Of a stretch of 64,000 nucleotides of DNA, positions 1-64,000 are shown piece after piece. Every line of letters starts with the position of its first letter. The stretch's first letter is position 1. Under the pieces are notes generated by a model. That model did not search any database and had not been told where the DNA came from. It worked only from the letters and a program-made list of their open reading frames with translations. Both the position numbers and the translations under genes were made by a program. The stretch is from an uncultured virus (IMG/VR IMGVR_UViG_3300033406_000004) (taxonomy: Duplodnaviria; Heunggongvirae; Uroviricota; Caudoviricetes): IMG/VR virus record IMGVR_UViG_3300033406_000004; one strand, given 5' to 3'.

Positions 1-78
1 TTTGCCGTTTTTTTTTGAAAGATTACAACTTTTTCTAGGAAAGAAAAGAGCCGTAAATCGTTGATTTACAGCCCGTTA
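1..78. repeat. Imperfect direct repeat of 61585-61661 (attP-arm-like sequence with IHF-like box)
   Basis: tttgccgtttttttt...aaagagccgtaaatcgttgatttacagc.cgtta occurs at both ends; the minus strand reads AATCAACGATTTA, fitting WATCAANNNNTTR. Confidence 0.75.
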
Positions 79-84
79 ACTGAG

Positions 85-127
85 GTGATCCCGGCGCGAT
101 TCGAACGCGCGACCCACGCCTTAGAAG
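85..127 (-). repeat. Left att site: displaced 3' half of tRNA-Arg; 17-bp core GACCCACGCCTTAGAAG at 111-127
   Basis: gtgatcccggcgcgattcgaacgcgcgacccacgccttagaag matches 61667-61709; identity ends in the anticodon loop. Confidence 0.93.
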
Positions 128-194
128 AATATCACGGAAATAATATCCAATAGCGTGTAAATCAATTTGATAACTTTGCAAGTATTTAATCCTC

Positions 195-214
195 CGACAA
201 GCGTTTTGACAAGC
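195..214 (+). promoter_or_regulatory. Putative integrase arm-type sites (CGACAAGC / TGACAAGC)
   Basis: Two copies 12 bp apart here; tandem CAGCGACAAGCA x2 at 61539-61562 near the other att site. Confidence 0.6.
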
Positions 215-318
215 AAAAGCCTCTTTTTGAACTCGCCTTGTTAATTAAAATTTATTAGTTGATACCATGTAATACAATTCAATAAAAGGATTAAAGATGT
301 GTGAATATAAAGGATCCA

Positions 319-1026
319 TTATCTATAAACATCATCTTTACCTCTCACATCCTCATGTTTAAACTCCCAATTAAAAGCAAACAATTCATTGTTTATTGGA
401 ACAATGAAAGTTAGCTTATCGCATTCGCGATATTTAATATTTATATAGCCCATTAATTCGTTATTCCTAAATAAAGTGTGTCTTTTAAGATATCCATCCT
501 TTATTACTTCCAAATCATTCAAATGCTCTGCTTCAACTTGCCTAGCACCATTCATCATATTTTGGATTTTGCCTGATCCGTTATCATAGATTGATATGTT
601 AGAAACTTGTCCTCCTGAAACAACTTTCATGCTGCCTATCTGTTCCACGTTATTGGCAAAAGCTTGAAATCCAACGGCTAATCCCATCAGTGCCTCTTGC
701 CATTCCTGTTTACTCCTAACCTTTTCACTATATTCTTCGAAAGTTAAGACCTTTCCATCTCTTTCTTTTTCCCTATATTCATATGTGGCTATAAGATTAG
801 TTGGGATGAAATCAAATCGTGGAATATCCTTATTTAAGATTGAAAGATGTATAGCATAATAATCACCATAATAACTAACCGGTTGCATGTATGCAGAAAT
901 AAAATAATGCTCAGTATTATAGAATTTGATTAACTGTCCATCATAATAATAACTATCTATTGTATTTTGAGATTGTAAGTTTGATACAGTCAGAAGTACA
1001 CTTATAAAAAATAAAAACCGCTTCAT
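319..1026 (-). CDS. Secreted/periplasmic hypothetical protein (possible lysogenic-conversion or superinfection-exclusion gene)
   Basis: N-terminal signal peptide MKRFLFFISVLLTVSNLQS; downstream of and co-oriented with the repressor. Confidence 0.7.
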   Translation of the reverse strand: MKRFLFFISVLLTVSNLQSQNTIDSYYYDGQLIKFYNTEHYFISAYMQPVSYYGDYYAIHLSILNKDIPRFDFIPTNLIATYEYREKERDGKVLTFEEYSEKVRSKQEWQEALMGLAVGFQAFANNVEQIGSMKVVSGGQVSNISIYDNGSGKIQNMMNGARQVEAEHLNDLEVIKDGYLKRHTLFRNNELMGYINIKYRECDKLTFIVPINNELFAFNWEFKHEDVRGKDDVYR

Positions 1027-1132
1027 TGCACTTATGCTTTAAAAAAAAAGAATAATAAACGATATAAATAGGTGGACCTAAAAAGATAGAATCTTTTTCA
1101 TTCTATTATTTTTTTGGTATTAAAATCAATTA

Positions 1133-1477
1133 TTACGCACTTTCGTGGCCTTTCCTCTCTCGGAAGCCCAATTGCTCACGAAGCACTCTATTTTCTCCCT
1201 TAAGCATAGCCAGTTCTTCCTTCAAGTCTTCAAGAGTTTGATCCTTTTCAGATTCCAATATTTCCATATCCCCAATGCCACGTAATAGCCATTCAGATGA
1301 AACAGACGGGAATGCTTTCAAGATATTATCAATAAGGTCAAATGAAATAGATCTCTTGCCTAAAAGCTGGTTATTTACGGTTGTTTGCTCCATACCAATA
1401 GTAAAAGCAAAATCCCTTTTTGATTTTGATTTTACTTGAATAAGATACATAACCCTTTCTAATACAGCACTTTCCAT
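1133..1477 (-). CDS. CI-like XRE helix-turn-helix repressor
   Basis: HTH FAFTIGMEQTTVNNQL and the ...FPSVSSEWLLRGIGDM signature; divergent from a Cro-like gene. Confidence 0.85.
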   Translation of the reverse strand: MESAVLERVMYLIQVKSKSKRDFAFTIGMEQTTVNNQLLGKRSISFDLIDNILKAFPSVSSEWLLRGIGDMEILESEKDQTLEDLKEELAMLKGENRVLREQLGFRERKGHESA

Positions 1478-1504
1478 TATTTTATTATTTATACTAATTA
1501 TAAA

Positions 1505-1569
1505 TAGGACAATTGACCAAACTTTAATCTGGTTTTATTTTGATTATAGGTCGTTTGACCTTATATTTG
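1505..1569 (+). promoter_or_regulatory. Rightward early promoter with two putative operators
   Basis: Bacteroides sigma-70 pattern TTTG(1539-1542)-N19-TATATTTG(1562-1569); dyads GGACAATTGACC (1507-1518) and GGTCGTTTGACC (1549-1560). Confidence 0.65.
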
Positions 1570-1662
1570 CATTCGTAATCAATCCAACAACTAATAAACA
1601 TACAATTCAACGATTGATATACGAACTGCAAATTTAATAAACAATTTTAAAATAAGAGAAAG

Positions 1663-1851
1663 ATGAAGAAGATTATTGTAGAAAGAGGCATGACAACAAT
1701 ATTGGCAAAGTTATTCGAATGCTCTGATCAAACTATAAGAATGGCCCTTAGAGGCATTACCGAAACAGAACTCTCTCAGCGTATAAGAAAAGAAGCTCTC
1801 AAACAAGGTGGATTTTATAAACCAAATCTTAAGAAAGCCGGATATGTATAA
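1663..1851 (+). CDS. Cro-like small HTH protein
   Basis: LAKLFECSDQTIRMAL HTH; first gene of the early operon. Confidence 0.7.
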   Translation: MKKIIVERGMTTILAKLFECSDQTIRMALRGITETELSQRIRKEALKQGGFYKPNLKKAGYV

Positions 1852-1938
1852 TCCACCAGAGACTCTCATTGAGGAACTTCATGAAAGGATTTAATATTCT
1901 AAGAAAACTATTATTCATCATCAGAAAAGTTTGTCGGT

Positions 1939-2157
1939 ATGAAAAAAGGATATAAACAATTGGCTGTATTCATTCTTGGCTTTATTGCTCTACTCTTCAT
2001 CCTAGGATTAGCAGGCAGAGCCGACTATACAGAGCAAATCATATATACAATGCCAACTACGGCCTATGATTCAATAAAAGCAGGACTCGGAGATAATTCA
2101 ACGGATTACGAGATAGCTAAAGAATACATCAAATGCTCCAGCAATCACAACAGATAA
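1939..2157 (+). CDS. Small membrane-anchored phage protein
   Basis: N-terminal hydrophobic segment LAVFILGFIALLFILGLAG. Confidence 0.6.
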   Translation: MKKGYKQLAVFILGFIALLFILGLAGRADYTEQIIYTMPTTAYDSIKAGLGDNSTDYEIAKEYIKCSSNHNR

Positions 2158-2387
2158 AAGATATCCTCATGCACATGGAGGACATATACACTGTACTCCG
2201 CAAAAACGCCATCACATTCTCAAAGACAGAAGCGATGAAGATAGTCGGAGGCAGAGGAAGATTAGAACGTCTCGTCATCACTGGAAAGATACGTACTGCC
2301 AAATACGAAACTTACCAAAAAGGAAGATGGGAATGCAATGCAGAAGATGTGTTGAGATACGCATCGGATAAGAGCGAGCGAACGTAG
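2133..2387 (+). CDS. Excisionase-like winged-HTH protein
   Basis: FSKTEAMKIVGGRGRLERLV...GKIR...RW pattern; early operon position. Confidence 0.55.
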   Translation: MLQQSQQIKDILMHMEDIYTVLRKNAITFSKTEAMKIVGGRGRLERLVITGKIRTAKYETYQKGRWECNAEDVLRYASDKSERT

Positions 2388-2706
2388 CGAATATTTCACC
2401 CGCTCACTATCGGGCAACCGGGAGCCCTCACCATTTTCGGTCAACGTATCCAACGACGTTAAAGTGGCGCATACCCTCATTATAGAGAAAGCGATGAATG
2501 TACCTGTAAAGAGCCGTAGAACGATTTATCTTCCAAAGCAGCAGGGGGAAATAATAAAATGAACATACTCCATTATGGAGTTACTATAATCCCGGTGTAC
2601 TTTGATCGGTTATCCGGGAACAATGAAGCTCGTGAGAGTGATTAGTCATGTTTATTTAGATTTAAAAGTTAGTAAAGTCCTGTGCCAAGCGTGGTACAGG
2701 CAACAC

Positions 2707-2836
2707 GGGAATGTAGCTCAGTGGATAGAGCGCCGTGTGTGGTGGAAGGTTGGGAGTTCAAGTCTCTCGAGATACTTTTAGCTTAACGGGAGAGCACCAC
2801 AAGCGGAAGTCGGCAGTTCGAATCTGTCCGTTTCCA
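2707..2836 (+). ncRNA. tRNA-like RNA with a second, circularly permuted tRNA elbow in place of the anticodon loop
   Basis: Outer acceptor GGGAATG/CGTTTCC, D arm GCTC-AGTGGATA-GAGC, T arm GGCAG-TTCGAAT-CTGTC; inner T arm GGGAG-TTCAAGT-CTCTC and D arm GCTT-AACGGGA-GAGC. Confidence 0.8.
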
Positions 2837-2975
2837 CAAACCTTTAGAGAGTGCGATAAGCAATAGCAGAAAAACTTTCATAGTTCACGAGGTACCATTA
2901 AAATGGTTGACACGACGAAAAGACGCCGAAGGATTATAAAAGTGCTGTTACGAATCGCACAGTGTGAATCGTTGT

Positions 2976-3007
2976 TTGCTCCGGGGAATACGCCTCGGAG
3001 CTTTTTT
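2976..3007 (+). terminator. Putative intrinsic terminator
   Basis: GCTCCGGGG-aatacg-CCTCGGAGC hairpin followed by a T-run. Confidence 0.55.
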
Positions 3008-3028
3008 GTAAATTATAAAAAACTAATT

Positions 3029-3250
3029 ATGGAAAATGCCGTACCAGATGATTTGTATGCAGAACTAGAAAAAGTTTCTTCGATGACAGAAGCGGAGGTT
3101 ACGAAAGCGTATAATTCCGATTCTAAAGCGGAGATATTAGCTCTTATCAATGCGGATATTGAATCTCTTAACGGAGAACAAAACGAGGATTACGATGTCG
3201 GAATGGACTACGATGAACTGTGCAGGGTTCAAGGATTAAGCAGATATTAA
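3029..3250 (+). CDS. Acidic hypothetical phage protein
   Basis: Start re-assigned to ATG 3029 (MENAVPDD) after an AT-rich leader; the upstream ORF extension crosses a terminator. Confidence 0.65.
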   Translation: MENAVPDDLYAELEKVSSMTEAEVTKAYNSDSKAEILALINADIESLNGEQNEDYDVGMDYDELCRVQGLSRY

Positions 3251-3266
3251 ATTTAATTTTATAGAT

Positions 3267-4220
3267 ATGGGAAATTTTGCAATTACATTGGAAAAGATCA
3301 ATGCTATAGCCCCCACGGAAATAGCTAATGATGAGAACGTGAAACAGAAGTTCATTGAGATATATGAAACAATCTGGGGAGAAGGAAAGGGCGAATCCGC
3401 CTATGCAAAGGAAAAATATTATTTCAATCGTATCGTAAGTGACAGTGCCGAGATTAAAAACAAGTGTACCCGCTTCTCTATCTTTAATGCTTTTCTGGAC
3501 ATTGCCGTGTGCGGATTGAGCCTTGAACCGGGTAATAAGCCCCTACTCTACTTACGCCCGAGGAACTACAAAATTGGCGTGAACCAACAGAACAAACCCG
3601 TTTATGAGGGAAGATGTATCTTAGAGATAAGCGGGTATGGCGAATTGGCTTTAAGGGCACGTGTGGGCCAGATACGTTACGCAGACAATCCGGTTATCAT
3701 GTACGAGGGAGACACGTTCTCTGCCAAAGTCGTTTCCGGACAAAAAGTGGTAGACTATGAATGCTGCATACCACGGAAGAGTAACAAAATCATCGGAGCT
3801 TTCATTAAAATAGTCCGCTCGGACGGTTCCATTGATTATTCATGGATGCTTGAAGACGAAATAGAACGACTAAAAGGGTATTCAGCTAAGGCAAACAAGA
3901 AATGGGATGATAATCGAAGAATATACGTCGAAGCTGCCAACTCGTTATACTCCTCACAGAACGGAGGGATAGATTCAGGATTTCTCGGGGCGAAAATGAT
4001 AAAACATGCTTTTTCTGCTTATCCCAAAATCAGGATTGGGCGCGGGACCATGCTCGCCACCGAACAAGAAGAAGATATAGACTACGGAATAGCAAACGAT
4101 GTTTCGGAAAAGAATCCGGAAGAACAGAGCGAAAGGAATGCACCATTCGGTGATGAAGTCAATAATATCGGCGGCGGAATTAAAGTAGAAGTAAACGAAC
4201 AAGAAAACGGAGCATTTTAA
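3267..4220 (+). CDS. recT: RecT-family single-strand annealing recombinase
   Basis: GLSLEP..LYL.P, ISGYGEL.L..R.G, V.YEGD.F and M.K-type motifs; followed by a nuclease gene. Confidence 0.85.
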   Translation: MGNFAITLEKINAIAPTEIANDENVKQKFIEIYETIWGEGKGESAYAKEKYYFNRIVSDSAEIKNKCTRFSIFNAFLDIAVCGLSLEPGNKPLLYLRPRNYKIGVNQQNKPVYEGRCILEISGYGELALRARVGQIRYADNPVIMYEGDTFSAKVVSGQKVVDYECCIPRKSNKIIGAFIKIVRSDGSIDYSWMLEDEIERLKGYSAKANKKWDDNRRIYVEAANSLYSSQNGGIDSGFLGAKMIKHAFSAYPKIRIGRGTMLATEQEEDIDYGIANDVSEKNPEEQSERNAPFGDEVNNIGGGIKVEVNEQENGAF

Positions 4221-4222
4221 TT

Positions 4223-5410
4223 ATGAGCACAGAATTAATAAAATCAGAAAACATACAGAGTATTGCGGAGCTCGCTCCCAACGCCCTGTTATCAAACCAG
4301 ACAAGCGTACAGAAGTGTAATTCATTCGGTACAACGCTTTTGGCTAAAGCGGAGAATATGAATGATGAGGTAGATACAGAAATTTCTAATTACCTTCATC
4401 GGGTTGGCGAGACACTGAAAGTCATGAATGAGCGCAGAAGTCCGGTAACCAAGCTCTTTGATCAGGTAAGGTCCTGTTTTACCTCTCTTGAAAAAGAGAT
4501 AGATATTAAAAGTCCGGGGACAGTGGCATATCAGTTACAATTAAAAAGAAACGAATATGCAAGGATGAAACTTCAAAAGCAGGAGGAAGAAAGGAAAAGG
4601 CAAGAAAGGGTACTTAAAGTCAATCAGGCTAAAGCCGATTACAAAGCGGCAATTGAGGTTGAGTTCTCGGAATACTTAAACAGGTATATAACACATTCAA
4701 TTAACGAACTCAATCGCTTAAACACATCTGTTACCTTAGAAAACTTTGAAGACGTATCAGCGCAAATTAAAAACTTTCCTACCCAATGTTCTCCGGAACT
4801 CTTTTCTAAATACGTATCAAATGAGATGCTTCCGATTCTTCTTGACCTGAATACAGTAAAGAGCATTCAGAAAGAGATAATTGAAAGCAAAAGAAAAGCA
4901 TTTGAAGAGCAGTTCTCGTTTGAGATGGAAGGCAATATCAGCAACATTGTACGATTGTTACCATCAAAGCAAATGGAGCTTAGAGAGATCGACGAGCAGA
5001 GAAAGGTCAATGCCGCAGCCGCAGCGGAAAGAGAGAAGGAACTAAAGTTGAAAGAAAAGGAAGAGAGGGTACGGCAGGAAGAAATACGCAGAAAAGAACA
5101 GGAAAGGCAAAAGCAGGAAATAGAAGTAAAGAAACAACAGGAGAGCATGAATACTCTCTTTGATACCACGGCAGCCAATATTTCGGCCCCTGTCAAAGCA
5201 AGTGTCAAGAAGAAGATCGAAGTTCTTCATCCGGCCGGATTCCTGAATATTTTCAATATGTGGTGGATTAATGAGGGACAAACTCTCCCGATTGATGAAC
5301 TTGAGAAGAAGTTCAAAAGCCAGATAACCTTTTGCGAGAAGATGGCCAACAAGGGTGAAGAAATCAGCTCGGAGTATATCCGCTATGTAGATGATGTAAA
5401 AGCAAAATAG
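4223..5410 (+). CDS. Coiled-coil protein of the recombination module
   Basis: 395-aa ORF with long E/K/Q/R-rich heptads, between RecT and the nuclease. Confidence 0.75.
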   Translation: MSTELIKSENIQSIAELAPNALLSNQTSVQKCNSFGTTLLAKAENMNDEVDTEISNYLHRVGETLKVMNERRSPVTKLFDQVRSCFTSLEKEIDIKSPGTVAYQLQLKRNEYARMKLQKQEEERKRQERVLKVNQAKADYKAAIEVEFSEYLNRYITHSINELNRLNTSVTLENFEDVSAQIKNFPTQCSPELFSKYVSNEMLPILLDLNTVKSIQKEIIESKRKAFEEQFSFEMEGNISNIVRLLPSKQMELREIDEQRKVNAAAAAEREKELKLKEKEERVRQEEIRRKEQERQKQEIEVKKQQESMNTLFDTTAANISAPVKASVKKKIEVLHPAGFLNIFNMWWINEGQTLPIDELEKKFKSQITFCEKMANKGEEISSEYIRYVDDVKAK

Positions 5411-5411
5411 A

Positions 5412-6062
5412 ATGAATCCTGATAGTTACTATGACAGAAGTGAAGTTTCCAATTCAGACCTCACCGAATTAAAAAACACTCTTTACCCCCGTATCCAATA
5501 TGGGGATAAAGAGAGAGCTTTCAAATTCGGAACTCTTGTAGATGCTATCATCACAGAACCGGAGCGGGTGAATTTCTTCCAACTGACAGTCGATAATATC
5601 CGGTATGACAAAGCGGATTTTGAACTGGCGAGAGAAATGTATGATTCTTTAATATCAGAATCAAAGAGAGATCGTTTTTTAGCGACTGTATTAGAGAACT
5701 CCGATACGCAACGCTTTATGGTTAACAAAGGGCAGATATTCTCTTACGCTGATTTTCAATTTACGTTGGATACTCGCTGTAAATGGGACTGGTGGCTACC
5801 CGCCTTTGGCTTTGGAGGAGACCTTAAAACGACTTTTGCCGAATCTCAAAAGCAATTTGATGAAGCGGTGGATTTCTTTGATTGGGACAGATCACGTGCC
5901 TGGTATATGGATATTGCAGGAAGCGACAGAGACTTCATATATGCCATCAGCAAGAAGAACTGCAGGATATTCAAGAAGTTCATAAACAGGGACAGTGAAA
6001 TATATAAACGTGGTAAAGAGAAGTATGAAGACTTAGCTTTCCGATATTGGATGATAGCATGA
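5412..6062 (+). CDS. PD-(D/E)XK exonuclease (RecE/exonuclease VIII-like)
   Basis: SNSDL, FGTLVDAIITEP, RCKWDW...DLKTT motifs. Confidence 0.75.
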   Translation: MNPDSYYDRSEVSNSDLTELKNTLYPRIQYGDKERAFKFGTLVDAIITEPERVNFFQLTVDNIRYDKADFELAREMYDSLISESKRDRFLATVLENSDTQRFMVNKGQIFSYADFQFTLDTRCKWDWWLPAFGFGGDLKTTFAESQKQFDEAVDFFDWDRSRAWYMDIAGSDRDFIYAISKKNCRIFKKFINRDSEIYKRGKEKYEDLAFRYWMIA

Positions 6063-6493
6063 AAATATATTGTAGAGTTACAGAGGGCGGCCTTATCCCG
6101 CTGTATGACAGTGATATGGATGAGAAGCAAAAGCTTAAAACAGGAAGCGATGTGGTAGCCGATATTAAAGATGCAAGGAACTACGAATTTCATAAACGCT
6201 TCTTCGCACTCATCGGTCTGACTTTTGACAATCTGAATGAAAACCTTCAAAAAGAGTTGGGCATCTATACGAAAGATGATCTTCTCATCAGATTAAAGAT
6301 TGATTTGAAACTTTATGAGGTTGTCAGATATGAAAATCTTGGCTGTATTGCTCTTCATTCCATCTCCTTTGATAAAATGGATCAACACGAGTTTGAAGAG
6401 TTCTACAAGAGAGCCGCAAATCAAATTATTAATGTGTATCTGAAAGGGGTTATGTATCCCCAATTGGAGGAAGAATTATATCGATTCTTATGA
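6059..6493 (+). CDS. DUF1367/NinB-like protein
   Basis: RNYEFHKRFFAL and SISFDKMDQ.EF..FY motifs; start taken at MKIYC. Confidence 0.75.
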   Translation: MKIYCRVTEGGLIPLYDSDMDEKQKLKTGSDVVADIKDARNYEFHKRFFALIGLTFDNLNENLQKELGIYTKDDLLIRLKIDLKLYEVVRYENLGCIALHSISFDKMDQHEFEEFYKRAANQIINVYLKGVMYPQLEEELYRFL

Positions 6494-7908
6494 GAGATAT
6501 GCCGGAATTAAGTATAAAACACAATCTGAAAATTGTGCCTTATCACTACCAACAACAAGGTATTGCCAAAGGACTTGAGTTGAAGAGATTCATAAACGGG
6601 GATGAGCCCGGCTTAGGGAAAACATTTCAGGCGGCGGCGACAGTGGATATCGCAAACGCATTCCCGTGTCTGGTCATTTGTCCGTCTTCCCTAAAAATCA
6701 ATTGGCAAAGGGAATTTGATAAATTTACCCACCGTAAGGCGCTGGTTCTTAATGATTCCGTGAAAACAACATGGAACTACCTGTTAGAGATGAAAACCTA
6801 CGACATTGCGATTGTCAATTATGAATCTCTTAAGAAGTTCTTTGTCTGGGACGTGCCAAAAAAGAACTGGCGTTTGAAAGATGTGGTATTCTCTCCATAC
6901 ATCAGGATGTTTAAGTCGGTTATAATTGACGAGTCCCACAGGGTTAAAGATACCGGTGCCCAACAAACCAAATTCACCAAAGGAATATGCATCGGAAAGG
7001 AGTATATAATTCTCCTGTCAGGAACTCCGGTTGTCAATCGGCCCGGCGATTTAATATCTCAATTGGCGATAATGGATCGGTTGAAAGAGTTTGGAGGCGT
7101 GGGAGGCTTTTATTTAAACTATTGCTCAGGAGATAAAGAAGCGTCCAACTTGCAGGAACTTCAAGAATCACTCTATGATAAATGCTTTTTCAGAAGAGAG
7201 AAGAAAGAGGTTCTCACGGAACTTCCTGAAAAAACAAGATGTGATATCTACACGGACATTACTAATCGTGACGAATACGACGTAGCTTATCAGGATCTTG
7301 AAAAGTATCTTCGGGAATACAAACAAGCTACGGAATGGGAGATAAAGAGAAAGTTGAAGAACGAGGCTTTAGTCAAGTTTATGGCTTTGCGTGGTATTTG
7401 TGCCAAAGGCAAGATCAAATATGTGATAGATTATGTGAGAGACTTCACTTCAACAGGAAAGAAGCTTATTCTTTTCTGTTCCCTCCATGATATTGTGGAT
7501 GACTTAAAAAAAGCGTTTCCAAAAGCTTTGTCCGTAACAGGAAGAGACAGTCCGACCATGAAACAATATGCCGTGGATGCTTTTCAGAATGACGATAGCC
7601 GTAAGTTAATTATCTGCTCGATCAAAGCCGCCGGAGTCGGGCTCACGCTTACGGCTGCCAGCGACGTCGCATTTATCGAGTTCCCATGGACTTATGCCGA
7701 TTGTTGCCAATGTGAAGACCGGGCGCATAGAATCGGTGCCAAATACCCCGTGACATGCCGATATTTTCTCGGACAGGGCACGGTTGACGGCAGGATATAT
7801 AATATGATACAATCCAAAAGGAATATCGCTAATACGATTGTAGGAGCAAACGATGATATTCCCGAAGATACCCAATACTTCAACGAACTCATAAATTCGA
7901 TCACATGA
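6490..7908 (+). CDS. SNF2-family DEAH helicase
   Basis: DEPGLGKT Walker A, IIDESH, LSGTP, AAGVGLTL, QCEDRAHRIG. Confidence 0.92.
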   Translation: MRDMPELSIKHNLKIVPYHYQQQGIAKGLELKRFINGDEPGLGKTFQAAATVDIANAFPCLVICPSSLKINWQREFDKFTHRKALVLNDSVKTTWNYLLEMKTYDIAIVNYESLKKFFVWDVPKKNWRLKDVVFSPYIRMFKSVIIDESHRVKDTGAQQTKFTKGICIGKEYIILLSGTPVVNRPGDLISQLAIMDRLKEFGGVGGFYLNYCSGDKEASNLQELQESLYDKCFFRREKKEVLTELPEKTRCDIYTDITNRDEYDVAYQDLEKYLREYKQATEWEIKRKLKNEALVKFMALRGICAKGKIKYVIDYVRDFTSTGKKLILFCSLHDIVDDLKKAFPKALSVTGRDSPTMKQYAVDAFQNDDSRKLIICSIKAAGVGLTLTAASDVAFIEFPWTYADCCQCEDRAHRIGAKYPVTCRYFLGQGTVDGRIYNMIQSKRNIANTIVGANDDIPEDTQYFNELINSIT

Positions 7909-8105
7909 AGACAGTAACGTTACGGGCTTCAAGCGTACGAAGTATACTTCAGGCCATTGATACCCACATTGATAAACTCACTTCCGAGGGCGTAAACTAT
8001 AACAAGTTGCGCCCTTTTATTTTAGCCGGAAAAGAAATTAAAAGAAATGCTAATAGACCAAACAAATCTAAAGGAACTTCAGGAAAGAGCAGACGAGCTC
8101 TATGA
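7905..8105 (+). CDS. Hypothetical protein
   Basis: ATGA overlap with the helicase stop codon. Confidence 0.5.
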   Translation: MKTVTLRASSVRSILQAIDTHIDKLTSEGVNYNKLRPFILAGKEIKRNANRPNKSKGTSGKSRRAL

Positions 8106-8217
8106 CTTCCTTATAACAAACTTCTTCGACACTGATATAAAAACATTCGAAGACCATGCACGAGAATATGCCGCATTGACGGTCAGAATTTATATTTATA
8201 AACTTAAAAACTTATAG
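8047..8217 (+). CDS. Small hypothetical protein (56 aa, MLIDQTNLKELQERADEL...)
   Basis: Read from the sequence; ends 3 nt before the next ATG. Confidence 0.5.
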   Translation: MLIDQTNLKELQERADELYDFLITNFFDTDIKTFEDHAREYAALTVRIYIYKLKNL

Positions 8218-8220
8218 CTT

Positions 8221-8652
8221 ATGGACAAATTTTTAGCTCAGGAAGTACCTGAGGATGATCGGTTTAATTTCCTAAAGGATAATGCCGATGCTATTGAGGA
8301 GATTGGATATACTCACCGATTCACTCCTGACGAGCTTGCTCAGAAAAAAGAATCTCTCGCTGAAACTTCTATTTCAATCAATGACATTGAGATAGAAAAG
8401 AAAGACGTGATGGAAGGATATAAGGAGCAGCTTAAACCTCTGAATGTGATAAAGCAGACACTTCTTGAAAATATCAAGAAAGGTTCTGAATATGTGGAAG
8501 ATCAGGAATGCGCCAAAATCCTTTATCATGAAGAAAAAATGGTAGGGTACTATAATAAGCTTGGTGAGCTTGTTTATTCGCGCCCGATTATGCCACAGGA
8601 AATGCAAAAAACAATTTTTAATATTAACCATAAAACAGGAACAGAATCATGA
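8221..8652 (+). CDS. Phage hypothetical protein
   Basis: 143-aa ORF, translationally coupled to the next gene. Confidence 0.75.
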   Translation: MDKFLAQEVPEDDRFNFLKDNADAIEEIGYTHRFTPDELAQKKESLAETSISINDIEIEKKDVMEGYKEQLKPLNVIKQTLLENIKKGSEYVEDQECAKILYHEEKMVGYYNKLGELVYSRPIMPQEMQKTIFNINHKTGTES

Positions 8653-9386
8653 GTGAAAACAAATTAAATGTAGTGGTACCGAAGGATTATAACGGTATGC
8701 CCATCGAAGTTGTATTGAGAGAGGGCAAAGCCCCGGTCGCTTTAGACCCGAAAGAACCTATATGCGTGGCTATTAGTGGAATAATTGACTCTCCCTTAAA
8801 ATGGTTGGAAAAGCGAATCGGGCTTATCAATCAGAAATCAGCTAATATCAAGGTAAACAGGGATAATATGATTATTACCTTGACAATTGATGAAACCAAT
8901 TATTATCAAGCAAGTGTATCAGGTAGACTTGAGCTTTCAAAAGAGATGAAAGAATTCGGCATCAATACCGATAATACTTGGGAGCCAAACAAGCTTTCGC
9001 TATTCATCAAGATGCACCGGGCATTCTTTACTGACAAATCCCAAAACATGCAGCTTGTGTCCATCCTTAAAAACTTCAAAGCAAAAGTTAATCAGGATAT
9101 TGAAAGAAGCAAAGAAGAAAATGGCAGTAAGGTAGATAACTACTCTCAAGTGGTTGATTCCAATTTGCCGAAATCTTTCAAACTATTCATTCCTTTATTC
9201 AAAGGCTTTGCAAATGAAGAGATAGAGGTCGAGATCTATGCGGATGTTGACGGGCGGGACGTTTCTCTATCTCTTGTTTCTGCAGGTGCCAACGAAGCAA
9301 TCGAAGAGTACAAAGACAGGGTTATTGATGAACAATTGGAGGCAATCAAAGTTATTGCCCCCGATATCGTAATTATCGAGCAGTAA
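8649..9386 (+). CDS. Phage hypothetical protein
   Basis: 245-aa ORF with ATGA overlap. Confidence 0.75.
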   Translation: MSENKLNVVVPKDYNGMPIEVVLREGKAPVALDPKEPICVAISGIIDSPLKWLEKRIGLINQKSANIKVNRDNMIITLTIDETNYYQASVSGRLELSKEMKEFGINTDNTWEPNKLSLFIKMHRAFFTDKSQNMQLVSILKNFKAKVNQDIERSKEENGSKVDNYSQVVDSNLPKSFKLFIPLFKGFANEEIEVEIYADVDGRDVSLSLVSAGANEAIEEYKDRVIDEQLEAIKVIAPDIVIIEQ

Positions 9387-9423
9387 TAATAAAGTCCTAC
9401 GTCAGGTATGGCGTAGGCATAAC

Positions 9424-9613
9424 GGAATAATGGAGTGTACGGTATGAAAGCTCAGTGAACGGAATGCCAAAGTGCGCATATGGCAGGATGTCACCAAGAC
9501 CGAGCTGAAAGTAGTGGTCCAATAGATTAAACTCGTGTGATAAGCAAAAGCGCACGGTCGAACGACGGAAATCAGACGATACTTGTGCAGGTTCGAACCC
9601 TGCTTATTCCACA
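9424..9613 (+). ncRNA. ~190-nt RNA closed by a tRNA-like acceptor stem and T arm (tmRNA-like ends)
   Basis: GGAATAA(9424-9430)/TTATTCC(9604-9610); GCAGG-TTCGAAC-CCTGC T arm; internal GTGCGC/GCGCAC complementarity. Confidence 0.7.
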
Positions 9614-9740
9614 ATGCAATATTGCAGATTAATCTAACAATGCCGCTGTAAAGGACAGCGTGAGGTGTAAGCCCTCTTTAGGATTTATACTTAACCGATA
9701 CATTTAATTTTAGTGGCCTCGCAAGCGTGCGGGGCAAAAC

Positions 9741-9809
9741 GGGCTATTAGTCAAAGGCAGACATCGGGGTGTTTTCCCGAAAACAGCGGTTCGATTCCGC
9801 TATAGTCCA
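9741..9809 (+). tRNA. Atypical tRNA / tRNA-like RNA, loop GTGTTTT (nominal GTT, non-canonical)
   Basis: GGGCTAT/ATAGTCC acceptor, GTC/GAC D stem, TCGGG/CCCGA anticodon stem, AGCGG-TTCGATT-CCGCT T arm. Confidence 0.7.
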
Positions 9810-9828
9810 CATTCTAAATTTATATTTT

Positions 9829-10167
9829 ATGAAACAGATTAGTAACAAACAGGCTCAAAGAAACAGAGCGGTGGCAAAGATCAAATCTGAGTTACCGCTC
9901 TTTTGTGCTATATGCGGCAGACGAGCAACCGGCGACGGAGCTCATTTACTCCCGAAATCAGTTTGGCCGGAACATTATACAGAGCCAAGGAATCTCGTTC
10001 GTCTTTGCCGGGAATGCCACAGGAGATATGACAATGATATCGGATTCAGAAAACAGCAGGTAAAATTAATCAGGCAGGTTCAATCCTTCGATAAACTTGC
10101 CGCAAACAGATATTTTAAATTATATGAAACAGATTATACACGGGAAATGTCCAAGCAAGTCAAATAG
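9829..10167 (+). CDS. HNH endonuclease (NinG/HNH-like)
   Basis: CAICG...AHLLP...NLVRLCRECH; start re-assigned to ATG 9829. Confidence 0.8.
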   Translation: MKQISNKQAQRNRAVAKIKSELPLFCAICGRRATGDGAHLLPKSVWPEHYTEPRNLVRLCRECHRRYDNDIGFRKQQVKLIRQVQSFDKLAANRYFKLYETDYTREMSKQVK

Positions 10168-10477
10168 CTATAAGGTTGTAACACTAAATGGCCATGGAAG
10201 CCTTGCGAAACAGACAACCCTGAAAGATTATGAAAAGTCCTTCTACCTGCAATGCAACCAGTATCGGGGCAAAATGATAAATGGCTTATTTGAACTCCAT
10301 TTAAATGTTTTCTACGAGAATCAACGTCCCGATCTGGATAACTGCATGAAAATTGTTTTGGATTGCCTGCAGAGCTGCAAGGCAATCAAGAACGATCGAA
10401 ATTGCGTGAAAATTATAGCCGAGAAATTTGTCGACAAAACAAATCCACGCATTGAATTTGAGATATTTCCAATTTAA
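10124..10477 (+). CDS. rusA: RusA-family Holliday junction resolvase
   Basis: PSKSN and RPDLDNCMK...LDCL..IKNDR motifs; start ATG 10124. Confidence 0.85.
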   Translation: MKQIIHGKCPSKSNSYKVVTLNGHGSLAKQTTLKDYEKSFYLQCNQYRGKMINGLFELHLNVFYENQRPDLDNCMKIVLDCLQSCKAIKNDRNCVKIIAEKFVDKTNPRIEFEIFPI

Positions 10478-10493
10478 AGATGGAGTGTAAAAT

Positions 10494-11360
10494 ATGGCAA
10501 GACCGCTTAAACAAGGAATAGATTACTTTCCTTTCGATGTCGGTTTCTTTAATGACGTGAAAGTTAGAAAAATATCGCGAGCATGTGGCGCAAGTTCAAC
10601 TTCTATACTTATTTGTCTGCTGTGTAATATCTATAAAGATAATGGGTATTACATCGTGTGGGACGAAGATTTGCCTTTTGTTATTGCCGACACAGTCGGG
10701 GTTTCCGAGGGCTCAGTAAAAGAAGTATTGCTAAAGGCATTGCAAGTCGGATTTTTCGATAAAGATATCTACGAAAAATACAAGATACTTACTTCTCACG
10801 GAATACAGAAACGTTTTAAGTCTGCTGTTTATAAACGTGGAGAAACTGAATTTATGGTAGAATATTTAGTATCTGATATCAAAAACGTGATTTTGGATAT
10901 CCAAAATGGAGTTTCGGACACCGAAAGTACACAAAGTAAAGTGAAAGTAAATAGAAAGAATATTAAACCTAAAGAAAACTCTACTAACGTAGAGCAAAAG
11001 AAAGCCGAACAAGCCAAGAAATTAGCCGCAGCTAAAGCTGCTACTCTCTCACGTAGAAAAGACTTTGGGAAAGATCTTGTTCCATACATGGAAAAATATG
11101 GGAAGGAAATGATCCGTGCTTTTTTCGACTATTGGTCAGAGATGAACAAAAGTGAAACTAAGATGCGATTTGAAAAACAGCCCACTTGGGAAGTCGCAAA
11201 AAGACTGGCCACATGGGCAAATAAAGAGAAATTCAATGGAAGAAACAAAAATGCTAATACTGCCCTCTCAGGTCCGTTCGATACAGCAAACGAAGAAAAG
11301 GGAACTAACACCGATTCAGCAGGAATTAAAGAGCTCATTAACGTCGTCCGAATTGGTTGA
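10494..11360 (+). CDS. DUF4373 replication initiator
   Basis: MARPLKQGIDYFPFDV.FF.D.K N-terminus, LTS.GIQKRF, C-terminal FFDYWSE..RFE.Q.TW..RL.TW. Confidence 0.85.
   Translation: MARPLKQGIDYFPFDVGFFNDVKVRKISRACGASSTSILICLLCNIYKDNGYYIVWDEDLPFVIADTVGVSEGSVKEVLLKALQVGFFDKDIYEKYKILTSHGIQKRFKSAVYKRGETEFMVEYLVSDIKNVILDIQNGVSDTESTQSKVKVNRKNIKPKENSTNVEQKKAEQAKKLAAAKAATLSRRKDFGKDLVPYMEKYGKEMIRAFFDYWSEMNKSETKMRFEKQPTWEVAKRLATWANKEKFNGRNKNANTALSGPFDTANEEKGTNTDSAGIKELINVVRIG
10869..10957 (+). repeat. Three 21-bp-period dyad repeats plus A-rich tract inside the initiator gene (candidate ori)
   Basis: GTATCTGATATCAAAAACGTG / ATTTTGGATATCCAAAATGGA / GTTTCGGACACCGAAAGTACA, then AAAGT repeats. Confidence 0.5.
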
Positions 11361-12051
11361 ACAATGGGGCGGTGCCATTGCACAAATAAAATCCGTTACC
11401 GACATACAGGTCATCGCAGCCAACGGGCAGATACCAACTCTGGCCGACGTGTCGGTCGTTTTTGGGAACGATACGGTGATAAAGATCATATCAGAACACT
11501 TGCACAGTTTGTGCAAGAACGCAGATACAGGACTTACCACATACCAGTTTGCGGATACTTCACTACTTATCGCTACAGAGTACTACTACCTGAATCTGGC
11601 TGAATTATCGTATTTCTTTCGGGGCTGCAAGATCGGCAAGTACGGACAACTCGTATGGGGAAGTTCTCTGAATATTCAGCAAATGATGACGGCAGCAAGG
11701 CGTTTTCTAACAGAGAGAAACGAAGCTATCGACAGAAATGAAAAAAAGTTGATCGAGCAGCGAAAAGAGAAAGGATTCATGAAAATAAGCACCGCAGGAC
11801 AAGCTATTGTGTCTGGTGCTAATTCCGTGATAAAAATCAATCAAAAAGCAAAGAGCGATTTTAATGAATTCTGTGCTCTTTTCCCGGATTTACCAAAGGA
11901 GTATCCACCTCAAACATGGTGGAAGGCATGGAGGGGAGAAGAAGACGCCTTGGATTTGGTTTACGGTGGCAAAAGACGACCGGCATGGAGAAGCCCCGAA
12001 ACAGATATAGGAGAATATCTATGTGAGTATAATATAAGGCAGAAGAAATGA
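11236..12051 (+). CDS. Putative helicase-loader/replication partner (DUF6633-like)
   Basis: YYYLNLAEL.YFF...K.GKYG.L.WG motif; overlaps the initiator 3' end; start ATG 11236. Confidence 0.6.
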   Translation: MEETKMLILPSQVRSIQQTKKRELTPIQQELKSSLTSSELVEQWGGAIAQIKSVTDIQVIAANGQIPTLADVSVVFGNDTVIKIISEHLHSLCKNADTGLTTYQFADTSLLIATEYYYLNLAELSYFFRGCKIGKYGQLVWGSSLNIQQMMTAARRFLTERNEAIDRNEKKLIEQRKEKGFMKISTAGQAIVSGANSVIKINQKAKSDFNEFCALFPDLPKEYPPQTWWKAWRGEEDALDLVYGGKRRPAWRSPETDIGEYLCEYNIRQKK

Positions 12052-12230
12052 AACTAACCATCTATTGGGTAACAAAAGATGCTGAATCTATCCAGCGCAT
12101 AAGAGAGAAATTCAATCTTTCACCCGACACAACTGTCAATGGAGAAACTCCTGCAGAAATACGGGAGGAAGATATTCCGCTACTAAAAGAAACGGAGAAA
12201 AGAGGGTTTCTTCGAATCAGGAATAAATGA
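12048..12230 (+). CDS. Small phage protein
   Basis: ATGA overlap; TVNGET..EI.EED..LL.ETEKRGF. Confidence 0.65.
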   Translation: MKLTIYWVTKDAESIQRIREKFNLSPDTTVNGETPAEIREEDIPLLKETEKRGFLRIRNK

Positions 12231-12239
12231 TAAGGGTAG

Positions 12240-12428
12240 CTACATTATGCTCTTAAATTTTTTCACGATACCCCAAACAAGAATTACCGCTCCCAAGCCT
12301 AGAGCGACCCCTTGAAAGAATTTAATGAGATGCGATGGATATAGGGTTGATAAAAAGTTTAGTATGTTCGATATACATATCAAAGCAGCACCTAAGATCA
12401 TTATTTTATTCGCATTGTTTTTTTCCAT
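12240..12428 (-). CDS. Small two-TM membrane protein (antisense moron)
   Basis: Two hydrophobic segments; opposite orientation to the early operon. Confidence 0.55.
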   Translation of the reverse strand: MEKNNANKIMILGAALICISNILNFLSTLYPSHLIKFFQGVALGLGAVILVWGIVKKFKSIM

Positions 12429-12495
12429 AATTCATGTTTTATAGAGTTAGTCTTGGAAAATAATAAAAAATCACACTTTGATGATTTATGGGCAT

Positions 12496-12563
12496 AAAAA
12501 AAAGGCTACTCGTCACGAGCAACCAATCTTTGTTAACCTTAAATCTAATACTATGAAAAACAC
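12496..12563 (-). ncRNA. Putative ~70-nt sRNA with own promoter and terminator
   Basis: Minus-strand TTTG(12595-12598)-N19-TATCTTTG(12568-12575); body GTGTTTTTCATAGTATTAGATTTAAGGTTAACAAAG; terminator GGTTGCTCG-TGA-CGAGTAGCC-T8. Confidence 0.65.
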
Positions 12564-12971
12564 ACTACAAAGATATCCATATTCGGGCTCCCACCAAATA
12601 TTCAGTGCATTATAGCTCGATTTATAACATGGTTTAATATATCGAAAGAGCTAGTTAACGTATTAACGTAATATGAATGCGTATTAACTTAAATATGTCT
12701 TGTGATATATTAGATTCCTATCTAAATCAAATTCGCTAAACGTATGAAGCAAATTATAAAATTCATCTTCTGCATGATTGCATTCTTTGTGGCCATGCAG
12801 ATAATAAGCTATGTATTATGATAATAAAAGAAGCAAAGTTAATCGCTGATGATGATTCCCATATAATCATCAATGGGCCGATAGAGACGGATGATCTCGA
12901 GAGAACAAGAAAGGAGTTACACGCTACCTATACGTGCAACCGTATATTATTCATTTTTGAAGGAAAAGCAC

Positions 12972-13382
12972 ATGAAAACAAGTGATGTATTTAAAAAGAC
13001 AATCAAGTCTTATCTCGAACAACGGGCAAAGGAAGATGAATTGTTTGCCGTTTCCTATGCCAAAGAAAACAAGAACATTGATGAATGCTGCAACTTCATT
13101 CTGCAGCAGGTACAGAAAAGCGGCTGTAATGGGTTCAGTGATGAAGAAATCTTCGGCATGGCCGTTCATTATTACGATGAGGACGATATTAAAAATGTTA
13201 AGCCTGTAAATTGTAAGGTCATTGTGAATCACTCTGCAGAGCTTACAGAAGAAGATAAGAAAGCAGCTCATGAATTGGCAATGAAAAAGCTAGTTGATGA
13301 ACAGCATGCTTTACTCAAGAAGAAGCCGGCGGCTAAGAAGAAAGAATCAAAGGTCGTTGAACAAATGAGTTTATTTGAATAG
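12972..13382 (+). CDS. PcfK-like protein (family that includes AcrIIA9)
   Basis: FKKTIK.YL.QRA..D.LFA..Y.K.NKNIDECC.FI...GF.D.EIFGMAVHYYDED...QMSLF; start ATG 12972. Confidence 0.85.
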   Translation: MKTSDVFKKTIKSYLEQRAKEDELFAVSYAKENKNIDECCNFILQQVQKSGCNGFSDEEIFGMAVHYYDEDDIKNVKPVNCKVIVNHSAELTEEDKKAAHELAMKKLVDEQHALLKKKPAAKKKESKVVEQMSLFE

Positions 13383-13384
13383 AG

Positions 13385-13900
13385 ATGGAAAAAATAAAAA
13401 CTTATGTTATCACTCTTTCAAAACAATTTATGAAAGGGCATCCGAGAGAAGGAGAAGAAACTGGTTTTAGGGATAAGTTATTATTAGCTCTTGATAATAG
13501 TAATGTTAATCCTTATATAATTAAAAAGGTTCATACGATTCGTGAGAACTTTCCTTTATGGGAGAAACGCATTAAAGAGGTTCAGGATGGTAGAGTTATT
13601 CTTTCTATCCGCCAATGGTCGGGTAAACCTTATCGGAGCAAGCAAGAAGTCGTTTGTGATTTGACGAAGGATTCCGGCATTGGGATACAAAAACTAAGCG
13701 TCATGGAATATATAGATAATGATGACAATTCAGAGCGAGCCATGTATTATATCGATAATAATCCGAAACCTTATTTGACGAGTTCTCAAATCGCCTTAAA
13801 TGATGGTTTAGAGGTGAATGATTGGCGGGCATGGTTCAATAAAGTTGACCTTATTTACAATCCTTGTGTAATTATACATTTTACGTCGTTCAGATATTAA
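13385..13900 (+). CDS. Phage protein with ASCH/PUA-like fold
   Basis: KVHTIR, LSIRQWSGKPYRSKQ, IALNDGL..DW..WF. Confidence 0.55.
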   Translation: MEKIKTYVITLSKQFMKGHPREGEETGFRDKLLLALDNSNVNPYIIKKVHTIRENFPLWEKRIKEVQDGRVILSIRQWSGKPYRSKQEVVCDLTKDSGIGIQKLSVMEYIDNDDNSERAMYYIDNNPKPYLTSSQIALNDGLEVNDWRAWFNKVDLIYNPCVIIHFTSFRY

Positions 13901-13903
13901 GCT

Positions 13904-15184
13904 ATGAAACCGAAAACAAAACTTCAACATCAAGTATTGGATTATAGCCAACACTTATGGAAAATAGACAAAGAGATGCTCGAATGGGTAAAAGTTGGTT
14001 GTTTGGAGCATAAAGGTTATGCTACTAAAACACGTGTTCTCTGCATGGACTGCGGACAACGTTTTTCAACAGAATTAGTTAAACGTAAACGAGCTATTTG
14101 CCCTCATTGCGGCACAAAATTAGAGATAGAGCAATCCAGAAAAAGAACAGATAAACAACACATGTATATTGCCAAGGCTGAAATATACGGAGAATTTCAG
14201 GTAATCAGAAACTTTGAACTGTATGCATATTATGAAGATGAAAGTGCACCAAGCTACTTCATACATGAGGTTTTACAACATTGGATCAAGGATGATAATA
14301 CGCGAGAAGTTGTAGCGCTAGGTCATGTTATGGGAGGTGTTGGTTGGTGTGGAGATATGGAGATAAGAAAGAAAATCATAGGAGGATATTCTAATTGCTC
14401 AAATGATATATATCCTGAAAAATATCATCCAATGTCTGAGTTTAAAGCTGAATATATGCGCTACGGAATAGATCACAAATTACAAGGTTTGTCTTTTCTT
14501 AGAGCAATTAATGTTTTGCGTTATAACAACAAAGCCGAAACTTTACTCAAGGCAAGAAAATATGATTTATTGTCTTATTGTAGCGGAAGTAGCTATAAAA
14601 TAGAAGCGCATTGGCCATCTATAAAAATATGCCTTCGTAATAATTATAGCATCAAGGATTTATCAATATGGTTTGATTATTTAGAGTTGCTTTCCCATTA
14701 TCACAAAGATCTTCGCAACGCACATTACGTATGTCCAAAGAATCTAAAAAAGGCGCATGATTTATATGTTGCGAAGAAGAAAAAAGATGATGAAAAGGCA
14801 GATCGTGAAAGGAATATAAAACGAATGCTTGCACTTAAAAATGCTGCCGAAAATTACATTAAAGAAAAGTCTAAGTTCTTCGATCTGCACATCTCTGATG
14901 GTCAAATTGTGATTGTTGCGCTTAAGAGTGTTGAAGAGTTCAAAGAAGAAGGTACAGCGATGCATCACTGCGTTTATTCCAACGAGTATTTTTTGAAAGA
15001 GAATTCTCTGATCCTTTCTGCACGTGTCGGTGAGAAGCGCATCGAGACAGTAGAGGTCAATCTAAAAACGCTCGATGTGGTCCAGTCCCGTGGTGTTTGC
15101 AATAAAAGTACAGAATATCATGACCGGATAGTCGGACTTGTGAAGAAGAATATTGGTGTTATCCGGCAGAGAATAGCCATTTGA
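13904..15184 (+). CDS. PcfJ-like protein
   Basis: CMDCG/CPHCG zinc ribbon; PKNLKKAHD; EGTAMHHCV; IETVEV..VVQSRGVCN. Confidence 0.88.
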   Translation: MKPKTKLQHQVLDYSQHLWKIDKEMLEWVKVGCLEHKGYATKTRVLCMDCGQRFSTELVKRKRAICPHCGTKLEIEQSRKRTDKQHMYIAKAEIYGEFQVIRNFELYAYYEDESAPSYFIHEVLQHWIKDDNTREVVALGHVMGGVGWCGDMEIRKKIIGGYSNCSNDIYPEKYHPMSEFKAEYMRYGIDHKLQGLSFLRAINVLRYNNKAETLLKARKYDLLSYCSGSSYKIEAHWPSIKICLRNNYSIKDLSIWFDYLELLSHYHKDLRNAHYVCPKNLKKAHDLYVAKKKKDDEKADRERNIKRMLALKNAAENYIKEKSKFFDLHISDGQIVIVALKSVEEFKEEGTAMHHCVYSNEYFLKENSLILSARVGEKRIETVEVNLKTLDVVQSRGVCNKSTEYHDRIVGLVKKNIGVIRQRIAI

Positions 15185-15215
15185 TTCTAGAGAAAAAGGA
15201 TGAAGCAATTGGTAA

Positions 15216-15395
15216 TCAAACTTCAGCCATGCCGGTTAGTATATAATCGCCTTTCAGGTTATGTTGATTCATATAAATTTGGACTTCTAATCGACAGACT
15301 GATGCTAGAGAAAATCCCGATAATTCCGCCTTTACAGCTTTGATAAAAGAATACTCTGTGTCGTTGTGAATAAAAGATATACGATGATATTCCAT
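15216..15395 (-). CDS. Small hypothetical protein (antisense)
   Basis: MEYHRISFIHND...; a TATCTTTG -7 box lies just upstream on the minus strand. Confidence 0.45.
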   Translation of the reverse strand: MEYHRISFIHNDTEYSFIKAVKAELSGFSLASVCRLEVQIYMNQHNLKGDYILTGMAEV

Positions 15396-15478
15396 GAAAA
15401 TATATTTATTACGCAATCAAAGATACGGGTTAAATAAAGAATATAAATAAAAATGAAGAATTTAATTAAAGACCGAAA

Positions 15479-15676
15479 ATGAGAAGGAAAATTATCACAT
15501 TAGAATTAGTTAATACTCCTGATGCACTCATAAGATTGCAGGAGCTTACAATCAAGAATCTCAAGAAACAGAATATGGATGAAGACTTCATCGATTTTCA
15601 GGAAGATATTTTAAAGTGCCTGAAAATGGTTAGGCAAATGAATATTGTAGATATAACAGGATTGGATAAAAACTAA
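15479..15676 (+). CDS. Hypothetical protein
   Basis: 65-aa ORF with A-rich leader. Confidence 0.55.
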   Translation: MRRKIITLELVNTPDALIRLQELTIKNLKKQNMDEDFIDFQEDILKCLKMVRQMNIVDITGLDKN

Positions 15677-15682
15677 ACAGCC

Positions 15683-15820
15683 ATGGATTTTATAGAAGAA
15701 GATATTGTATGCCCTATATGCGGAGAGACTTTTTCTCCCGAATATGGAGAACTGAACGAATATGGAGATATCGTTTGTCCTAGTTGTGCCAGTGATCCTC
15801 CGTTATATGAAGAAAAATGA
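15683..15820 (+). CDS. Small zinc-ribbon protein (45 aa)
   Basis: MDFIEEDIVCPICGE...IVCPSCA read from the sequence. Confidence 0.6.
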   Translation: MDFIEEDIVCPICGETFSPEYGELNEYGDIVCPSCASDPPLYEEK

Positions 15821-15965
15821 AAAGAACATTGGCAGCGTAACCCAGAATTTCATAGAATCATTTTAAAACATACATGATGAACACATCTCAGTATATAGCA
15901 ATGGCAATGGAATCAGTGGCCCTTGTTCTTTTAATAGTAGTCATGATCAAAGAACGTAAAAACTT

Positions 15966-16205
15966 ATGGTAAAAGAAGCGATACTAGAAGAAATGAGAAT
16001 CAGGAATATGAGTATTGGAGGACTGGCGCTTAGATCCGGAATAAATGTCAATACATTAAAAAGCGCCTTGACTAAAAATAGCACCCATAACTTGGGTATA
16101 AAAAATGTAGAGAGAATCTTTAATGCTTTAGACCTGAAAATAGTAAGGAATATGACTTATGAAGATTTGGTGTATAATTCATTAAAACAGCAACCTCTCA
16201 AATAA
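15966..16205 (+). CDS. XRE-family HTH protein
   Basis: MSIGGLALRSGINVNTLKS...NVERIFNALDLKI. Confidence 0.75.
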   Translation: MVKEAILEEMRIRNMSIGGLALRSGINVNTLKSALTKNSTHNLGIKNVERIFNALDLKIVRNMTYEDLVYNSLKQQPLK

Positions 16206-16223
16206 CAACCCGATATACTTTTA
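16188..16223 (+). promoter_or_regulatory. Putative late promoter
   Basis: CAGCAACC-N20-TACTTTTA, 11 nt upstream of ATG 16235. Confidence 0.6.
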
Positions 16224-16234
16224 CAATAAAAACT

Positions 16235-18994
16235 ATGGCAACAAAAGTCAACATACCAATCCTTGGTATAACCCGGAACACGGACGATGGAATGTCCAAA
16301 GACGGTGAATGTATGGAACTCATAAATGCCCGGCTAAAAGACGGCTCCATTGAGCCTATAGGCAACCCGATACAACTCTCCTATTTCGATAAACAATACA
16401 AGTCCGCTTATTACCATTCCATGACGGATAAATACTTGTTTATCCGCTCTTCCGATGGAAGCGTGGATGTTTTATCCAAAGATTTCGCCACCAGCTATAT
16501 TTTATCAAGTGATATCTCCGGAGTAAAGAGGATAGAGTTCATTGGATATATGGTTTGCTTATTTAAGGAGGATCATATCGTATATTGTATTTATGATAAT
16601 GGCGAGTATAAGTATTTAGGTAAACAGCCTGAAATGCCTACACTAAAAATAAGTAAAGAGTACGATTATAATCTGGTTGTGACAGAGAGTGAATATTACC
16701 AGAGAGGCGCGCCTCCGACGACCTCGTCGGAATATGATCCGGGATTAGACCTTACTAAAATTGGATACGGCTTTTTTGACGAATGCATCTCTTCATTAAA
16801 TAAAAAGGGATGTTTCATTGACAGGACTTTAATACGATACGCCTTTAGACTATATGATGGAAGTTACATTATGCATTCCCCCGTATACCTTGTTCAAAAT
16901 GACGGTTCTGTAACCGTTACTTTTAAATACGGATCCACATCCAGCAGGGAAGAAGATTTCTGGAAAACAGTGACGCTGAAAAGAGGGCCTTATGACAACT
17001 TTCAATATCTGGCCAAATACACAGCTGAAACGAAGGGTACGGACTACTATGAATTTGGAGTTATTGGGTTCTATCCTAAATTTGCATTTTCCAATTTAAA
17101 CTTAGAGGGATGGAGGAATTTAATCGTATCGATTGATGTCTTTGCCACGCGAAGCATAATGGATCAGGAGCTTGATGAAATTGGATTAAAAACACAGGCT
17201 TCTGAATCAGTTTCCGGATTGTCAGGAAAGTACTATCGATATACGCCTAAGGATGCCCTTGAAGTAGGAAGGGATATTGCCAAAGAATACCAGTTTTATA
17301 AAATCGCCGAATATGATTTAAAGGGAAACCTAACCGATAGGATAGAAAATGTTTCAGACGATAACATATCCCTCGAGAATACGCTTACGGACGATGAAAA
17401 TACACACGTTCTAAATACCTCTGGATGTTCGTATGTGTATAACTCCCGGTTACACTTAGGGAATGTGAAGTCTAAGTTTTATGAGGGGTATCCTTCCGAC
17501 TACCTTTATCCGGCAGGTTCAACAGCCACAAATGTAAAAAGAGCGTCCATATCGACCTATCTGGTTTCCACAAATGGTACCGTGGTCGTAAAGAGAGAAT
17601 TCGGACCGGAATTCCCATATCCTAACATCACCCCGTTTCTTGTATATCCTGACAACAGGGCATATAAGATGGTTATTTGCGTAGAGGTAATAACCGGATA
17701 TGTAGACGTTAATGGAACGTCAGTACCTCTCATTACTATTAAGAGACGCGAGTTTACCCTGATTCCACACAAATATTTGAATTTGTCGTATTGCATAAGT
17801 TACACCACTACGGTAATACCCGGACGGGTTAATTCAACAACTTCAACGGCCATAGATTTTGGAGATATCTCGACTTGGGATGATGGAGTTGACGACATAA
17901 CAGAGCAAAACACATTCGAAATACGGCCCCATGTTCTAAAGGTGTCAGCCTTAAATAATCCATTCTATTTTCCGTCCAAAACAACATACACGCCATCGAG
18001 CCATGAAATAATAGCTATTTGTTCGAATACGGCAGCACTGTCACAAGGACAGTTTGGCCAATATCCATTATATGTCTTTTGTAAGGATGGTATCTATGCT
18101 ATGAACGTGGGAACGGATGTTGTTTACGCCAGTTCATCTCCTGTAAGCAGAGACGTATGCAATAACCCCAACTCCGTTAAGGGATTAGATTCAGAAGTCG
18201 CTTTTGCCACGGAACAGGGATTAATGTTGATCAGTGGAACCGCGGTAAAAAACATCTCTACTCCAATAGATGGGTATTTGTCTAGCTGCATCGGCTCCTC
18301 TCCTATTATTCCTAAGATCATGAAGATAGCCAAATTAGATTCATGCGCCTCCGCTTCTATATTCTCCGATTACTGCAGTGGGGCCGGAATTGGATATAAC
18401 TACCAAGAGAGGGAAATAATCGTCTCTAATCCTGATTATTCCTATTCTTATGTGTATTGCTTTAAATCGGATACATGGTGCAAGATTTCTAAAAGGATAA
18501 ATTCGTTTATAAATACCTATCCGGACATATTGGCCTTAGCGGATAGTACACTGGAGGACAATAGTATAATAACCTCCGTCTGGAATCTGCAGAACTCACA
18601 CCGAAGCATAGCGGACATATGCCTTATTACCCGCCCGATCAAGATGGGAACGAATACACATAAGAGAATACTTCAGTCCGCATTAAGAGGCATCGTCAAA
18701 AGGTCATTGTCTGATTTATACCTTCGGGGAGAGCCTGTTCAGTATAGAGGGGAAGGTGTCGAAATATTCTCGAATGTCGGGATGTATATATTAGGATCTA
18801 ATGATGCCGAGCATTTCTCTCTTGTAGCCGGAAAGGAAGGAATGGTAGACGTGAGAGACTTAATAACCAAAATGAATAAATCGAAACCATTCAAATACTT
18901 CATGATTGCCTTAGTCGGAGGAGTAAGAACCGATTTGGCCATTAATTATGTTGAGTGTGTGGTTGATGAATCTTATAATAATAGACTTAGATAA
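16235..18994 (+). CDS. Virion tail nozzle / stabilisation protein (P22 gp10 / T7 tail tubular B-like)
   Basis: 919 aa, beta-rich; N-terminal DGECMELINAR; YNSRLHLGN; SQGQFGQYPLYVF; C-terminal LITRPIK...PFKYF. Confidence 0.65.
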   Translation: MATKVNIPILGITRNTDDGMSKDGECMELINARLKDGSIEPIGNPIQLSYFDKQYKSAYYHSMTDKYLFIRSSDGSVDVLSKDFATSYILSSDISGVKRIEFIGYMVCLFKEDHIVYCIYDNGEYKYLGKQPEMPTLKISKEYDYNLVVTESEYYQRGAPPTTSSEYDPGLDLTKIGYGFFDECISSLNKKGCFIDRTLIRYAFRLYDGSYIMHSPVYLVQNDGSVTVTFKYGSTSSREEDFWKTVTLKRGPYDNFQYLAKYTAETKGTDYYEFGVIGFYPKFAFSNLNLEGWRNLIVSIDVFATRSIMDQELDEIGLKTQASESVSGLSGKYYRYTPKDALEVGRDIAKEYQFYKIAEYDLKGNLTDRIENVSDDNISLENTLTDDENTHVLNTSGCSYVYNSRLHLGNVKSKFYEGYPSDYLYPAGSTATNVKRASISTYLVSTNGTVVVKREFGPEFPYPNITPFLVYPDNRAYKMVICVEVITGYVDVNGTSVPLITIKRREFTLIPHKYLNLSYCISYTTTVIPGRVNSTTSTAIDFGDISTWDDGVDDITEQNTFEIRPHVLKVSALNNPFYFPSKTTYTPSSHEIIAICSNTAALSQGQFGQYPLYVFCKDGIYAMNVGTDVVYASSSPVSRDVCNNPNSVKGLDSEVAFATEQGLMLISGTAVKNISTPIDGYLSSCIGSSPIIPKIMKIAKLDSCASASIFSDYCSGAGIGYNYQEREIIVSNPDYSYSYVYCFKSDTWCKISKRINSFINTYPDILALADSTLEDNSIITSVWNLQNSHRSIADICLITRPIKMGTNTHKRILQSALRGIVKRSLSDLYLRGEPVQYRGEGVEIFSNVGMYILGSNDAEHFSLVAGKEGMVDVRDLITKMNKSKPFKYFMIALVGGVRTDLAINYVECVVDESYNNRLR

Positions 18995-19033
18995 CTTAAA
19001 ACCTAATGCTGTATAGGTGAAGCATATGATATT

Positions 19034-19651
19034 ATGGAGAGATACAAATTGAAAGCATCTGAAAATGAGAACCTTGTTGAAGCTGTTCAGTACACAGGGG
19101 ACAATTTTATAGAATTATGCGCAATCTTCGGAAATGACGCTGAGTTGCGTGAGACCTTAACTCCTATGGGTGATCGTGAAATTTATATTATGATCAAAGA
19201 TAAGACCAATATCATTATTAAAGTCGGTGATTATATTGTAAGGAATTACAGGGGAAATATTATCGCATGTGATAAACAATGCTTTATGGATAATTACGAA
19301 AGAGTAATCTACGGAGAAGGTAGAATAGTCATTAAGCATGAACAGAAAGAGCCAAGCGGTAAAGTGGAAACAACTTTCCCCGCAATAACAACAGGCAAGA
19401 ATTTTGGAGAAGCTCTTGAAGCCGTAAAGAAAGGTAAAGGAATGCGATTGCCATCATGGAAAACGGATGTTGTAATACGATGCTGCTTTCCGAGAAAAGA
19501 AATATATAATGTGACTAAGGATGGAGAATCGGGATGCTACACCCCGCCTATGACTGCGCCATATTTGTATGTTGAATCTCGATTCGGCCGAGTTCCATGG
19601 AAAGAAACGATGATTGAATTATTTGCCGAAAATTGGGAAGTGGTAGAATGA
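19034..19651 (+). CDS. Two-domain protein with C-terminal DUF2829/Tad2-like domain (candidate anti-defence nucleotide sponge)
   Basis: NFGEALEAVKKGKGMRLPSW...PYLY...VPW....ELFAENWEV; N-terminal VEAVQYTG...GDYIV...F...YE domain. Confidence 0.7.
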   Translation: MERYKLKASENENLVEAVQYTGDNFIELCAIFGNDAELRETLTPMGDREIYIMIKDKTNIIIKVGDYIVRNYRGNIIACDKQCFMDNYERVIYGEGRIVIKHEQKEPSGKVETTFPAITTGKNFGEALEAVKKGKGMRLPSWKTDVVIRCCFPRKEIYNVTKDGESGCYTPPMTAPYLYVESRFGRVPWKETMIELFAENWEVVE

Positions 19652-19677
19652 ACTTAAATGCACTCAAGAAAGCATCA

Positions 19678-19704
19678 AAAGAGGGGGATCAATTTCCCCC
19701 TTTT
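19678..19704. terminator. Bidirectional intrinsic terminator
   Basis: AAAGAGGGGGA-tcaatt-TCCCCCTTTT between convergent genes. Confidence 0.75.
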
Positions 19705-19706
19705 AC

Positions 19707-20180
19707 TTATATCCCAGCCAAATCGGTAGACCTTCTTCTCGGATGGCCGGACAACATACCAACATATTTAATCACGGAATATTCCAGCTTTGCTATATTC
19801 TGAAAATAAAGGCCGGCCATTTCAGGCTTTACCATCTCAATCCATTTATAAACGATATAATTGACCACGTAATCAAAAATAGCCTTTCTCAAAAGAGTGC
19901 TTATATATTCAGCATTGGTTTTCACTGTGAACGGATCAATGCTGCACAAAATGGATTTTTCATCCCGAGTGAATGAACTTGATTTGGTCCTTTTCAAAAG
20001 CATTCCGGAAACATCGTTAAGAGCCGTATCCATAAACACGGATAATTCGTCGTAATTATCGGAGCTTGTTTGCGTGATATCAGCATCCACATCCTGCCGT
20101 TTCTTTGATTCACCGGCATAATAGGTCTGCATATCAACCTCTTTCAATATCTCATCAACGAGTAGATTAAACTGAATCAT
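19707..20180 (-). CDS. Putative head-tail adaptor/ring protein, paralog 3
   Basis: EV...TYYAGE.KK N-terminus, DYVVN, basic C-terminus shared with neighbours. Confidence 0.55.
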   Translation of the reverse strand: MIQFNLLVDEILKEVDMQTYYAGESKKRQDVDADITQTSSDNYDELSVFMDTALNDVSGMLLKRTKSSSFTRDEKSILCSIDPFTVKTNAEYISTLLRKAIFDYVVNYIVYKWIEMVKPEMAGLYFQNIAKLEYSVIKYVGMLSGHPRRRSTDLAGI

Positions 20181-20644
20181 GATCTAACCGGTTTTTTCCT
20201 GTGAGAAGCCAACACTCTAATTTCAGCGGACAACTCAGTCAGTTTATTCTCAAAAAGTTTTTCTTCTCCGGGCTTCATAAGGGCCAGCCAGTCTCTCAGG
20301 CAAGTGTCAACCAAATAGTCTTTCATGGCAAGCAAAAGAGCGTCTTTCTGACTATCCATGAAATTAGCGACTGTCTTAGTGGTAAATGTCACATCATCCG
20401 TTCCCCATACACAAGTTGTTTCACCTAATATCTTGGTTAATACATTCGTTAATTTGGTGACACCTGTTTTGATGTAGTCCTTAATAAGATCGTCTTCGTC
20501 ATCGGATGCCTGAATTCTTGCTCCTGCTTCTAGCAACTCAGTGTTATCTTTTCTCGCTTCTCCTGCATAATATGAATTTGCTTGTACTCCTATCACCACA
20601 TCGGCGAGCTTTATAACCGTAGATATCGTTTTACTTCCTTCCAT
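20177..20644 (-). CDS. Putative head-tail adaptor/ring protein, paralog 2
   Basis: SYYAGEARK, DYLVD..L.DW, C-terminal RKKPVRS. Confidence 0.55.
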   Translation of the reverse strand: MEGSKTISTVIKLADVVIGVQANSYYAGEARKDNTELLEAGARIQASDDEDDLIKDYIKTGVTKLTNVLTKILGETTCVWGTDDVTFTTKTVANFMDSQKDALLLAMKDYLVDTCLRDWLALMKPGEEKLFENKLTELSAEIRVLASHRKKPVRS

Positions 20645-20647
20645 AAT

Positions 20648-21070
20648 TTATGATCTTTGAGGTTTCTTTCTTTCAGCTAAATGTTTCTTGATATTAATGG
20701 CAAGATCAAGACATAACTTATCGTAATAGGCTACTTCATCTTTCTTCGAGAGGTTAAACCATCTCTTACAAATGAAATTGACCACGTACTGGTTCATGCA
20801 TCTTGTTAGTGAGGCCAGAACATTTGTGTTCCAGCTTGAAGGCAGATTGAATGCGAATATGGCTTTATCTGTTCCGTCTGTTTTCAGATATCCATGCCGG
20901 GTAATAACTTCGGAAAGTCCGCTTACCGCTTCTCCCCAATAACTCAAAAGGATATTGCTTTCATCTTCTGTAGATGAGACCTTATCCGTCTCTCCTGTAT
21001 TCTTACCTGTATAACCGGTTATTTTGTATACCTCCGGCATTATATCGCTCTGTAAAATAGTTATTTCCAT
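20648..21070 (-). CDS. Putative head-tail adaptor/ring protein, paralog 1
   Basis: EV..ITGYTGK, QYVVN.I...WF, C-terminal RKKPQRS. Confidence 0.55.
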   Translation of the reverse strand: MEITILQSDIMPEVYKITGYTGKNTGETDKVSSTEDESNILLSYWGEAVSGLSEVITRHGYLKTDGTDKAIFAFNLPSSWNTNVLASLTRCMNQYVVNFICKRWFNLSKKDEVAYYDKLCLDLAINIKKHLAERKKPQRS

Positions 21071-21086
21071 TCCGATCTATTTTAGG

Positions 21087-21122
21087 CAAATATATTCATG
21101 GATGAAAAAAGTGAGGTTGCTG
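21087..21122 (-). promoter_or_regulatory. Putative late promoter
   Basis: Minus strand CAGCAACC-N20-TATATTTG. Confidence 0.65.
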
Positions 21123-21426
21123 AATTGCTAAAAGAAATTGCTTGTGAATAAATTAAAATGAAAATAAATGGATTTTATTGTCATTTTACAAAAAACATTA
21201 CTACATTTGGGCGTTTTGGAATAAAAAAATCAATAATCAATAATAATTGGACTACAAATTCCTCTATAGCGCCTCTGTTAAGCTATTGTTTTAGAACATA
21301 TTGTAAATGTAGCATAAAGATACGCTTGCAACATAAAATTAAGTGTTTAAGCATTCATTGCATGATATTAAGCGATATCTTTAAATAAGTAACCTTAGAA
21401 TAAACTGAATTAAAACAAATAAAGTT

Positions 21427-23175
21427 ATGTCATTCTTCCCGCCACTATCCGTTTCAGATGCAATTGAAAAGATTGATTACAATCAGTATTTACTTCCAGC
21501 TATTCAGAGGGATTTTGTATGGTCAAGTAGTAAAATTGAAATGTTGTTTGATTCTCTAATGCAAGGTTACCCTATTGGCTCAATGCTACTTTGGCGAGTT
21601 TGTGGGAAAAATGCAGAAAACCAAAGGTTTTATGGGATGTTGAAGAAATATCGAGAGCGCTATTTGATTCGTTCCGAGGAAGTTTCAACGAAGAATATAC
21701 CAAGCTTTGAGGTTGTTTTAGACGGACAACAAAGATTAACCGCCCTTTATATAGGATTAAAAGGATCTTATGCTTATCATGGTTATAACTTAGCTTGGAA
21801 GGACAATGAATACTCTATTCCAACAAGGTATTTATATCTAAATCTGAAATATAAGAAAAACAGAAAAAATGACCTAAACGATAGTGATGACGATAAGATG
21901 TATGAATTTTCTTTTTTAAAACCGGCTGAAGCTGAAAAAAATGATGCTAATAACAATTGGTTTAAAGTTGGAGATATTCTAGGAATTAAAGGTACAGCAC
22001 AACTATCAGCATGTTTTAAAAAGCATAATATCATAGAAAATGAAGCTCAAGAAATTTTATGCAAATTACACGACATTGTGCATTTAGAAAAACTAATTCA
22101 TTATTATTTGGAAGAAAGCTCTGATTTCACAAGGGCTCTTAATATATTCATTAGAATAAATTCTGGTGGAATTACATTGAGCTATTCAGACTTAGTAATG
22201 TCAACAACTATAATGGGTTGGACAAACTTAGATGCAAAAAAAGAAATAAATGGACTGGTAGATGAACTTGTAAGAGAATACGGATATTCTGTAAATAAAG
22301 ACTTTATTCTTCGAACCTATCTAGTACTATATAATGACGACATAAAGTTCAGAGTTAATAACTTTAGCGTCAAAAACGCCAAAGAATTTGAGAAACATTG
22401 GAGCAACATAAAGTTAGCAATTAGAGAGGTTTTTCAGTTGGTTACAGACTTTGGTTATGCCCCAAACGCGTTAACTTCTCTAAATGCGCTATTACCAATT
22501 GTATTTTATTTATACAAGGCAGATAGAATTGAAAATTTTTGCCAGAAAATAGCCTATAAAAAAGACAGATCGTTAATAAAAAAATGGCTTCACATAGTAC
22601 TTTTACACCAAATATTTGGAGGTCAAGCAGAAGGCGTTTTAAAAGCAATCAGAGATACAATCAAGAAAGAAATTGCAAAAGGAACTGAGCTTTTCCCTGC
22701 AAGTGCAATAGCAACAAGACTCTCTAAAACAAATAAATCAATAACTGTTGATGAAGAGTTTATCCAAGGGCTTTTATATACAAGCAAAGATAGCAGATAT
22801 GCTTTTCCTATTTTAGCCCTACTTTTTCCTCAGTTGGATTACAAAAATAGAGATTTTCACTTAGATCATTGTCATCCACTTTCCGTCTTCACGGAAAAGA
22901 AATTGAAAGCAAGAGGTATTATTCTCGATGATAGCAACAAAGAACATTTCACTAACTGGGATTATTTCAATTCAATTATCAACTTGCAGATGCTTGATGG
23001 AAATGAAAATAAGTCCAAAAATGCAAAGAGCTTAAATACTTGGGTCGCTGAAAATTCAATTCCATTGAAAAAATACTATCTCCCCGATGAACTTGAATTA
23101 AAAGACTTTCCAATATTTGTAGAAAAAAGAATAGCTTTATTAACTAAAGAATTAACCGAAATTTTAGTATTATAA
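21427..23175 (+). CDS. GmrSD-like type IV restriction protein (DUF262 + C-terminal HNH/DUF1524)
   Basis: LPAIQRDFVW, YPIGS.L.W, VLDGQQRLT, IF.RINSGG; C-terminal DHCHP...NLQML...N..KN. Confidence 0.85.
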   Translation: MSFFPPLSVSDAIEKIDYNQYLLPAIQRDFVWSSSKIEMLFDSLMQGYPIGSMLLWRVCGKNAENQRFYGMLKKYRERYLIRSEEVSTKNIPSFEVVLDGQQRLTALYIGLKGSYAYHGYNLAWKDNEYSIPTRYLYLNLKYKKNRKNDLNDSDDDKMYEFSFLKPAEAEKNDANNNWFKVGDILGIKGTAQLSACFKKHNIIENEAQEILCKLHDIVHLEKLIHYYLEESSDFTRALNIFIRINSGGITLSYSDLVMSTTIMGWTNLDAKKEINGLVDELVREYGYSVNKDFILRTYLVLYNDDIKFRVNNFSVKNAKEFEKHWSNIKLAIREVFQLVTDFGYAPNALTSLNALLPIVFYLYKADRIENFCQKIAYKKDRSLIKKWLHIVLLHQIFGGQAEGVLKAIRDTIKKEIAKGTELFPASAIATRLSKTNKSITVDEEFIQGLLYTSKDSRYAFPILALLFPQLDYKNRDFHLDHCHPLSVFTEKKLKARGIILDDSNKEHFTNWDYFNSIINLQMLDGNENKSKNAKSLNTWVAENSIPLKKYYLPDELELKDFPIFVEKRIALLTKELTEILVL

Positions 23176-23328
23176 AAAACTTTCATTTGATAAAAAACCG
23201 ACTGTATAACACAAGTTTATCTGTAATTAACAGCTGATATGCTTTTAGCAAATTCTATTTAGCAAATGCTAAATTCTATAAACTAAGATACTATATTGTA
23301 AAAAAAACAAACATCTAAATATAAACTC

Positions 23329-24618
23329 ATGGAAACAATAAAAGTCAAATACAAAATTATCCCTAAATGCAAAAAAAAACTAACCGAAATCATGGATACA
23401 ATTTGTAGAGATATCAGTTGGGGTACATCTATACCAGAGCTTTCTGCTGCTAAAAATTCGATCCAAAAAGACAAACAATTAGGAAAATATAATCCAGACT
23501 ATTATCAGCCAAGCTATACAATTGACCCTGATGGCTTAATTGAAGTTGAATTCAAGGCCAAAATGTTTAATTTTGAGCGAGAAGGAATGAATCATTTTAT
23601 TGGGACTATCGCTGGTGACATTACAACAAATAATGATATTGAAAAGATTGAAATTGTTGATATAATTTTCGACAAAAGTAATTTAAACAACTTCTTTAAG
23701 GGCCCCACTTCTGGAATAGATATTTTAAAAAATGAAATACTTGCTCCAACTTTGGAAGGGAAAAACAGACCCATAGTAGCGTTTACTGTAAAACCAAGAT
23801 TAGGGTTGACAATTAATCAATACAAGCAAATCATAGAGGAGGCTTCAATGAGTGATATTGATATTATAGAAGATGATGAAAGGCTTGTGGATCCAGATTA
23901 TTGTTTATTCAAAGATAGAGTTAAAGTAATAGGAGAGGTTATTAAAAAAGGCTGTAAATCAAAATTCTCTGTGAATATAACTGGAAATCCAGATTTATTA
24001 GAAGAAAAAATAGAATATGCCTATGACACAGGCATAAGAATATTTAAACTAGATGTTTTAGTCTCTGGATTTGATGTATTAATAAAGCTACGGAATATTC
24101 TAGAAAAATATCCCGAAAAAACAGCAATTACAGTTTTTCCTGATATAAAATCATACCGAAATATACGAAGAGATGTTATTTTGAAGTTATCAAGACTTTG
24201 TGGAGGTGATATTATTTATGCGGGTTCGACAATACTTTCTAGAATGGGGACAATAGAAAACCCAGATGAAATTATAGCACAAGATATTCCTAAACTAATA
24301 CATACACATCGAACACTATCTGAGTCAATAGGAAATATCGACAAAAGAACCTTACCATCGATGACACATGATATCAATCTAAAAAATGTTGAGCTTTTAA
24401 TTTACGGCATGCGTATTTATCAACATCATGACTACGCTTTATTCATAGGCGGTGGAATAAGTGGATTCCCGTATGAATACAGTATAAAAAAATCCTGTGA
24501 ATTATGGATGAAAATGATAAAACATGCAAGCGAAGTTTCCTTACAAGGAAAGAAGTATATAAAAGAGATAAATGATGAAACCTTTTTCAATTTAGATAAT
24601 GAAATTGATTGCTTATAA
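23329..24618 (+). CDS. RuBisCO large-subunit-like protein (divergent form IV/RLP)
   Basis: FKGPTSGI, RPIVAFTVKPRLGL, DIIEDDE, F.DR, VNITG, KLSRLCGGD and IGGGISGFP are colinear with RbcL motifs FQGPPHGI, RPLLGCTIKPKLGL, DFTKDDE, GGG..GHP. Confidence 0.88.
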   Translation: METIKVKYKIIPKCKKKLTEIMDTICRDISWGTSIPELSAAKNSIQKDKQLGKYNPDYYQPSYTIDPDGLIEVEFKAKMFNFEREGMNHFIGTIAGDITTNNDIEKIEIVDIIFDKSNLNNFFKGPTSGIDILKNEILAPTLEGKNRPIVAFTVKPRLGLTINQYKQIIEEASMSDIDIIEDDERLVDPDYCLFKDRVKVIGEVIKKGCKSKFSVNITGNPDLLEEKIEYAYDTGIRIFKLDVLVSGFDVLIKLRNILEKYPEKTAITVFPDIKSYRNIRRDVILKLSRLCGGDIIYAGSTILSRMGTIENPDEIIAQDIPKLIHTHRTLSESIGNIDKRTLPSMTHDINLKNVELLIYGMRIYQHHDYALFIGGGISGFPYEYSIKKSCELWMKMIKHASEVSLQGKKYIKEINDETFFNLDNEIDCL

Positions 24619-25139
24619 TAACAAAATTAGCATACATGGTACCTATCAGTTTTGATATATATTTTAAAATAATTGGAGGCATTGGCCTATTGAGCTTATT
24701 GCCTCAAATTACATCAATCTTCAAGATATTTGATGAAATAGAGAAATGTAAACTAGAAATAGAGAAACAAAGAACAATTGACCCTCACACAGAAAGACCA
24801 AATAAATTTGACAAAGAAATAGAAGATAATATAAAAAAAGCAGGGAATATGAAACCATTTATTAACAAATTTATGATAATCTTCGCTCTTTCAGTTTTTT
24901 CATCAATAATTTACGCTATATGCAAAGATATACCATATTTATCTAATGAAATATGGTATTCAAATTTTATTTCAATTGTTAGTTATATTTTCTTTATTTG
25001 TATACCCTTCTATTTTACAATATCAATTTATAGATTTTTCAATTTATATTATTTAATGATCCATTATAGTTCATTTAAAAATATTTATAACTATAAAAAA
25101 AATGAGACTAATAAGAAAAAACATTTTACTTTTAGATGA
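24609..25139 (+). CDS. Three-TM membrane protein (alternative start 24636)
   Basis: Hydrophobic segments IIGGIGLLSLL, FMIIFALSVFSSIIYAI, FISIVSYIFFICIPFYFTI; overlaps both neighbours. Confidence 0.65.
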   Translation: MLIITKLAYMVPISFDIYFKIIGGIGLLSLLPQITSIFKIFDEIEKCKLEIEKQRTIDPHTERPNKFDKEIEDNIKKAGNMKPFINKFMIIFALSVFSSIIYAICKDIPYLSNEIWYSNFISIVSYIFFICIPFYFTISIYRFFNLYYLMIHYSSFKNIYNYKKNETNKKKHFTFR

Positions 25140-26292
25140 GGTTGATTCTAATAAAAGCATTTTAGTGAATATCCCCGTTGGAATCATTATCAAGAATCAG
25201 GATACCTTAATAGAATATAATGAGGATTATATTATTGTTGAGCATACAGAGAAATATGATGACGATTTTTGGAAACAAATTAAGTTATATAAATCAGGAA
25301 ATATTGCAAATTTCATCTTTAATAATGAAGAACTAACAATATCCCTTGTGTACAACAATAACGACTATCTAAATGCAATAGGGCTTATTAAAGATTATCA
25401 TTACATAAAACACATCCCTAATGGATTGTTTATTACATTAAAGAGGAAACAAGACATATTAGGTGTTATTGTAATATCAAAACTAACGTATACAACACCT
25501 ACTGGACGTCAAATATATTTTTCAGGAAATTTAATTAATAAAGATTTAAAAAAAGAATTGAATGACTACGCAAACCATTGTATATGCTGGATTAGCCGGA
25601 TAGTCATTGAAGAAAAATCGAAAGGATATGGAGAAGCATTTTTGAATCAACTCCCTGAGTTTTTACTTTCTATTTTCCCAAATAAGAAATTAGAATTTAT
25701 AGAAGTTCTTACTTCGATTAAAGAAGAAGATGTTGCCAACAAGTTAAACCAACAGAATATTAATATTAGCGATTTTAAGTTATTTCAGTATAAAAAAGAT
25801 TTCTTTAGGAAAGTTGGCTATTTAAATGTAAACTTACCAGATAAAAATATCCTTGGAATTAGAAAAAATAGAATTTTTGAGAAGGATAACATAGTATTCA
25901 AAAAAGTAAAGATAAAAAAATTTTATTATATGAATGAAATAAATTCACAAAACAGATTATTCATTCCACTAAATGGAGAAGCATATAAATGGTTCAAAAG
26001 TGGAAATAAACAATGGGAAGTCCGCAAACTAAATGTTGGACAATATAACTTAAAAAACCTGATTGTTGGAAGAAAAGTCGAATTAAGACTTGGATATAGA
26101 CCTGGCAATAGTATTTGGGGCATTATAAAAGAAGTTCGAACCTATGATAATGCAAATAATCTAGTAAATGAAATTGATTTTAAACATCTAATACCGAGTG
26201 CCAATGATTCGAATGAAGCAACCCAGAAAATCATTGATTATGTTGGTTCTGAATCAAAAATAATAGCAATAAAAATACAATACGATGAGTAA
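25102..26292 (+). CDS. GNAT-like acetyltransferase fused to C-terminal ASCH/PUA domain
   Basis: WISRIVIEEKSKGYGEAFL, FIEVLT, FFRKVGY (GNAT); IPLNGEAYKWFKSGNKQWEVR...GRKVELRLGY...IIAIKI (ASCH). Confidence 0.75.
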   Translation: MRLIRKNILLLDEVDSNKSILVNIPVGIIIKNQDTLIEYNEDYIIVEHTEKYDDDFWKQIKLYKSGNIANFIFNNEELTISLVYNNNDYLNAIGLIKDYHYIKHIPNGLFITLKRKQDILGVIVISKLTYTTPTGRQIYFSGNLINKDLKKELNDYANHCICWISRIVIEEKSKGYGEAFLNQLPEFLLSIFPNKKLEFIEVLTSIKEEDVANKLNQQNINISDFKLFQYKKDFFRKVGYLNVNLPDKNILGIRKNRIFEKDNIVFKKVKIKKFYYMNEINSQNRLFIPLNGEAYKWFKSGNKQWEVRKLNVGQYNLKNLIVGRKVELRLGYRPGNSIWGIIKEVRTYDNANNLVNEIDFKHLIPSANDSNEATQKIIDYVGSESKIIAIKIQYDE

Positions 26293-26629
26293 CTCAGATA
26301 ATGTTCGCAAATATACAGCAAAATCTTTAGGATTAAAAGATACATATTATGAATTAGTTATATCGAGGAAAAAAACATCTACAATTCGATATGGATTTGT
26401 CTTTTTCAATGATATTATTACCACATTGACATTCAGCAATAAACCTCCAGTTAACGTAAAAATTAGAAAAATAGAATACAGCAAAACTTTTAACGACTTA
26501 AGTGACCTTGACGCAGAGTTAGATGGATATAATTGTTTAGATAATTTAAAAAATGATATAAGAAAATATTATCCAACGATTGAAGACTCAAGCCCAATAA
26601 CTATTGTTTATTTTGATCTTACTGTATAA
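26285..26629 (+). CDS. Stand-alone ASCH-domain protein (YqfB-like)
   Basis: YYELVISRKKTSTIR, LSDLDAELDGY..L..L...IRKYYP, ITIVYF. Confidence 0.85.
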   Translation: MSNSDNVRKYTAKSLGLKDTYYELVISRKKTSTIRYGFVFFNDIITTLTFSNKPPVNVKIRKIEYSKTFNDLSDLDAELDGYNCLDNLKNDIRKYYPTIEDSSPITIVYFDLTV

Positions 26630-26797
26630 ACAAAGAGCCAACAGTAAATAATACATGTAACTCTACAAAGTTACTGCAGACCACAACGGAGTCTCAGTGC
26701 ACTAGATCCCTGAATTATAGCACTAATAATTGTACTGTTCGGATGCTTATGATAAGCAAATAGACAGAGCAATACGAATATTAAAAGACTTAGCATT

Positions 26798-27110
26798 ATG
26801 ATACAGTTAGATGAAAAAAAACAGCGAAGCTCGAGACAACAAATCAGTTGCTTGACGAGAAATACGGAGAACATGGTACGTCAACCCAGGAGGGTTTTTA
26901 ATGAAAAAACAATAGCGCAGTATTATGGCGAAATACTTCGTGACAGGCGTAGAGAGCTTAAACTTACCCAAAAGCAATTAGCCCAGAAGATAAGTAAAAA
27001 ACAAAGTTATATAGCCCTGCATAAAAAGGAGAAGCAGATATTCAACTATCTAGTTTCTTCCGTATCGCTCGTGCGCTGAGCACTAAGTTTACCCCCTACG
27101 CTTATTTGAT
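26798..27110 (+). pseudogene. Frameshifted XRE/HigA-type antitoxin
   Basis: Frames switch: MIQLDEKK / AKLETTNQLLDEKYGEHGT / YYGEILRDRRRELKLTQKQLAQKI / EADIQLSSFFRIARAL; no toxin gene upstream. Confidence 0.75.
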
Positions 27111-27287
27111 GAATAACGAAAATATCATGCGGAGCTTCTCCTAACGGTCTCCAAATGTTTTAGGAGTTTTTGAAATGATTAATAAAAACAAAGCAAATCC
27201 TTGAAGAATATATGTAGGATTATGCTCAAGGATTTTGCAATACGGGGGCAAGAAAATGCATACCCTAGCTTTGCTTTTCATATAGTG

Positions 27288-28202
27288 CTATCTATTTTTA
27301 ATCCAATGAACAGCAATGTCAATCGGTTCAGCAGAGCCCGAAACATAATGTCCCAGTGTTGAAAATAAGCAATACTCGTAAGGTTTCCCTTGTGCCTTGA
27401 GTGCATTGAGGCGCTCTATCGATAGTCTTACTGGGACTTGTATATCCTTCTCGCCAAAAAGCCAAAGCCCCGGAATCGAGAGCGTGCTAAGGGCGTCGTA
27501 AGGATCAGTGTTCGCAAATTGATAGCGATCTGCAGCATTACGTATGTGTTCTCGTACCTCTGCTTCGGTGCGATTGTCCCAAAAATCAGGTTTCCCTTCT
27601 GTAAAAAACTGAAACCTAAGTTGCTCTAGAGTTGAGACCATAGATCCGCTAAACAACAGCATAAAATTCACAAGCGAATTTTTGTTTGCGGCAATGGGAA
27701 TTATCCACCCTGCCTGACTGAAACCGACCAAACCGATAGATACATTTTTCTCCCGCTGATGCTGATGAAGTATATTTATGGCGGCGGTTGCATCTTCAGC
27801 CAAGAGGTTGAGATTAGCAGAATCAATGTTGTTAGTACCCACTTCCGGACCGGCATAAATCCCACCCGATTCACCAACTCCACGTTTATCATATGTTAAC
27901 ACCGAAATGCCTTTTTTAGCCAAAAGCGATGCGAAATTTCTCATTCGAGGTGTCTGGTCAGAACCATGTACCAGAACTACCGCGACATGTGAATGCTGGG
28001 GTGTGTAGATCGTACCAACAAGAGTGACTCCCTCGCTTTCAAATCTGATATCCTCAACGGTCACGCCCGGTGATTGGGCTTTTAACTGATTCGATAATAC
28101 TGGCAATAACAACAAAAAAAAGGCATACCGGCAAAAAAATGCGATATTCCTTAATCTATCAACGTTTTTAATGTAACTTATGGTGCAATTTATAGGGGCC
28201 AT
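27288..28202 (-). CDS. Secreted alpha/beta hydrolase (S9/CocE-like)
   Basis: VHGS, YDKRGVGES, GFSQAG nucleophile elbow, GEKD..VP, GH; signal-like N-terminus. Confidence 0.88.
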   Translation of the reverse strand: MAPINCTISYIKNVDRLRNIAFFCRYAFFLLLLPVLSNQLKAQSPGVTVEDIRFESEGVTLVGTIYTPQHSHVAVVLVHGSDQTPRMRNFASLLAKKGISVLTYDKRGVGESGGIYAGPEVGTNNIDSANLNLLAEDATAAINILHQHQREKNVSIGLVGFSQAGWIIPIAANKNSLVNFMLLFSGSMVSTLEQLRFQFFTEGKPDFWDNRTEAEVREHIRNAADRYQFANTDPYDALSTLSIPGLWLFGEKDIQVPVRLSIERLNALKAQGKPYEYCLFSTLGHYVSGSAEPIDIAVHWIKNR

Positions 28203-28497
28203 ATTTTATGGATTTAAATTAGTTTATATTCACACTAAATTAGACGTAACAGATTAGAAAAGGTTACACGTTTTTAGTGAAAGCTTCATAATACTTTCTG
28301 TATAGTCAAAATAGGCAGATAGTCACAGCCAATTATCGTATCAGGATTTGATAATAATATTTAGCTTCACAAACAGAAATCAAGAGTTTCTTTAATATCT
28401 TTGAAGAATATCTGTAGACTTTTGGTATGCTTCAAAGATTTTATAATAGGGAGCTGCTGAATGCTCGCACTTATGGCTGATCCATTACAATATCCGG

Positions 28498-29199
28498 TTA
28501 TATCCTTTTATAATTAAGTTCAAACCGTGTTGTAGTCAGTATAGTACCTGCCAAAGCATCACGCAATTGCAAGTGATGCAATTCATCAAGCATATCACTG
28601 ACTATCTTCCGGACACGAGGTGGGTATTTCTGTGCCAAAGATACCATTTTTTTGAGTTCCTCTAATGGCAAAGCAGCGAAATACTGCCCCTTTACTCTAT
28701 CATACACATCATATGGGCTACAGCCAGGAATATGGTTTATATCCTTTAGCGCATCCAATAAACGTAAATACAAAATTGTATTCGCATCATTGAAATCATC
28801 ACCGTACGCCTTTACACACTCTATTTCCAAATTCTTAAAACGAAACGAGCGAACAGGATTTGGAGTTGCTATCGTTATTGTCGTAGCTGTTTGCTCGGTC
28901 AATCCCAATTTGTTATAAATATATGCACCGCTCAAATAACCGTTTAATTTCTGGATAATATAACGGAATTGTTCATCTTGGTAAACAGGGAGTATCCCCA
29001 AACCTAATTTAGATTTTCTAGGCCGATAATAGGCACCACGCTCTGCACGTACAAGGGTTCCTTTCTTACTCTGTTCTGAAAGGGCAACTGCAACATTCGC
29101 CAATTTATTAGCAGGATACGACAAGTCACGACACGTAAAGATGCGCCCTTCTTCTATTTGCTCTATCTGTGCGATTATGTCCTGCCTAAATGTTTTCAT
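28498..29199 (-). CDS. DUF6088 / AbiEi-like antitoxin-type transcription regulator
   Basis: Winged-HTH LS...KKG.LVR..RG.YY.P, GYLSG..IYN.LGLT.Q, LDALKDI..IP; start ATG 29199. Confidence 0.7.
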   Translation of the reverse strand: MKTFRQDIIAQIEQIEEGRIFTCRDLSYPANKLANVAVALSEQSKKGTLVRAERGAYYRPRKSKLGLGILPVYQDEQFRYIIQKLNGYLSGAYIYNKLGLTEQTATTITIATPNPVRSFRFKNLEIECVKAYGDDFNDANTILYLRLLDALKDINHIPGCSPYDVYDRVKGQYFAALPLEELKKMVSLAQKYPPRVRKIVSDMLDELHHLQLRDALAGTILTTTRFELNYKRI

Positions 29200-29365
29200 A
29201 AAACAACACTCTTTTCTTTTTTGCAAAGATAATAAATTAAGTATTCACATGCAAATACATAATACTTTTCTTTGAAAATTTTAGGTAAAGTGACTGAATA
29301 AAAAGGATGCAGTAATACATTTCTTTAGCATCCACAAATTTATATGATAATTACAGCAATAATCC

Positions 29366-29623
29366 GTAAGAATACGGTGCAGCAAGGCGGGTGAAGTGAA
29401 TTTCAGGAACTAATGGTGTACGTACTGGAAAACATACATGGCTACAACAAAGACTATAGTAAAGACTTGGAAGAACTCTTACCTCATAACTGGAAATCAA
29501 AAAACTACGAACATCTATAAATCTTCTCAGAATGTTTTTCTAGTTTTTTTAGAGACATCTAATAAAAAACGGAAAAGTAAGCATTGGAATTATATGCTTT
29601 TGATACGGTTTACCAATACTTAC
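29366..29623 (+). mobile_element. IS66-family remnant (transposase C-terminus and right inverted repeat)
   Basis: KAGEVNFRN*MVYVLENIHGYNKDYSKDLEELLPHNWK; terminal GGTTTACCAATACTTAC reads GTAAG... on the minus strand. Confidence 0.7.
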
Positions 29624-29801
29624 ACGCTAAAGTACATCCCAAGCCTCTAAATGCTAAAGATGCTCATAGCACAAATGATTTACGTTTCACAATGCACCTG
29701 AATTCTTACATTATATAATGTACTTTTGGATTAATATTAGAAGAGCTATAAAATTATTTTAGTATCTTTGTGTAAGAAATATTTTCATTACGCTATTTTT
29801 T

Positions 29802-30836
29802 ATGAAAAAACTATACACTACATCTAAATACAAGAGATATCACAAAAAATATTGTCTCAAACTGCAGCATAGAAAGAAATATAAGAAGTATGTTTCTCCT
29901 TTAAAAAATAAGAAAAAAAATAATCTATTTCATCAAGTAACAGCCCCCATAGATTTCCGCTTTTTAGATAATATAGAGGCGTGTGCAAAATTCTTTTCTG
30001 ATTTAAGAAAAGAAGATGCAATATGGGAAAAGAATGGAAGAAAAAATGTGTTTATTGATATTAGAAAAATCGAAAAAATCGATTTTTCTACAGCCTTTAT
30101 TTTATCTGCAATCTCCGATGAATTCAAAGATAATCATATTATTTTAAGAGGAAGTCTTCCTGAAAATGAGGAATGCTTAAAATATCTATCAGATTCAGGT
30201 TTCTTTAATGAAAAATACGATAAAAATGGCACAAAATTCTCGAATACGGAGAAAACCGAAATTATGATATTTGAAAAAGGCTGTGGAATTTTATCCATTG
30301 AGCATATGAAAAAGATTAGCGATACAGTAGAACATATTTCCAATCACCTTGTTAATGAAAAAAGGCCTAATTTGGATTTAAAATCAATGTTAAAAGAAAT
30401 ATGCGGCAATTCCATAGAATGGAGTTATGCGTTTAATCAACAATGGTCATTGGGGATAAAGTATGAAGATGATCGTATTATATTTGTTGCAATAGATTTA
30501 GGAAGAGGTATATTAGATTCCTTATATCGAAAATTTCAGAAAAAACTAGCTGATATATTTACTTTAAAGTCAGATATTGATATTTTAATGGGTGCTTTTG
30601 ATAAAAAATATGGCTCTTCGTCAAAAGAAATTAATCGTAACAAAGGTCTCCCTGGGATAAAAAGTTCTTTTAATGCAGGATTAATCAAAAAGCTGGTTGC
30701 TGTTACAAATAATGTTATGCTAGATTTTGAGAATCCAGAAAGATGCATTAAATTTGCATCTTTAAGACGCACTTTCAAAGGTACATTATACAAATGGGAA
30801 ATGGATGCAGAATGTTTAAATAAGCGTGTATTATGA
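29802..30836 (+). CDS. STAS-like + GHKL/HATPase protein
   Basis: VFIDIRKIEKIDFS (STAS-like); EICGNSIEWS (N box), IDLGRGI (G1), NKGLPGI (G2), KGTL. Confidence 0.8.
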   Translation: MKKLYTTSKYKRYHKKYCLKLQHRKKYKKYVSPLKNKKKNNLFHQVTAPIDFRFLDNIEACAKFFSDLRKEDAIWEKNGRKNVFIDIRKIEKIDFSTAFILSAISDEFKDNHIILRGSLPENEECLKYLSDSGFFNEKYDKNGTKFSNTEKTEIMIFEKGCGILSIEHMKKISDTVEHISNHLVNEKRPNLDLKSMLKEICGNSIEWSYAFNQQWSLGIKYEDDRIIFVAIDLGRGILDSLYRKFQKKLADIFTLKSDIDILMGAFDKKYGSSSKEINRNKGLPGIKSSFNAGLIKKLVAVTNNVMLDFENPERCIKFASLRRTFKGTLYKWEMDAECLNKRVL

Positions 30837-31249
30837 CAACTATAAATATAGCAAAAGATTATTCTCTTTTTACAGGGTTAAGACATTGTAACATAAGTGA
30901 AAAATCTGGAGAGGATTTCTATCATACTAAATTGAATACGGCATTTAAAGAAGCTTTTGAGAAAGAAGATAAATTAACAATTATCTTAGATGGGGTTGAT
31001 GGATTTGCTCCATCCTTTTTAGACGAAGCATTTGGAAATTTAGTATATGACTTCGGACTCACGAATGTAAAAGCATACCTAGAAGTAGCTTCATTGCTGG
31101 AACCTCAATGGATTGACATGATTACTCAACAAACATATCCTCAATGGGAAAAAAGAAGGGAGAAAAATATATTTCCAAAAAAAACCATTACACACAAACC
31201 TTGGTTCAGAATAGTTGATAGTAAAATAGAATGTAAAAAATGGATTTAA
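30833..31249 (+). CDS. STAS-like protein (DUF4325)
   Basis: INIAKDYS...G.R...SGEDFY...LDGVDGFAPSFLDEAFG. Confidence 0.85.
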   Translation: MTTINIAKDYSLFTGLRHCNISEKSGEDFYHTKLNTAFKEAFEKEDKLTIILDGVDGFAPSFLDEAFGNLVYDFGLTNVKAYLEVASLLEPQWIDMITQQTYPQWEKRREKNIFPKKTITHKPWFRIVDSKIECKKWI

Positions 31250-31755
31250 TTTTAACTTCTATTAGCAACATAACTAAGGAGGAAATGGGGTATTCTGAAT
31301 GGATTGATTTATTTGGCATTATAATTACTGCATTATTATCTTGGTGGATAGTTAATACCATTCAAAAACGTATTGATAATCAAAGAACTTTAAAAGATCA
31401 TCTAATAAGTGAGATACTATCAATCAGGACAGATTATCGCCTAATGTTAATTAACATAAAAATAGGAGAAAGCCACCCTAAATATTTAAAAATAAAATTA
31501 AAAGATTTAAATATAAAAACAACAGACATAATGAAGATTGTGTCAAACAAGTACCGCATTGATAATAAATATTTGAACCATTATCAGCATGATTTAAATT
31601 GGCTAATAACAGATAATAAAGAATATATTAATAGTTTTAAAACCGACAGTAAAATCATTCTTTCTCAAGAAAGCATGATTCATTTCTTGATCTTCGAAGC
31701 GAACAATGATCATTTATTTAATGATTTAATAGTCCGAATTAATGATTCGAATTGA
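31240..31755 (+). CDS. Single-TM hypothetical protein
   Basis: WIDLFGIIITALLSWWIV then a helical soluble part; overlaps the DUF4325 gene. Confidence 0.7.
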   Translation: MDLILTSISNITKEEMGYSEWIDLFGIIITALLSWWIVNTIQKRIDNQRTLKDHLISEILSIRTDYRLMLINIKIGESHPKYLKIKLKDLNIKTTDIMKIVSNKYRIDNKYLNHYQHDLNWLITDNKEYINSFKTDSKIILSQESMIHFLIFEANNDHLFNDLIVRINDSN

Positions 31756-31907
31756 ATGAGTAATACAACCAGAGTCCAAAAGCTTCGAGTTTTAAAGCGA
31801 GATGAACACTTGCGATAAAGCAAATACCTAAAACCTTAAAGTCTATACTGATTCTTCAAATCGAAAGAATTCTGGTCTAATAAGTACAATATTCGGTTTG
31901 ATAGTAT

Positions 31908-32197
31908 ATGGAAATAGTAATAGACCAATTGCCAAGAAGGGAATTATTTGGACAACATACGCCATTGACATCCCATCTTTATTACTACATAAAAGATGGT
32001 ATTCCATATCTCTTTCAAGTTATGTTTTCGCTTGCGTGCTTGCATGAGCAAAATTTTCTCCATATATTGCCACTGGGTTTCTTTCAAATCTGTTGGGTAT
32101 ATTTCTTTTAGGTTTGGTCACTTCAAAGGAAATAACTATTCAGAAGAGAAAGAAACTCTTTTATTTTTTTATTTCAACCATTTTTAAACAGGCTCTA
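31908..32197 (-). mobile_element. IS5-family remnant (left end and truncated transposase)
   Basis: Minus strand KEIYPTDLKETQWQ...RKRKHNLKEIWNTIFY...GCQWRMLSK*FPSWQLVYYYF; end sequence GAGCCTGTTTAAAA. Confidence 0.8.
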
Positions 32198-32255
32198 AGA
32201 GAAAGGGTATATTTGCAACTACTAGATATAATTTACAAATATTGTTATATAATTT

Positions 32256-33314
32256 ATGAGCGAGACTGATCAGAAGAAAGAAATAGAAGAGCTTATCGAA
32301 AAAGCACAAGCACATTTAAAGAACTCCGTTTCTTTGAGGAGTAAATGTAACCATGAAGTCGAGGAGGCTAAAGCATGTATTGATTTCGCTTTAAAAAAGC
32401 TTGATCAGAGTTCTTCTCTCCCTTTTTTGCCTAATTCGTCTTGTCGTCGTGATAAAAATATATATGGTTTAGCAGGTCAAATATATGCACGAATTGACGA
32501 AGCTAAGTCGATAGAATTCTTTAAAAAATATCACTACCGCATTTTATTAGAAATTTCGAATTTTAATGATTCTAGAGATAAGGGTATTATTGCATATAGT
32601 TTTCGAAGTTGTAATAAATTTACGATTAAAGATTTGATTGAAAGAACTATATCATTAGGCAAACCTAAATGTATGAATGATCCTTTTGATAGCTTGTTAC
32701 TATGGTGGGGAGATAAAGAAAATCTAGAAAAGACCTTTGACGATAATCAACATATACATGCGATGATGAAATCTTACCAATATTATCGCATTCGTTCTTT
32801 CTGCGCCAATACTGATACTATGAATGCCGATGATTCCATACCTCGTAATATATTAATGTGGTCTCATTATGCTGACTCCCATAAGGGTATCTGTATCAGG
32901 TATAAACTGAAAAACGATTTCATTTGTATGGAAGATAAAGACGATATACCAGACGATCATTTCCATACTATATTAAAAAAAATAGATTATGGTGATGAGT
33001 GTTCTGTAAACGATATTATTAATTTAGAAGAGAAATCTATAGATGCAAATCTAGCTTTTACACGTAAGTATAGGACATGGAATTATGAAAACGAAGTTCG
33101 TCTGATTTCATACAACACGAAAAATGAAGATGACTACATCTCTATACCAAACGATAACAGTGCCAATATTGAGGCTATATATTTTGGCTGTAAATGTACA
33201 GACGAAGACAAAGCCTTAGTAATAAAATGTATAGGAGATACTAATGTCCAATTTTATAAAATGCAACCAGATTTTCATAATATCTATAATCTGAAAATTA
33301 CTCCTAATGATTAA
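32256..33314 (+). CDS. DUF2971-family protein with helical (TPR-like) N-terminus
   Basis: MNDPFD, LMWSHYADSHKGICI, K...WNYENEVRL, IYFGCK. Confidence 0.85.
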   Translation: MSETDQKKEIEELIEKAQAHLKNSVSLRSKCNHEVEEAKACIDFALKKLDQSSSLPFLPNSSCRRDKNIYGLAGQIYARIDEAKSIEFFKKYHYRILLEISNFNDSRDKGIIAYSFRSCNKFTIKDLIERTISLGKPKCMNDPFDSLLLWWGDKENLEKTFDDNQHIHAMMKSYQYYRIRSFCANTDTMNADDSIPRNILMWSHYADSHKGICIRYKLKNDFICMEDKDDIPDDHFHTILKKIDYGDECSVNDIINLEEKSIDANLAFTRKYRTWNYENEVRLISYNTKNEDDYISIPNDNSANIEAIYFGCKCTDEDKALVIKCIGDTNVQFYKMQPDFHNIYNLKITPND

Positions 33315-33341
33315 AACAGTAAAGAAATATACCCCTAATAC

Positions 33342-33369
33342 AAAAAAAACCTACTTGTTCGGTAGGCTT
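33342..33369. terminator. Terminator between convergent genes
   Basis: A-run + CCTAC-ttgttcg-GTAGG. Confidence 0.5.
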
Positions 33370-33420
33370 AACCATCTCTATTTTGGCTCTTAAATATTAG
33401 TAATCATAGATAATAAGATA

Positions 33421-33819
33421 CTATTTCATGTAATTGTTCTTAAGTTTGTCGGTTACTCGATAATAACTTGACAATAATATCCAATCCGTCTTCTCTATAG
33501 GTAAACGACAAAAAGAACTAGGATTTTTATCAAACTTTGTTGCTTGAGCCATGACTCGATTTTTTATATAAAAGCCGCCAGTATTATTTTCTTTCAAATA
33601 AATACTGCATTCGTCCTTCAACCGCTTTATGGATTCCAAACCAGCTTTAAACAGAGTACAGTCAGGCGCATCAACCTTGACTTCAGTTTCAAAGGTGAGC
33701 TCCATACCACCTATTCCCAAAAAATCTAATAAAACCTCTCCAATTGTTTTCTGTTTATCCTCTTTGGTGAGTAAATCCTTTTTGAGGAAATCAAAAAATT
33801 CGTCTTTATTAAAGCCCAT
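33421..33819 (-). CDS. Hypothetical protein
   Basis: 132-aa ORF, 6 nt downstream of the preceding gene. Confidence 0.6.
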   Translation of the reverse strand: MGFNKDEFFDFLKKDLLTKEDKQKTIGEVLLDFLGIGGMELTFETEVKVDAPDCTLFKAGLESIKRLKDECSIYLKENNTGGFYIKNRVMAQATKFDKNPSSFCRLPIEKTDWILLSSYYRVTDKLKNNYMK

Positions 33820-33825
33820 ATCTAT

Positions 33826-34191
33826 TTATTTTAAAGTTGAATACATGAATTCTATTTTGAGTCCAATTCCTAACTCTTTAATTATTATAACCATTATTTC
33901 AAGGCACTGATCAATGCCTGGTAAATTGTGATCAGCAAGAGCTAATTCACACTGTGTAGTCATTTCTAAAACATCTTTCCTATCAGTTGTTTTTCTAATT
34001 TCAGATAGTGCTAAAGATAAATATGCATGAACACAACCAATAGCGAACCCCTCTCTTAATTCATCTTTAGACCTTAATGCCATTTGAATCCCATTATAAA
34101 AATGATGGTCAGCACCGTGATCATCTTTATTACATTTAAATATGCTCATCAAAACATATTCGTAAACTTGAAACATCATAACTTTTTCCAT
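33826..34191 (-). CDS. Hypothetical protein
   Basis: 121-aa ORF; TATATTTG -7 box immediately upstream on the minus strand. Confidence 0.6.
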   Translation of the reverse strand: MEKVMMFQVYEYVLMSIFKCNKDDHGADHHFYNGIQMALRSKDELREGFAIGCVHAYLSLALSEIRKTTDRKDVLEMTTQCELALADHNLPGIDQCLEIMVIIIKELGIGLKIEFMYSTLK

Positions 34192-34427
34192 TGTTTTTTT
34201 TCAAATATATATAATATTTTTCTATTTATCAAAACAAATAGGTAAGAAAAGGATAAATATCTTTTTAGATAAAAGTCCAACTAACATGGTAGGACTTAAC
34301 ATATCTACTAATGGGTGGGCATTTCTACCATTTCTGCATATAACTCACTCCGACGCCAACATAACCACTACAAGGATAGCTATAACCAGCCTGTAGGCCT
34401 ATTCCCCAATGCTTAGACTTTGGAAAG

Positions 34428-34453
34428 AAAAAGCCCCACCGAAAGGTAGGGCC
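34428..34453 (-). terminator. Terminator of the late/lysis operon
   Basis: Minus strand GCCCTACC-TTTC-GGTGGGGC-TTTTT. Confidence 0.75.
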
Positions 34454-34530
34454 AAATAATATGAGGTGAATTTACCTCAGAAAAAAAGGGGCAAAATAGG
34501 GATAAAATGCAGAAATGAGGTCAATTTACT

Positions 34531-35058
34531 TCACTTCTTAATCATTTTCCACAATAAACCTAACCAGTTTGTTTTCTTATTCGCCCAAATCACCAAAGCG
34601 ATAGCACTCGCTATCCAAGCGATACCGCCAGTCCATATCAGTGTAGTCTGCCACCAATTCAATTTCTTTTCAACAGGCACAGTTACGACAGATTGCGAAA
34701 TATTCTTCTTGCCAACATTAATAGTTGTTTGAGGCAAATACACAGTATCAGGTTCCGTTTTAGCAGTAGTCAGTAGATTGCCCAGACTATCAAGCGAGAA
34801 TTGCAAACTCATACGCTTAGAATGTTCTTCATCAAACCATTTGAGCACAACTTTACCATTCTTGTCACATTCAAGCAAAGCCCTGATTTTAGCACTATCT
34901 TCCGGCAAAGCATAAGGAACCAACTTTTCAACCACAACAGAATCGTACTTTGTCTCCGCAGTAGTGGACGTTTGCTTTGCCGTTCTGCAGGAACACAGAG
35001 TAGCAAGCGTTAGTATGATGCCAAACAATAATTCTCCGAATTTTAAATGTTTTTTCAT
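34531..35058 (-). CDS. Putative unimolecular spanin
   Basis: N-terminal lipobox LCSC and C-terminal TM LIWTGGIAWIASAIALVIW; last gene of the lysis cassette. Confidence 0.65.
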   Translation of the reverse strand: MKKHLKFGELLFGIILTLATLCSCRTAKQTSTTAETKYDSVVVEKLVPYALPEDSAKIRALLECDKNGKVVLKWFDEEHSKRMSLQFSLDSLGNLLTTAKTEPDTVYLPQTTINVGKKNISQSVVTVPVEKKLNWWQTTLIWTGGIAWIASAIALVIWANKKTNWLGLLWKMIKK

Positions 35059-35240
35059 CGCTTACCCCCTTTCATTTGTTTCAATTCCTTCTCCGCATCA
35101 ATCAGGTAGAAATAATCCCGTATTGAGATTTTCCCGCTCAAAGCTTGATCTCTGTAAATAGGTTCCCGGTTCTTAACCGTTTCCTTTTGAGTACCACAAC
35201 TTGCCAATGCAATTGCGACAATTAATAATAACTTCTTCAT
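35055..35240 (-). CDS. Small lipoprotein
   Basis: MKKLLLIVAIALASC lipobox. Confidence 0.75.
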   Translation of the reverse strand: MKKLLLIVAIALASCGTQKETVKNREPIYRDQALSGKISIRDYFYLIDAEKELKQMKGGKR

Positions 35241-35331
35241 CTTCCATTATTTTTTGATAAAATAAATACGCCAAATAACACCCGATCATTTTAATACATA
35301 TATTCGCACGTTATTTTTAAAGATTGATATC

Positions 35332-35472
35332 ATGAGTAAAAATGAAAAGACATCTAAGAAAGTAGCATCGAAAGCCGGAGAAATGCTCTCCAACCCATCG
35401 ACGCCCAAAAACACTAAGTCGGTCGCTGCTTCTGCGCTGACACAAGCTCCTGACAACAAGAAAGGCAAATAG
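35332..35472 (+). CDS. 46-aa basic protein
   Basis: MSKNEKTSKKVASKAGEMLSNPSTPKNTKSVAASALTQAPDNKKGK read from the sequence. Confidence 0.6.
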   Translation: MSKNEKTSKKVASKAGEMLSNPSTPKNTKSVAASALTQAPDNKKGK

Positions 35473-35701
35473 AGTGCTTTATGCAACACTTGGGAATAGT
35501 TATTATTCCGTTTGCCTGTTCCAGGGTATTATTAGTTTCCTCCGCATAGCTCCCTGATAACGAGATGAGCTTATCATCCTCATAAATGACAAAACCTATA
35601 CTTTTAACAAGAAGACTTTGCGGAGTGAAATTCTCCACATCACTCCACCCCCCCGTAGCCCCGTAGCTGTCTGTCCATATCACTAATCGGATCTCTTTCA
35701 T
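35414..35701 (-). CDS. Small phage protein
   Basis: V.WTDS....W...SIGF...IP.CCI pattern; ATGA overlap with endolysin. Confidence 0.65.
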   Translation of the reverse strand: MKEIRLVIWTDSYGATGGWSDVENFTPQSLLVKSIGFVIYEDDKLISLSGSYAEETNNTLEQANGIITIPKCCIKHSICLSCCQELVSAQKQRPT

Positions 35702-36273
35702 GCGTATTTGAATGAATTAATGCGATTAAGCCAACCTGTTTTAAACCGGGCATTTGCAGGGCGGTTCCTGATAATGTCATCAATATACTTTTTACGGGCA
35801 GTTACGATCTGATTAAACAAAGTTTCCTGATTGGCAGAGTTGACAGCTTCCAACGTTTTAGGCCCGACAGTTCCATCCGATTGAACCTCTAATACTCTCT
35901 GAGGTATTGTGATGCCGTAAGATCCGGAAGCCCACACCCAATCCACTAGGATATCAGCGATTGACTGATTGTTGATTTTGTCTGCCTGCCATCTGTCCCA
36001 AAAGATTGATTTAACGATATCCCGCCAATGAGGATATGAAATATTCCTAAGTGATAATACCGTTGGTCTGGGATAACCTTTTTTCCTACAATACATTTCA
36101 TAAGTTGTCAGTGTAACACCTATCATGGTTGCACCTCCCGTATCAACAGGATCATTGGAGAATCCTGTTTTCTTAGCCCTTTCAAATAGAGATTCGTTCG
36201 ATTCACCAGCCTTGGCAATACACCCGGCTTCCCATCTTATTAAATGAGGGATGAGTTTTTCCACATTAGCCAT
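35698..36273 (-). CDS. Endolysin, glycosyl hydrolase 108 + PG-binding domain
   Basis: WEAG...NDPVDTGGATMIGVT, DWVWASG, DGTVGPKTL, F..GWLNR; start ATG 36273. Confidence 0.9.
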   Translation of the reverse strand: MANVEKLIPHLIRWEAGCIAKAGESNESLFERAKKTGFSNDPVDTGGATMIGVTLTTYEMYCRKKGYPRPTVLSLRNISYPHWRDIVKSIFWDRWQADKINNQSIADILVDWVWASGSYGITIPQRVLEVQSDGTVGPKTLEAVNSANQETLFNQIVTARKKYIDDIIRNRPANARFKTGWLNRINSFKYA

Positions 36274-36520
36274 TTTCGCTTCCTTTCTTCTCTTTAAGAC
36301 CGGCAACACCCGTAATAATAAGTGCCGCAAGTGTTATATATCCCACATTATTAACGATGCATTCAGGAAGAGCAATGTTCATTCCCTGGAAAGTAAACCA
36401 TGCACCCGGTACAACGGCCGCAATTGTGGCCGCTGAATTTCTGATAATCTTTGCCACTCTTGGCGTTTCGGCCTTCCAACGACGTGGCAAATCCTTGATA
36501 AAAGCAATAATCTTTTTCAT
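36266..36520 (-). CDS. Holin (two TM)
   Basis: RRWKAETP, two hydrophobic helices, charged tail; overlaps the endolysin start. Confidence 0.7.
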   Translation of the reverse strand: MKKIIAFIKDLPRRWKAETPRVAKIIRNSAATIAAVVPGAWFTFQGMNIALPECIVNNVGYITLAALIITGVAGLKEKKGSENG

Positions 36521-36521
36521 C

Positions 36522-36773
36522 TCATAAATATTTTTGAATTAAATACATCAGGACAGGAAGTACGACGCTTGCAATGCCTATTGCTTTCCAAGAGAGGACT
36601 TCAATCCTGGTAACCTTTCTCTCCAGTTCGGAGAATCTCTTAGCCATACCCTGTGCCCCAAGCGGGCTGCCTTCAAGTACCAGCTTGACTTCTGATAAAT
36701 CCTTTCTCAGATCATTCATACCTTCGGCCAATCTGTCCATCTTCTTTTCTAAGTTTTCCTCCTTCTCTCCCAT
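36522..36773 (-). CDS. Coiled-coil protein with C-terminal TM (XhlA/holin-accessory-like)
   Basis: Heptads then AIGIASVVLPVLMYLI; start ATG 36773. Confidence 0.6.
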   Translation of the reverse strand: MGEKEENLEKKMDRLAEGMNDLRKDLSEVKLVLEGSPLGAQGMAKRFSELERKVTRIEVLSWKAIGIASVVLPVLMYLIQKYL

Positions 36774-36856
36774 TTCTTCATATTTCCTTTTTAGGCAGCC
36801 CCGAAAGGCTACCCTATACATTCCTTAGCTTGACGGCTACTTCTATTCGGTCATTT

Positions 36857-37180
36857 TTATTCTTTACTATCAGTCGTTAGACTTGCTTTAATTTCTGTAA
36901 GTACAGCTTCAAACACAGTAACATGCGGGGTAATATCCGTATCCTGCGGAAAAGAGAACTGTTTGTTCCCGGATTCCTGAAACATGAGGCCCGTATACTC
37001 TTCTTTCTCCACTGTCTGCGTTCCCGTAGAGGTCGTTACTTCTTCACTTGTCTTCTTATACACATTGCAATGCAGACTAGTAAGACTATTCCCTGAAAGG
37101 TTATAATCAACCTTGTACTTGTAATCTCCGCTTTCGGCTGAACCCGCTACTGAGATCGTTCTTGATTCTTCTGTAAACAT
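36857..37180 (-). CDS. Hypothetical protein downstream of tail fibre
   Basis: 107-aa ORF in the late operon. Confidence 0.65.
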   Translation of the reverse strand: MFTEESRTISVAGSAESGDYKYKVDYNLSGNSLTSLHCNVYKKTSEEVTTSTGTQTVEKEEYTGLMFQESGNKQFSFPQDTDITPHVTVFEAVLTEIKASLTTDSKE

Positions 37181-37185
37181 GATTT

Positions 37186-37461
37186 TTATTTTTTAGGATT
37201 AATAATTTCATCGAGTATCGGGCAAACTGCCTCTTGTACGAAAGCAAGAAAGCCCTCACGGATGTATTTGTTAAGGATAGCCGCATGTCCCGCATCGACT
37301 TCAATCTCACCATCTTTATAGATACTGCGGGCCAGTTCCAACTCGCCCAGATCGGCAGTCTTTTGATAGATCGCATTGCCTAGTTCTTTACTCAAATCAA
37401 GGGTACTCTTCTTTCCCTCGATATTCTTTATTTCAATCTTTCTAAAATCAATCTTCTTCAT
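37186..37461 (-). CDS. Putative tail-fibre chaperone
   Basis: MKKIDFRKIEI..IEG....D.SKELGN.IY....DLGEL.LA..IY..GEIE; start ATG 37461. Confidence 0.6.
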   Translation of the reverse strand: MKKIDFRKIEIKNIEGKKSTLDLSKELGNAIYQKTADLGELELARSIYKDGEIEVDAGHAAILNKYIREGFLAFVQEAVCPILDEIINPKK

Positions 37462-37480
37462 TCTGTGTATTATTGAGTTT

Positions 37481-40400
37481 TTAATTACTGTAACTTCCAA
37501 GCCAGTGATAGCCGTCATATATGATATGATATAGTTGTCCATAAGCTACTTTAACGCTTGATACGTAACCTGTTCCATACGTCCCAGCATGAAGAATATT
37601 ACTTGATGTTGAAGCGATAGTAATATTCCCTGCGGCTGTTTTTCTCACCCAATACTGTTTTCCAACTGTCGGACTAGCGGGTAAAGAAAGGGTTATGTCG
37701 CTTGTCGCCGTGCTAACAATGAATGCCTGACTGTAATCTAGTGATAGGTTAGCCGACACACGTGTAGGGTAAAAACTAGGGGCGTATAAAAGCGTTCTGC
37801 CTGTCATCAGTGTTGATTCTCCTGTCCTTGCAATAAATGTGTGATTACCGGATGAATACAAGGCCGTTCCGCCTTGTTGGGCGGTTAGCTTGATACATAT
37901 TCCCGTTGTTTCGTCGGTATAGCAGTAAAGCCCCGTAACGGCATCGGCTCTTATCTGCATAAGATAAGTAGACGTATCATTAATTCGTAAGAATCTCGTC
38001 ACCGATGGTTCTACTAATATCTTGGCACCTGCTGCACTAGTTATCTTCAATGCGTTACCCTCAACGGACCACCCACCTATCTTTGCTCCGGATGTAACAG
38101 TCAATCTGCCCGTTGTTATATCCGTGGCGGCTATCTTAGTGGCTAAAAGCGATGTGGTTATCATAGCGTCCGCATCAATCAGAGATGTTTTGATATAACC
38201 GCCTTCAATTACCGTACTGTCAAGCTTGGCCAACGAAACGGCACTTTCATAAGCCAGACCTCCCAAAGAGTTTTTTAATGTGCTTAATCCGCTATTGGCT
38301 GTATCGGCACCAGACAAAGCACTGTTTGCAGTCGAGGTTGCAGCATTAGCCGTACTCTGTGCCGTGTTAGCGGCAGAAGCCGCACTACTCGCCGTTGACT
38401 GAGCGGTAGTTATTCGCCCCTGTGAATCGCTGTCCAACGAGCTGAAAGTTACCATTCCGGCAAGGCTGAGTGCCTGACCGAACACGGATATGCCGCCCGA
38501 TGTGATACTAATCCCGGCTTTTATTTCGGTTGTTGTCGGGCGAAGAGCGATGCTTGCGTCCACATCTTCGGGGGCGGGTGTCCAATCGGTAGCCTTATTG
38601 CCAATTTCAAACTTTACTCCACAGACATACGCTTCGTTGCCATTAAGAATTCTACAGACCAATACATTTTTTACTTCGGTTATTGTCCCGGTTTTCCATA
38701 CAATCCAGACACGTTTCCAATCAGATGTTAACGTTGTGGCTATTGATCCGTCGGCAGATGTAGTTGAATTTCCTGCCGAATTATATCCGGAAACGACACA
38801 GGAGGGATAAAAATAACTAACGAAACCGCCAGTACCTTTGCACCAAAAAGATAAAGTGTATTCCGTATTTGATTCAGGTGTTATAGCACCATACCATACG
38901 CAGATATCCGCATACATATCTCCTGAATAACTGCCATGAATAATACTGAACCCGTTGTATGTATCCGATGTCAGCCATCCGATGCTCGAACTCCCACTAA
39001 AATCTTTTGTACCTTTTAGCAAGTTTCGTCCGCCAACCTGCACACCATCCACTGCCGTTTGTGCCGCTTGATTACTAGCCTGCAAAACTATTCCGTCAGC
39101 TTTTACATTGATACTTGCCTCTGCTGTCTCCGCTTTGTCCGCTGCCGTCTCTGCCCGGGTGGCTTTAAGCTCAACTGCGTCTGCCGTCTGGTTTATGCTT
39201 GTCTCCTTCTGAGTTACTGTTTGCAGAATAGTTGCCGCATTATTAGCCGCATTGGTTGCATCGGTAGCTTTCTCTCCGGCCGTGGTTGCAGAAGCGGCCG
39301 CTTCACTCGCTTTGGTACTTGCTGTTCCGGCAGAATCGGCAGCTTCTCCCGCTTTGGTCGTTGCCGTTTGTGCGGCGGTTATGGCTTGTGTGACCTTTGT
39401 GCTTATTTCTCCCTCCCGTATCTCGAAAGCCGTTTGAACCGCTGTTATCTGATCGCTTAGTTCATCCTCAACAGACTTGCCATTTCTTAAAATGAATAAC
39501 CCTTTCAAGAACACATTACCCGCCCAAAGACCGTAACCGCTTGGCTGTGCATCAGAGGGGAAATCGGAATCGGTAATCCCGTCCAAACAACCTAGTATCA
39601 CTTTGGATTTACCTGTCAGATCGGTTGAGCTGACACCATCAAGCACACTAAAGCGGGGTTTGCCGTCTTCGGATGCGGTGAGATACAATACACCTTGTCG
39701 GGCCGTGTTTGTTTTGTTACCCATCTGAACAAGATCATCGCCAATGGCCGGAACAACTCCATCAGGAAACTCTGATTTTAAAATCAGGATTGTTTCACCG
39801 CTCACCGAATCAATCGGCACCCAGTAGTATTTTGCACCTGTAGCACTGAATACCTGACAACGTACCAAGTCATCGGCGACAAAAGTCATATCGCCTTCAA
39901 TGCCTAACACGTAGTAAGTTGGTGAGCCTGTTGTCTCTGATACTGATTTAACACGCCCGTTTGCCGGAGAGACAACCAAGCCGCCATTAACAGAGCGAAT
40001 TTTTGAAACAATCAGTTCAAAAACGGTCATACCCTTGCGGATAACAACGTTATCAACTTCCAAATTCCAATCACCGTTCAGGGCTTTATAAAGCTTCATT
40101 CCTTCACCCGTTATGCCGGGAACAAAAGATTCAGAGCTTATATAATCCTTAACTATCGTACGAAAGAGAGTGGCTACATTGGATACGTTCAGATCGTATA
40201 TCTCTGCAAGCTTTTGAACAAGCAAGTTCAGCGTAGTGACTTTATCCGATACAGTTACCGTCTCTGCCTCCAATGCCGCAACCGTAGCCTTGATACGTGC
40301 TATGAGATTACGTACCTCTGCATCACCGTCAGCATCTATCTTTGCACCGGATTCACCGACTGAATATTCTCCTGTCTCTAAGCCGGCAAGTAATTTCAAT

Positions 40401-40624
40401 AGAAAAGAGGTTGAATCAGCCTGATCCTTACGTAGGAAAGTGGATTGTGCCCTTAAAGAAGAAAAGGCATTTTTATCTGATGGGGTTGTAAGATCGCCCA
40501 GTTTAATTAAGTATATTTCAGGTGAAGAGCCGCCACTACCCGCCCCTGATTTCAACTTGAGAATTACAGTTTTACCACTGACCTCAAAAAGTATATCGCT
40601 GTTTTCCTCATCTATCTGATACAT
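37481..40624 (-). CDS. Tail fibre / receptor-binding protein
   Basis: LEVD.V.IRK...IRSVNGGLVVSPA region, Ala/Thr-rich shaft, GGRNLL...KFEIGNKATDWTPAPED carbohydrate-binding-like module, LSLPASP..G C-terminus. Confidence 0.85.
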   Translation of the reverse strand: MYQIDEENSDILFEVSGKTVILKLKSGAGSGGSSPEIYLIKLGDLTTPSDKNAFSSLRAQSTFLRKDQADSTSFLLKLLAGLETGEYSVGESGAKIDADGDAEVRNLIARIKATVAALEAETVTVSDKVTTLNLLVQKLAEIYDLNVSNVATLFRTIVKDYISSESFVPGITGEGMKLYKALNGDWNLEVDNVVIRKGMTVFELIVSKIRSVNGGLVVSPANGRVKSVSETTGSPTYYVLGIEGDMTFVADDLVRCQVFSATGAKYYWVPIDSVSGETILILKSEFPDGVVPAIGDDLVQMGNKTNTARQGVLYLTASEDGKPRFSVLDGVSSTDLTGKSKVILGCLDGITDSDFPSDAQPSGYGLWAGNVFLKGLFILRNGKSVEDELSDQITAVQTAFEIREGEISTKVTQAITAAQTATTKAGEAADSAGTASTKASEAAASATTAGEKATDATNAANNAATILQTVTQKETSINQTADAVELKATRAETAADKAETAEASINVKADGIVLQASNQAAQTAVDGVQVGGRNLLKGTKDFSGSSSIGWLTSDTYNGFSIIHGSYSGDMYADICVWYGAITPESNTEYTLSFWCKGTGGFVSYFYPSCVVSGYNSAGNSTTSADGSIATTLTSDWKRVWIVWKTGTITEVKNVLVCRILNGNEAYVCGVKFEIGNKATDWTPAPEDVDASIALRPTTTEIKAGISITSGGISVFGQALSLAGMVTFSSLDSDSQGRITTAQSTASSAASAANTAQSTANAATSTANSALSGADTANSGLSTLKNSLGGLAYESAVSLAKLDSTVIEGGYIKTSLIDADAMITTSLLATKIAATDITTGRLTVTSGAKIGGWSVEGNALKITSAAGAKILVEPSVTRFLRINDTSTYLMQIRADAVTGLYCYTDETTGICIKLTAQQGGTALYSSGNHTFIARTGESTLMTGRTLLYAPSFYPTRVSANLSLDYSQAFIVSTATSDITLSLPASPTVGKQYWVRKTAAGNITIASTSSNILHAGTYGTGYVSSVKVAYGQLYHIIYDGYHWLGSYSN

Positions 40625-41247
40625 TATTTCTTAGGTAAAAGGTTGATAGCGGTAGCACTCATTACTTTAGAGGTGGTATCATTCTCAAAAATACCGTAGA
40701 CAAGACTTGCGCACATATAGCATATTGCAATTGCAACAGGATCGTTGAGGTTCAAAGCAACACTTCCGCCCGGGGTATATCTCCCCTCATAAGCAAAAAG
40801 AGAAATAGCCGACGCGTATGGATAACATTGGAGTGTCCTGCCACTGGCATCATAACTATTAAAGACAACAGGTTTATTAATGCCTGCTTTTGTGTATGGA
40901 TTAGCATTAACCTTATATTCCTCTGAATCCAATTCAAAGGTCTTTGCCACTATTTTCTTCCAACCATCAAGTTGTAAAGCGATGAGGGATATATAGTCTT
41001 CAGGAACAACTATAATCCCTGCACCGTTTACCAATGACACATTTGCCGTAGCGGATTTTCTATTCACGCATCTGTAGGGAGAATTATCCACAATAAGATT
41101 GACAGCGTCAGCGATAACGGATTTGATATACTGATCCAAGCTGATAGTGTCTTCACTTAAAAGGGTAAGATTTTCATCATTACCCACTTCGTTCATAATC
41201 GCCCTGACTTTCGTTATGATTTCCGCTTCAGTCATTGTTATTTCCAA
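40624..41247 (-). CDS. Putative head-tail adaptor (P22 gp4/T7 gp11-like)
   Basis: 207 aa; VPEDY..L, AICYMCASLV; between capsid and fibre genes. Confidence 0.55.
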   Translation of the reverse strand: MEITMTEAEIITKVRAIMNEVGNDENLTLLSEDTISLDQYIKSVIADAVNLIVDNSPYRCVNRKSATANVSLVNGAGIIVVPEDYISLIALQLDGWKKIVAKTFELDSEEYKVNANPYTKAGINKPVVFNSYDASGRTLQCYPYASAISLFAYEGRYTPGGSVALNLNDPVAIAICYMCASLVYGIFENDTTSKVMSATAINLLPKK

Positions 41248-41678
41248 TTAGAAAATGAAACCCTCAATTCGTTAGCTTTCGCCTTAACCGCGTCCTTATT
41301 TTGCAAGTCGGCAAGAGAAATATTGAATGGTTCCGCCATCAACACTTCTTTCGCTTGTTGCATATTAGCCACTCCGGGATAATCCGTACAACCGTCCTCA
41401 CCTACCGTGGACGTAAGTATCTCCTGCCGGGAAGAACTATCGGATTCCTCCTCTATTTCATAAACGGATCCTTTGGTGATAATACCACTTTTATACAGAG
41501 AGCTGGACTCTATAGCTTTCTGTATAGCCACCTGAGTAGTTGCAAATTGAGCAGGAACAGTTCCTCTGGAAGAGATCGCCCCACCTTCAAAATTGACTCT
41601 TACAGAAGCCTTATTCACCTTAAAGACACAGCTTCTTTCAACAGAGCCTCTTATTTCGTATACAATATTATATTTCAT
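41238..41678 (-). CDS. Hypothetical virion-module protein
   Basis: 146-aa ORF following the capsid gene. Confidence 0.65.
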   Translation of the reverse strand: MKYNIVYEIRGSVERSCVFKVNKASVRVNFEGGAISSRGTVPAQFATTQVAIQKAIESSSLYKSGIITKGSVYEIEEESDSSSRQEILTSTVGEDGCTDYPGVANMQQAKEVLMAEPFNISLADLQNKDAVKAKANELRVSFSNWK

Positions 41679-41691
41679 ATATTTCTATTTT

Positions 41692-41723
41692 AAAGAGAGT
41701 GCCCCGAATGAAGCACTCTCTTT
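41692..41723 (-). terminator. Terminator after the major capsid gene
   Basis: AAAGAGAGTGC-N10-GCACTCTCTTT. Confidence 0.8.
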
Positions 41724-41736
41724 GGTTATAGATTAT

Positions 41737-43332
41737 TTAAGCAGTAGCAAGAAGTTCTCCGGTATATTCTACCCAAGCAGCACCGGTCCAGGTAACGATA
41801 TCACCTGCGGCAAAGCTACCTGCGGCGGCACTAAGAATTACCACATCATTCTTACCCGGATTAGCAGGCAGAGCGGCTGAAGTAGTCACGCTCACCGCGC
41901 CCGGAATATCCGAATGAGCATTGGCGCCATTAACCCAGATATGAGAGTAGCCTTTCAAACACAAAGCGTCGATAGTCATGATAACATCTCGTTTTGCTTC
42001 CTCTCCCTCTACGGCCTCGGTCTTTGATTCTTCGTTCTTCATCCAATAACGTACAAGACCTTCCTCGTCAAGCAAAGCTCCACAAGAAGAATATCCCAAA
42101 CGGTCAAGAGCGGGATCGTGGACTAATTCGATCTCTCCAAACACCGTTTTGATCTTGGTACATTTGATACCAAAAACAGTGCTCTCAGTCATGGAAATGT
42201 CCTTGTGCAGAGTAAGATCAATCTTCTGAATGTCGGCCATAAGGAATTTACCTAATATCCACAAAGCTTTTTTCGAGCAGTTCAAACCGGTGAACTTAAC
42301 CATTGACAAATTGATTAAGTCATTCAATGTGATCTGTGAAGCCAAATCATACTGGCGTTTGATCTGCCATCTGATACCCTTGGAGAAATAAACCATTTGT
42401 TCTCCAAGTTCTTTCTTTTGGCTGGCCACCTTGATCTTACCAAGTTGTCCCACCCATGCGGTACGGCAAGATTCAAGACGGAATTGGCGAATAATAGCTT
42501 CCGCCAAAGTCGCTTTTTGGAACGGGATACGCTTTTTCTGCGCTTCGAAATAGTCTGAAACAACACTGTTACAGAGCTGCTTTTGCAAGTAAAGTGTTTC
42601 CGGAAATGGCAGAATAGTATTTGGAGCAATAAACTTCTGCGTTTCATATCCCGCCGAGCTCAAAAGAATAACCTCTGTTCCTGCAGGAATATCCGGCATG
42701 TAGCAATATTCGTCAGAAGCATTCGCTTTAGGTCCATTGATCGCAATAGCGATAGGGGCATCCGTTGATTCGTTTCTGGAAACAAAATAAATCATCAGGT
42801 CAACATCGAGTTGATTCTGTCCGGTAGGATCATATCCTTTTACACCTTTCAGGATAGCGGTATAATATTCCTGGAAAGTTTTCACGTCATCCGAAGCCAA
42901 ACTAAGCTCTGCCCTTTTAGACTTGCCGGCACCGGCGGTATAGGCGGAAATAGTCTTTGCCGAAGAGCGTTTTTCGTCTATCATATAATGATCCACGACA
43001 AACGATTTAACCCTTACTTGCCGTTTAACCCGACGCTTGATGGTATCAATGACGCTTTCATCACTGGCAATCTGGGTAATTTGTTCATCTATCTCCGGTT
43101 GGATTAAATCCCCGCCTGCCTCTGCGAGATTAGATACGGTAGTGGATTCACCCGGTACCTGCGTTTTTAATCCCTGCTGTCCGGGAGTTGCGGTAGGAGT
43201 ACCCGGTTCAACCGTAGTAACTTCTGCCATCAGAGTGCCTACATCTCCGGTAAACAGGCAGATAACCATAAGAAGGACTGAAAGTGCAATCCATCTATTC
43301 TCATTTAAAACTCTCAATAGTCTTTTCATCAC
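41737..43332 (-). CDS. Major capsid protein (HK97 fold) with N-terminal hydrophobic leader
   Basis: Follows an acidic scaffold gene and precedes a strong terminator; spine-helix region LAEAIIRQFRLESCRTAWVG, GIRWQI, FG....I.TVFGEIELVHDP. Confidence 0.8.
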   Translation of the reverse strand: MMKRLLRVLNENRWIALSVLLMVICLFTGDVGTLMAEVTTVEPGTPTATPGQQGLKTQVPGESTTVSNLAEAGGDLIQPEIDEQITQIASDESVIDTIKRRVKRQVRVKSFVVDHYMIDEKRSSAKTISAYTAGAGKSKRAELSLASDDVKTFQEYYTAILKGVKGYDPTGQNQLDVDLMIYFVSRNESTDAPIAIAINGPKANASDEYCYMPDIPAGTEVILLSSAGYETQKFIAPNTILPFPETLYLQKQLCNSVVSDYFEAQKKRIPFQKATLAEAIIRQFRLESCRTAWVGQLGKIKVASQKKELGEQMVYFSKGIRWQIKRQYDLASQITLNDLINLSMVKFTGLNCSKKALWILGKFLMADIQKIDLTLHKDISMTESTVFGIKCTKIKTVFGEIELVHDPALDRLGYSSCGALLDEEGLVRYWMKNEESKTEAVEGEEAKRDVIMTIDALCLKGYSHIWVNGANAHSDIPGAVSVTTSAALPANPGKNDVVILSAAAGSFAAGDIVTWTGAAWVEYTGELLATA

Positions 43333-43360
43333 GATAAAAAAATTAAATTAATATTTGTAG

Positions 43361-44122
43361 TTACGCTTTTAATGCATCTTCAAGAAGGCTGTTGCCCTGT
43401 TTCTTTTTCTGCGAAGACGCGACTCCTTGGTCTTGAATGCCTTTGGGCAGGCCATCGCCTCTCTCCTCTTTAATCTTCTGGATATTGGTATTTCTGCCTT
43501 TGACTTCTCCGGCCGACATGGCATCAGCCACATCTTTGTCATAGTTGAACGCCCGGTCTATAAGCTCGCAGATTTCACGGGAATAGTTTCCTGAAAAGAT
43601 AGGACCGATTAACCTATCCCACATTTTGCCGAGAAACTCATCGACCGGATATCCCTTCTCCGAGCAAAAGGATTCCACCTCAGGCATGCTTTTTTCCACG
43701 TTATCATCGTATTCTTTCTTGGATGCATCTGTGGCCTCGATTTCAGCCTTTCTTTCTTCTTCGGCTTTAGTCAGTTCTTCGAACTCGGGAGTTCCTTCTT
43801 CGGCGGAAAGGAAGTCTTTTCCGAAATAACGGGCAAGTGCGCCGGAAGCGTTACGTTTGCCATTAACGATATCGGAGAGCATTTGAGCTAACTTAGGATC
43901 CTTGGCCAACGCGTCGGCCAGCTTCTTGGTTTGCTCGTTTGTTTTCCCGATATATCCCATGAGCATGTCAGCCGATCCTTCTTCATCTTCAGGATCATAC
44001 CCGTCAAAAGATTCTTTAAGCATCTTGGTGAGCTGCTCTTTTTTTGTAGGCTTTTTATCCTCAACAGGAGGAACAGTTTCTGTCTGTTGACCTTCAGGAA
44101 TAGTCTTTTCTTCAGTATTCAT
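43361..44122 (-). CDS. Putative capsid scaffolding protein
   Basis: Acidic, helical 253-aa ORF directly upstream of the capsid gene. Confidence 0.65.
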   Translation of the reverse strand: MNTEEKTIPEGQQTETVPPVEDKKPTKKEQLTKMLKESFDGYDPEDEEGSADMLMGYIGKTNEQTKKLADALAKDPKLAQMLSDIVNGKRNASGALARYFGKDFLSAEEGTPEFEELTKAEEERKAEIEATDASKKEYDDNVEKSMPEVESFCSEKGYPVDEFLGKMWDRLIGPIFSGNYSREICELIDRAFNYDKDVADAMSAGEVKGRNTNIQKIKEERGDGLPKGIQDQGVASSQKKKQGNSLLEDALKA

Positions 44123-44156
44123 TTTTCATTTTAATTAATGCGATTTATCGTATGTG

Positions 44157-44260
44157 CAAATGAAATAGAAAGAAGGCTTTTTCCGGTTGCTGTTTCAACA
44201 CAAAAAGTTGCTGTTTTGGCAAAACAACAACTTTCGAAGCAAGCAATACTTTTATATTTG
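44157..44260. promoter_or_regulatory. Divergent pair of putative late promoters
   Basis: Minus: CAGCAACC(44185-44192)-N20-TTCATTTG, second box CAGCAACT at 44206-44213; plus: CAACAACT(44225-44232)-N20-TATATTTG(44253-44260). Confidence 0.7.
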
Positions 44261-44282
44261 CGATAAAGATTTATGAGGCCGT

Positions 44283-44669
44283 ATGAGTGAAAAAATTAGC
44301 GAAATAAGGAATTCGGATGTTGTGAATGCGTACTTTGATTCAATGAAAAGCATCAAGAAAGAATCGCCTTATTCTTCTCAGGAAGATGTCATTTCGGACG
44401 CTCTTCAAAAAGGAGCTCCCAGATTCTACACAACCTATGAAAATGCCAGAAGATTTGTATCATTAATAGCAAGGGGGAAAAATCTTCCTCTGGTTAATGA
44501 AAATAAGGTGGAGATGTACCACGAACTGTTCAGGCGATTTTTATGTAAAAAGAACAATAATTGCGGGTATCTCATCTTAGAACAGATTATAGAAGAAGAA
44601 GCGCCCTCTTTTTACCTTGACTTCGAGACTTTCCGTGGAATAATATACAAAACATTAAATAAGAAATAA
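44283..44669 (+). CDS. Hypothetical protein with duplicated APRFY/APSFY motif (possible DNA-binding protein)
   Basis: GAPRFYTT.E.A and EAPSFYLD.ET internal repeat. Confidence 0.7.
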   Translation: MSEKISEIRNSDVVNAYFDSMKSIKKESPYSSQEDVISDALQKGAPRFYTTYENARRFVSLIARGKNLPLVNENKVEMYHELFRRFLCKKNNNCGYLILEQIIEEEAPSFYLDFETFRGIIYKTLNKK

Positions 44670-45157
44670 TGCCGTTCATACTCATACTGTTTTTCTTTTA
44701 CGCCATTGGTTCATTCATAGACATGAGGGCGTTTGGCATTAGTACAACTTCTCCATGGTGGTGTTTATTCACCTATAGCTTTATCCATTTATCATTCACG
44801 CATCTGCTTGTGAACGCGTTCGTATTCTTATCATACTGGCGTAAGATGAAAGGGATCATAAATATATATTTCTTTATTCCTCTTATCATCACGGTGCCCG
44901 TAATAGCCGCCATATTAAGTGCCCACAAAGATATTACAGTCGGAGCATCGGGCATTATTTACGCAATTATCGGCATATACATAGTAGCCTTTCCATTACC
45001 AAGGAATGTTCTAATCAAATTTATAACTTTAATTGTCCTAAGCTTTGCGTTGACCTGCTTTTTGCCATCGGTGAATACAGGTATCCACATATACAGCTTT
45101 CTTCTATCTTTAGTTGTAAGCCTTTTATGCAGGAGGTTTATTTATGCTAAATACTAA
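44669..45157 (+). CDS. Rhomboid-family intramembrane serine protease
   Basis: FTYSFIHLSFTHLLVN (H-x4-H-x3-N), VGASG catalytic Ser, His in VNTGIHIYSF; ~6 TM helices. Confidence 0.9.
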   Translation: MPFILILFFFYAIGSFIDMRAFGISTTSPWWCLFTYSFIHLSFTHLLVNAFVFLSYWRKMKGIINIYFFIPLIITVPVIAAILSAHKDITVGASGIIYAIIGIYIVAFPLPRNVLIKFITLIVLSFALTCFLPSVNTGIHIYSFLLSLVVSLLCRRFIYAKY

Positions 45158-47162
45158 TCAGATAATAGAGGAAAACCGCAAAAGACTTGCAGAAATCCGC
45201 AAACCATATAATCCCGTAACCGGGGAAGGATCAATATCGATACCCAGAGTTGAAGTAAGGATCAAAGATTGTCCGATAGAAATATTATATCTTCCTGAAA
45301 CCTTTGCAGAGACAGGTTTTGTCAAAAAGCTCATTGAAGTGGGATTCAACGGGTACATCAAAATAGTACTCAAGACGGGGATAACGGAAGATTTGCGGGA
45401 CAGCTTGTGGACTGAGTTCAACAAAGAAAGGATAAAACACGACTTTGAGTTCTGGGCTTTCATGCTTGCCGTGATAGCAGCCAAAGGAGAAGGGCGTGAC
45501 GTTCCTTTTACCCTTAACAGAGCGCAACGATATTATTTAAAAGAATTAGAAGAACTAAGATTGGCCCAAGTGCCGATAGACATCATATTGTGTAAGGCCC
45601 GACAATGGGGAGGCTCAACACTCACACAGCTTTATATGCTGTGGATACAGCTATGCCACAAGAGAAACTGGAACTCCGTCATTTGCGGAGACGTTCAGAC
45701 GCAAGCCTCTGTCGTGGCCGGCATGCTTTCAAAAGTTCTTAGAAACTACAAGGATTGGGCCACGGACGGAGTTAAGCTGAAATCAAGACCATTCGAAGGT
45801 TCCCAGAGCACAAGAATAATTGATTACTCTCAATGTATTTACTCTCTGGGGTCCGCTCAAAAGCCTGAATCCCTGCGAAGTCAGGACGTTTCCATGGCTC
45901 ACTTATCAGAGGTGGGTATATGGAAAGAAACCAAAGGTAAGAAACCCGAAGATCTCGTTCAGGCCATATTCGGATCTATATTATCCGCTCCCTACACCAT
46001 GAAAGTTTTGGAATCCACGGCAAAAGGTGTGGGTAACTACTTCCATCGCACATGGCTTGATGCGGTGCAGCACAAAAACAACTTCAAGGCCGTCTTTGTG
46101 CCGTGGTTCATGATCGATATCTACTCTAAAAAACTGGATACCAAGAAATATTGCGATTTCATTGCCACAATGAACGAGTATGAGCATTGGTTATTCCGGT
46201 TGGGAGCCACGCTAGAGGCCATAAACTGGTACAGGGGAAAACAAAAAGAGATAAAGGATACCTGGCGCATGTGCTCTGAATATCCTTCAACGGCAAATGA
46301 AGCTTTCCAAAGTACGGGTAAACGTATATTTCCGATGCAATACGTGGAAAACGCCCGGCGTACATGCATCGATCCATGTTTCTACGGGGAGTTTGTGGGG
46401 AAAGCGGATAAAGGCAAAGATGCCTTTGAAAATCTACGTTTTGAACACCTGTCATCACACGAAAAGAAAGAAGATAACTGTCTATGGGTATGGGTTATGC
46501 CCGATCTGTCAACTAACTATAGGGACAGATATGTCGTGTCAGTGGATGTCGGAGGTGTTTCAGACAGCTCAGATCCATCCGTAATAAAAGTGGCGGACAG
46601 GCTTCCGATGTTGGAGGTTGAAGGATTACCTGAAGTGGTGGCCGAATGGCATGGCCACATTGAACACGATTTGTTGATCTGGAAAGCGGCTCAGATAGCT
46701 CGAGCTTACGGGAACGCCCTACTCGTGATTGAAAGTAACACGCTGGAAACGGACGGCACGGAAGGAGATAATTCCGAATATATATTAGAAGAGATCAGAG
46801 GGTTCTATGATAATCTATATTCGCGAACATCTCCGGAGCAAATAAAAAAAGGAATGCCCACCAAATACGGATTCCACACAAATACGAAAACGAAGCCGGC
46901 GGTTATCGGATTCCTGAAATCTGCCATGCGGGATTGTTTATACATAGAGAGAAGTCGCCGGACCACGTTCGAGTTTGACCTTTACGAGCTCAAGGAAAAC
47001 GGTACGGAGATGGGAGCCGTGGAAGGCAATCATGATGACCTTGTCATGGCTACAGCGATAATGATATACGTATGTTATAAATGGGCTCTGCCGACTTTGA
47101 TAAAAGCCATGACGGAGAAAGAAAAAAGACGAACCAGAATAGTGAGTGAAGCATCTATGTAA
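45144..47162 (+). CDS. terL: Terminase large subunit
   Basis: KARQWGGST Walker A, AHLSEVG Walker B, ESTAKG, VDVGG, IESN, HDDLVMA. Confidence 0.92.
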   Translation: MLNTNQIIEENRKRLAEIRKPYNPVTGEGSISIPRVEVRIKDCPIEILYLPETFAETGFVKKLIEVGFNGYIKIVLKTGITEDLRDSLWTEFNKERIKHDFEFWAFMLAVIAAKGEGRDVPFTLNRAQRYYLKELEELRLAQVPIDIILCKARQWGGSTLTQLYMLWIQLCHKRNWNSVICGDVQTQASVVAGMLSKVLRNYKDWATDGVKLKSRPFEGSQSTRIIDYSQCIYSLGSAQKPESLRSQDVSMAHLSEVGIWKETKGKKPEDLVQAIFGSILSAPYTMKVLESTAKGVGNYFHRTWLDAVQHKNNFKAVFVPWFMIDIYSKKLDTKKYCDFIATMNEYEHWLFRLGATLEAINWYRGKQKEIKDTWRMCSEYPSTANEAFQSTGKRIFPMQYVENARRTCIDPCFYGEFVGKADKGKDAFENLRFEHLSSHEKKEDNCLWVWVMPDLSTNYRDRYVVSVDVGGVSDSSDPSVIKVADRLPMLEVEGLPEVVAEWHGHIEHDLLIWKAAQIARAYGNALLVIESNTLETDGTEGDNSEYILEEIRGFYDNLYSRTSPEQIKKGMPTKYGFHTNTKTKPAVIGFLKSAMRDCLYIERSRRTTFEFDLYELKENGTEMGAVEGNHDDLVMATAIMIYVCYKWALPTLIKAMTEKEKRRTRIVSEASM

Positions 47163-47189
47163 AAGAAAAGGGGATTAACCCCCTTTCTT
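47161..47189. terminator. Bidirectional terminator
   Basis: AAAAGGGG-attaac-CCCCTTT between convergent terL and portal genes. Confidence 0.7.
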
Positions 47190-49194
47190 ATGCCGCTTTT
47201 TTAACCACACCATCATTCTTTCCTGCCATAGAATCATCATTCATAAGCTGAGATAAATGCTGATTGCCTGACTGCTGTTCCACTTGTTGCATCAATGCCG
47301 GATCAATCCCCTGAAATGCCAATTGCTGCTGTTGGGCCTGAGCTTCCTGTGCGGCCTGCTCATCTCTTTTTATTGATTCTAGAATCTTGCCTGAAAAGGC
47401 ATAAGATGAATTCTCGAGCAATGTTTTTACCCCTATGGCATTAGACTCGAACAGCTTCATCAGGAATTCATTCTCCAACATCTGGAAAGACGGGGTATTG
47501 GGACCGTCTATGATCTGCAGGTCTATGATCGCATTTTGGACCTTATCCGGATCGTAATACTTAGATTCGTTAGAGTAATCCCTGCCGGCGATATCAAGAT
47601 ATCTGGCAGACTTATAATACTGCTGAATGGTTTGCACCAGTTTATAATCCCTCCTTCTCCTGAATGCCCGAAACGAATCAAGCAATCCCTTTAAGTTCAG
47701 GGATGAATTCTGTACTTGTTGCGCATACAGGCTGGCTGCCGTGCCCGAAGGAGCCTGCTTGCCCTGCATGGCACCGTTAACGCCTGCTATATCATTGATA
47801 AGCTTCAATTGGAGGTTAAGCAATTCATAATCACCGGCCGTATTAGCGGATGAATTACATTGCTGAACCACATCCTGAACACGCTTGCCGTCTTTGGGCT
47901 TAACAAATATGACTCCGTTATACCTGACATATTCATCCACTATTTCCTCCCGATTCATGCTTTCAAACGCACTCTCATCAACGATAATGACACCTTTTGA
48001 GGATGCTCCCCGAATAAAGTCGATTAAGGTCATTGTGCGATTGATAGCTCTTTGTTGATCTATAAAATCTTCCACGAAGTTGAAAACCCTTCCCTGAACC
48101 ATCGGATACGCATGAAAAACATAATTATGCTCTTCATGCCAATAGGGACTTCTGCCTTCCTGCAGCACGTCGCCCCATGGTGTCATGTAACGGTAATACC
48201 AATAAAGCTCATTGGAATATTTGTACTCTATAAGAAGCACGTCTTCGGGAAGAACACCATTAGCCTGAGCCTCGGCCAGTCTCCTATCGTTCTCAAGATC
48301 AAGAGCACGCTTATTCTTGAGATCTTCAAAAAACCATTTTCCATTCAAAAGATCATGGCAATAATATGCTTCTCTGGTTTCCTGCTTCCACCCGAAAATA
48401 ACCCGTCGGAGATCCGGACGTGACGGACTGTAGAAAGTCATGTTCTTATTTTCTTCTCCCTGCAGCCCGTCATAGGAAGCATATAAAGACGTGTATCTTT
48501 CATTGCCGTATATCTCTTCTATCCATGCCTTATCTTCCGGAGATTTGGCGAAAAGAGAAACAATGTTGTCGATATGCATGTCGTACACTTCGCCAATAAC
48601 ATTCAAATCCCAACCTCTGACATCCTCTATGTTCGTATTAAAAAACATTCTGGCCGGATTAACGCCGAACACCCAAGCATCGTTGGTTCGTTTGGACGGA
48701 TTGAAACCGTACTCTATTCTTTGCCCGATAAAGCCCCCTAAAAGCAATAGGCGCAAGCTGTCAGCATCAAGCTCGTTTAATTCGTTGAGATCATGCACAT
48801 ATTCAAGGGCCAGACTGACCATTTCTCCAAGCTTGGTCTCCTTCTGATCCCTGACGGAACAAATGGTCTGGGTAACGTTGTTCCTGAACTGTCCGTCTAT
48901 ATTTTTGATAATCGGACTAATCATGTTGTTTTTAAGAGGAATTTTACCATTCTTCTTAATAAGCTCACCTTCCGTGATGATAGCGTCCGTCTCCGGATCG
49001 CGTATATAATCACCCCATTGATCTTCATATGCATACATGAGGCTTCTGCGCATCTTTTTACGTGCTGTTTCCAGAGAAGCCCAACACGCCGCACACTCTT
49101 CGAGGAATTCATGGGCCTCCCCCCTCTCCCGGGGAACGGCCTGCTTTTCTTTGGTTTTTAAAGGCTTTACGCCTCTATTCAGAAATTTATTCAT
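47188..49194 (-). CDS. Portal protein (P22-like)
   Basis: DQW, PL.NN.I.P, D.IDQQR.INR, I.GVN..MQG..SG, Q-rich C-terminal barrel; start ATG 49194. Confidence 0.85.
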   Translation of the reverse strand: MNKFLNRGVKPLKTKEKQAVPRERGEAHEFLEECAACWASLETARKKMRRSLMYAYEDQWGDYIRDPETDAIITEGELIKKNGKIPLKNNMISPIIKNIDGQFRNNVTQTICSVRDQKETKLGEMVSLALEYVHDLNELNELDADSLRLLLLGGFIGQRIEYGFNPSKRTNDAWVFGVNPARMFFNTNIEDVRGWDLNVIGEVYDMHIDNIVSLFAKSPEDKAWIEEIYGNERYTSLYASYDGLQGEENKNMTFYSPSRPDLRRVIFGWKQETREAYYCHDLLNGKWFFEDLKNKRALDLENDRRLAEAQANGVLPEDVLLIEYKYSNELYWYYRYMTPWGDVLQEGRSPYWHEEHNYVFHAYPMVQGRVFNFVEDFIDQQRAINRTMTLIDFIRGASSKGVIIVDESAFESMNREEIVDEYVRYNGVIFVKPKDGKRVQDVVQQCNSSANTAGDYELLNLQLKLINDIAGVNGAMQGKQAPSGTAASLYAQQVQNSSLNLKGLLDSFRAFRRRRDYKLVQTIQQYYKSARYLDIAGRDYSNESKYYDPDKVQNAIIDLQIIDGPNTPSFQMLENEFLMKLFESNAIGVKTLLENSSYAFSGKILESIKRDEQAAQEAQAQQQQLAFQGIDPALMQQVEQQSGNQHLSQLMNDDSMAGKNDGVVKKAA

Positions 49195-49209
49195 AGTTGC
49201 TCTTTTAAA

Positions 49210-49249
49210 CAAAAGTATCAGTTAATGTTTCTACGTGCTTTGTTGAATT
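49210..49249 (-). promoter_or_regulatory. Putative late promoter of the portal gene
   Basis: Minus strand AATTCAACAAAG-N20-TACTTTTG. Confidence 0.5.
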
Positions 49250-49250
49250 G

Positions 49251-52200
49251 CTATTTTTTATCCATTTGGTCAAGCTCGTCCAACATTTTAAATTTCATGT
49301 CGGCTATTTCGTTTTTGATCTTATCCGAAGAGCCTTCATCGGCCAATTGTAAAAGAGAAGCGATATCATCGATTTGATTTTTGTAGGCCTTGACAATCAT
49401 CATACGACGCTCTTCTTCATCGCTTTTCTTTTCGATATAGCTATCGCCCAAATCGAACCCCTGCCTAAGTCCCCGTTTGTATTCCCGGTCCCGGCTCTGG
49501 CTTTCTTCGAGCAACTTCACATATTTCTGATACCTTTCATTTACGACGGAATTTGGCATGGCCGGATCGAATTGATAGCCAAACCTGTTAACCACAGGAA
49601 TATCTTTCAGCGCCACATCTTCACCAACCAATGGGCCGACAGTAGATTTTACCGTCTGCAGGATTGTTTTTCCTACGCCTCCCATATAAGAAAAGAACAA
49701 GTGTTCCACAGCCCCCGGATTGAGTAACGGAGAATCGGCCCATCCCTTTGTCGCAAAATCCCCACCTGTCATAGAATTGAGTGCCTGAGAAGACTTAACC
49801 AGCATTTGAGAAGTTCCTTTATAAACCTTCCTGTACTCAGGTATGTACGTATTATACTCGTTTTTCTTCACGATAGGTCTACCGGTAAATGATCTGTTAG
49901 TGATATAAGCGTCCACAAATGGTTTTATCGCATCGGGAGTCAGATTCACAAAAGCGGCTCCAACCAAACCATTTTCACCTTTATCAGAACCCTCGATAAA
50001 ATTTCGGGGACTGGCATCGAGTAGCTTGCCCAGAACATCGGCACCCACATTCCTGTCATTGTATTTTCCTCCGACGAATTGAGACAAGATATCTCCAACC
50101 CCGAAGAATGCGCGAAGTTCAATAGGAAGTGGAATTGTCACAAAGTTGTCTTCTCCGAAAAACGGGATAACAATATTGTTCTGCCTTATGTAATCAGGCA
50201 ACTTATCGTAATCATCATCTCCACCCGAGAGTATGTTATACATCAATGGCATCATGGCCCCCAACATCATCCAAGAACCCATGGCGATAGATGTACGAAC
50301 AGGATAGTTCTTGAATGTATGAGAGAAGTTATACATGCCCTGTATGCCGGCATTCAAAAAGAAGTAGGACATATCAGCCAGCCAGTTGCCTCCGGCTCCG
50401 GATCCTTTTCTATTGAAGTTAACGGATAGCTCTTTTGCGTCCTTAACACTTCGAACGATGCTCCTTCCCTCTTCCCTGGAGGCTATGTATGCGGAGAATC
50501 TGGACATATCTTCCGCCCAGCGGTTACATCCGCTCAAACCTTTAGCGATGACATGGAATGCATCAGACATTTTCCCGGTCCCGTTGGCCTTATCGATCTC
50601 TCTCTTAATCTCTTTTTTATATTGCTCATAAGATGTCAATGCGACAAATCCTGTTTCTCCACCGTTAGAAAGAAATTCATCAAAGTATTTATCGTACTTG
50701 CCATCTCCCTCTTTTCCTGTAAGATATCGGGTTATAGTAGACGAAGCTTCAGGTATAGCCTTTATAAAAGCAAAATTATAAGAAGCATCCTCTCGAATGC
50801 CATTCATGGTCATGGCGTAAATCATATCCCTGCTTAGGTTGGAAAGAACGAAAGCCGGGTTACGGGTGGTGAAGTTTTGCGTCATGAATCGTTTAATATC
50901 ACCCTGTGTCTTGACAAGCTTGTTATCAAAAGGCTTCACGTTATTAAGTCCATTCACAGCCTGAGCCACGCGGGGATCACCATTTATGTAGATCACTAAA
51001 TCCTTCCCGTTCTCTTTGACTTTTATCGCATGCTGATCAGCTTGCCACTTTTTAATTGGAACATCAAGAGATAGACCTTTGGTGACTTTCTTCGCCAGAC
51101 CACTTTTCTCCAGTTCCTCCATTTGCTGATTAAATCTTTCCAGCGTATCCAAATCCTCTTCTCTGTTACCCGTAAGTTCCGGGACAACTTCCTGCCATAC
51201 GTCTCCGTTATTCCTGTACCACACCGGAGCAATCGTAGCCATATTGGTAGGATAGTTCCTGACCAGAGAAAGAAGATGCTGTTTCATCTCGTTTTTATTT
51301 CCGATAAATACGGCACTCTCGGCCATTGAGGCTATACTTGCCAACGGATCACCCGATTCACTCTTACGGCCATTTGCTTTCATAAGCGGGTTATTGACCA
51401 CATCGTTTTCATCCTTGAAAAAATAGTCATAGAAGTCACCGGCGGTCTCTTCGCTCCATGCTCTCAGGGGAATATAGTATTTATACATTTCAGATATCTG
51501 CTTCTTGGTAGCTTTATCTATGCATCCTGAACTCAATTGTTTGTTAAGGCTAAACGTGTTTGCCCTACGGACTGAATTCCACAAAGATTCCACATCTTTA
51601 CTGTCGTGATCCTCTTCAAATTCTTCAATGAATAGGACGATCTCGTCTTCAAGAAGAGGATCGGTTTCCTCCTGTTTGAATAATCTATGTTGAAGGCCGG
51701 TCAATCCGGCATAATCAACGCTTTGTTGTTTAATGGCGTAGTTGGACAGGTTTTTTATGGCTGCTTTCTTTGCTGTTTCGACAGTCTGATCAATTTTCTT
51801 CTGAAATTTATCAATATCAGCTTGGGTGGTACCTTTCTTCGATCTCAAAGACATCAGATCTTGTTGCAGTCCGTTCGCTATGCCAAGAACATGCTCATCC
51901 ATCTGCTTTTGTTTGCGCTCGATAGCGGCATTACGCATGTGCAGGTTTCTCTCTATACCATGTTTTGCCTTCATGTAAGACTTGACCAATTCCGCATCAC
52001 CCAGCTTTACGACGGCATTCACCAGAGGTTTAAGATAATCGTTCTTAAATTGTTCGATCTCATAAGTAGAGCGGGAAGCAATGGTGTTCTCGTTCGTGTA
52101 AGCATCGCAAAACTCTTCTATCTTTCTGCCCGTATGTCCGGATACCAATTCCTGAAACCGGCGAAGAGGTAACATCCTGTCTTGCCATCCTTCCCTAAAC

Positions 52201-55200
52201 CTGTCATTCCTCAGTTTTGCGGAAAAATCCTTTTTCTCTTCATCCGTGAGCTCCACGGCTTCTTCGGCAATCTTTATCTGGTCCCCTATATTCTCCTTTG
52301 ATAATGTGTTTGAATCAATTACGGGAGGTTTCTTCTCTTCATCGGGTATTTCCCTGAATAGTTTATCCCGTATATCCAGATCGCGCATCTTTTTGTCTAT
52401 GCGCTCTTCGATGGTACCGTTTTCCAAATTATTCCTGCTTCTCCAAAGAAGATACTTAATGTCATTGTCTGACATTTCAAGTTCTATGCCCGCCTTACGG
52501 AAGAGTTCTTTTATTGCGCTGATTACTTTGTTCCAGATGGAAGGATCAGTTCCCGATTCGGCTTGTTCAGCCAGATATTCTTCGGTAGCGGTTGCGATAT
52601 CATAATTGTATTTACTGATCGCCTGTTCAGAGACATGCTTTTTGATATCATCCGGAAGAGATTTAAATATATCATCTATGGTATCATCGAACTTATCACC
52701 AAATAATCCCCTTAATCCCTTATGGCCTGCTATCTCATGCAACATCGTACGCTGCGCATCAGCAACGCTCGTAGCATTGGGGAGTACGATAACGATCTCA
52801 CCTGTTTTGGGATCAAACCAGCCTTTAGAAGTCTTTTTGCGAAGTTGCAGGGACGCATTGTCATCTGTTATCTCATTCATATCCTTTATGAGCCGAACAG
52901 GGGTATTCAATTTATCAGATAGCTCCGATACGGATTTGGAAATGGCCTCCTGCTCTTTACTTTCCGGTTTGGAAGTGAGGTCCCTTAAAAGATCATTCAG
53001 CGAATCCGCACTCCTATGGTAAAGAGCCTTGTAGTCTTGATTGCTGACGCCTCCATTTTTATCAAGTTTCTTGTAATATTCCGTTTGATCGTTAAGCCTG
53101 TCTATGAACCCTTGGATATATTCCTTTGCGGCATCGGTTGCGTCTTCTTTCAGAGCGTTAAGTGTGTTTATGAGGGTAGAAGCCTCTAGCTCGAAATCTG
53201 TAACAAAGGAATTTGGAGTATATTCACTCTTACCGCTTTCTTGAGAATATTTAAAATCCGGCTTTCTTCCATTTATATTTCTACCAAATGAGGCCGATAA
53301 ACGGTAAACCCGATTAGCCACATTATCCATGGTTGTTTCAGAGCCACGATAACGAATGTCCGTATTATCATTGAGGTTTGAGTCTTTGCCATTAGGAGCT
53401 TTCATAAACGAGCCGTCGGCTACAGCTTTATCCTTTATTTCTTCAAGTTCATCGGTTTCACGGAATAAAGGAGCATTAGAATTACTTTCTTGATCGGTTG
53501 TAATAGCTGCGGCCTCAATCTTTCTATAATCCGCAAATGGCTTTTCTTTTTTAGTGTCAGTAGACAACCATTTGTCAAACACATCTTTTGAAACACCGGT
53601 AATATTTCCTAGGCCGGTCCACCCTTTTTCATAGTTCGCGAGGTAGGCATCACGGGCCTCTTGCTCGGAATTGAAACCATACATTACCTTATGTTCATCA
53701 AAGGAACCATCAGGATTAACCTGATCCACAACATAAACTGTTTCAGGATTAAGATTCTCGCCTAAGAACACGTCTATATGATCACCGTCTTTCCCTTTTG
53801 TACCACGAAAATAGCCATAGCTATTATTCATTTTAATACTCCAAGGGGTACCTGAATTGTCAATGCCTTTGCGCTCGCTTCCCTTAGGATTTTCAATAGT
53901 CACGTCGTATCCTCCGATTTTCACGTGTCCCATCTTATAGTTCCCTGCTTCTTTCTGGGCTTCGGAAGGATTGGCATCTACCTTCTGTTCTTCGTCGGAT
54001 AGTTCTTTAGCTTTTACTATACGAGAAGCATAATCGAGTATCGACTCATCTGTCTTTATTTCAGGAGCGACAAAATTCGGTTTTTCCGATTTATCTTCAT
54101 TACTTTCCTGAGGAAGAGGAGAAACTATTTCATCTTCTCGATTTTCGCTTTCTGCTTCTCTATCAGACTCTTCAGAGCCATCTGTTCTATTTCGTTCTTG
54201 CTCTCCTTCAAGTCTTTCTCCATCTTTCGAAGCGTCATTATCTCCGCTATCTTCACCTTGTCCATCTTCTTCTTTATTTAATTGTGAATAAATCTCATTA
54301 ATTTCATCTATGCTCATGCCTTCATAAAGCATCTCAGCATACTCGGCAGCTTCAAATTCGTCTCTCATGGATGACAAGGCCTGCATTTGCTCATCATCCA
54401 AGAAATCTATGTAAGATTGAGTCTGTCGCTCGTAGGCAGGTATCATGTCGCTTTCTACAGCATCAGAGAAAGCTTTCTTCTGAGCTTCAGTCTCAATCAT
54501 ATGATTGGCTTTCTTATACTCAAGATACAACTTACCTGTATTGGATTCAGGACCACCTACAGAGAAACCCATTTCGGCAGAAGCAATCTCGCTAAACCTA
54601 CCCGATAATTTCTTCTGTAAGTCAGAAGTTGTACGCACATAATTAGTCGGATTACTAAGCATGAAGTCAACAATTTCATTCTCTGTCACTTCATTGCCGA
54701 AGCCGCTTAATTCCTGTGCTAAGGTATCAAGTTCTTCACCGTCTTTTCTCAACCACGCCTTAGCAAAGGTACCATTTATTTTATTTCGGTCTCCAAAACG
54801 ATTGAATGAATTAGTATTCATTTTTCTTCCTAATAGCTCACGTTGCCATGGAAGAAGGATGTTTTCGTGACTGGATTGTTCCTTAGCCACGCCATAAGCT
54901 CCGGCCAGCTCAATCGGATCATCCGAATTGTCGGCAGCCCAATCGGCGTATTCCTCATCGGTGGCTATATCATGAGGAGCCTCATTCTCTTTTTGTGGAG
55001 ACAACAAACTTTTGATGCTTTCCAATCTGGACAGCTCTTGGTTGATACGTTTCTTTGTACGTGCCTTCTCTATGGCATTACCCTTTTTCTCCGCATGGGA
55101 AAGTTGCTTTTGTTGGTTGGCAATGTCTTCTTCCACAATAGAGAGAGCATCTTCTCCGAATTCCTTCTTAAGTGCTTTAGCGTACACGGCAGGATCGCTT

Positions 55201-57932
55201 ACCTGCTTATAATCTACATTTCCTTCCTTATCGAGTGGAAGCGTGTTTTCTTCTTGTTCAGCAGGTGTTGTTTCTGACACATTGCTTTGTTCGCCCGACT
55301 GAGTAGTCTTATTCAGCCCTACATTTTCTGATAAAATGTTATTTTCTTCATCGTTTACTGACGTATTTATGTTTTGCGGCTCTTCTTGGATATTCTCACT
55401 TTGAGCATCGGGAGCCGTCGGAGACTGACCGTTTATTGAGAGGATGTTATTCGATGGAACAACATAATCGTGCTGTCCGTCCGAAATAACGGCTTCTCCT
55501 TCCGGGGTGAATCTGGTGACTTCTCCCGTGATGCCCTCTGATGTGGTTATGCTGCTTCCAATTTCCAAGGCGGGAGCCTCCTGTGGCAGTTCTGCTTCTT
55601 CCTGCTCTACAATTTGTTGCTCTGCGTCCTGCTCGGCCTGAGAGGCCATGTCTTCAATCGGTGTGGAATCGATCAAAGAAGAGAACATTGAAGGAGGTGC
55701 CATTTTGCGTTTTCCCTCTTCATCCAGATAATAGATAACCGGGCTTGACTGCCTCTCATCAACATTGCCTTCATCATCAAATGCAAGTGTCCCGCCAACC
55801 ACATGTGTCGGCTGTTCGGAAGCTTTGGAAGAAACACGAACGATGGCGTTCATCTCAGGATTAGCAACGCCCTCTACCTGTTTTCTAGCATTCTCTTTCG
55901 CTGTCTGTATCTTGTTTGATACATGATTCAGGTAACCATCAAAATCGCTTTTGGCGGTCAAGTAGTCTTCAATCAAATCTTTGTTTTGGCTTTCCGGCAA
56001 CTTCTCGGGATGGGCCTCGTAATAATCCAACTCCTCTTGAGGGACAGATTCAACTCTCTTTTTGGCCTCTTCAAAGCCGGTGTAGATCTCCGACTTGTTA
56101 CGCTCTATGCCTTCGGGAACAGAACCTTCCTTCTCCGCTTTCTGCTCGGCTTCATTCATCCCTTCCAATTCGGTGAGGCGGCCAACAAAATTAAAGATGG
56201 CTTTCTTCTTTCCTTCATCCATGGAAGAAGAAGCGACCTTGGACAAATAGTCTTTTCTATCCTCTACGGATGCATTCTCTAGTGCTGATTTAATCTCACC
56301 GAATTGTGAGCCGTAGACATTGTTCGCTTCATCCTCCGCTTGGGAAAGCTTTCTCTCGGCTTCCAGTTTAGGCCTGCGATAACCAATCGCTTTAGAAGAA
56401 GACATGATGCCACTCATAAGGCTGACGCTAAGGAATGTTTCCACATTCTGCCCGGGATCGACAACATCCGACCACGATTGATCCCCTACTATGGCGGCAT
56501 TCATCGCATTGCCGGCTACTTCTTCGGCATACTCGCCGAATGTACCGTGAAATTGAGCGTTCTTTTCAAAATCATTCACGGTCTTCGCCCAATCCGAAGT
56601 GCTTACCTTATTAAGCATTTCACCGACTTTAGTGGCTTTTAAAGCTTTGAATGGCTTGGTAGAAGAGATAACGTCACCCACTTTGCCAATGGCCGGTGCA
56701 AAATATTCTCCCAACATTTCGGAGAAATCATTTATCGTATTGGAGGCGAAAGCTTTCCCAATCGCTTTAGGAGTTGTTTCTCCTCCCCCGGTGCCTGCGA
56801 ATTGGGCACGCCCCTCTTTATCTTGGTTAAACTTCACGTCTCCCGTTTTTCTGGCTAAGGCATCACCAGCAACATTACCTGCGTGAATCGTTGAGGACAT
56901 GCCGGCGGCTCCGACAAGATCACCCGCAGTCCTCAAAATAGCATTCTTGATTATCTGCCCCGTTGTCTTCTCCGCGGCCTCGGTTCCGAACTTACCTACG
57001 GCCGCTTTGCCTAGTCCTTGTAAGCCACCCGATAATAGGAAGTCTTTCATGTATGAAGCTGATTCAGCAGTGCCGGAACCTATCCTGTAAGGCATGCCGA
57101 TATCTTTCATGAATTTCTCATCGGATAACGCTTCTAGTGCGGCACTTTCAAGAAGAGTTTTTTCGCTATCGCTTAAAGGTTCTCCTTTCTCTTTCTTCAT
57201 GGCGGCAGAGAGCAGGGCACCATTTTCTTTCATATCACTAACCCCGAAATCCCATGTGCCAAGCTTTTTAGCTTTATCATAAAATCCTCGACCTATCTCA
57301 CTTATGGTATTGGTACCATTTGCCTTGCGTCGGGATGTATCAATGACATCCTTCACATCTTTCGCTTTATTGATAGATGCTTTGGCCGTCATAACAGGGG
57401 TGGATGATTCTATCGCATTCATCTGCCCGCCCGTTCCCTCGGAAGCCACATTGGCAAATGCGCTCAAGATAGGATGTTCGGTAGAGAACTTATTTCGTTT
57501 GTCAATCTCGCTGTTTATAGCCGCTCCGTATTGTCCCTCTGCCCGTTGCTGAATATCATTCGCCTGCGCTTCGGCTTTCTTTCTCTGTTCCTCTTCGTAA
57601 TAGTACGCCTTGGATTCAGGTTTCAGATGCTGAAAGACTGCGTAGGGCATTCCGAACACCTTCGTGTTTTTGCCTGTACCCTCAACATACTGAGAAACAT
57701 GAGGAGAAGCATCGGAGGGTTTGAAATCAGAAGCGATGGAACTATAGAACGATTTGGAATCTCCTATCTCCTCGTTATTAAAACCAGCCTTCAACAGATT
57801 GTCATGGAACTTAGCCGCACTGGCTTCATCCTTTATCGCACTTTTAAACTGATCCCGGGTGCCTATCTCTGATTCGCTAACCTTGCCTGATTTGACAAGG
57901 TTATCATATAATTTATCTCTATTGTCTTGCAT
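49251..57932 (-). CDS. Giant polyvalent/ejected virion protein (InPase, zincin-like MPTase, LPD38-like C-terminus)
   Basis: PSEAQKEAGNYKMGH...IENPKGS.R...YGY..GT.G.DGD.IDVF...DEHKVM.GF; HEIAGHKGLR...EEYLA; VNFNRKG...FFLNAGIQG...LPDY.R..N...IPLPIE. Confidence 0.85.
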   Translation of the reverse strand: MQDNRDKLYDNLVKSGKVSESEIGTRDQFKSAIKDEASAAKFHDNLLKAGFNNEEIGDSKSFYSSIASDFKPSDASPHVSQYVEGTGKNTKVFGMPYAVFQHLKPESKAYYYEEEQRKKAEAQANDIQQRAEGQYGAAINSEIDKRNKFSTEHPILSAFANVASEGTGGQMNAIESSTPVMTAKASINKAKDVKDVIDTSRRKANGTNTISEIGRGFYDKAKKLGTWDFGVSDMKENGALLSAAMKKEKGEPLSDSEKTLLESAALEALSDEKFMKDIGMPYRIGSGTAESASYMKDFLLSGGLQGLGKAAVGKFGTEAAEKTTGQIIKNAILRTAGDLVGAAGMSSTIHAGNVAGDALARKTGDVKFNQDKEGRAQFAGTGGGETTPKAIGKAFASNTINDFSEMLGEYFAPAIGKVGDVISSTKPFKALKATKVGEMLNKVSTSDWAKTVNDFEKNAQFHGTFGEYAEEVAGNAMNAAIVGDQSWSDVVDPGQNVETFLSVSLMSGIMSSSKAIGYRRPKLEAERKLSQAEDEANNVYGSQFGEIKSALENASVEDRKDYLSKVASSSMDEGKKKAIFNFVGRLTELEGMNEAEQKAEKEGSVPEGIERNKSEIYTGFEEAKKRVESVPQEELDYYEAHPEKLPESQNKDLIEDYLTAKSDFDGYLNHVSNKIQTAKENARKQVEGVANPEMNAIVRVSSKASEQPTHVVGGTLAFDDEGNVDERQSSPVIYYLDEEGKRKMAPPSMFSSLIDSTPIEDMASQAEQDAEQQIVEQEEAELPQEAPALEIGSSITTSEGITGEVTRFTPEGEAVISDGQHDYVVPSNNILSINGQSPTAPDAQSENIQEEPQNINTSVNDEENNILSENVGLNKTTQSGEQSNVSETTPAEQEENTLPLDKEGNVDYKQVSDPAVYAKALKKEFGEDALSIVEEDIANQQKQLSHAEKKGNAIEKARTKKRINQELSRLESIKSLLSPQKENEAPHDIATDEEYADWAADNSDDPIELAGAYGVAKEQSSHENILLPWQRELLGRKMNTNSFNRFGDRNKINGTFAKAWLRKDGEELDTLAQELSGFGNEVTENEIVDFMLSNPTNYVRTTSDLQKKLSGRFSEIASAEMGFSVGGPESNTGKLYLEYKKANHMIETEAQKKAFSDAVESDMIPAYERQTQSYIDFLDDEQMQALSSMRDEFEAAEYAEMLYEGMSIDEINEIYSQLNKEEDGQGEDSGDNDASKDGERLEGEQERNRTDGSEESDREAESENREDEIVSPLPQESNEDKSEKPNFVAPEIKTDESILDYASRIVKAKELSDEEQKVDANPSEAQKEAGNYKMGHVKIGGYDVTIENPKGSERKGIDNSGTPWSIKMNNSYGYFRGTKGKDGDHIDVFLGENLNPETVYVVDQVNPDGSFDEHKVMYGFNSEQEARDAYLANYEKGWTGLGNITGVSKDVFDKWLSTDTKKEKPFADYRKIEAAAITTDQESNSNAPLFRETDELEEIKDKAVADGSFMKAPNGKDSNLNDNTDIRYRGSETTMDNVANRVYRLSASFGRNINGRKPDFKYSQESGKSEYTPNSFVTDFELEASTLINTLNALKEDATDAAKEYIQGFIDRLNDQTEYYKKLDKNGGVSNQDYKALYHRSADSLNDLLRDLTSKPESKEQEAISKSVSELSDKLNTPVRLIKDMNEITDDNASLQLRKKTSKGWFDPKTGEIVIVLPNATSVADAQRTMLHEIAGHKGLRGLFGDKFDDTIDDIFKSLPDDIKKHVSEQAISKYNYDIATATEEYLAEQAESGTDPSIWNKVISAIKELFRKAGIELEMSDNDIKYLLWRSRNNLENGTIEERIDKKMRDLDIRDKLFREIPDEEKKPPVIDSNTLSKENIGDQIKIAEEAVELTDEEKKDFSAKLRNDRFREGWQDRMLPLRRFQELVSGHTGRKIEEFCDAYTNENTIASRSTYEIEQFKNDYLKPLVNAVVKLGDAELVKSYMKAKHGIERNLHMRNAAIERKQKQMDEHVLGIANGLQQDLMSLRSKKGTTQADIDKFQKKIDQTVETAKKAAIKNLSNYAIKQQSVDYAGLTGLQHRLFKQEETDPLLEDEIVLFIEEFEEDHDSKDVESLWNSVRRANTFSLNKQLSSGCIDKATKKQISEMYKYYIPLRAWSEETAGDFYDYFFKDENDVVNNPLMKANGRKSESGDPLASIASMAESAVFIGNKNEMKQHLLSLVRNYPTNMATIAPVWYRNNGDVWQEVVPELTGNREEDLDTLERFNQQMEELEKSGLAKKVTKGLSLDVPIKKWQADQHAIKVKENGKDLVIYINGDPRVAQAVNGLNNVKPFDNKLVKTQGDIKRFMTQNFTTRNPAFVLSNLSRDMIYAMTMNGIREDASYNFAFIKAIPEASSTITRYLTGKEGDGKYDKYFDEFLSNGGETGFVALTSYEQYKKEIKREIDKANGTGKMSDAFHVIAKGLSGCNRWAEDMSRFSAYIASREEGRSIVRSVKDAKELSVNFNRKGSGAGGNWLADMSYFFLNAGIQGMYNFSHTFKNYPVRTSIAMGSWMMLGAMMPLMYNILSGGDDDYDKLPDYIRQNNIVIPFFGEDNFVTIPLPIELRAFFGVGDILSQFVGGKYNDRNVGADVLGKLLDASPRNFIEGSDKGENGLVGAAFVNLTPDAIKPFVDAYITNRSFTGRPIVKKNEYNTYIPEYRKVYKGTSQMLVKSSQALNSMTGGDFATKGWADSPLLNPGAVEHLFFSYMGGVGKTILQTVKSTVGPLVGEDVALKDIPVVNRFGYQFDPAMPNSVVNERYQKYVKLLEESQSRDREYKRGLRQGFDLGDSYIEKKSDEEERRMMIVKAYKNQIDDIASLLQLADEGSSDKIKNEIADMKFKMLDELDQMDKK

Positions 57933-57934
57933 AA

Positions 57935-59047
57935 CTAAGGAAGTAAAGAGGGTTTGTTGTTATTCGGCAAAAGGCTTGCAGATTTTGCGGCTTTTGGAGT
58001 TGGAGCGCCTCCTCCGACCAGTTGATTGAACTCTCCTGTGAGTTGGGGAAAGTCGGCTATGCGACGCTTTACAATAGAGATGATCTTGGTCGCCTGATCT
58101 CCGCCTTCACCCATTTTCATATTGATATCATCCAGTGTTCCGTATTTCTGGGGATTCTTCTCCGACTCTTCTTTCATCCTATTGTAGAGAGACAAAAGGG
58201 CACCATTCTTACTCTTGGGATAATCTACGGTTGTGCGTTTACCGTCGGATCCGGTAAGCGTAATAGAATCCATGCCGGTGGAGGAATTACCTTTGCTCGC
58301 ATTCGTGGCCGCATTCTGTTGAGCGGCCTGAGCGGACATGCGTTGAGATTGAGCGTTGTAACCCGCCGTGCTCTCCGATTTCTTATTATGCCTTGCCGTC
58401 TCCATAAGAACCTTGTCGGCATGTTCCTGACTGATTTTATGATTGCGGACCTGTTCCTGCAGAGCGTCATACTTATACTTCATCTCTTCACCAAACTGTC
58501 CGTTCTGTATATCAAGCTTATACTTGTCAAGCGATTGCTTTTGCTTTAGTTGGTCTTCGGCACGCTTTAGCTCAAAGTCTTTGTATTGAGAGCTGAGAAC
58601 TTTGTTCTGATAATCAATATTCTCATTTCGTTTCATATCTTGCAAGCTCTGAATCCGCTCATTGGCTTTTGCCGTTTGACTTTGCATGGGAGAAAAAGCC
58701 CGTGCGCCCCTGCTAAGGGCCATTCCTTGTGCGAAGATGTTAGCCATGTCACCTATGAGGGCGGCACTACGATTTCTTCTGAGACGTTTTTCTTCATCGT
58801 CAAAATTTGGCCTGTTCCAGTTCTTAAGGACATTATAATATCCCTCGCTGCTAACTCTGTCTGAAACAGAAGGAACATTCTTTTCTTGAGGTACTTCGTC
58901 TTGGGGTGGGACTTGCTCAACAGGCTGCTGAGTTGTCTGAACTTCATCAACAGGCTGTGTAACCGGAACTGCCGGATCTGCAGAATCTGCTATAGCAGGT
59001 TGCTTGGCGGTTTTCTCTGTAGGATATAAGTATTCAGTCAGTCTCAT
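57935..59047 (-). CDS. Putative ejection (internal virion) protein
   Basis: Helical, Q/K/A-rich, ETARHN motif; upstream of the giant protein. Confidence 0.6.
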   Translation of the reverse strand: MRLTEYLYPTEKTAKQPAIADSADPAVPVTQPVDEVQTTQQPVEQVPPQDEVPQEKNVPSVSDRVSSEGYYNVLKNWNRPNFDDEEKRLRRNRSAALIGDMANIFAQGMALSRGARAFSPMQSQTAKANERIQSLQDMKRNENIDYQNKVLSSQYKDFELKRAEDQLKQKQSLDKYKLDIQNGQFGEEMKYKYDALQEQVRNHKISQEHADKVLMETARHNKKSESTAGYNAQSQRMSAQAAQQNAATNASKGNSSTGMDSITLTGSDGKRTTVDYPKSKNGALLSLYNRMKEESEKNPQKYGTLDDINMKMGEGGDQATKIISIVKRRIADFPQLTGEFNQLVGGGAPTPKAAKSASLLPNNNKPSLLP

Positions 59048-59604
59048 GCTAAGTTGTTTTTCTTAATTGTGTCGTTAACTGTAGGAGCACTGGAGGCTCC
59101 ACTCTTACCCCAATTTACTCCCTGAAGGGCCTGACCGATTAATCCCATACTATTAGAGCCAACCTGTGAAGCACCGTTTTCACCGGCTGCCGATTGAGCT
59201 ATTTTCTGACTCATTACATTTTGCTGATTCTGATTATTCACGGCATCAACCTGCTCTTTTTTCTCGTCCCCTCTGGCGGCCAGTCCGGCAACGGTGTCAC
59301 TCATCAGTTTCTGATCGTTCGCCTGCTGGGCCAGAACGCCTTCTTGTGTGCCTCCTGTTACGGCTGCCGTAGCCTGAGCTTCCTGATTACGTCTGCGCAT
59401 TGTATCCTCGACTCTCTTTATGGCAGCCTTTGAACCGGTAGAATCTAAATAATCCTGATAGTAATTACGCTCATACCAGGCATTGTTTTTCGCCTCTTGC
59501 TGCTTTAGCAAATTCTTTTGCTCTTTAGCAGCATCTGCCGATTTAAACATCCCGTAAATTCCGTTGGCCAGACCGACACCGGCTCCAATTGCACTTAATA
59601 ACAT
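59044..59604 (-). CDS. Putative ejection/pilot protein (P22 gp7-like)
   Basis: Gly/Ala-rich hydrophobic N-terminus AIGAGVGLANGIYG followed by a Q/A-rich coil. Confidence 0.65.
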   Translation of the reverse strand: MLLSAIGAGVGLANGIYGMFKSADAAKEQKNLLKQQEAKNNAWYERNYYQDYLDSTGSKAAIKRVEDTMRRRNQEAQATAAVTGGTQEGVLAQQANDQKLMSDTVAGLAARGDEKKEQVDAVNNQNQQNVMSQKIAQSAAGENGASQVGSNSMGLIGQALQGVNWGKSGASSAPTVNDTIKKNNLA

Positions 59605-59633
59605 ATCTATAAGTTTTAATTAATTTCTATGGG

Positions 59634-59690
59634 CAAACTTAGATATGGGAGAGAAGTTAAAGGTTTCAGAATTACAAAATAGAGTTGTTG
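59634..59690 (-). promoter_or_regulatory. Putative late promoter of the ejection-protein operon
   Basis: Minus strand CAACAACT(59683-59690), CTGAAACC(59662-59669)-N20-TAAGTTTG(59634-59641). Confidence 0.55.
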
Positions 59691-59777
59691 TTTTACCACT
59701 ATTTATTACAGGCTTACTACTTGCTTACTATTTCTTTATAGTTTTGTAGATCAACAACTTACGGAAAATTAGTGATT

Positions 59778-60263
59778 ATGAAAAAAGTCAAACAATATAA
59801 TGCACCTGCGACCGGGACGAGAAGAAAATATAGCATGGAAGAGAAAGTGGAAATTCTTCGCGTGCTCAAAGACAATTCGTACGACTACAAAAAGACGAGC
59901 GTTCAGACGGGATGCAATTATGGCACGCTGAAAATGTGGTATGTGAAGTACAAAGACAACTTGGCCAATCTGAATGCCGTCGATATGATTGCGGAGAAAA
60001 CAGAGCTCAATTTATCAAAGGCGAAAGTAAGATTCATCGAAAGACATTATAACCAGTTAAGCCAACTGGCGGAAACATCAATAGGCAGGGCATTGGAATT
60101 GCTCAAAGACGAGAAAGACCTGAATAAGGTTAACGACACGATTAAGATAGTGACGGATTACTTCGCCAAGCTATCCACCAATGAAGAGCAGAAAGAGACG
60201 GGGAACAGCCTTATACAACAAACCATCATAGCACTGAACTCTTTTAATAAGTCCGAGCAATAA
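59778..60263 (+). CDS. HTH protein, candidate terminase small subunit or regulator
   Basis: RRKYSMEEKVEILR...KTSVQTGCNYGTLKMW HTH followed by a helical region. Confidence 0.55.
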   Translation: MKKVKQYNAPATGTRRKYSMEEKVEILRVLKDNSYDYKKTSVQTGCNYGTLKMWYVKYKDNLANLNAVDMIAEKTELNLSKAKVRFIERHYNQLSQLAETSIGRALELLKDEKDLNKVNDTIKIVTDYFAKLSTNEEQKETGNSLIQQTIIALNSFNKSEQ

Positions 60264-60283
60264 TATCCTCACCGCATATTTAT

Positions 60284-60310
60284 AAAAAAGGCTGCTTATC
60301 AGGCAGCCTT
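60284..60310. terminator. Terminator after integrase
   Basis: AAAAAAGGCTGC-ttatcag-GCAGCCTT. Confidence 0.75.
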
Positions 60311-60316
60311 CAATGT

Positions 60317-61525
60317 TTAGTAATTCACTACCGCCAGATCAAAATCTCCCGGAGAATTGGTATAATCAATAACTCGGCAAATTGCCGCATCGGCCTGTCT
60401 TTGCATGATACGCACATAATTGTAAATTGGGCGGTTCTCTTTCATCGACTGGCCTATACAATATTCAATGATCTCCGTCTTTATTCCAAGGTCGAAAGCA
60501 AACTGAGAGAAAGTCTTTCTTCCGGAGTAAAAAGAGAACTCTGTTTCAATGCCTACCACTTTGGCCAGATTCTTCAAACACCTGTTTAAATAGCGTTGGA
60601 AGTTTGAATACGAGAAATTATACCCGAAATCCAACTTCCCGTTTCTCTTTAGGTATTTCTTGATAATTGGTTTGGCTTCATCCGGAATAGAAAAGGTTAT
60701 CGACTTATCTCCCTGCTTATTCAAGTTCGTTTTTTGCCGGACATACTTTATCGTGTCACCGCTGAAATCCACCTGAACGATATCGGCCAGATTCATTCCG
60801 CCAAGATAGAAAGAGAGCAGAAACAAATCTTTTGCGAGGGACAAACGTTTGTGTTTGGTCTCGAGCGTGCGGATTCGGTTAAACTCCTCTATTGTTATAT
60901 CCAACTGCTTGATGTTGGACCTTGGCATTTTGGTATATGCGAAAGGATGGACCTCGTATTTAACCATACCGTCACGTATGGCCTCGTTGATACTGGCTTT
61001 CAGATGAGTCAGGCGCATTTGCTTGGTTGCGTTGCTCAAGTTACTCATACCCCTGACAAACTTATCAATGGTTCCGGGAGAGAAACTTTGAAGGGTTATG
61101 TCACCAATGATATTAAGTATCTTGGTGAGGGTGTAGACATTCATATCCGCATAACTCCCCCTGCCCTCTTTCCGCAATCTCTCAATGCGTTGTTCCATCC
61201 ATTCTTTGATGGTGGTCAACTGCTCTATCCGATGTTTGCCTTCGAGTATTTCTTTTATCTGTGCGCTATTGTATACATACTGATCAGGAATGCCCTCAAG
61301 CTTCTCCTGATATTCCGAAAGAACATACTTTAGACGCAGATTCATCGTGTTTGCGTCTTTGCGACAGATAACCTTGCCATTTTCAAATTGGTATAGACCA
61401 TCAATCACATAATCCGTTTTAATGTAACGGATGTCATTGCGGGTTTGCATAACCGCAATATAAATAGGATACTTTTTTTCTAAAGTTCGTCTTGATCTTA
61501 AGACTGATAAATAAATTGTTGCCAT
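60317..61525 (-). CDS. int: Tyrosine recombinase (phage integrase)
   Basis: Arm-binding N-terminus, SAM-like middle, LFLLSFYLGGMN..D, Y.RQKT, FYSGRKTF, IEYCIGQ, YNY; adjacent to att. Confidence 0.92.
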   Translation of the reverse strand: MATIYLSVLRSRRTLEKKYPIYIAVMQTRNDIRYIKTDYVIDGLYQFENGKVICRKDANTMNLRLKYVLSEYQEKLEGIPDQYVYNSAQIKEILEGKHRIEQLTTIKEWMEQRIERLRKEGRGSYADMNVYTLTKILNIIGDITLQSFSPGTIDKFVRGMSNLSNATKQMRLTHLKASINEAIRDGMVKYEVHPFAYTKMPRSNIKQLDITIEEFNRIRTLETKHKRLSLAKDLFLLSFYLGGMNLADIVQVDFSGDTIKYVRQKTNLNKQGDKSITFSIPDEAKPIIKKYLKRNGKLDFGYNFSYSNFQRYLNRCLKNLAKVVGIETEFSFYSGRKTFSQFAFDLGIKTEIIEYCIGQSMKENRPIYNYVRIMQRQADAAICRVIDYTNSPGDFDLAVVNY

Positions 61526-61667
61526 AATTTAAAATGTTCAGCGACAAGCACAGCGACAAGCAGATTTGCTCATGTACGGGTAAGTTTGCCGTTTTTTTTA
61601 AATATCACAACATTTTCCGAGAAAGGAAAAGAGCCGTAAATCGTTGATTTACAGCTCGTTACAAAAG

Positions 61668-61741
<74 letters not shown>

Positions 61742-61831
61742 GGCCTTAAATGCGGTGCAAAGGTAGTGCTTTTTATCATATTTCAAAATGATTCTATCAC
61801 TTTTTTCATTTGCATATCCTGCTAATAGGGG

Positions 61832-63286
61832 CTATAGTCCTAAGGGTAAACCAGTTATATACCAAATAAAAAGAAGAAGTATCCATGCCAAAAGAATGTA
61901 AACAGAGTATCGCCAAGTGTATTTCAGCAAAGATCCGTAAGTGATTTGTCGTTCGTAATGCTGCATGTAGGTAAGCACCAAAGGCATGTAAAACAGAAAA
62001 GGAGTAAGAGCGTTGGTTGAACTGTCACCTACTCGATAAGCACACTGCGTTAGTTCGGGGGCTATGCCCAGTTGCTGAAATACAGGAACAAAAATAAAAG
62101 CCATAAAAGTCCATTTGGTGGTGGATGATACCATAATAAGATTGATCACAGCTGTGAACAAGATAAATAGAAGAAGAATGCCCATGTTGCTTATATTAAG
62201 CGATAAGAGAAGATCTGCACCACCAATAGCCAGACACTTATCTAAATGAGAATATTCCAGGCAAGCAAACATTTGGGCTGCAAAAAAAGCGATCACCAGA
62301 TAAATGCCTAACATTTGCATCGGCTGCGTTAAACCATCGATGACATCAACATCACTACGATAACGCCCGGAAGCGAAACCATAAACCATCCCCATAAGTC
62401 CTACACCAAAGGATATAAGGAATAGAATGCCCATAATGAAAGGAGAACGAATGAGTCCACCATTTACCCCACGTAGTATGCCCCAAGGAGAAAAAGTAGC
62501 CAGAAGAATTGCGACTAAATAGAGCGTGCCTATCAGAAAAGAAATAACAAGTGCTCTGCGTTCTTTATGCGAGAGTTGTTTATACCCTTCAGGAGTTACT
62601 TCACCGTGATAGCTTCCCAAAGCAGGAAGTAAATTCCTACGCGTTATAAAATAAATGATGCCAGCAATGAGGAAAGTGGAAACGAACATAAAGTAATAGT
62701 TGGACAGGGGACCAACATTCCCACTGAAAGGCGAAAGGTTTAAAGCTGCATCTTGTGTAGTAGATGCTATCAGAGGATCAAGTGTGGTAAGCACCAAGTT
62801 AGCACTATAACCACAAGCCACAGAAACATAAGCAGTAATGATACCGGCTATGGGGTGAAGTCCCACGGAATGGAAAAGTGTTGCTGCTATAGGTAACAAA
62901 ATAATATATCCCGCATCACCCACTACATTAGAAAGCACTCCCAAAAAGATAACCCAAAGAATGATGCGACGAGGATTACGGTGTTTCTTTAATCCGCGAC
63001 GAATGCAAGCTCCAATGAAGCCTGAGTGTTGAGCCACTCCTACGCCAAAGAGAGCAACAATGACTAACCCCAAGGGAACAAAGCCTGTGAAATTTGTGAC
63101 TACACTACGTAGCAACCAACGGATACTTTCGGGACTAAGCAGGCTTTGCACACGAATTTCACGTCCTGTCTGAGGATGAACAACGTTCAGCCCATAGATA
63201 TCAAATATCCACGAGAGGAACACGATGACCATCGTAAGCAGGAAAAACATCGTGGCGGGGTGAGGCATGTGCCATCTATTCTTCAT
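61832..63286 (-). CDS. abgT: AbgT-family p-aminobenzoyl-glutamate transporter (host)
   Basis: MPHPA, NFTGF.PLG, HPIAG, GYSAN, YRVGDSSTN motifs; multi-TM. Confidence 0.9.
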   Translation of the reverse strand: MKNRWHMPHPATMFFLLTMVIVFLSWIFDIYGLNVVHPQTGREIRVQSLLSPESIRWLLRSVVTNFTGFVPLGLVIVALFGVGVAQHSGFIGACIRRGLKKHRNPRRIILWVIFLGVLSNVVGDAGYIILLPIAATLFHSVGLHPIAGIITAYVSVACGYSANLVLTTLDPLIASTTQDAALNLSPFSGNVGPLSNYYFMFVSTFLIAGIIYFITRRNLLPALGSYHGEVTPEGYKQLSHKERRALVISFLIGTLYLVAILLATFSPWGILRGVNGGLIRSPFIMGILFLISFGVGLMGMVYGFASGRYRSDVDVIDGLTQPMQMLGIYLVIAFFAAQMFACLEYSHLDKCLAIGGADLLLSLNISNMGILLLFILFTAVINLIMVSSTTKWTFMAFIFVPVFQQLGIAPELTQCAYRVGDSSTNALTPFLFYMPLVLTYMQHYERQITYGSLLKYTWRYSVYILLAWILLLFIWYITGLPLGL

Positions 63287-64000
63287 CGGCCTCAATATTA
63301 TCAAGATCAATGACACGAAGTTCTAAAGCCCGTACAACAAGTCGGGTAGCATTCACTCCCACCCTCTCACCTTCTGCAAAAAGCCGACCTACAAGATCGT
63401 TCTGTCGTTTCTCAAGGGATTTCACCCCAAACGGCATACCTTTGAGTGCTGCGATCATATCTTTGGTATATCCCAAAGCCAAATGACGCAGAAAGCGTTC
63501 GTCGTATTCATCGATGTCATAACCGATAACTGCCTCTTGTCTGCGCGCATCGTTGGCAACAGATTTCTTGAATCGGTCTACTATCTTCTCAAGAATTGGA
63601 TAATTAAAAACAAGTTTCTTTCCATCCATTACGGCTTGTACATCTGTTTTAGTAAGTAGCTCGCCTGTTTTCAAAATGATGCCATCGGCTCCTGCATCTA
63701 GTACATCTACCCAAAGTTTCTCGTTCAAGATTTCGCCTGTAAAAATGAGCACTCGCACACCCGGATATCGTTTACAGATGTTGCGACAGATGTCGACGCC
63801 TATCGTAGTAGAGCCACCCAAGCCAAGATCGAGCAATACCATATCGGGCTGCCGACTTTCAATAAGAGGCCAGAACTCTTTCTCTGTCATAGCCGTGCCA
63901 ATAACTTCTGCATTGGGTATTTCGTGGCGAAAGATTTCTTCGGTTCCTTTAAGTTCGAGTTTAACGTCTTCTACTATAATTACTTTAAACTGTTTTTCTT
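63276..64000 (-). CDS. Response regulator (host; 5' end runs off the window)
   Basis: KVIIVEDVKLELKG receiver start upstream of the called ORF; VLLDLGL, IFTG, ILK. Confidence 0.85.
   Translation of the reverse strand, partial: EKQFKVIIVEDVKLELKGTEEIFRHEIPNAEVIGTAMTEKEFWPLIESRQPDMVLLDLGLGGSTTIGVDICRNICKRYPGVRVLIFTGEILNEKLWVDVLDAGADGIILKTGELLTKTDVQAVMDGKKLVFNYPILEKIVDRFKKSVANDARRQEAVIGYDIDEYDERFLRHLALGYTKDMIAALKGMPFGVKSLEKRQNDLVGRLFAEGERVGVNATRLVVRALELRVIDLDNIEADEE

What the first reader, a model, noticed from the sequence alone, without database searches (positions are those of the whole stretch)
9424..9613. ~190-nt RNA with tmRNA-like ends but no alanine identity
Seen: perfect 7-bp acceptor and perfect T arm, no D stem, ~150-nt interior with a GTGCGC/GCGCAC pair. 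Established: acceptor + T arm without a D stem is the tmRNA tRNA-like domain, but tmRNAs are about twice as long and use G3-U70, whereas this has A3-U70. Inference: a distinct tRNA-capped ncRNA class or a minimal tmRNA-like RNA.
Basis: partly seen in the sequence, partly recalled or inferred. Interest (0 to 1): 0.7.

Follow-up and report, generated by a model that had tools for sequence, protein, structure and literature searches.

The report
Oversized tRNA-shaped RNA of Bacteroides phages
This is a real 188-base RNA gene of gut Bacteroides phages that folds like a complete tRNA, but its anticodon loop is replaced by a long hairpin tipped with a self-pairing sequence and its side arm is greatly enlarged, so it cannot read codons, it is not a tmRNA, and its job is unknown.

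Summary
Window 9424-9611 (+) is a genuine structured RNA gene in a Bacteroides prophage. The GTGCGC/GCGCAC pair is not conserved (1 of 52 relatives).

I collected 71 distinct relatives from gut viromes, metagenomes and two Bacteroides genomes. In them, 27 of 40 modelled base pairs show compensatory changes and 97.2% of cells pair; slid controls give 4-9 pairs and 34-48.5%. A model built without the window's subgroup finds exactly 9424-9611 at 129.8 bits.

The fold is a five-arm, class-II-like cloverleaf. The anticodon arm is a 40-nt hairpin whose 11-nt loop carries a palindromic hexamer in 70 of 71 sequences. The variable arm is a 91-nt branched domain.

It fails every tmRNA test applied here: no G3-U70, a D stem is present, and neither ARAGORN nor Rfam calls it. 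It matches no Rfam family.

My best reading is a non-decoding tRNA mimic, cut out of the early phage transcript by tRNA-processing enzymes and probably dimerising through a kissing loop. Its target is unknown. I rate it a new variant of a known kind.

The parts
9424..9611 (+). The whole RNA gene as modelled (188 nt, including discriminator A9611).
   Evidence: CM R1 gives 158.4 bits. Leave-out CM R2 gives 129.8 bits, E 1e-36, with the same ends.
9424..9430 (+). Acceptor stem, 5' strand (GGAAUAA).
   Evidence: Pairs with 9604-9610. In the family, 6 of 7 pairs show changes on both sides and 99.8% of cells pair.
9433..9453 (+). D arm: stem GAGU 9433-9436 with GCUC 9450-9453, and a 13-nt loop containing GG (9441-9442).
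   Evidence: Read from the sequence. Helix 2 has 3 of 4 pairs with changes on both sides. The model-based alignment shifts the 3' strand of the window-type rows by one column; these rows account for most of the helix's unpaired cells.
9455..9494 (+). H1, a 40-nt hairpin in the place of the anticodon arm. Lower stem GUG-A-AC with GU-CAC. Internal loop GGAA 9461-9464 facing GGAU 9486-9489. Upper stem UGCCA 9465-9469 with UGGCA 9481-9485. Apical loop of 11 nt at 9470-9480.
   Evidence: Helices 3 and 4 have 8 of 10 pairs with changes on both sides. There is no 7-nt anticodon loop.
9473..9478 (+). Self-complementary hexamer UGCGCA in the H1 apical loop, the candidate kissing-loop dimerisation site.
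   Evidence: 70 of 71 distinct relatives carry a 6-nt palindrome here: UGUACA, UGCGCA (extended to AUGCGCAU in three rows) or GCGCGC. A random 11-mer carries one with probability 0.08, and the loop-loop duplex is -13.1 kcal/mol.
9495..9585 (+). Enlarged variable arm (91 nt). Base helix CAAG 9495-9498 with CUUG 9582-9585. Conserved internal loop ACCG / GACGAUA. Second helix CUGA 9505-9508 with UCAG 9572-9575. AGUA 9510-9513 and GAAA 9568-9571. The distal part is swappable.
   Evidence: The base helix is invariant in 71 of 71 sequences, so it is untested by covariation. The second helix has 3 of 4 pairs with changes on both sides. Several distinct distal modules appear among relatives.
9534..9556 (+). 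H3, a hairpin inside the variable arm: CGUGUG with CGCACG, loop AUAAGCAAAAG.
   Evidence: Helix 7 has 4 of 6 pairs with changes on both sides and 87.7% of cells pair. The hairpin is absent from 10 short-arm relatives.
9587..9603 (+). T arm: GCAGG, loop UUCGAAC, CCUGC.
   Evidence: Helix 8 has 3 of 5 pairs with changes on both sides and 99.7% of cells pair.
9604..9610 (+). Acceptor stem, 3' strand (UUAUUCC). No CCA is encoded after A9611.
9396..9417 (+). Context: a 9-bp hairpin just after the stop codon of the upstream gene. It is kept whether or not a tRNA-like cassette follows.
   Evidence: A role as a 3'-end protector of the upstream mRNA after RNase P cleavage is my inference only.

Best explanation
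Window 9424-9611 encodes a non-decoding, tRNA-derived structured RNA that belongs to a family confined, as far as I searched, to temperate Bacteroides phages and prophages.

Fold: a five-arm, class-II-like cloverleaf.
- The acceptor, D and T arms are ordinary, and the GG and UUCGA loops are placed to form the tRNA elbow.
- The anticodon arm is replaced by a 40-nt hairpin. Its 11-nt apical loop carries a self-complementary hexamer.
- The variable arm is enlarged to about 90 nt. Its base is invariant and its tip is exchangeable.

Proposed mechanism:
1. The RNA is made as part of the long early (recombination/replication) transcript. This step is inferred.
2. It is released like a tRNA, by RNase P at the 5' end, a 3' endonuclease after the discriminator, and CCA addition. 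This step is inferred from the fold, the lack of its own promoter motif, and tRNA or tRNA-like genes abutting it.
3. Two molecules join head to head through a kissing-loop contact between the palindromic loops. This step is inferred from sequence conservation.
4. The dimeric tRNA look-alike acts by binding something that normally recognises tRNA shape, as a decoy, sponge or scaffold. This is the least certain step and the target is unknown.

Shown here: the gene is real, the fold, the absence of an anticodon loop, and the conserved palindrome.
For: Family and structure:
- 71 distinct sequences were aligned by covariance model. Of 40 modelled pairs, 27 show changes on both sides and 97.2% of cells pair. 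Slid controls give 4-9 pairs and 34-48.5%. None of 500 shuffles reaches the observed values (the same picture with 52 sequences).
- Leave-out model R2 finds the window copy at 129.8 bits.
- Many G-U pairs occur on the + strand, for example UG in 34 cells at pair 93-175 and GU in 62 at pair 11-34. This fixes the transcribed strand.

Non-decoding:
- The loop of H1 has 11-12 nt in all 71 sequences.
- ARAGORN makes no call.
- Rfam's tRNA model gives 16.7 bits against a 29-bit cut-off.

Palindrome:
- It is present in 70 of 71 sequences.
- Four forms occur. On trees built without the loop columns there are at least 6 changes of state, and only one of them loses the palindrome.
- The central CG-to-UA switch needs two substitutions, and no intermediate is seen among the 71.
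- L428 has a differently built H1 stem but keeps AUGCGCAU.
- The loop-loop duplex is -13.1 kcal/mol for the window and -9.6 for the main type.

Processing:
- No TAnnTTTG motif lies on the + strand between 1569 and 15274. This Bacteroides -7 consensus is recalled, not taken from a call.
- In relatives another tRNA-like gene ends 4-5 nt upstream of the RNA and a hairpin followed by a run of U follows it.
- In the window a tRNA-Asn lies 130 nt downstream.

Cassette behaviour: the same slot holds this RNA, a 114-nt Leu-like RNA, or nothing.
Against: - I have no direct evidence of transcription, of the RNA's ends, of CCA addition or of dimerisation. Only assembled contigs could be laid, and they cannot show any of these.
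- Predicted folding energy is not better than shuffled sequence (z = -0.42).
- The base helix of the variable arm never varies, so covariation does not test it.
- The alignment was fitted to the model structure, which leans the pair counts towards that structure.
- The sequences are closely related and many differ by few bases. The trees are weakly supported (25 of 48 inner forks are open) and modules recombine, so the count of independent palindrome changes is rough.
- One sequence type (L136) lacks the palindrome.
- I found no conserved protein partner. An RlmN/Cfr-like gene is present in only 3 of 48 records.
- The discriminator varies: U in 36, A in 15 and G in 1 of 52. This argues against one fixed aminoacylation identity and leaves the decoy target open.
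Confidence: 0.6

Rival explanations
1. Carrier model. The tRNA frame is only a processing and stability scaffold, a natural counterpart of the engineered tRNA scaffold. The active parts would be the inserted modules, such as the H3 loop GAUAACCAA or the swappable tip of the variable arm, acting by base pairing or protein binding unrelated to tRNA mimicry.
For: - The distal variable arm comes in several unrelated modules on one constant frame.
- A second, Leu-like frame next to it carries hypervariable interiors; the elements aligned are 122-187 nt long overall.
- The H3 loop sequence is conserved across modules.
Against: - The most conserved parts are H1 and the base of the variable arm, not the swappable tip.
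- Ten short-arm members lack H3 altogether.
- I did not look for a target complementary to the loops.
Confidence: 0.17
2. A chargeable, non-ribosomal tRNA. The RNA would be aminoacylated, for example by seryl-tRNA synthetase, which recognises a long variable arm rather than the anticodon (recalled). It would then donate or sequester an amino acid outside translation.
For: - Intact acceptor stem, elbow and long variable arm.
- No anticodon would be needed for serine identity. This is established knowledge that I recall, not something tested here.
Against: - The discriminator varies among U, A and G.
- Acceptor pairs 1-72 to 5-68 vary freely.
- The D arm does not resemble those of the host's Ser, Leu or Tyr tRNAs.
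- I found no transferase gene linked to it.
Confidence: 0.08
3. Punctuation only. The element would matter solely as an RNase P / 3'-endonuclease cleavage signal that separates the upstream and downstream halves of the early mRNA. The excised RNA itself would have no function.
For: - It lies inside an operon, with a conserved hairpin just upstream that could protect the new mRNA 3' end.
- It sits at a slot where other tRNA-shaped cassettes alternate.
Against: - A plain tRNA would do this job.
- The palindromic loop (70 of 71), the invariant CAAG..ACCG / GACGAUACUUG segment and the covarying H1 are unexplained.
Confidence: 0.07
4. A minimal tmRNA-like RNA, one of the first reader's two alternatives. 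It would be charged, enter stalled ribosomes with SmpB and tag or release peptides.
For: Acceptor stem and T arm at the two ends of a long RNA. A relative's T hairpin matches the tmRNA model locally at 16.6 bits.
Against: - G3-U70 occurs in 2 of 71 sequences and the window has A-U.
- A D stem is present.
- ARAGORN finds no tmRNA in the window or in any locus scanned.
- No Rfam tmRNA match appears in the window at E up to 10.
- The interior has non-triplet indels and module swaps.
Confidence: 0.02
5. An interrupted but functional decoding tRNA. Introns or insertions would be removed to give a normal tRNA.
For: The frame is tRNA-like. Rfam's tRNA model aligns a neighbouring Leu-like relative (TL-2) with a 122-nt insertion at 31.1 bits.
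Against: - No group I intron or other ribozyme family matches at E up to 10.
- There are two separate expansions, one in the anticodon arm and one in the variable arm.
- No 7-nt anticodon loop can be read on either side of H1.
- The inserted parts themselves covary and are conserved.
Confidence: 0.03
6. A DNA-level element, such as an attachment-site remnant, an operator or an origin, rather than an RNA.
For: - The hexamer is a DNA palindrome.
- The element lies near the replication initiator gene.
- Prophages often carry tRNA fragments.
Against: - G-U pairs are frequent on the + strand only.
- The GGAA/GGA(A/U) motifs flanking the palindrome are direct, not inverted, repeats.
- The integrase and its tRNA-Arg site are 50 kb away.
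- Both halves of every tRNA arm are present and covary.
Confidence: 0.03

Closest known systems
Bacterial class II tRNAs (Leu, Ser, Tyr): cloverleaf with a long variable arm
   Same: - A 7-bp acceptor stem.
- A short D stem with a large GG-containing loop.
- A 5-bp T stem closed by G-C with a UUCGA loop.
- A helix between the anticodon and T arms.
- Helices abut with 0-3 linker bases.
   Different: - There is no 7-nt anticodon loop, and a 40-nt hairpin with an 11-nt loop takes its place.
- The variable arm is 91 nt in the window, against roughly 15-25 nt in host class II tRNAs that are 82-90 nt long overall.
- The Rfam tRNA score is 16.7 bits against a 29-bit cut-off.
- The frame is not close to any host Leu, Ser or Tyr tRNA.
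tmRNA (SsrA), tRNA-like domain
   Same: The acceptor stem and T arm are formed by the two ends of a long RNA.
   Different: tmRNA has G3-U70 alanine identity, no D stem, pseudoknots and a tag reading frame (recalled). This RNA has a D stem, A3-U70 or G3-C70, no ARAGORN or Rfam call and no conserved frame.
Phage T4 RNAC and RNAD: small stable RNAs from the T4 tRNA gene region
   Same: Phage-encoded small RNAs that are transcribed among tRNA genes and have no known role. I read this in passages of PMC3014915 and PMC9697503.
   Different: The host, the phage type and very likely the folds differ.
HIV-1 dimerisation initiation site (DIS) kissing loop
   Same: An apical hairpin loop with a 6-nt GC-rich palindrome flanked by purines. 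Two family members carry AAGCGCGCA, which I recall as the subtype B DIS loop. Palindromes are exchanged without intermediates.
   Different: The loop has 11-12 nt rather than 9. The context is a tRNA-shaped phage RNA, not a viral genome. Dimerisation here is only inferred.
Bacterial Y RNA-like YrlA (tRNA-mimicking module bound near Ro/Rsr)
   Same: A non-coding RNA with a tRNA-like acceptor/T/D module, also found in phages. From PMC4201824 I saw only the search listing and the start of the abstract; the details are recalled.
   Different: In YrlA the RNA ends lie in the Ro-binding stem rather than in the acceptor stem (recalled). No Rfam Y RNA match appears at E up to 10. No Ro/TROVE-type protein appears among the 59 window ORFs I scanned.
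Engineered tRNA scaffold for expressing recombinant RNA in E. coli
   Same: A foreign RNA module replaces the anticodon arm of a tRNA so that the chimera is processed and stabilised like a tRNA. From PMC3753655 I saw only the search listing and the start of the abstract.
   Different: That is a laboratory design. This would be a natural counterpart with two expanded arms and conserved inserts.

Membership tests
tmRNA | G3-U70 wobble pair (alanine identity) | tested here: not met
   The window has A9426-U9608. At pair 3-70 the family has GC in 61, AU in 8 and GU in 2 of 71.
tmRNA | tRNA-like domain without a D stem | tested here: not met
   A 4-bp D stem is present and covaries: 3 of 4 pairs show changes on both sides.
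tmRNA | Recognised by tmRNA detectors (ARAGORN, Rfam RF00023) | tested here: not met
   ARAGORN finds 0 tmRNA in the window and loci. Rfam shows none in the window at E up to 10, and only a 17-nt T-hairpin match at 16.6 of 47 bits in L084.
tmRNA | Conserved tag reading frame with a resume codon | tested here: not met
   Relatives differ by 1-4-nt indels and by whole-module swaps in the interior. I did not run an explicit ORF-conservation test.
tmRNA | SmpB binding and alanine charging | not testable with these tools
   Needs biochemistry.
Canonical tRNA (Rfam RF00005) | Acceptor, D and T arms of the cloverleaf | tested here: met
   Helices 1, 2 and 8 pair in 95-99.8% of cells, and 12 of 16 pairs show changes on both sides.
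Canonical tRNA (Rfam RF00005) | 5-bp anticodon stem with a 7-nt loop (U33, anticodon, purine 37) | tested here: not met
   A 40-nt hairpin with an 11-12-nt loop stands there in 71 of 71 sequences.
Canonical tRNA (Rfam RF00005) | Score at or above the family gathering threshold; called by ARAGORN | tested here: not met
   16.7 bits against 29, E 1.4, and only over 9516-9611. ARAGORN makes no call.
Class II tRNA architecture | An extra helix (variable arm) between the anticodon and T arms | tested here: met
   Helix CAAG/CUUG (invariant) plus helix CUGA/UCAG (3 of 4 pairs with changes on both sides) close a 91-nt domain. It is far larger than in host class II tRNAs.
Group I intron-interrupted tRNA | Match to group I intron models inside the tRNA | tested here: not met
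   No intron or ribozyme family at E up to 10 in window 9300-9900 or in L084 3600-4300.
Kissing-loop dimerisation hairpins (DIS-like) | Self-complementary hexamer exposed in an apical loop | tested here: met
   70 of 71 distinct sequences. Chance expectation is 0.08 per random 11-mer.
Kissing-loop dimerisation hairpins (DIS-like) | Physical dimer formation that depends on the loop | not testable with these tools
   Only a duplex energy could be computed: -13.1 and -9.6 kcal/mol.
YrlA / bacterial Y RNA | Rfam match; Ro (Rsr) gene nearby | tested here: not met
   No Rfam match. No Ro/TROVE-type domain among the 59 window ORFs scanned with Pfam.

The most novel reading that the evidence does not exclude
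Gut Bacteroides phages carry an unrecognised class of cargo-bearing tRNA cassettes, of which this RNA is the best-conserved member. It would be a two-headed tRNA mimic: two L-shaped tRNA bodies joined end to end by a DIS-like kissing loop. Host tRNA enzymes would release it from the early transcript. It would bind or bridge a tRNA-recognising host factor, for example a tRNA-cleaving defence nuclease or a modification enzyme, to the phage's benefit.
Probability: 0.25. Interest if true: 0.85.

Novelty: new variant of a known kind. Interest (0 to 1): 0.66.

Why it matters
Phage tRNA genes are usually explained by codon supply and, more recently, by escape from tRNA-cleaving defences (recalled). 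This is a widespread, strongly constrained tRNA-shaped RNA that cannot decode.

Its distribution in the collections searched:
- 95 metagenome stretches, 94 of them family members.
- Two Bacteroides genomes.

Standard tRNA, tmRNA and Rfam tools all miss it. It therefore points to a use of the tRNA shape outside translation in the phages of a dominant human-gut genus.

The conserved self-pairing loop gives a simple hypothesis that can be tested on the bench. Next to it lies a second tRNA frame with hypervariable inserts, and different tRNA-shaped cassettes alternate in one genomic slot. Together these suggest that nature uses tRNA frames as carriers for other RNA modules, as RNA engineers do.

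It also shows that annotation pipelines overlook a whole size class of tRNA-like genes.

Tried and rejected
- **RlmN/Cfr-like partner.** In L084 an RlmN/Cfr-like radical SAM gene (TIGR00048, E 3.7e-23, far below its cut-off) lies in the same operon as the RNA. I looked for it in 48 records, 47 with the RNA plus L010. It was found in 3 of 48 and in 0 of the 13 records that are at least 90% complete. I rejected it as a general partner.
- **Conserved neighbour.** I fetched 14 regions. My regex located the RNA in 11; L314, L315 and L323 (short-arm types) were dropped. A junction resolvase gene (RusA, NinG, or phrog_824/5702) follows within two genes in 7 of 11 and not in 4 of 11. This describes a nin-like location, not a partner.
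- **Expression.** Only assembled contigs of four runs could be laid. One metatranscriptome contig (X20, 400 nt) covers 9429-9605 at under 90% identity. The other runs cover parts only. None of this shows transcription, ends or CCA.
- **Isolated phages.** There was no match to the RNA in 50,697 phage records, either with the window region or with a main-type copy. The single hit, to Bacteroides phage BS-TP3, lies in the spacer and not in the RNA.
- **Own genome.** The window's assembly is not held. Its nearest record, G001, carries the identical stretch.
- **Bacteroidaceae genomes.** Model R1 found the RNA in 1 of 151 sampled genomes (G050) plus one weak 105-nt Leu-like hit. Only 17 candidates per genome were scored, so this is not evidence of absence.
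- **MFE pairing next to the acceptor.** The tmRNA-style long-range pairing of 9433-9438 with 9579-9584 in the MFE fold is not kept in main-type relatives, so I replaced it with the D stem.
- **Naive stem finder.** A script picked another D-stem register (UGGU/GCUA), and its 3-70 count used a wrong index. I ignored both. The covariation, and the variants GAUC/GAUU and GGCC/GGCU, support GGUC/GACU.
- **Local hairpin CUGUU/AACAG.** This alternative to the second variable-arm helix is absent from the L095-type sequences, so I dropped it.
- **Literature.** Five full-text searches returned no description of this RNA. Fremin et al. 2023 (PMC10690425) predicted 8,495 candidate structured RNAs from IMG/VR. 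None of seven contig ids from my loci occurs in the four readable supplement files. The zip files that hold the alignments, and some PDFs, could not be read. The family may therefore be listed there under a number.
- **Earlier notes of this scan.** None for this genome or this sequence.
Full report
**What is at the coordinates**

- GGAAUAA (9424-9430) pairs perfectly with UUAUUCC (9604-9610).
- The acceptor stem is followed by A9611.
- Just before the 3' strand lies a textbook T arm, GCAGG-UUCGAAC-CCUGC (9587-9603).
- Pair 3-70 is A-U.

Standard detectors miss it.
- ARAGORN calls only tRNA-Asn (9741-9810) and tRNA-Arg (61667-61741) in the window, and no tmRNA.
- Rfam at gathering thresholds gives only those two tRNAs and a FopS sRNA.
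- With relaxed thresholds the only overlapping match is the tRNA model at 16.7 bits (cut-off 29, E 1.4) over 9516-9611, which is essentially the T arm.
- The minimum-free-energy fold is no more stable than shuffled sequence (z = -0.42). Thermodynamics alone says nothing here.

**Setting**

The window is a temperate Bacteroidota phage or prophage.
- It encodes RecT, an exonuclease, NinB, an SNF2 helicase, RusA, a replication initiator, terminase, a P22-like portal, tail proteins and an endolysin.
- An integrase (60317-61525) sits next to the host tRNA-Arg.
- Host genes begin at about 61.8 kb.

The RNA lies in the early recombination/replication block.
- Upstream is a phrog_11501 gene (8649-9386) followed by a 9-bp hairpin (9396-9417).
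- Downstream are tRNA-Asn, a gene with weak HNH-domain matches (its homologues in L308, L317 and L320 match NinG) and RusA.
- No Bacteroides-type -7 motif (TAnnTTTG, a consensus I recall) lies on the + strand between 1569 and 15274.
- The generic promoter and terminator scan shows nothing above chance around the RNA.

The RNA is therefore probably made as part of a long early transcript. That is an inference.

**Relatives**

| Search | Result |
|---|---|
| Exact 3'-end pattern in viral contigs | 4 close copies, about 81% identical, with a divergent middle |
| Loci around homologues of the upstream gene | More distant copies |
| Gapped pattern in metagenome contigs | 95 stretches, 94 of them family members |
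| One genome per species | 2 Bacteroides genomes (B. ihuae, Bacteroides sp. UBA1317) and one chance match |
| 50,697 deposited phage genomes | No copy |
| 151 sampled Bacteroidaceae genomes | 1 copy, with limited sensitivity |

In all I obtained 71 distinct sequences of 156-194 nt.

**Structure**

I wrote a structure from compensatory changes seen by eye and from RNAalifold. I built covariance model R1 from it and realigned all members.

On 71 distinct sequences:
- 97.2% of 2,777 cells form standard pairs.
- 27 of 40 pairs show changes on both sides.
- With the 3' partners slid by 1-3 columns, only 34-48.5% of cells pair and 4-9 pairs show such changes.
- None of 500 column shuffles reaches the observed values.

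| Helix | Pairs with changes on both sides |
|---|---|
| Acceptor | 6 of 7 |
| D stem | 3 of 4 |
| H1 lower stem | 3 of 5 |
| H1 upper stem | 5 of 5 |
| Second variable-arm helix | 3 of 4 |
| H3 | 4 of 6 |
| T stem | 3 of 5 |
| CAAG/CUUG at the base of the variable arm | 0 of 4 (invariant, untested) |

Caveats:
- The alignment is fitted to the model.
- The sequences are close kin.
- The window-type rows have the 3' strand of the D stem shifted by one column in that alignment. This produces most of the unpaired cells in helix 2. Read directly, they pair as GAGU with GCUC.

Frequent G-U pairs on the + strand fix the transcribed strand.

As an independent check I built model R2 from 47 sequences that exclude the window's subgroup.
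- It finds 9424-9611 at 129.8 bits, E 1e-36, as the only match in the window.
- It also finds the five other window-type copies.
- It finds nothing in L010, which lacks the element, and nothing in the chance locus L307.

**Anatomy in the window**

| Part | Coordinates | Detail |
|---|---|---|
| Acceptor stem | 9424-9430 / 9604-9610 | 7 bp |
| D arm | 9433-9453 | Stem GAGU/GCUC; GG in the loop |
| H1 | 9455-9494 | Lower stem with a bulged A; internal loop GGAA/GGAU; upper stem UGCCA/UGGCA; 11-nt loop AAGUGCGCAUA |
| Variable arm | 9495-9585 | CAAG/CUUG; conserved ACCG / GACGAUA internal loop; CUGA/UCAG; an AGUA...GAAA pair of motifs; hairpin H3 at 9534-9556 |
| T arm | 9587-9603 | GCAGG-UUCGAAC-CCUGC |

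- The helices abut with 0-3 linker bases, as in a class II tRNA.
- The AGUA...GAAA motifs remind me of loop E / bulged-G motifs. That is recalled and not tested.
Only the window, 1 of 52 sequences, has such a complement. It is not a conserved feature.

**The H1 loop**

A self-complementary hexamer sits in the apical loop in 70 of 71 distinct sequences.

| Loop form | Rows |
|---|---|
| UGUACA | 47 |
| UGCGCA | 21 (three extended to AUGCGCAU) |
| GCGCGC | 2 |
| UGUAGA (not palindromic) | 1 |

- A random 11-mer of this base composition holds a 6-nt palindrome with probability 0.08.
- On trees built without the loop columns, the loop state changes at least 6 times, and only one change loses the palindrome. 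The trees are weak and modules recombine, so this count is rough.
- Switching between CG and UA at the centre needs two substitutions, and no single-step intermediate is seen.
- GCGCGC arises by one change that shifts the palindrome by one base.
- L428 has a differently built H1 stem that lacks the GGAA internal loop, yet it keeps AUGCGCAU.

Two adjacent bases cannot pair within one loop. Selection for self-complementarity therefore points to contact between two copies, as in a kissing-loop dimer.
- Loop-loop duplex energies are -13.1 kcal/mol for the window and -9.6 for the main type.
- A DNA-level reading, a dimeric protein site, is unlikely. The conserved GGAA and GGA(A/U) blocks around the palindrome are direct repeats, not inverted ones, and the rest of the element behaves as RNA.

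**What it is not**

It is not a tmRNA.
- G3-U70 occurs in 2 of 71 sequences.
- A D stem is present.
- No detector calls it.
- The interior has non-triplet indels and swapped modules.

It is not a decoding tRNA. No 7-nt anticodon loop exists in any member.

It is not an intron-bearing tRNA. There is no intron or ribozyme match, there are two separate expansions, and both are themselves conserved.

**Genomic behaviour**

The element acts as a cassette.
- In L010 (upstream gene 91% identical) tRNA-Asn follows the hairpin directly, with no such RNA.
- In a second B. ihuae prophage, the same hairpin and the same downstream spacer plus tRNA-Asn flank a different, 114-nt Leu-like RNA.
- In L308 the RNA is followed at once by NinG.

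In many main-type phages a second tRNA-shaped gene ends 4-5 nt upstream, and a hairpin followed by a run of U follows the RNA.
- That second gene has the frame GGUGGUA...UACCACC, a Leu-type D arm and a hypervariable interior. The elements aligned are 122-187 nt long.
- Rfam's tRNA model scores it 31.1 bits with a 122-nt insertion.

In 7 of 11 relatives with 3-kb flanks, a junction resolvase gene lies within two genes downstream. That is a nin-like position, where lambdoid phages often keep tRNA genes (recalled).

I found no conserved protein partner. The RlmN/Cfr-like gene beside some copies is present in only 3 of 48 records.

**How it most likely works**

Shown:
- A conserved tRNA-shaped fold without an anticodon loop.
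- A conserved self-pairing loop.
- An invariant base and an exchangeable tip of the variable arm.

Inferred:
- Excision from the early transcript by RNase P and a 3' endonuclease, with CCA added afterwards. No CCA is encoded.
- Head-to-head dimerisation.
- Action as a tRNA look-alike that binds a tRNA-recognising factor.

The last step is a guess. The variable discriminator (U, A or G) and the freely varying acceptor pairs argue against a single aminoacylation identity.

**Comparison with known RNAs**

- **Class II tRNA.** It shares the frame but fails the anticodon-loop and score criteria.
- **tmRNA.** It shares only the placement of the acceptor stem and T arm at the ends of a long RNA.
- **T4 RNAC and RNAD.** These are small phage RNAs from a tRNA region whose roles are unknown (passages read in PMC3014915 and PMC9697503). 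It shares that status, but I compared no sequences.
- **HIV-1 DIS.** It shares the loop design (recalled).

Fremin et al. 2023 (PMC10690425; passages read) report thousands of candidate structured RNAs from IMG/VR, including tRNA-like ones. I could not find my contigs in the readable supplements, and the alignment archives were unreadable. Prior listing under a bare number cannot be excluded.

Earlier notes of this scan describe oversized tRNA-shaped genes in other phages. They are unchecked leads that fit a wider pattern.

**Verdict**

This is a real, new RNA family: a new variant of the known kind "tRNA mimic". The tmRNA reading is wrong. The alternative reading, a distinct tRNA-capped class, is right. 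Function remains open, and the dimer hypothesis can be tested directly.

Noticed in passing
L084 3749-3934; also L136 150-292, L088 607-749(-), L154 121-289, L097 640-806(-), L103 640-761(-): A second tRNA-shaped gene family (TL-2) lies directly upstream of main-type copies. It has a constant Leu-like frame (acceptor GGUGGUA/UACCACC, a D arm almost identical to the host tRNA-Leu, a normal T arm) and a hypervariable interior; the elements are 122-187 nt long. Rfam's tRNA model scores it 31.1 bits with a 122-nt insertion. ARAGORN misses it. It is not present in the window.
   Followed up: partly
L366 about 279-392 (G050:C3:350879-350992): A second B. ihuae prophage has a different cassette in the window RNA's slot. 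Flanked by the same upstream hairpin and the same downstream spacer plus tRNA-Asn, it carries a 114-nt Leu-like tRNA-shaped RNA that appears to have an 8-nt anticodon-type loop (CCUAGUGC) and a long variable region. It scores 36.9 bits on the tRNA model.
   Followed up: partly
L368 about 1503-1607(-) (G146:C133:2642-2746): Another Bacteroidaceae genome holds a 105-nt Leu-like tRNA frame with a roughly 35-nt insertion closed by an AAACC/GGUUU stem. Model R1 found it weakly (26.5 bits).
   Followed up: no
window 9741-9810 (+) and spacer 9612-9740: A phage tRNA-Asn(GUU) of 69-70 nt (49.7 bits) lies 130 nt downstream of the RNA. A GC-rich hairpin (9716-9735) precedes it. The spacer and the tRNA are conserved in a B. 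ihuae prophage. Part of the spacer matches Bacteroides phage BS-TP3 (86.8% over 51 nt).
   Followed up: partly
window 12493-12563 (-): A full-length FopS-family sRNA (Rfam RF04319, 74.6 bits against a 56-bit cut-off) is encoded inside the prophage's replication module. A TAnnTTTG motif lies just upstream at 12568-12575 (-).
   Followed up: no
window 23329-24618 (+): A 429-aa ORF in the prophage matches the RuBisCO large-chain catalytic domain (PF00016, E 2.3e-21). It is a RuBisCO-like protein in a phage accessory region.
   Followed up: no
window 19034-19651 (+), 21427-23175 (+), 28498-29226 (-): Candidate defence and counter-defence genes in the prophage: a Tad2-like Thoeris anti-defence domain (E 8e-11), a GmrSD N-terminal domain protein (E 2.4e-33), and weak, below-cut-off matches to DUF6088 and AbiEi_4 (E 2.8e-5 and 8e-4).
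   Followed up: no
window 49251-57932 (-) and 44669-45157 (+): A 2,893-aa virion-associated giant protein with DarB-like and endolysin-like segments (PHROG hits). A rhomboid-domain ORF sits next to the terminase gene.
   Followed up: no
L084 2801-3583 (+) and 3604-3738 (+): In a few related phages a truncated RlmN/Cfr-like radical SAM gene (260 aa) and a 44-aa ORF precede the two tRNA-shaped RNAs in one operon. This holds for only 3 of 48 records.
   Followed up: yes

Follow-up and report, generated by a model that had tools for sequence, protein, structure and literature searches.

RuBisCO-like proteins with glutamate at the carbamylated-lysine position form a clade linked to GNAT, ASCH and membrane-protein genes, with one member in a prophage defence island

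Results

A cassette within a prophage defence island

The window analysed here is a stretch of 64,000 nucleotides from an uncultured virus (IMG/VR IMGVR_UViG_3300033406_000004). It contains a 61.5-kb prophage, located at a tRNA-Arg gene and flanked there by direct repeats, in which integrase, terminase, portal, tail fibre and endolysin genes were recognized. A low-GC island (27-31%, vs about 40-48% for the phage core) houses, besides a GmrSD-type gene (HEC-05), an AbiEi-like gene and PDC-S31, a cassette composed of a RuBisCO-like protein (RLP), a small protein with 2-3 transmembrane (TM) segments, a Mom-like GNAT, an ASCH-fold domain and an ASCH protein. The features discussed below are the following.

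21306..26794, no strand assigned: block containing the GmrSD gene and the cassette, shared with a soil-metagenome contig at about 99.4% identity
21427..23175, plus strand: GmrSD-type enzyme (Pfam GmrSD_N 2.4e-33; PADLOC HEC-05 1.1e-192)
23329..24618, plus strand: RLP of the Glu-type clade, 429 aa (ORF, Pfam PF00016/PF02788, AF2 model)
23791..23799, plus strand: K155-P156-R157, the KPK motif with K177 replaced by R (translation; invariant in 109/109 sequences)
23869..23880, plus strand: EDDE motif, with E181 at the position of the carbamylated K201, followed by D182, D183 and E184 (translation, alignments)
24046..24054, plus strand: K240-L241-D242 of strand 4 (coordinates computed from the ORF start)
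24636..25139, plus strand: small membrane protein, 167 aa from its ATG (hydropathy scan, homology)
25102..25950, plus strand: GNAT-fold domain, with an N-terminal beta-rich part before it (AF2, Foldseek, VIA)
25951..26292, plus strand: ASCH-fold domain "X", sharing one ORF with the GNAT (25102..26292, 396 aa; VIA)
26285..26629, plus strand: stand-alone ASCH protein, 114 aa (Pfam PF04266, E 2.7e-8)

The soil-metagenome contig (run X1, record 1, 7847 nt) shows 31 differences from the window over 21306..26794 and diverges beyond 21306; the GmrSD gene and the cassette are one transferable unit. At another locus (L009) the GmrSD gene is absent upstream of the RLP gene: it is a neighbour moving together with the cassette here, not a conserved member of it. 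Between 21000 and 27400, neither promoter-like sites (36, vs 35.8 in shuffled sequences) nor terminator-like sites (2, vs 2.5) are enriched. RNA-library contigs were found at 23528-23694 and 24505-24660 with a depth of about 3, similar to that of the DNA run from the same sample; because their depth is no higher than in the DNA run, they were not counted as expression.

A full-length RuBisCO homologue with a replaced active site

The ORF at 23329..24618 is intact and encodes a full-length homologue of the RuBisCO large subunit. The TIM-barrel family RuBisCO_large (PF00016) is matched at 76.8 bits (cut-off 30.1; E 2.3e-21), and the N-terminal family RuBisCO_large_N (PF02788) by a narrow margin (20.9, cut-off 20.7). 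An AF2 model with a pLDDT of 93.2 aligns over residues 1-429 to the two-domain fold of RuBisCO chains, with Z between 34 and 38. Superposition on 2cwx_E by VIA gave a Z of 37.9 and an rmsd of 2.7 A over 372 residues, and Foldseek retrieved 3a13 at 9.8e-27. The likeness of the predicted structure to the RuBisCO fold is far beyond chance.

To map active-site positions, the RLP was aligned in MAFFT with a form I RbcL annotated at plasmid locus L053; adding 7 to the form I number gives the spinach number. The offset was checked on the KPK, KDDE, HRA, SGG, GGG and GKLEG motifs; the spinach numbering follows common usage. Retained positions include K175 (K155 in the RLP), D203 and E204 (D183, E184), T65 (T33) and the GGG phosphate loop (374-376). 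Replacements affect E60 (D28), N123 (D97), K177 (R157), K201 (E181), N205 (R185), H294 (F270), R295 (P271), H327 (Y297) and K334 (R305), and SGG is changed to T346-H347-D348. By direct translation, the segments VKPRL and DIIEDDERL correspond to 23788..23802 and 23860..23886. In HMMER alignments to PDB sequences, the Lys of the KDDE motif in Thermococcus kodakarensis RuBisCO is aligned with E181, KPK pairs with K155/R157, and the His of "LHVGT" falls on Y297.

The nine residue assignments made by eye in a first-pass annotation of the window, among them the change of K201 to Glu, were all reproduced by alignment. The same annotation had considered that a proper alignment might place a Lys at position 201; Glu is found there in both the HMMER/PDB and the form I alignments.

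Glutamate and its companion residues are fixed in a clade

Glu occupies position 201 in 109 of 202 family members of at least 340 aa, and 108 of these 109 fall into a single clade with a support of 1.0. E181 is invariant in 70/70 homologues at 27-74% identity. Throughout the Glu-type set, K155, P156, R157, E181, D183, N216 and D242 occur in 109/109 sequences, K240, P271, D294 and Y297 in 108/109, and R185 in 105/109. In spinach terms, the invariant set of the clade includes K175, R177, E201, D203, an Arg after the motif, and a Lys and an Asp in strand 4 that are specific to this clade; throughout it, H294-R295 has become Tyr/Phe-Pro and H327 has become Tyr. The 60 Lys-type sequences of the set keep KDDE-like motifs, and carry M/L and N/D in the columns of K240 and D242. 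E204 is retained in sub-clade A, whereas the deep sub-clade B has the motif E-L-D-A/T and hence has lost it. A second RLP lineage devoid of Lys carries Phe at position 201; in P0158 it is fused to a TIR domain, and in L008 NACHT/STAND genes lie on its flanks.

Replacement of so many canonical residues might suggest a pseudo-enzyme in decay, derived from a RuBisCO or RLP that lost its function and then drifted, and the first-pass annotation would have accepted this, had close homologues retained KDDE. None of them does: Glu being invariant in the 70 homologues and in all 108 clade members, the copy is not degenerating. The replacements are constant across the 108 sequences, down to about 20% identity, in an intact ORF with a confidently predicted fold, and the truly broken copies look different, one being truncated to 298 aa (L004) and another split in two (L022). 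Decay was therefore rejected, as extremely improbable.

Carboxylation, already judged very unlikely in the first-pass annotation, is so on the basis of the established RuBisCO mechanism, since K201, K177, H294, R295, H327, K334 and S379 are all replaced. The related proposal that Glu acts as a stand-in for the carbamate, in a metal site that is otherwise retained, is too simple. The loss of E204 in sub-clade B indicates more than plain preservation of the RuBisCO metal site, and the co-variation of Glu with newly invariant K240 and D242 in strand 4, and with R185, points to a rebuilt site. The side chain of Glu is several bonds shorter than carbamyl-lysine. The equivalent Lys to Glu mutant of Rhodospirillum rubrum RuBisCO was reportedly found inactive by Estelle et al. 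in 1985, and the observation that this change alone is said to inactivate true RuBisCO weighs against a working enzyme. On the other hand, the conservation of K175, D203, D28/T33, R305 and GGG looks, in the alignments, like the pattern of a working site and not like that of a relic.

The same residues bear on a further explanation, the second option of the first-pass annotation, in which the RLP would be a non-catalytic sensor that has lost its chemistry, binds a phospho-sugar or a nucleotide-derived ligand and relays the signal either to the membrane protein or to its GNAT/ASCH partners. The loss of K201, H294, H327 and S379 is consistent with it, as is the association of the other Lys-less lineage with TIR or NACHT/STAND, a context where ligand-sensing domains are common. 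We consider it unlikely, given that K175 and D203 are strictly kept, E60 and K334 are only conservatively changed (D28, R305), the GGG loop is maintained, and newly fixed charged residues (R157, R185, K240, D242) are found at strand ends, a pattern expected of a catalytic site. All characterised RLPs are, to our knowledge, enzymes, which also counts against a sensor.

Comparison with known RuBisCO forms

The best matches of the RLP, both in sequence and in structure, are form III RuBisCOs (T. kodakarensis 3A12/3A13, Pyrococcus horikoshii 2CWX, Hyperthermus butylicus 6HUN), with phmmer E-values of 1.5e-18 to 3.6e-17 and VIA Z of 36-38 over about 372-379 residues. The RLP shares with them the two-domain fold and the GGG loop, along with K175 and D203; in sub-clade A, E204 is shared as well. 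The RLP differs from them in its low identity (about 20%), in the changes K201 to E, K177 to R, H294 to F/Y, R295 to P, H327 to Y, K334 to R and SGG to THD, and in having no AMP-pathway neighbours. Scores remain far below the NCBIfam cut-offs for rubisco_III (110.3 vs 497), PRK04208 (108.8 vs 438) and form II PRK13475 (49.9 vs 489). The carbamylatable Lys201 in KDDE, which marks bona fide RuBisCO of forms I-III, is missing, and the further marker residues K177, H294, R295, H327, K334 and S379 are R, F, P, Y, R and T, respectively.

Form IV proteins (MtnW/YkrW 2ZVI/2OEM; Chlorobium 1YKW/1TEL; Rhodopseudomonas 2QYG/3QFW; OiaX) are comparable in fold (Z 34-36), similarly lack the carboxylation residues, and the known members enolise phospho-sugars. 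In sequence they are farther from the RLP than form III (E 1e-12 to 1e-8), and their gene neighbours are metabolic, whereas those of the Glu-type RLP are GNAT and ASCH genes. The RLP belongs to form IV in the operational sense of a RuBisCO homologue without the carboxylation residues, although membership says little about function, because the class is defined by exclusion. Scores against specific form IV families are again far from the thresholds: 66.6 vs 409 (NF007095) and 48.8 vs 513.6 (TIGR03332) for the DK-MTP-1-P enolase MtnW/YkrW, with no mtn gene in the RLP flanks, and 44.4 vs 700 for the equivalog model of OiaX, the 3-oxo-isoapionate-4-phosphate decarboxylase of the apiose pathway. 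No characterised RLP is known to lack the carbamylated Lys; a search of the literature on K201 and carbamylation found no statement on Glu-type RLPs.

Divergent "form IV-like" RuBisCO genes of unknown function, with key residues unlike those of known form IV, are described on phage contigs in the available text of Jaffe et al. 2019 (PMC6389311). Their sources are IMG/VR and groundwater phages, some of them Myoviridae or of about 200 kb; two motif scans of IMG/VR for the Glu clade yielded no confirmed relative.

The partner proteins

The small membrane protein shows three hydrophobic segments and a charged linker in a hydropathy scan, and is 49% identical to its counterpart at locus L001; no Pfam family was found for it. 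The ORF lister places its start at a TTG, at 24609, overlapping the RLP stop.

The GNAT-X protein was modelled by AF2 with a pLDDT of 93.3. The top Foldseek match of the GNAT domain is phage Mu Mom (8bv8_B, 2.5e-7), with a VIA Z of 12.5 over 177 residues; this VIA match counts as a tie, since its Z is within 1 of that of ordinary GNATs (11.6), and identity to Mom is 9-11%. The window GNAT has no match to the Mom family (Pfam PF25680) at E <= 5, and the homologue at L010 gives a weak one (15.6 vs a cut-off of 27.1, E 0.013). Pfam GNAT is matched in homologues of the protein, and a GxG is conserved in their consensus. The structural likeness of the modelled domain to Mom is taken as a lead.

Domain X was assigned by VIA to the ASCH fold (2z0t_A, Z 16.4, rmsd 1.7 A over 105 residues; 1xne, Z 12.5; the E. 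coli ac4C amidohydrolase YqfB, 9kyf, Z 12.0). Seven X-domain sequences gave no Pfam EVE match at E <= 5, and the best matches of X are ASCH proteins. An hhalign comparison of the X and ASCH profiles (probability 0.45%, 28 columns) was uninformative, and is superseded by the fold match. A phmmer search of PDB with the 114-aa ASCH protein gave nothing below E 0.1.

PADLOC v2.0.0 (including PDC-M11) was run on the four cassette proteins of the window at E <= 0.01: the RLP, the membrane protein and GNAT-X had no match, and the ASCH protein had a chance-level match to Drt4 (E 0.0084). No match at E <= 1e-5 was obtained for nine cassette proteins from L002, L006, L007 and L009.

Linkage, fusions and distribution

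Fifty-two loci, some of them duplicate sequences, contain a clade member. By HMM searches, an ASCH ORF is present in 40 and a GNAT in 24, and in 37/52 a membrane-protein-type ORF lies directly 3' of the RLP. Flanks of 1500 nt or more upstream and 600 nt or more downstream are available for 23 loci; at least one of GNAT, X and ASCH is found in 23/23 of them and a small 2-3 TM ORF after the RLP in 19/23. In the seven of these loci where the HMM detected no GNAT, Pfam GNAT is matched in the upstream gene. Gene order varies between lineages, and four types of fusion were observed: GNAT+X, X+ASCH, ASCH+RLP (at the RLP N-terminus, in P0067, P0078 and L007) and GNAT+X+ASCH (L028). At other loci, X stands as a gene of its own or is joined to ASCH.

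Neighbours at other loci include Mrr/WYL/PDC-S60, a type II methylase, HNH nucleases with an integrase, ShosA and PIN; several loci have housekeeping neighbours (ATP synthase, SAM synthetase, PBP, glgB). The whole cassette is present in Anaerobacterium chartisolvens DSM 27016, and an RLP in Fodinibius saliphilus is known from a protein match alone.

Spread of the clade is patchy, with Bacteroidota-like, Bacillota, Balneolota and Gammaproteobacteria records. Profile scans of IMG/VR viral contigs with sub-clades A and B yielded no confirmed relative; one candidate (L054) was rejected, as it has no ORF at the site. Among INPHARED phages, neither tblastn with the RLP nor megablast of 14-36 kb gave a match. 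As no clade member was found in IMG/VR or INPHARED, the copy in this prophage remains for now the sole clear case from a virus. The closest virus record (G001, 20.7 kb, 26% of k-mers) lacks an RLP, and tblastn against plasmids gave only three weak matches, of which two are annotated as form I RuBisCO and show 23% identity.

These data allow an ordinary metabolic role to be evaluated, in which the clade would be a new RLP subfamily for salvage or catabolism of acetylated nucleosides or sugars (for example N4-acetylcytidine or an acetylated pentose), with GNAT and ASCH as pathway enzymes and the mobile location incidental. The housekeeping flanks fit this role, as does the existence of an N4-acetylcytidine amidohydrolase among ASCH proteins (9kyf), and the known functions of characterised RLPs are all metabolic (methionine salvage, apiose, acid-sugar catabolism), as PMC6389311 also states. 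We hold it to be quite improbable, however: no co-conserved kinase, isomerase, phosphorylase or transporter was found in the flanks of the cassette loci; the distribution is patchy, with variable flanks often bearing integrase or restriction genes; only 27 representatives were retrieved at E <= 1e-30 among 1.84 billion; and the present copy has defence genes on either side, within a prophage island of low GC.

Discussion

Relationship to GNAT and ASCH operons

Operons of (PIN-)GNAT-EVE with ASCH were reportedly described by Iyer et al. in 2013. They resemble the cassette, which has both a GNAT-fold protein and a separate ASCH gene, in that a GNAT is fused to a domain of the PUA superfamily and accompanied by a separate ASCH gene; according to the part of Bell, Wolf and Koonin 2020 that was available (PMC7641849), they are common in prophages, often lie there or beside restriction systems, and may protect phages. 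The cassette differs in that the fused domain, itself of the PUA superfamily, has its best fold matches among ASCH proteins (2z0t), with no Pfam EVE match, and in the addition of the RLP and the membrane protein. In the same part of that paper the words "RuBisCO" and "ribulose" do not occur.

Mom provides a second term of comparison, being phage-borne and acylating a nucleobase (8BV8); in the available text of PMC13219725 it modifies adenine in DNA by using Gly-tRNA, acting alone, and "ASCH", "RuBisCO" and "PUA" are not mentioned there. Literature searches for RLPs together with ASCH or anti-phage defence gave nothing relevant, and no description of a GNAT/ASCH/RLP/TM cassette was found.

Both parallels raise the possibility of counter-defence, the cassette being a nucleic-acid hypermodification pathway that would shield the element from restriction. 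The GNAT would acylate a base of the element's own DNA or RNA, ASCH would read or trim the mark, and the RLP would make or recycle a co-substrate derived from a sugar phosphate. The structural match to Mom by Foldseek and VIA, the weak Pfam Mom match of one homologue and the phage-borne state of the present copy favour it, in line with the activity of Mom on adenine (PMC13219725) and with the protection suggested for GNAT-EVE operons (PMC7641849), as far as the available texts go. Nevertheless it appears improbable to us: the VIA score for Mom ties with ordinary GNATs and the window GNAT lacks a Pfam Mom match, most copies are on bacterial contigs beside restriction-type genes, it is hard to see what a membrane protein would do in DNA modification, and the cassette adjoins a GmrSD-type enzyme, a class which attacks modified DNA.

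Proposed function

The reading that we moderately favour is that the RLP is a CO2-independent, non-carboxylating enzyme, acting on a phospho-sugar and serving an undescribed cassette for phage-bacterium conflict. Lys201 is constitutively Glu in a protein which is folded and selectively maintained, and the active site appears to be rebuilt around R177, the Arg after the motif, the strand-4 Lys/Asp, Tyr/Phe-Pro, Tyr, and an Arg for the loop-6 Lys, while keeping K175, D203, the residues contributed by the partner subunit (E60 as D, T65) and the GGG phosphate loop. Such a site may bind a divalent metal through its carboxylates, no activation by CO2 being needed, and may enolise or isomerise a mono-phosphorylated carbonyl sugar, probably nucleotide-derived, without carboxylation.

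The surrounding cassette is a conserved mobile unit of a Mom-like GNAT acyltransferase, two ASCH-fold domains, the RLP and the TM protein. The ASCH fold serves to read or deacylate N-acylated nucleobases, and the small 2-3 TM protein may be an effector or an anchor. A role in phage-bacterium conflict, as superinfection exclusion or defence or as a counter to it, seems the most likely, because the cassette sits in a prophage defence island; housekeeping neighbours at several loci, and the lack of PADLOC matches for the cassette proteins noted above, weigh against it.

A more specific version, which we put forward only tentatively and think doubtful, makes the Glu-type RLP the catalytic core of a new immune or counter-immune system of prophages and mobile elements. 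The Mom-like GNAT and the pair of ASCH domains would handle an N-acyl mark on a nucleobase or nucleotide, by writing, reading or erasing it; the RLP, freed from CO2 by its built-in carboxylate, would convert a nucleotide-derived phospho-sugar, and the membrane protein would execute the outcome.

Implications

Lysine carbamylation is the textbook activation of RuBisCO and its characterised relatives. A natural clade in which Glu is strictly conserved offers a test of whether a built-in carboxylate can replace the carbamate, and with which compensating changes, the strand-4 Lys/Asp and the Arg residues being candidates. Experiments are feasible, since two named isolates, A. chartisolvens DSM 27016 and F. 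saliphilus, carry the RLP.

Through its tight linkage to a Mom-like GNAT, two ASCH domains and a membrane protein, in a prophage defence island and in other mobile settings, the RuBisCO fold becomes connected with conflict systems centred on nucleic acids, a connection for which no statement was found in the literature searched, and operons of GNAT with PUA/ASCH gain a new enzymatic partner. If the immune or counter-immune reading is true, then, together with the TIR-fused and NACHT-flanked Phe-type lineage, it would mean that the RuBisCO fold entered phage-bacterium conflict on more than one occasion, to process or sense molecules derived from ribose phosphate.

Identification of the RuBisCO-like protein

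The RuBisCO-like protein (RLP) is encoded by an ATG-started ORF, listed here with two segments of its translation.

23329..24618, +, RuBisCO large-subunit homologue (RLP), 429 aa
23788..23802, +, VKPRL
23860..23886, +, DIIEDDERL

The protein belongs to the RuBisCO large-subunit superfamily: it matches Pfam RuBisCO_large with an E-value of 2.3e-21 (76.8 bits, cut-off 30.1) and, marginally, RuBisCO_large_N (20.9, cut-off 20.7). When all PDB sequences were searched by HMMER, archaeal form III RuBisCOs were the top matches (1.5e-18 to 3.6e-17), with weaker values (1e-12 to 1e-8) for form I enzymes and solved RLPs. An AlphaFold2 model, obtained with an input of 70 homologues, has a mean pLDDT of 93.2; along its full length the model aligns with RuBisCO chains (2cwx_E: Z 37.9, rmsd 2.7 A, 372 residues), and Foldseek reported 3a13 at 9.8e-27. 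The RLP falls outside all named subfamilies and is, by exclusion, a form IV RuBisCO-like protein. It is a real, conserved protein, and the altered active site noticed in the first-pass annotation is confirmed.

Residues of the active site

Residue numbering is based on a plasmid-encoded, annotated form I RbcL (L053), aligned with 202 family members. Its motifs lie at 168 (KPK), 194 (KDDE), 287 (HRA), 372 (SGG), 396 (GGG) and 326 (GKLEG); at all six, adding a constant 7 gives the spinach numbers. The residue calls previously made by eye were reproduced by this alignment: K175 is kept as K155, D203/E204 as D183/E184 and the GGG phosphate loop (G403-405) as G374-376, while K177 is replaced by R157, K201 by E181, N123 by D97, H294 by F270, H327 by Y297 and S379-G-G by T346-H-D. 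Further changes are R295 to P271, K334 to R305, E60 to D28 and N205 to R185; T65 is kept as T33. In the HMMER alignment with Thermococcus kodakarensis RuBisCO, IIEDDERL pairs with YMKDDENL, VKPRLG with PKPKVG and DIIYAGS with DQLHVGT.

The Glu-type clade

A word-indexed search yielded 70 homologues, 27-74% identical to the window RLP, in which E181, D183, R185, K155, P156 and R157 never vary, and conservation of D182 and E184 is at least 90%. With E181 present in 70 of 70, the possibility that this copy is simply degenerating from KDDE does not hold; it is a member of a conserved clade and not a decaying copy. When 1.84 billion cluster representatives were searched exhaustively with phmmer, 413 proteins were obtained at E <= 1e-3; this number fell to 108 at <= 1e-10 and to only 27 at <= 1e-30.

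The pool of both searches and the fetched loci gave 202 distinct sequences of at least 340 aa, carrying Glu (109), Lys (60) or another residue (33; I, V, R, L, A, T, F, C, M, S) in the K201 column. The FastTree phylogeny groups 108 of the 109 Glu-type sequences in a single pure clade (support 1.0). The remaining one, P0200, lies outside it as an independent K to E change (LVEDDEK), keeping KPRLG as well as His in the H294 and H327 columns. A distinct signature marks the clade: K155, P156, R157, D183, N216 and D242 are found in all 109 Glu-type sequences, K240, P271, D294 and Y297 in 108, R185 in 105 and T268 in 103. Among the 60 Lys-type sequences, column 270 is His in 53, column 271 Arg in 31 and column 297 His in 32; columns 240 and 157 hold Met/Leu and K/S/N/C, respectively.

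The clade splits into two deep sub-clades. Sub-clade A, which holds the window RLP, is characterized by DI[IV]EDDER, VK[IL]DVL, ITVYPD, GADIIYAGSP and FVGGGISGF; sub-clade B by N[IL]VELD[AT]RNL, IK[IV]DGG, ITxYP[IL]L, GADI[IV]YPGG and YFLGGAVALH. Comparison of these motifs shows E201 and D203 throughout the clade, unlike D202 and E204.

Predicted chemistry

RuBisCO binds its metal through the Lys201 carbamate, D203 and E204; K175, H294, H327 and K334, together with E60, T65 and N123 of the partner subunit, complete the site. In the Glu clade K175, D203 and T65 persist, as does the GGG phosphate loop, and the E60/K334 pair is conservatively swapped (D28/R305). This pattern speaks for a functional, dimeric site at which loop 6 closes, predicted still to bind phosphate at P1. 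Changes affect the residues for the distal phosphate and carboxylation (R295, H327, K334, S379 and K177); the substrate is therefore probably not RuBP, and CO2 would not be added. By inference, the earlier proposal of a new chemistry devoid of carboxylation is supported.

Because it is invariant, the Glu at 201 is presumed functional. Its proposed role as a constitutive metal ligand is plausible, and probably an incomplete account. The Glu side chain is shorter than carbamyl-lysine; this, the loss of E204 in sub-clade B, a co-fixed strand-4 Lys/Asp and two Arg suggest that the carboxylate/metal site was rebuilt, as opposed to Glu simply mimicking the carbamate.

A conserved cassette around the RLP

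The RLP gene is followed by three genes, the stop and start codons of the whole series overlapping or lying close.

24609/24636..25139, +, small membrane protein, 167-176 aa, three hydrophobic segments
25102..26292, +, GNAT-X protein, 396 aa, no Pfam match
26285..26629, +, ASCH protein, 114 aa

BLASTP and custom HMMs divide the 396-aa protein into a GNAT-like region (1-283) and a domain X of about 113 aa (284-396). Its AlphaFold2 model (pLDDT 93.3) was compared by VIA-align with 48,161 representative chains. Residues 284-396 matched PH0355 (2z0t_A; Z 16.4, rmsd 1.7 A, 105 residues), PF0470 (1xne; Z 12.5) and the E. coli N4-acetylcytidine amidohydrolase YqfB (9kyf; Z 12.0), so that domain X, as modelled, has an ASCH fold. 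For residues ~62-318, phage Mu Mom (8bv8_B) came first (Z 12.5, 177 residues), followed by many GNATs (Z 10-11.6). Foldseek independently put Mom on top (2.5e-7), Pfam Mom matches one homologue below threshold (E 0.013), and the alignment consensus of the GNAT-containing partner keeps a GxG motif where the GNAT pyrophosphate-binding loop is expected. Mom uses Gly-tRNA for the acylation of adenine in DNA (PMC13219725).

Parts of the cassette recur around Glu-type RLPs in loci from both genome-contig (8 loci) and metagenome-contig scans (44 loci). The closest locus, L001, has the gene order of the window; the order is GNAT, X+ASCH, RLP, TM in Bacillota (L002, L003, L004, L006, L017) and RLP, TM, GNAT, (X), ASCH in L005, L007 and L009. 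Domain X has a gene of its own in L007, L009, L010 and L016, is fused to ASCH in Bacillota, and to both GNAT and ASCH in L028; ASCH is joined to the RLP N-terminus in proteins P0067 and P0078 and in L007. Sub-clade B RLPs, 19-25% identical to the query, have a single GNAT...ASCH protein of 450-530 aa upstream and an ORF of 133-148 aa with 2-3 TM segments downstream.

Among 52 loci with a clade member, a tally that includes the window and some same-sequence pairs from two collections (e.g. L007/L027, L034/L035, L039/L040, L017/L018), ASCH was found in 40, GNAT in 24 (custom HMM), X in 24 and the TM gene in 22 by HMM, or 37 when any 2-3 TM ORF directly downstream is counted. At least one GNAT, X or ASCH partner occurs in every one of the 23 loci whose flanks reach at least 1500 nt upstream and at least 600 nt downstream, and ASCH in 22 of them; in the seven of these well-flanked loci that were negative for GNAT by the custom HMM, Pfam assigns a GNAT to the upstream gene. 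As for the 11 partnerless loci, ten have 359 nt or less upstream and the eleventh (L024) 76 nt downstream. The cassette is absent from L008 (Phe at 201), the sole non-Glu RLP locus fetched.

Two Glu-type RLPs are broken. In L004 the gene (7998-8894) stops at 298 aa and is followed by a 249-aa ORF (9311-10060), by eye a candidate IS3-type transposase; in L022 it is in two pieces (84-584 and 977-1606).

Genomic setting

The window is a prophage. Besides the genes listed, it carries RecT-like, exonuclease, helicase and replication-initiator genes.

30-127 and 61613-61709, imperfect direct repeats of ~95 nt, 90-91% identical, overlapping tRNA-Arg(TCT)
27288-28202, -, alpha/beta-hydrolase-like gene, after the AbiEi-like gene in place of AbiEii
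28498-29226, -, AbiEi-like gene (PADLOC 1.7e-37)
29802-30836, +, 344-aa protein, PHROG 3364
32256-33314, +, PDC-S31 candidate (PADLOC 1.1e-32)
35698..36330, endolysin
37481..40624, tail fibre
45144..47162, terminase
47188..49212, portal
60317..61525, -, integrase
61667..61741, tRNA-Arg(TCT)

The repeats are likely attL and attR, bracketing a prophage of ~61.5 kb. Also present are a tRNA-Asn(GTT) (9741-9810) within the replication region and a 2893-aa virion-type giant protein (49251-57932, -) with DarB-like antirestriction and lysozyme-like segments (PHROGs 14770, 10089, 938).

A low-GC stretch (27-31% at 22-26 kb, versus ~40-48% elsewhere), between virion/unknown genes and the lysis gene, contains a GmrSD-type enzyme (PADLOC HEC-05, 1.1e-192), the cassette, the AbiEi-like gene and the PDC-S31 gene. 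The alpha/beta-hydrolase-like gene and the PHROG 3364 protein are additional cargo of the island. Over 21306..26794 a contig from a soil metagenome aligns with 31 differences, and it diverges beyond, showing that GmrSD and the cassette are mobile as one block. In other loci the cassette adjoins PDC-S60, an Mrr-like nuclease and a WYL protein (L002); a type II methylase and a RecD-like helicase (L006); HNH nucleases, a DUF927 primase-like gene and an integrase (L007); a resolvase and an integrase (L005); ShosA and PIN (L039); RES, Hsp70 and CHAT (L041). Plain housekeeping genes are also among the neighbours. The cassette proteins tested, from the window and other loci, gave no PADLOC match.

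Other unusual RuBisCO-like lineages

A second Lys-less lineage, with Phe in the K201 column, is found in immune-type company: P0158 is a TIR_2 + RuBisCO_large_N + RuBisCO_large fusion (TIR E 3.3e-13), and the neighbours of the L008 RLP (7680-9176) are a NACHT+FGE-sulfatase protein, a His_Phos_1 phosphatase and an AAA_16/TPR protein. Ile occupies the column in a tight group (P0130, P0132, P0170, P0173, P0184, P0194), four of which (P0132, P0173, P0184, P0194; 581-594 aa) have a C-terminal extension of ~200 aa matching no Pfam family. Among P0174, P0177 and P0161 there are Lys-type RuBisCOs with an N-terminal fusion to IF-2B, a domain of the ribose-1,5-bisphosphate / MTR-1-P isomerase family, and one RLP has a C-terminal cupin fusion.

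Relation to known systems

Operons of the '(PIN-)GNAT-EVE + ASCH' type were reportedly treated by Iyer et al. in 2013. The GNAT + PUA-like + ASCH module of the cassette resembles these operons, which in Bell, Wolf and Koonin 2020 (PMC7641849) are uncharacterised, GNAT-EVE being placed in prophages; RuBisCO is nowhere mentioned in that paper. About 80 divergent 'IV-like' RuBisCO homologues of unknown function, on phage contigs, are described by Jaffe et al. 2019 (PMC6389311); IMG/VR scans argue against the Glu clade being among them. In the ESM Atlas the query adjoins a cluster of 92 members, among which Uroviricota is the most frequent known phylum; this is only a lead. Full-text searches found no literature linking a RuBisCO-like protein to ASCH, to GNAT/prophage or to anti-phage defence.

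What is new here is a RuBisCO-like clade joined to an already known, uncharacterised GNAT/ASCH module. The cassette, with its conflict-type setting, is a larger finding than the active-site swap, and there is a realistic chance that it represents a new kind of conflict system.

What the first reader, a model, noticed from the sequence alone, without database searches (positions are those of the whole stretch)
41737..45157. Membrane-leader capsid protein plus phage-encoded rhomboid protease: a possible intramembrane capsid maturation route
Seen: the major capsid ORF starts with a basic segment and a hydrophobic helix (RWIALSVLLMVICLFTG), then DVGTLMA and a Pro/Thr/Gly linker before the capsid fold. 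A minimal rhomboid with intact GASG and His motifs overlaps the terL start and is driven from the same divergent promoter region. No conventional prohead protease was recognised. Established: rhomboids cleave in or next to TM helices; HK97-fold capsid proteins normally have no TM. Inference: capsid precursors are tethered to the inner membrane and released by the phage rhomboid. Alternatively translation starts at the internal Met (MAEVTT) or the rhomboid has another substrate.
Basis: partly seen in the sequence, partly recalled or inferred. Interest (0 to 1): 0.88.

Follow-up and report, generated by a model that had tools for sequence, protein, structure and literature searches.

The report
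Capsid protein with membrane leader, phage rhomboid
A gut Bacteroides prophage makes its shell protein with a membrane-targeting leader and also encodes an intact membrane protease, but whether the protease cuts the leader remains unproven.

Summary
The window holds a tRNA-Arg-integrated Bacteroidales prophage. Its HK97-fold major capsid protein (MCP, 41737-43332, minus strand) starts with a basic tail, a 16-residue hydrophobic helix and a conserved ...LMA|E junction.

A 162-aa, 6-TM rhomboid (44669-45157) sits between a terS-like ORF and terL. Its His/His/Asn, Gly-x-Ser and His residues are invariant in 30 homologues of 19-67% identity.

The leader is translated (pN/pS 0.26). It persists in lineages whose MCPs are only 23-27% identical. 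One derived clade lacks it, and there the MCP starts 'MAE' exactly at the junction.

The link between rhomboid and leader is weaker than raw counts suggest. Among 234 distinct MCPs:
- 86 have leader and rhomboid.
- 62 have neither.
- 61 keep the leader without a phage rhomboid, including one complete 59-kb genome.
- 2 have a rhomboid but no leader.

On the tree the leader changes once and the rhomboid three times, and only one change is shared.

Rhomboid-bearing lineages have an Ala|Glu/Asp/Asn junction. Rhomboid-less ones have an AxA-like Ala|Ala/Thr-Val junction.

The leader's charges predict an N-in topology, opposite to classical rhomboid substrates.

Verdict: a membrane-targeted, cleavable capsid precursor is well supported and unusual. 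I put cleavage by the phage rhomboid at about 0.4.

The parts
41737..43332 (-). Major capsid protein precursor, 531 aa from GTG 43332. The likely start is ATG 43329, giving 530 aa. The HK97-fold core is residues about 88-472, followed by a small C-terminal beta domain at about 480-525.
43225..43332 (-). Leader, residues 1-36. It has a basic tail (MKRLLRVLNENR), a hydrophobic helix W14-G29 (43246-43293), a c-region DVGTLMA, and a junction at Ala36|Glu37.
   Evidence: Ala36 nearly invariant; pN/pS 0.26; helix 2-27
43072..43224 (-). Disordered Thr/Pro/Gly-rich acidic linker, residues 37 to about 87. It aligns with the N-terminus of leaderless relatives.
   Evidence: (pLDDT below 50 for residues 29-82)
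43361..44122 (-). Scaffold-like acidic, helical 253-aa protein directly upstream of the MCP. It is syntenic in all relatives.
   Evidence: (phrog_22323)
44123..44282 (.). Divergent intergenic region. TATATTTG lies at 44253-44260 on the + strand, 23 nt before ORF128. This matches the Bacteroides -7 promoter motif as I recall it. No such motif lies on the minus strand here.
   Evidence: the motif is not enriched in the window overall: 82 found against 65.7 expected
44283..44669 (+). ORF128, a small soluble protein in the terS position. It is always directly upstream of the rhomboid, or of terL where the rhomboid is absent.
   Evidence: (phrog_27246)
44669..45157 (+). Minimal 6-TM rhomboid of 162 aa. 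Key codons are H40 (44786-44788), H45 (44801-44803), N49 (44813-44815), G92-A-S94-G (Ser94 at 44948-44950) and His140 (45086-45088).
45144..47162 (+). Large terminase. It overlaps the rhomboid stop by 14 nt.
   Evidence: phrog_2, E 6.8e-20
47188..49212 (-). P22-like portal protein.
   Evidence: (PF16510, E 1.6e-35)

Best explanation
The MCP of this temperate Bacteroidales phage is made as a precursor. Its first 36 residues form a signal-anchor-like leader: a basic tail, a hydrophobic helix, then a flexible Gly-containing spacer ending in Leu-Met-Ala.

The leader takes the nascent capsid protein to the cytoplasmic membrane. This step is inferred from established rules of membrane targeting.

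The leader is then cut off at Ala36|Glu37. The mature protein therefore begins where leaderless relatives begin. This step is inferred from comparison with those relatives.

In lineages that carry it, this window included, the phage's own GlpG-like rhomboid is the most likely enzyme acting on the leader. It is co-transcribed with ORF128 and terminase, and its overlaps with both genes suggest coupled translation. It could either make the releasing cut or clear the leader from the membrane. This step is inferred, not shown.

In the sister lineage that lost the rhomboid, the junction has become AxA-like, so a host peptidase must do the job.
For: Leader is translated and selected.
- Over 175 same-length pairs from 56 distinct leader DNAs, pS is 0.390 and pN is 0.102, a ratio of 0.26.
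- The architecture is kept in four lineages, down to 23-27% MCP identity.
- As parsed, 32 of 34 representative leaders have a net-positive tail. One is -1 and one was mis-parsed. In 33 of 34 the next 15 residues are net negative.

Leader is dispensable for the shell, and the junction marks the mature end.
- One monophyletic clade (SH-aLRT 100) lacks the leader.
- 50 of its 70 distinct MCPs start 'MAE', aligned with the window's LMA|E.

Rhomboid is an active-type enzyme under selection.
- H40, H45, N49, G92, S94 and H140 are invariant in 30 sequences of 19-67% identity.
- 140 of 141 rhomboid-positive loci carry the whole motif.
- The fold matches GlpG.

Synteny. The rhomboid lies between the small ORF and terL, divergent from scaffold-MCP, in the window lineage and in the cultured phages BF1-TP2 and BS-TP4.

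Junction differs with rhomboid state.
- Ala is followed by Glu/Asp/Asn in 77 of 86 rhomboid-positive distinct MCPs, against 5 of 61 rhomboid-negative ones.
- 'MA[EDN]' occurs in 49 of 86 against 2 of 61.

No other maturation protease.

Not a typical signal peptidase I substrate. No junction listed has Gln at +1, whereas most Bacteroidetes signal peptidase I substrates do (abstract of PMC5837995 as listed).

Substrate features. P1 Ala fits the small-P1 requirement. A motif outside the TM with a flexible spacer can be presented to the active site, and the authors argue the same for the type II protein Star (passages of PMC2941825).
Against: - 61 distinct leader-bearing MCPs lie in phages with no rhomboid in the slot or within 9 kb. 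One complete 59-kb genome has none at all.
- 2 distinct leaderless MCPs (L254, L255) sit beside an intact rhomboid.
- On the tree the leader changes once and the rhomboid three times. Of 3 independent contrasts in rhomboid state, the leader goes the same way in 1 and does not differ in 2, so no test is possible.
- The junction difference also rests on only a few clades.
- The leader's charges predict N-in/C-out. Rhomboid substrates were defined as N-out/C-in. Positive-inside counting by eye on the sequence puts this rhomboid's active site on the periplasmic side. A strict N-in anchor would also put the capsid domain outside the cytoplasm, and I cannot resolve that paradox.
- A Met two residues before the junction is common in rhomboid-positive forms, so an internal start remains possible here.
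- There are no protein-level data.
Confidence: 0.4

Rival explanations
1. The leader is handled by host enzymes in every lineage, such as signal peptidase I, a host rhomboid or another peptidase. The phage rhomboid has a different substrate, for example a host or phage membrane protein involved in lysis timing, superinfection exclusion or membrane quality control. On this view its place in the packaging operon reflects late expression only.
For: - A large clade keeps the leader without any phage rhomboid.
- L254 and L255 keep an intact rhomboid without a leader.
- The leader has a classical n-h-c signal-peptide layout with Ala at -1.
- Its orientation suits signal peptidase, not classical rhomboid substrates.
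- Host Bacteroides encode rhomboids: B. thetaiotaomicron is positive in the control.
- Rhomboid genes annotated in unrelated Stenotrophomonas phages DLP3 and DLP5 lie among other non-structural genes (passages of PMC7326821).
Against: - No alternative substrate was identified. The other TM proteins of the window's late region are lipoprotein-like or tail-anchored.
- A Gly-rich N-terminal-anchor protein (59044-59604) is conserved in rhomboid-less phages too.
- Junction chemistry tracks rhomboid presence.
- Met, Phe or Cys at -3 and the absence of Gln at +1 are atypical for Bacteroidetes signal peptidase I substrates.
- The gene has stayed in the same head-module slot across very deep divergence.
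Confidence: 0.35
2. The gene has two in-frame starts. Most MCP is made from Met35 (MAEVTT...) and never sees the membrane. The long leader-bearing form is a minor membrane-bound isoform with a separate role, such as nucleating or siting assembly.
For: - A Met sits two residues before the junction in most rhomboid-positive forms: 'MA[EDN]' occurs in 49 of 86.
- Leaderless relatives start with the same Met-Ala-Glu.
- Dual in-frame starts are common in phage late genes (general knowledge, recalled).
Against: - Many leader forms have no Met near the junction. Examples are ...SDAALLLAAVNVV and ...GVLTANAS, and the L376 form ...GFGVIGADGA.
- The sequence before Met35 is not A/T-rich, whereas the sequence before the first start is. 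That Bacteroidetes starts favour A/T-rich leaders is recalled.
- A minor isoform would still need explaining.
Confidence: 0.15
3. The leader is not removed. It stays on the MCP and ends up inside or on the particle, for example as a hydrophobic internal element.
For: No cleavage has been shown. The N-termini of HK97-fold proteins often face the capsid interior (general knowledge, recalled).
Against: - A whole clade builds capsids without the leader.
- The sharply conserved small-residue junction with a flexible spacer looks like a processing site.
- Hundreds of hydrophobic helices per shell would be without precedent.
Confidence: 0.05

Closest known systems
E. coli / H. influenzae GlpG and Providencia stuartii AarA (bacterial rhomboid proteases, Pfam PF01694)
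   Same: - Six-TM core.
- Gly-x-Ser in TM4, His in TM6 and His-x4-His-x3-Asn in TM2.
- The predicted fold superposes on GlpG.
- AarA removes a short N-terminal piece of its substrate TatA to activate it (passages of PMC2941825). That is the nearest functional analogy.
   Different: - Only 162 aa, with a very short L1 loop and no cytoplasmic domain.
- Scores far below the NCBIfam GlpG and rhombosortase cut-offs.
- Phage-encoded in a head/packaging operon.
- The candidate substrate is predicted N-in, whereas TatA and the model substrates are N-out.
Prohead-protease maturation of HK97-fold capsids (HK97 gp4/gp5 delta domain, T4 gp21/gp23); recalled from general knowledge
   Same: An N-terminal part of the capsid protein precursor is removed during head maturation. 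A separate scaffold gene lies next to the MCP.
   Different: - Those proteases are soluble and packaged inside the prohead.
- Their propeptides are hydrophilic.
- No such protease gene is present here.
- The removed part here is a membrane-type helix.
Membrane-associated prohead initiation in phage T4 (portal gp20 with membrane protein gp40); recalled from general knowledge
   Same: Head assembly starts at the inner face of the cytoplasmic membrane, and the head is released later.
   Different: In T4 the tether works through the portal and a chaperone. The capsid protein itself is not tethered, and no intramembrane protease is involved.
Sec signal peptides cleaved by signal peptidase I in Bacteroidetes (Q-rule; abstracts of PMC5837995 and PMC10653852 as listed)
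   Same: A basic n-region, a hydrophobic h-region, a c-region with a helix breaker, and Ala at -1. The rhomboid-less lineage often has a perfect Ala-x-Ala.
   Different: - No Gln at +1 in any junction listed.
- The cargo is a capsid protein that must work in the cytoplasm.
- Met, Phe or Cys at -3 in the rhomboid-bearing lineages.
Rhomboid genes annotated in cultured phages: BF1-TP2 gp59 and BS-TP4 gp8 (GenBank PQ571263, PQ571277), and DLP3 gp93 / DLP5
   Same: BF1-TP2 and BS-TP4 have the same gene in the same slot, and their MCPs carry the same kind of leader.
   Different: - The paper describing BF1-TP2 and BS-TP4 does not mention the rhomboid: the word occurs 0 times in the main text of PMC12694917.
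- Their terL is annotated 'tail spike protein'.
- The DLP3 and DLP5 rhomboids lie among other non-structural genes, and no function is given.

Membership tests
Rhomboid family (Pfam PF01694, intramembrane serine protease) | Sequence match above the curated cut-off | tested here: met
   48.7 bits against a cut-off of 22.6, E 1.2e-12, covering residues 30-154
Rhomboid family (Pfam PF01694, intramembrane serine protease) | Six-TM core with the GlpG fold | tested here: met
   The AlphaFold2 model has pLDDT 93.7 and shows six long helices plus short ones. The first 14 Foldseek matches are all GlpG, with probability 1.00 and TM-scores of 0.63-0.72 by query length.
Rhomboid family (Pfam PF01694, intramembrane serine protease) | Catalytic Ser in Gly-x-Ser-x (TM4) and His (TM6), plus TM2 His-x4-His-x3-Asn | tested here: met
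   G92, S94, H140, H40, H45 and N49 are invariant in 30 sequences of 19-67% identity. The whole motif is present in 140 of 141 rhomboid-positive loci.
Rhomboid family (Pfam PF01694, intramembrane serine protease) | Trp-Arg motif in a long L1 loop (feature recalled from GlpG literature) | tested here: not met
   L1 is only about 14 residues (DMRAFGISTTSPWW) and has no Trp-Arg pair. The distant lineage has an Arg just before TM2. This motif is not universal in the family.
Rhomboid family (Pfam PF01694, intramembrane serine protease) | Proteolytic activity on a transmembrane substrate | not testable with these tools
   This needs an enzyme assay.
Rhombosortase (NCBIfam TIGR03902) and GlpG equivalog (TIGR04239) | Score above the equivalog cut-off | tested here: not met
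   33.1 bits against 84 for rhombosortase, and 18.3 bits against 250 for GlpG
HK97-fold major capsid protein | Fold and profile similarity to solved capsid proteins | tested here: met
   The profile hits PDB 9in6_M at E 9.7e-8. Foldseek gives VP1 capsid at E 3.9e-18, phicrAss001 at 5.2e-13, and also P1 and SU10.
SU10_MCP (Pfam PF17236) | Score above the gathering cut-off | tested here: not met
   21.8 bits against 24.1. It is a relative, not a member by Pfam's rule.
Sec / signal peptidase I signal peptide (Bacteroidetes type) | n-h-c layout with a small residue at -1 | tested here: met
   The tail is basic, the hydrophobic core is 13-30 residues, and Ala precedes the junction. No signal-peptide predictor was available.
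Sec / signal peptidase I signal peptide (Bacteroidetes type) | Gln at +1 (Q-rule, holds for most substrates) | tested here: not met
   None of the junction strings listed has Gln after the junction Ala. The rule is taken from the abstract of PMC5837995.
Classical rhomboid substrate | Single TM with N-out/C-in orientation and the motif at the N-terminal end of the TM | tested here: not met
   The charges predict N-in, and the junction lies C-terminal to the helix. The definition comes from passages of PMC2941825.
Classical rhomboid substrate | Small P1, hydrophobic P4 and P2' | tested here: inconclusive
   P1 Ala is nearly invariant. In the window, P4 is Thr and P2' is Val. In the BS-TP4 type, P4 is Val and P2' is Ala.
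Prohead-protease-dependent capsid maturation | A prohead protease gene in the head module | tested here: not met
   No protease family among 64 window ORFs in Pfam or PHROGs. None is annotated in BF1-TP2.

The most novel reading that the evidence does not exclude
A widespread family of temperate gut Bacteroidales phages sends its HK97-fold capsid protein to the inner membrane with a signal-anchor leader. It then frees the protein by juxtamembrane cleavage with the phage's own minimal rhomboid, which would be acting on a substrate of reversed (type II) orientation. If true, this would be the first viral rhomboid with a known substrate and the first intramembrane protease in capsid maturation. 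It would also be a case in which a host peptidase can later take over the job, as in the rhomboid-less sister lineage.
Probability: 0.3. Interest if true: 0.9.

Novelty: new variant of a known kind. Interest (0 to 1): 0.74.

Why it matters
Capsid proteins of tailed phages are regarded as soluble cytoplasmic proteins matured by soluble prohead proteases. Here hundreds of gut Bacteroidales prophages and several cultured phages carry a capsid protein whose leader should, by every textbook rule, send it to the membrane.

That raises a concrete question about topology and assembly site. It also offers a natural substrate candidate for a bacterial-type rhomboid, a family whose prokaryotic functions are mostly unknown.

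Cultured members exist (BF1-TP2, BS-TP4), so virion N-terminal analysis and a Ser-to-Ala mutant can test this directly. Even if the rhomboid has another target, the leader remains unexplained and worth study.

Tried and rejected
- Complex prediction of the rhomboid (alignment A6) with MCP residues 1-81 (alignment A7) scored 0.01 against a mark of 0.32, with controls not run. The tool's verdict was 'no answer', so it counts neither way.
- tblastn of the window rhomboid against the phage collection found nothing at E 1e-3. Even so, BF1-TP2 and BS-TP4 do carry distant rhomboids, so that blank was a sensitivity limit.
- I looked for another leader-type protein in L254, which has a rhomboid but a leaderless MCP. 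The output held only noisy antisense ORFs and no candidate.
- I tested the Gly-rich N-terminal-anchor protein (59044-59604) as an alternative substrate that might co-vary with the rhomboid. It is present in rhomboid-less genomes too, so it is uninformative.
- I considered a lipoprotein (signal peptidase II) leader. I rejected it by inspection: there is no lipobox, and Ile precedes the only Cys.
- I considered a Tat signal. I rejected it because there is no twin arginine.
- An automatic junction parser overshot and was discarded (second half). It was replaced by simple pattern counts and the full list of strings.
- The sigma-70 promoter scan was not used, because Bacteroides promoters differ. 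A search for the recalled TAnnTTTG motif showed no enrichment overall.
- Literature searches found no paper linking a phage rhomboid to a capsid protein, none naming BF1-TP2 by that string, and no report of a TM-leader capsid in the 15 listed of 68 papers.
- The BV01/Salyersviridae paper has 0 mentions of 'rhomboid' or 'capsid'.
- Supplements of these papers were not read.


Full report
WHAT IS THERE

The window holds a prophage of roughly 60 kb. A tyrosine integrase (60317-61525) lies next to tRNA-Arg (61667-61741), followed by host genes.

The head and packaging module has this order:
- portal, 47188-49212, minus strand
- terL, 45144-47162, plus strand
- a 162-aa rhomboid, 44669-45157, plus strand
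- a 128-aa soluble ORF in the terS position, 44283-44669, plus strand
- a 160-bp divergent intergenic region
- a 253-aa scaffold-like protein, 43361-44122, minus strand
- the 531-aa capsid protein (MCP), 41737-43332, minus strand

The rhomboid overlaps ORF128 by one base and terL by 14 bases. It therefore belongs to the late packaging operon.

A Bacteroides-type TAnnTTTG motif, recalled from memory, lies 23 nt before ORF128. No such motif lies on the other strand of this spacer.

THE CAPSID PROTEIN

- A profile of 73 relatives matches the solved capsid protein of Vibrio phage VP1 at E 9.7e-8.
- The AlphaFold2 model has mean pLDDT 79.8. It shows an N-terminal helix (2-27), a disordered stretch (29-82), a core (88-472) and a small C-terminal beta domain.
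- The best structural matches are the capsids of VP1, phicrAss001, P1 and SU10.
- Pfam's SU10_MCP model scores just under its cut-off.
- The likely start is ATG 43329, one codon after the GTG. The database copy is 530 aa, relatives start MKK, and the start follows an A/T-rich 28-nt spacer.

THE LEADER

Residues 1-36 have three parts: a basic tail, a hydrophobic helix W14-G29 (best 17-residue Kyte-Doolittle mean 2.38), and DVGTLMA before Glu37.

The same layout is present in all 23 close relatives first fetched. It is also present in the cultured phages BF1-TP2 and BS-TP4, whose MCPs are only 23-27% identical.

The leader codons are under purifying selection. Over 175 same-length pairs from 56 distinct DNAs, pS is 0.390 and pN is 0.102, a ratio of 0.26. 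The leader is therefore translated.

As parsed, 32 of 34 representative leaders have a net-positive tail. One is -1 and one was mis-parsed. In 33 of 34 the next 15 residues are net negative. By the positive-inside rule this is an N-in, signal-peptide-like segment.

THE RHOMBOID

- It passes Pfam's cut-off at 48.7 bits against 22.6.
- Its model has pLDDT 93.7 and superposes on GlpG.
- Across 30 homologues of 19-67% identity, six positions are invariant: H40, H45, N49, G92, S94 and H140.
- The full motif is present in 140 of 141 rhomboid-positive loci.
- It falls far below the NCBIfam cut-offs for rhombosortase and GlpG, so it is a distinct minimal subfamily.
- By eye on the sequence, the positive charges sit in the TM2-3 loop, the TM4-5 loop and the C-tail. 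That gives a GlpG-like topology with the active site on the periplasmic side.

NO PROHEAD PROTEASE

None was found among 64 window ORFs in Pfam or PHROGs. None is annotated in the complete BF1-TP2 genome.

CO-OCCURRENCE

I fetched MCP relatives with 9-kb flanks in four scans:
- three IMG/VR scans, each ranked to a different first sequence
- one scan of species-representative genomes

Each scan returns only the best 80 of 307-482 relatives.

Each locus was scored in two ways:
- Leader: a hydrophobic 17-residue window of at least 1.7 before the conserved core.
- Rhomboid: my own profile at E 1e-3. Absence was accepted only if the terL start and at least 700 nt beyond it were in the locus.

A lenient search (E up to 10, filters off) and a motif search found no hidden rhomboid in the negative loci.

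The 314 loci collapse to 234 distinct MCP proteins:
- 86 with leader and rhomboid
- 62 with neither
- 61 with leader but no rhomboid
- 2 with rhomboid but no leader
- 23 with unknown rhomboid state

The leaderless proteins form one clade (SH-aLRT 100). Of its 70 distinct MCPs, 50 start 'MAE', aligned with the window's LMA|E. In these phages the small ORF abuts terL, so the rhomboid slot is empty.

WHY THE RAW COUNTS OVERSTATE THE LINK

The 61 leader-only proteins are a diversified clade, mostly prophages in ruminant Bacteroidaceae MAGs with about 62% MCP identity. This clade is sister to the window's own subclade. Its slot holds two soluble ORFs or nothing.

One member is a complete 59-kb genome with terminal repeats. 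It has no rhomboid by Pfam or by the clade profile.

L254 and L255 have a leaderless MCP beside an intact rhomboid that still follows the small ORF.

I built a tree of 86 representatives. Cores under 380 aa and near-duplicates of the same state were dropped, and only 12 of the 64 known-state genome loci were added. On this tree the leader changes once and the rhomboid three times. Of three independent contrasts in rhomboid state, the leader goes the same way in one and does not differ in two. The phylogenetic support is therefore one shared event.

A SECOND, SOFTER LINK

The junction differs with rhomboid state.

- Rhomboid-positive forms read ...G-x-x-(x)-G-[V/I]-[M/L/F/C]-M-A followed by Glu/Asp/Asn. 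Ala followed by E/D/N occurs in 77 of 86.
- Rhomboid-negative forms have acidic residues right after the helix, then ...[L/M][L/M]A-[A/T/G]-V or L-A-M-A-T-V-V. Ala followed by E/D/N occurs in 5 of 61. Many of these are perfect Ala-x-Ala sites.

This fits a switch of peptidase after the rhomboid was lost. It again rests on a few clades.

Many rhomboid-negative forms, and a few rhomboid-positive ones, have no Met near the junction. An internal start therefore cannot be the general route to mature MCP.

None of the junctions has Gln at +1. Most Bacteroidetes signal peptidase I substrates do (abstract of PMC5837995).

TOPOLOGY PROBLEM

Rhomboid specificity was defined on N-out/C-in substrates with the motif at the N-terminal end of the helix. 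[quoted passage not shown]

Here the junction lies 8-10 residues beyond the hydrophobic core, after a Gly/Ser-rich spacer. That might allow such looping.

The deeper paradox is that an N-in anchor would place the capsid domain outside the cytoplasm. This applies equally to the signal peptidase reading, and I cannot resolve it with sequence tools.

CONCLUSION

My confidence in each step:
- A translated, membrane-type, probably cleaved leader on an HK97-fold capsid protein is well supported. I put translation at about 0.9 and removal at about 0.7. I found nothing like it in print.
- The phage rhomboid acting on that leader is the best single hypothesis for rhomboid-bearing phages, at about 0.4. 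It is not required for the leader in general.
- A different substrate is nearly as likely, at about 0.35.

The rhomboid genes of BF1-TP2 and BS-TP4 are annotated in GenBank. They are not mentioned in the main text of the paper describing those phages (0 occurrences).

Noticed in passing
window 49251-57932 (-): A 2893-aa polyvalent protein with InPase, LPD38 and LPD14 domains and a DarB-like PHROG match. It lies just upstream of the portal and is probably an ejected or internal virion protein.
   Followed up: no
window 23329-24618 (+): A RuBisCO large-chain-like protein (PF00016, E 2.3e-21) inside the prophage's low-GC accessory island (about 21-33 kb, GC 0.27-0.37). Its neighbours include a GmrSD-like nuclease, an AbiEi-like protein, a DUF4325/STAS-like protein and DUF2971. 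This is odd cargo for a phage.
   Followed up: no
window 19034-19651 (+): A protein with a Tad2-like (Thoeris anti-defence 2) domain, E 8e-11.
   Followed up: no
window 60317-61741: A tyrosine integrase next to tRNA-Arg(TCT) at 61667-61741 marks the right prophage end. A repressor-like gene at 1133-1477 lies near the left end. The att repeats were not sought.
   Followed up: partly
L254 7149-8029 (also L255): A phage with a leaderless MCP keeps an intact rhomboid directly after the small terS-like ORF, although terL has moved elsewhere. Its rhomboid looks more like the BS-TP4 type than the window type, which suggests module exchange.
   Followed up: partly
L301 6221-7226, L312 6479-7461, L339 5895-6885: In the rhomboid-less sister clade, the slot between the small ORF and terL holds two soluble ORFs of about 160 aa. 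By their N-terminal sequences they resemble the three paralogues at window 19707-21070; the latter match phrog_19255, but the slot ORFs were not scanned.
   Followed up: no
L024 5107-7134; L025 5057-7153: In GenBank records PQ571263 and PQ571277 the gene next to the rhomboid is named 'tail spike protein'. Its annotation notes cite terminase models, and it occupies the terL position.
   Followed up: partly
window 59044-59604 (-): A 186-aa protein with an uncharged, Gly-rich hydrophobic N-terminus followed by a Lys-rich stretch, which looks like an N-out anchor. It is conserved in phages both with and without the rhomboid.
   Followed up: partly
window 41737-41900 (MCP residues about 480-525): The MCP has a small C-terminal beta domain that is absent from L006/L068 and from the BF1-TP2 and BS-TP4 MCPs. 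It may be a surface decoration domain.
   Followed up: no
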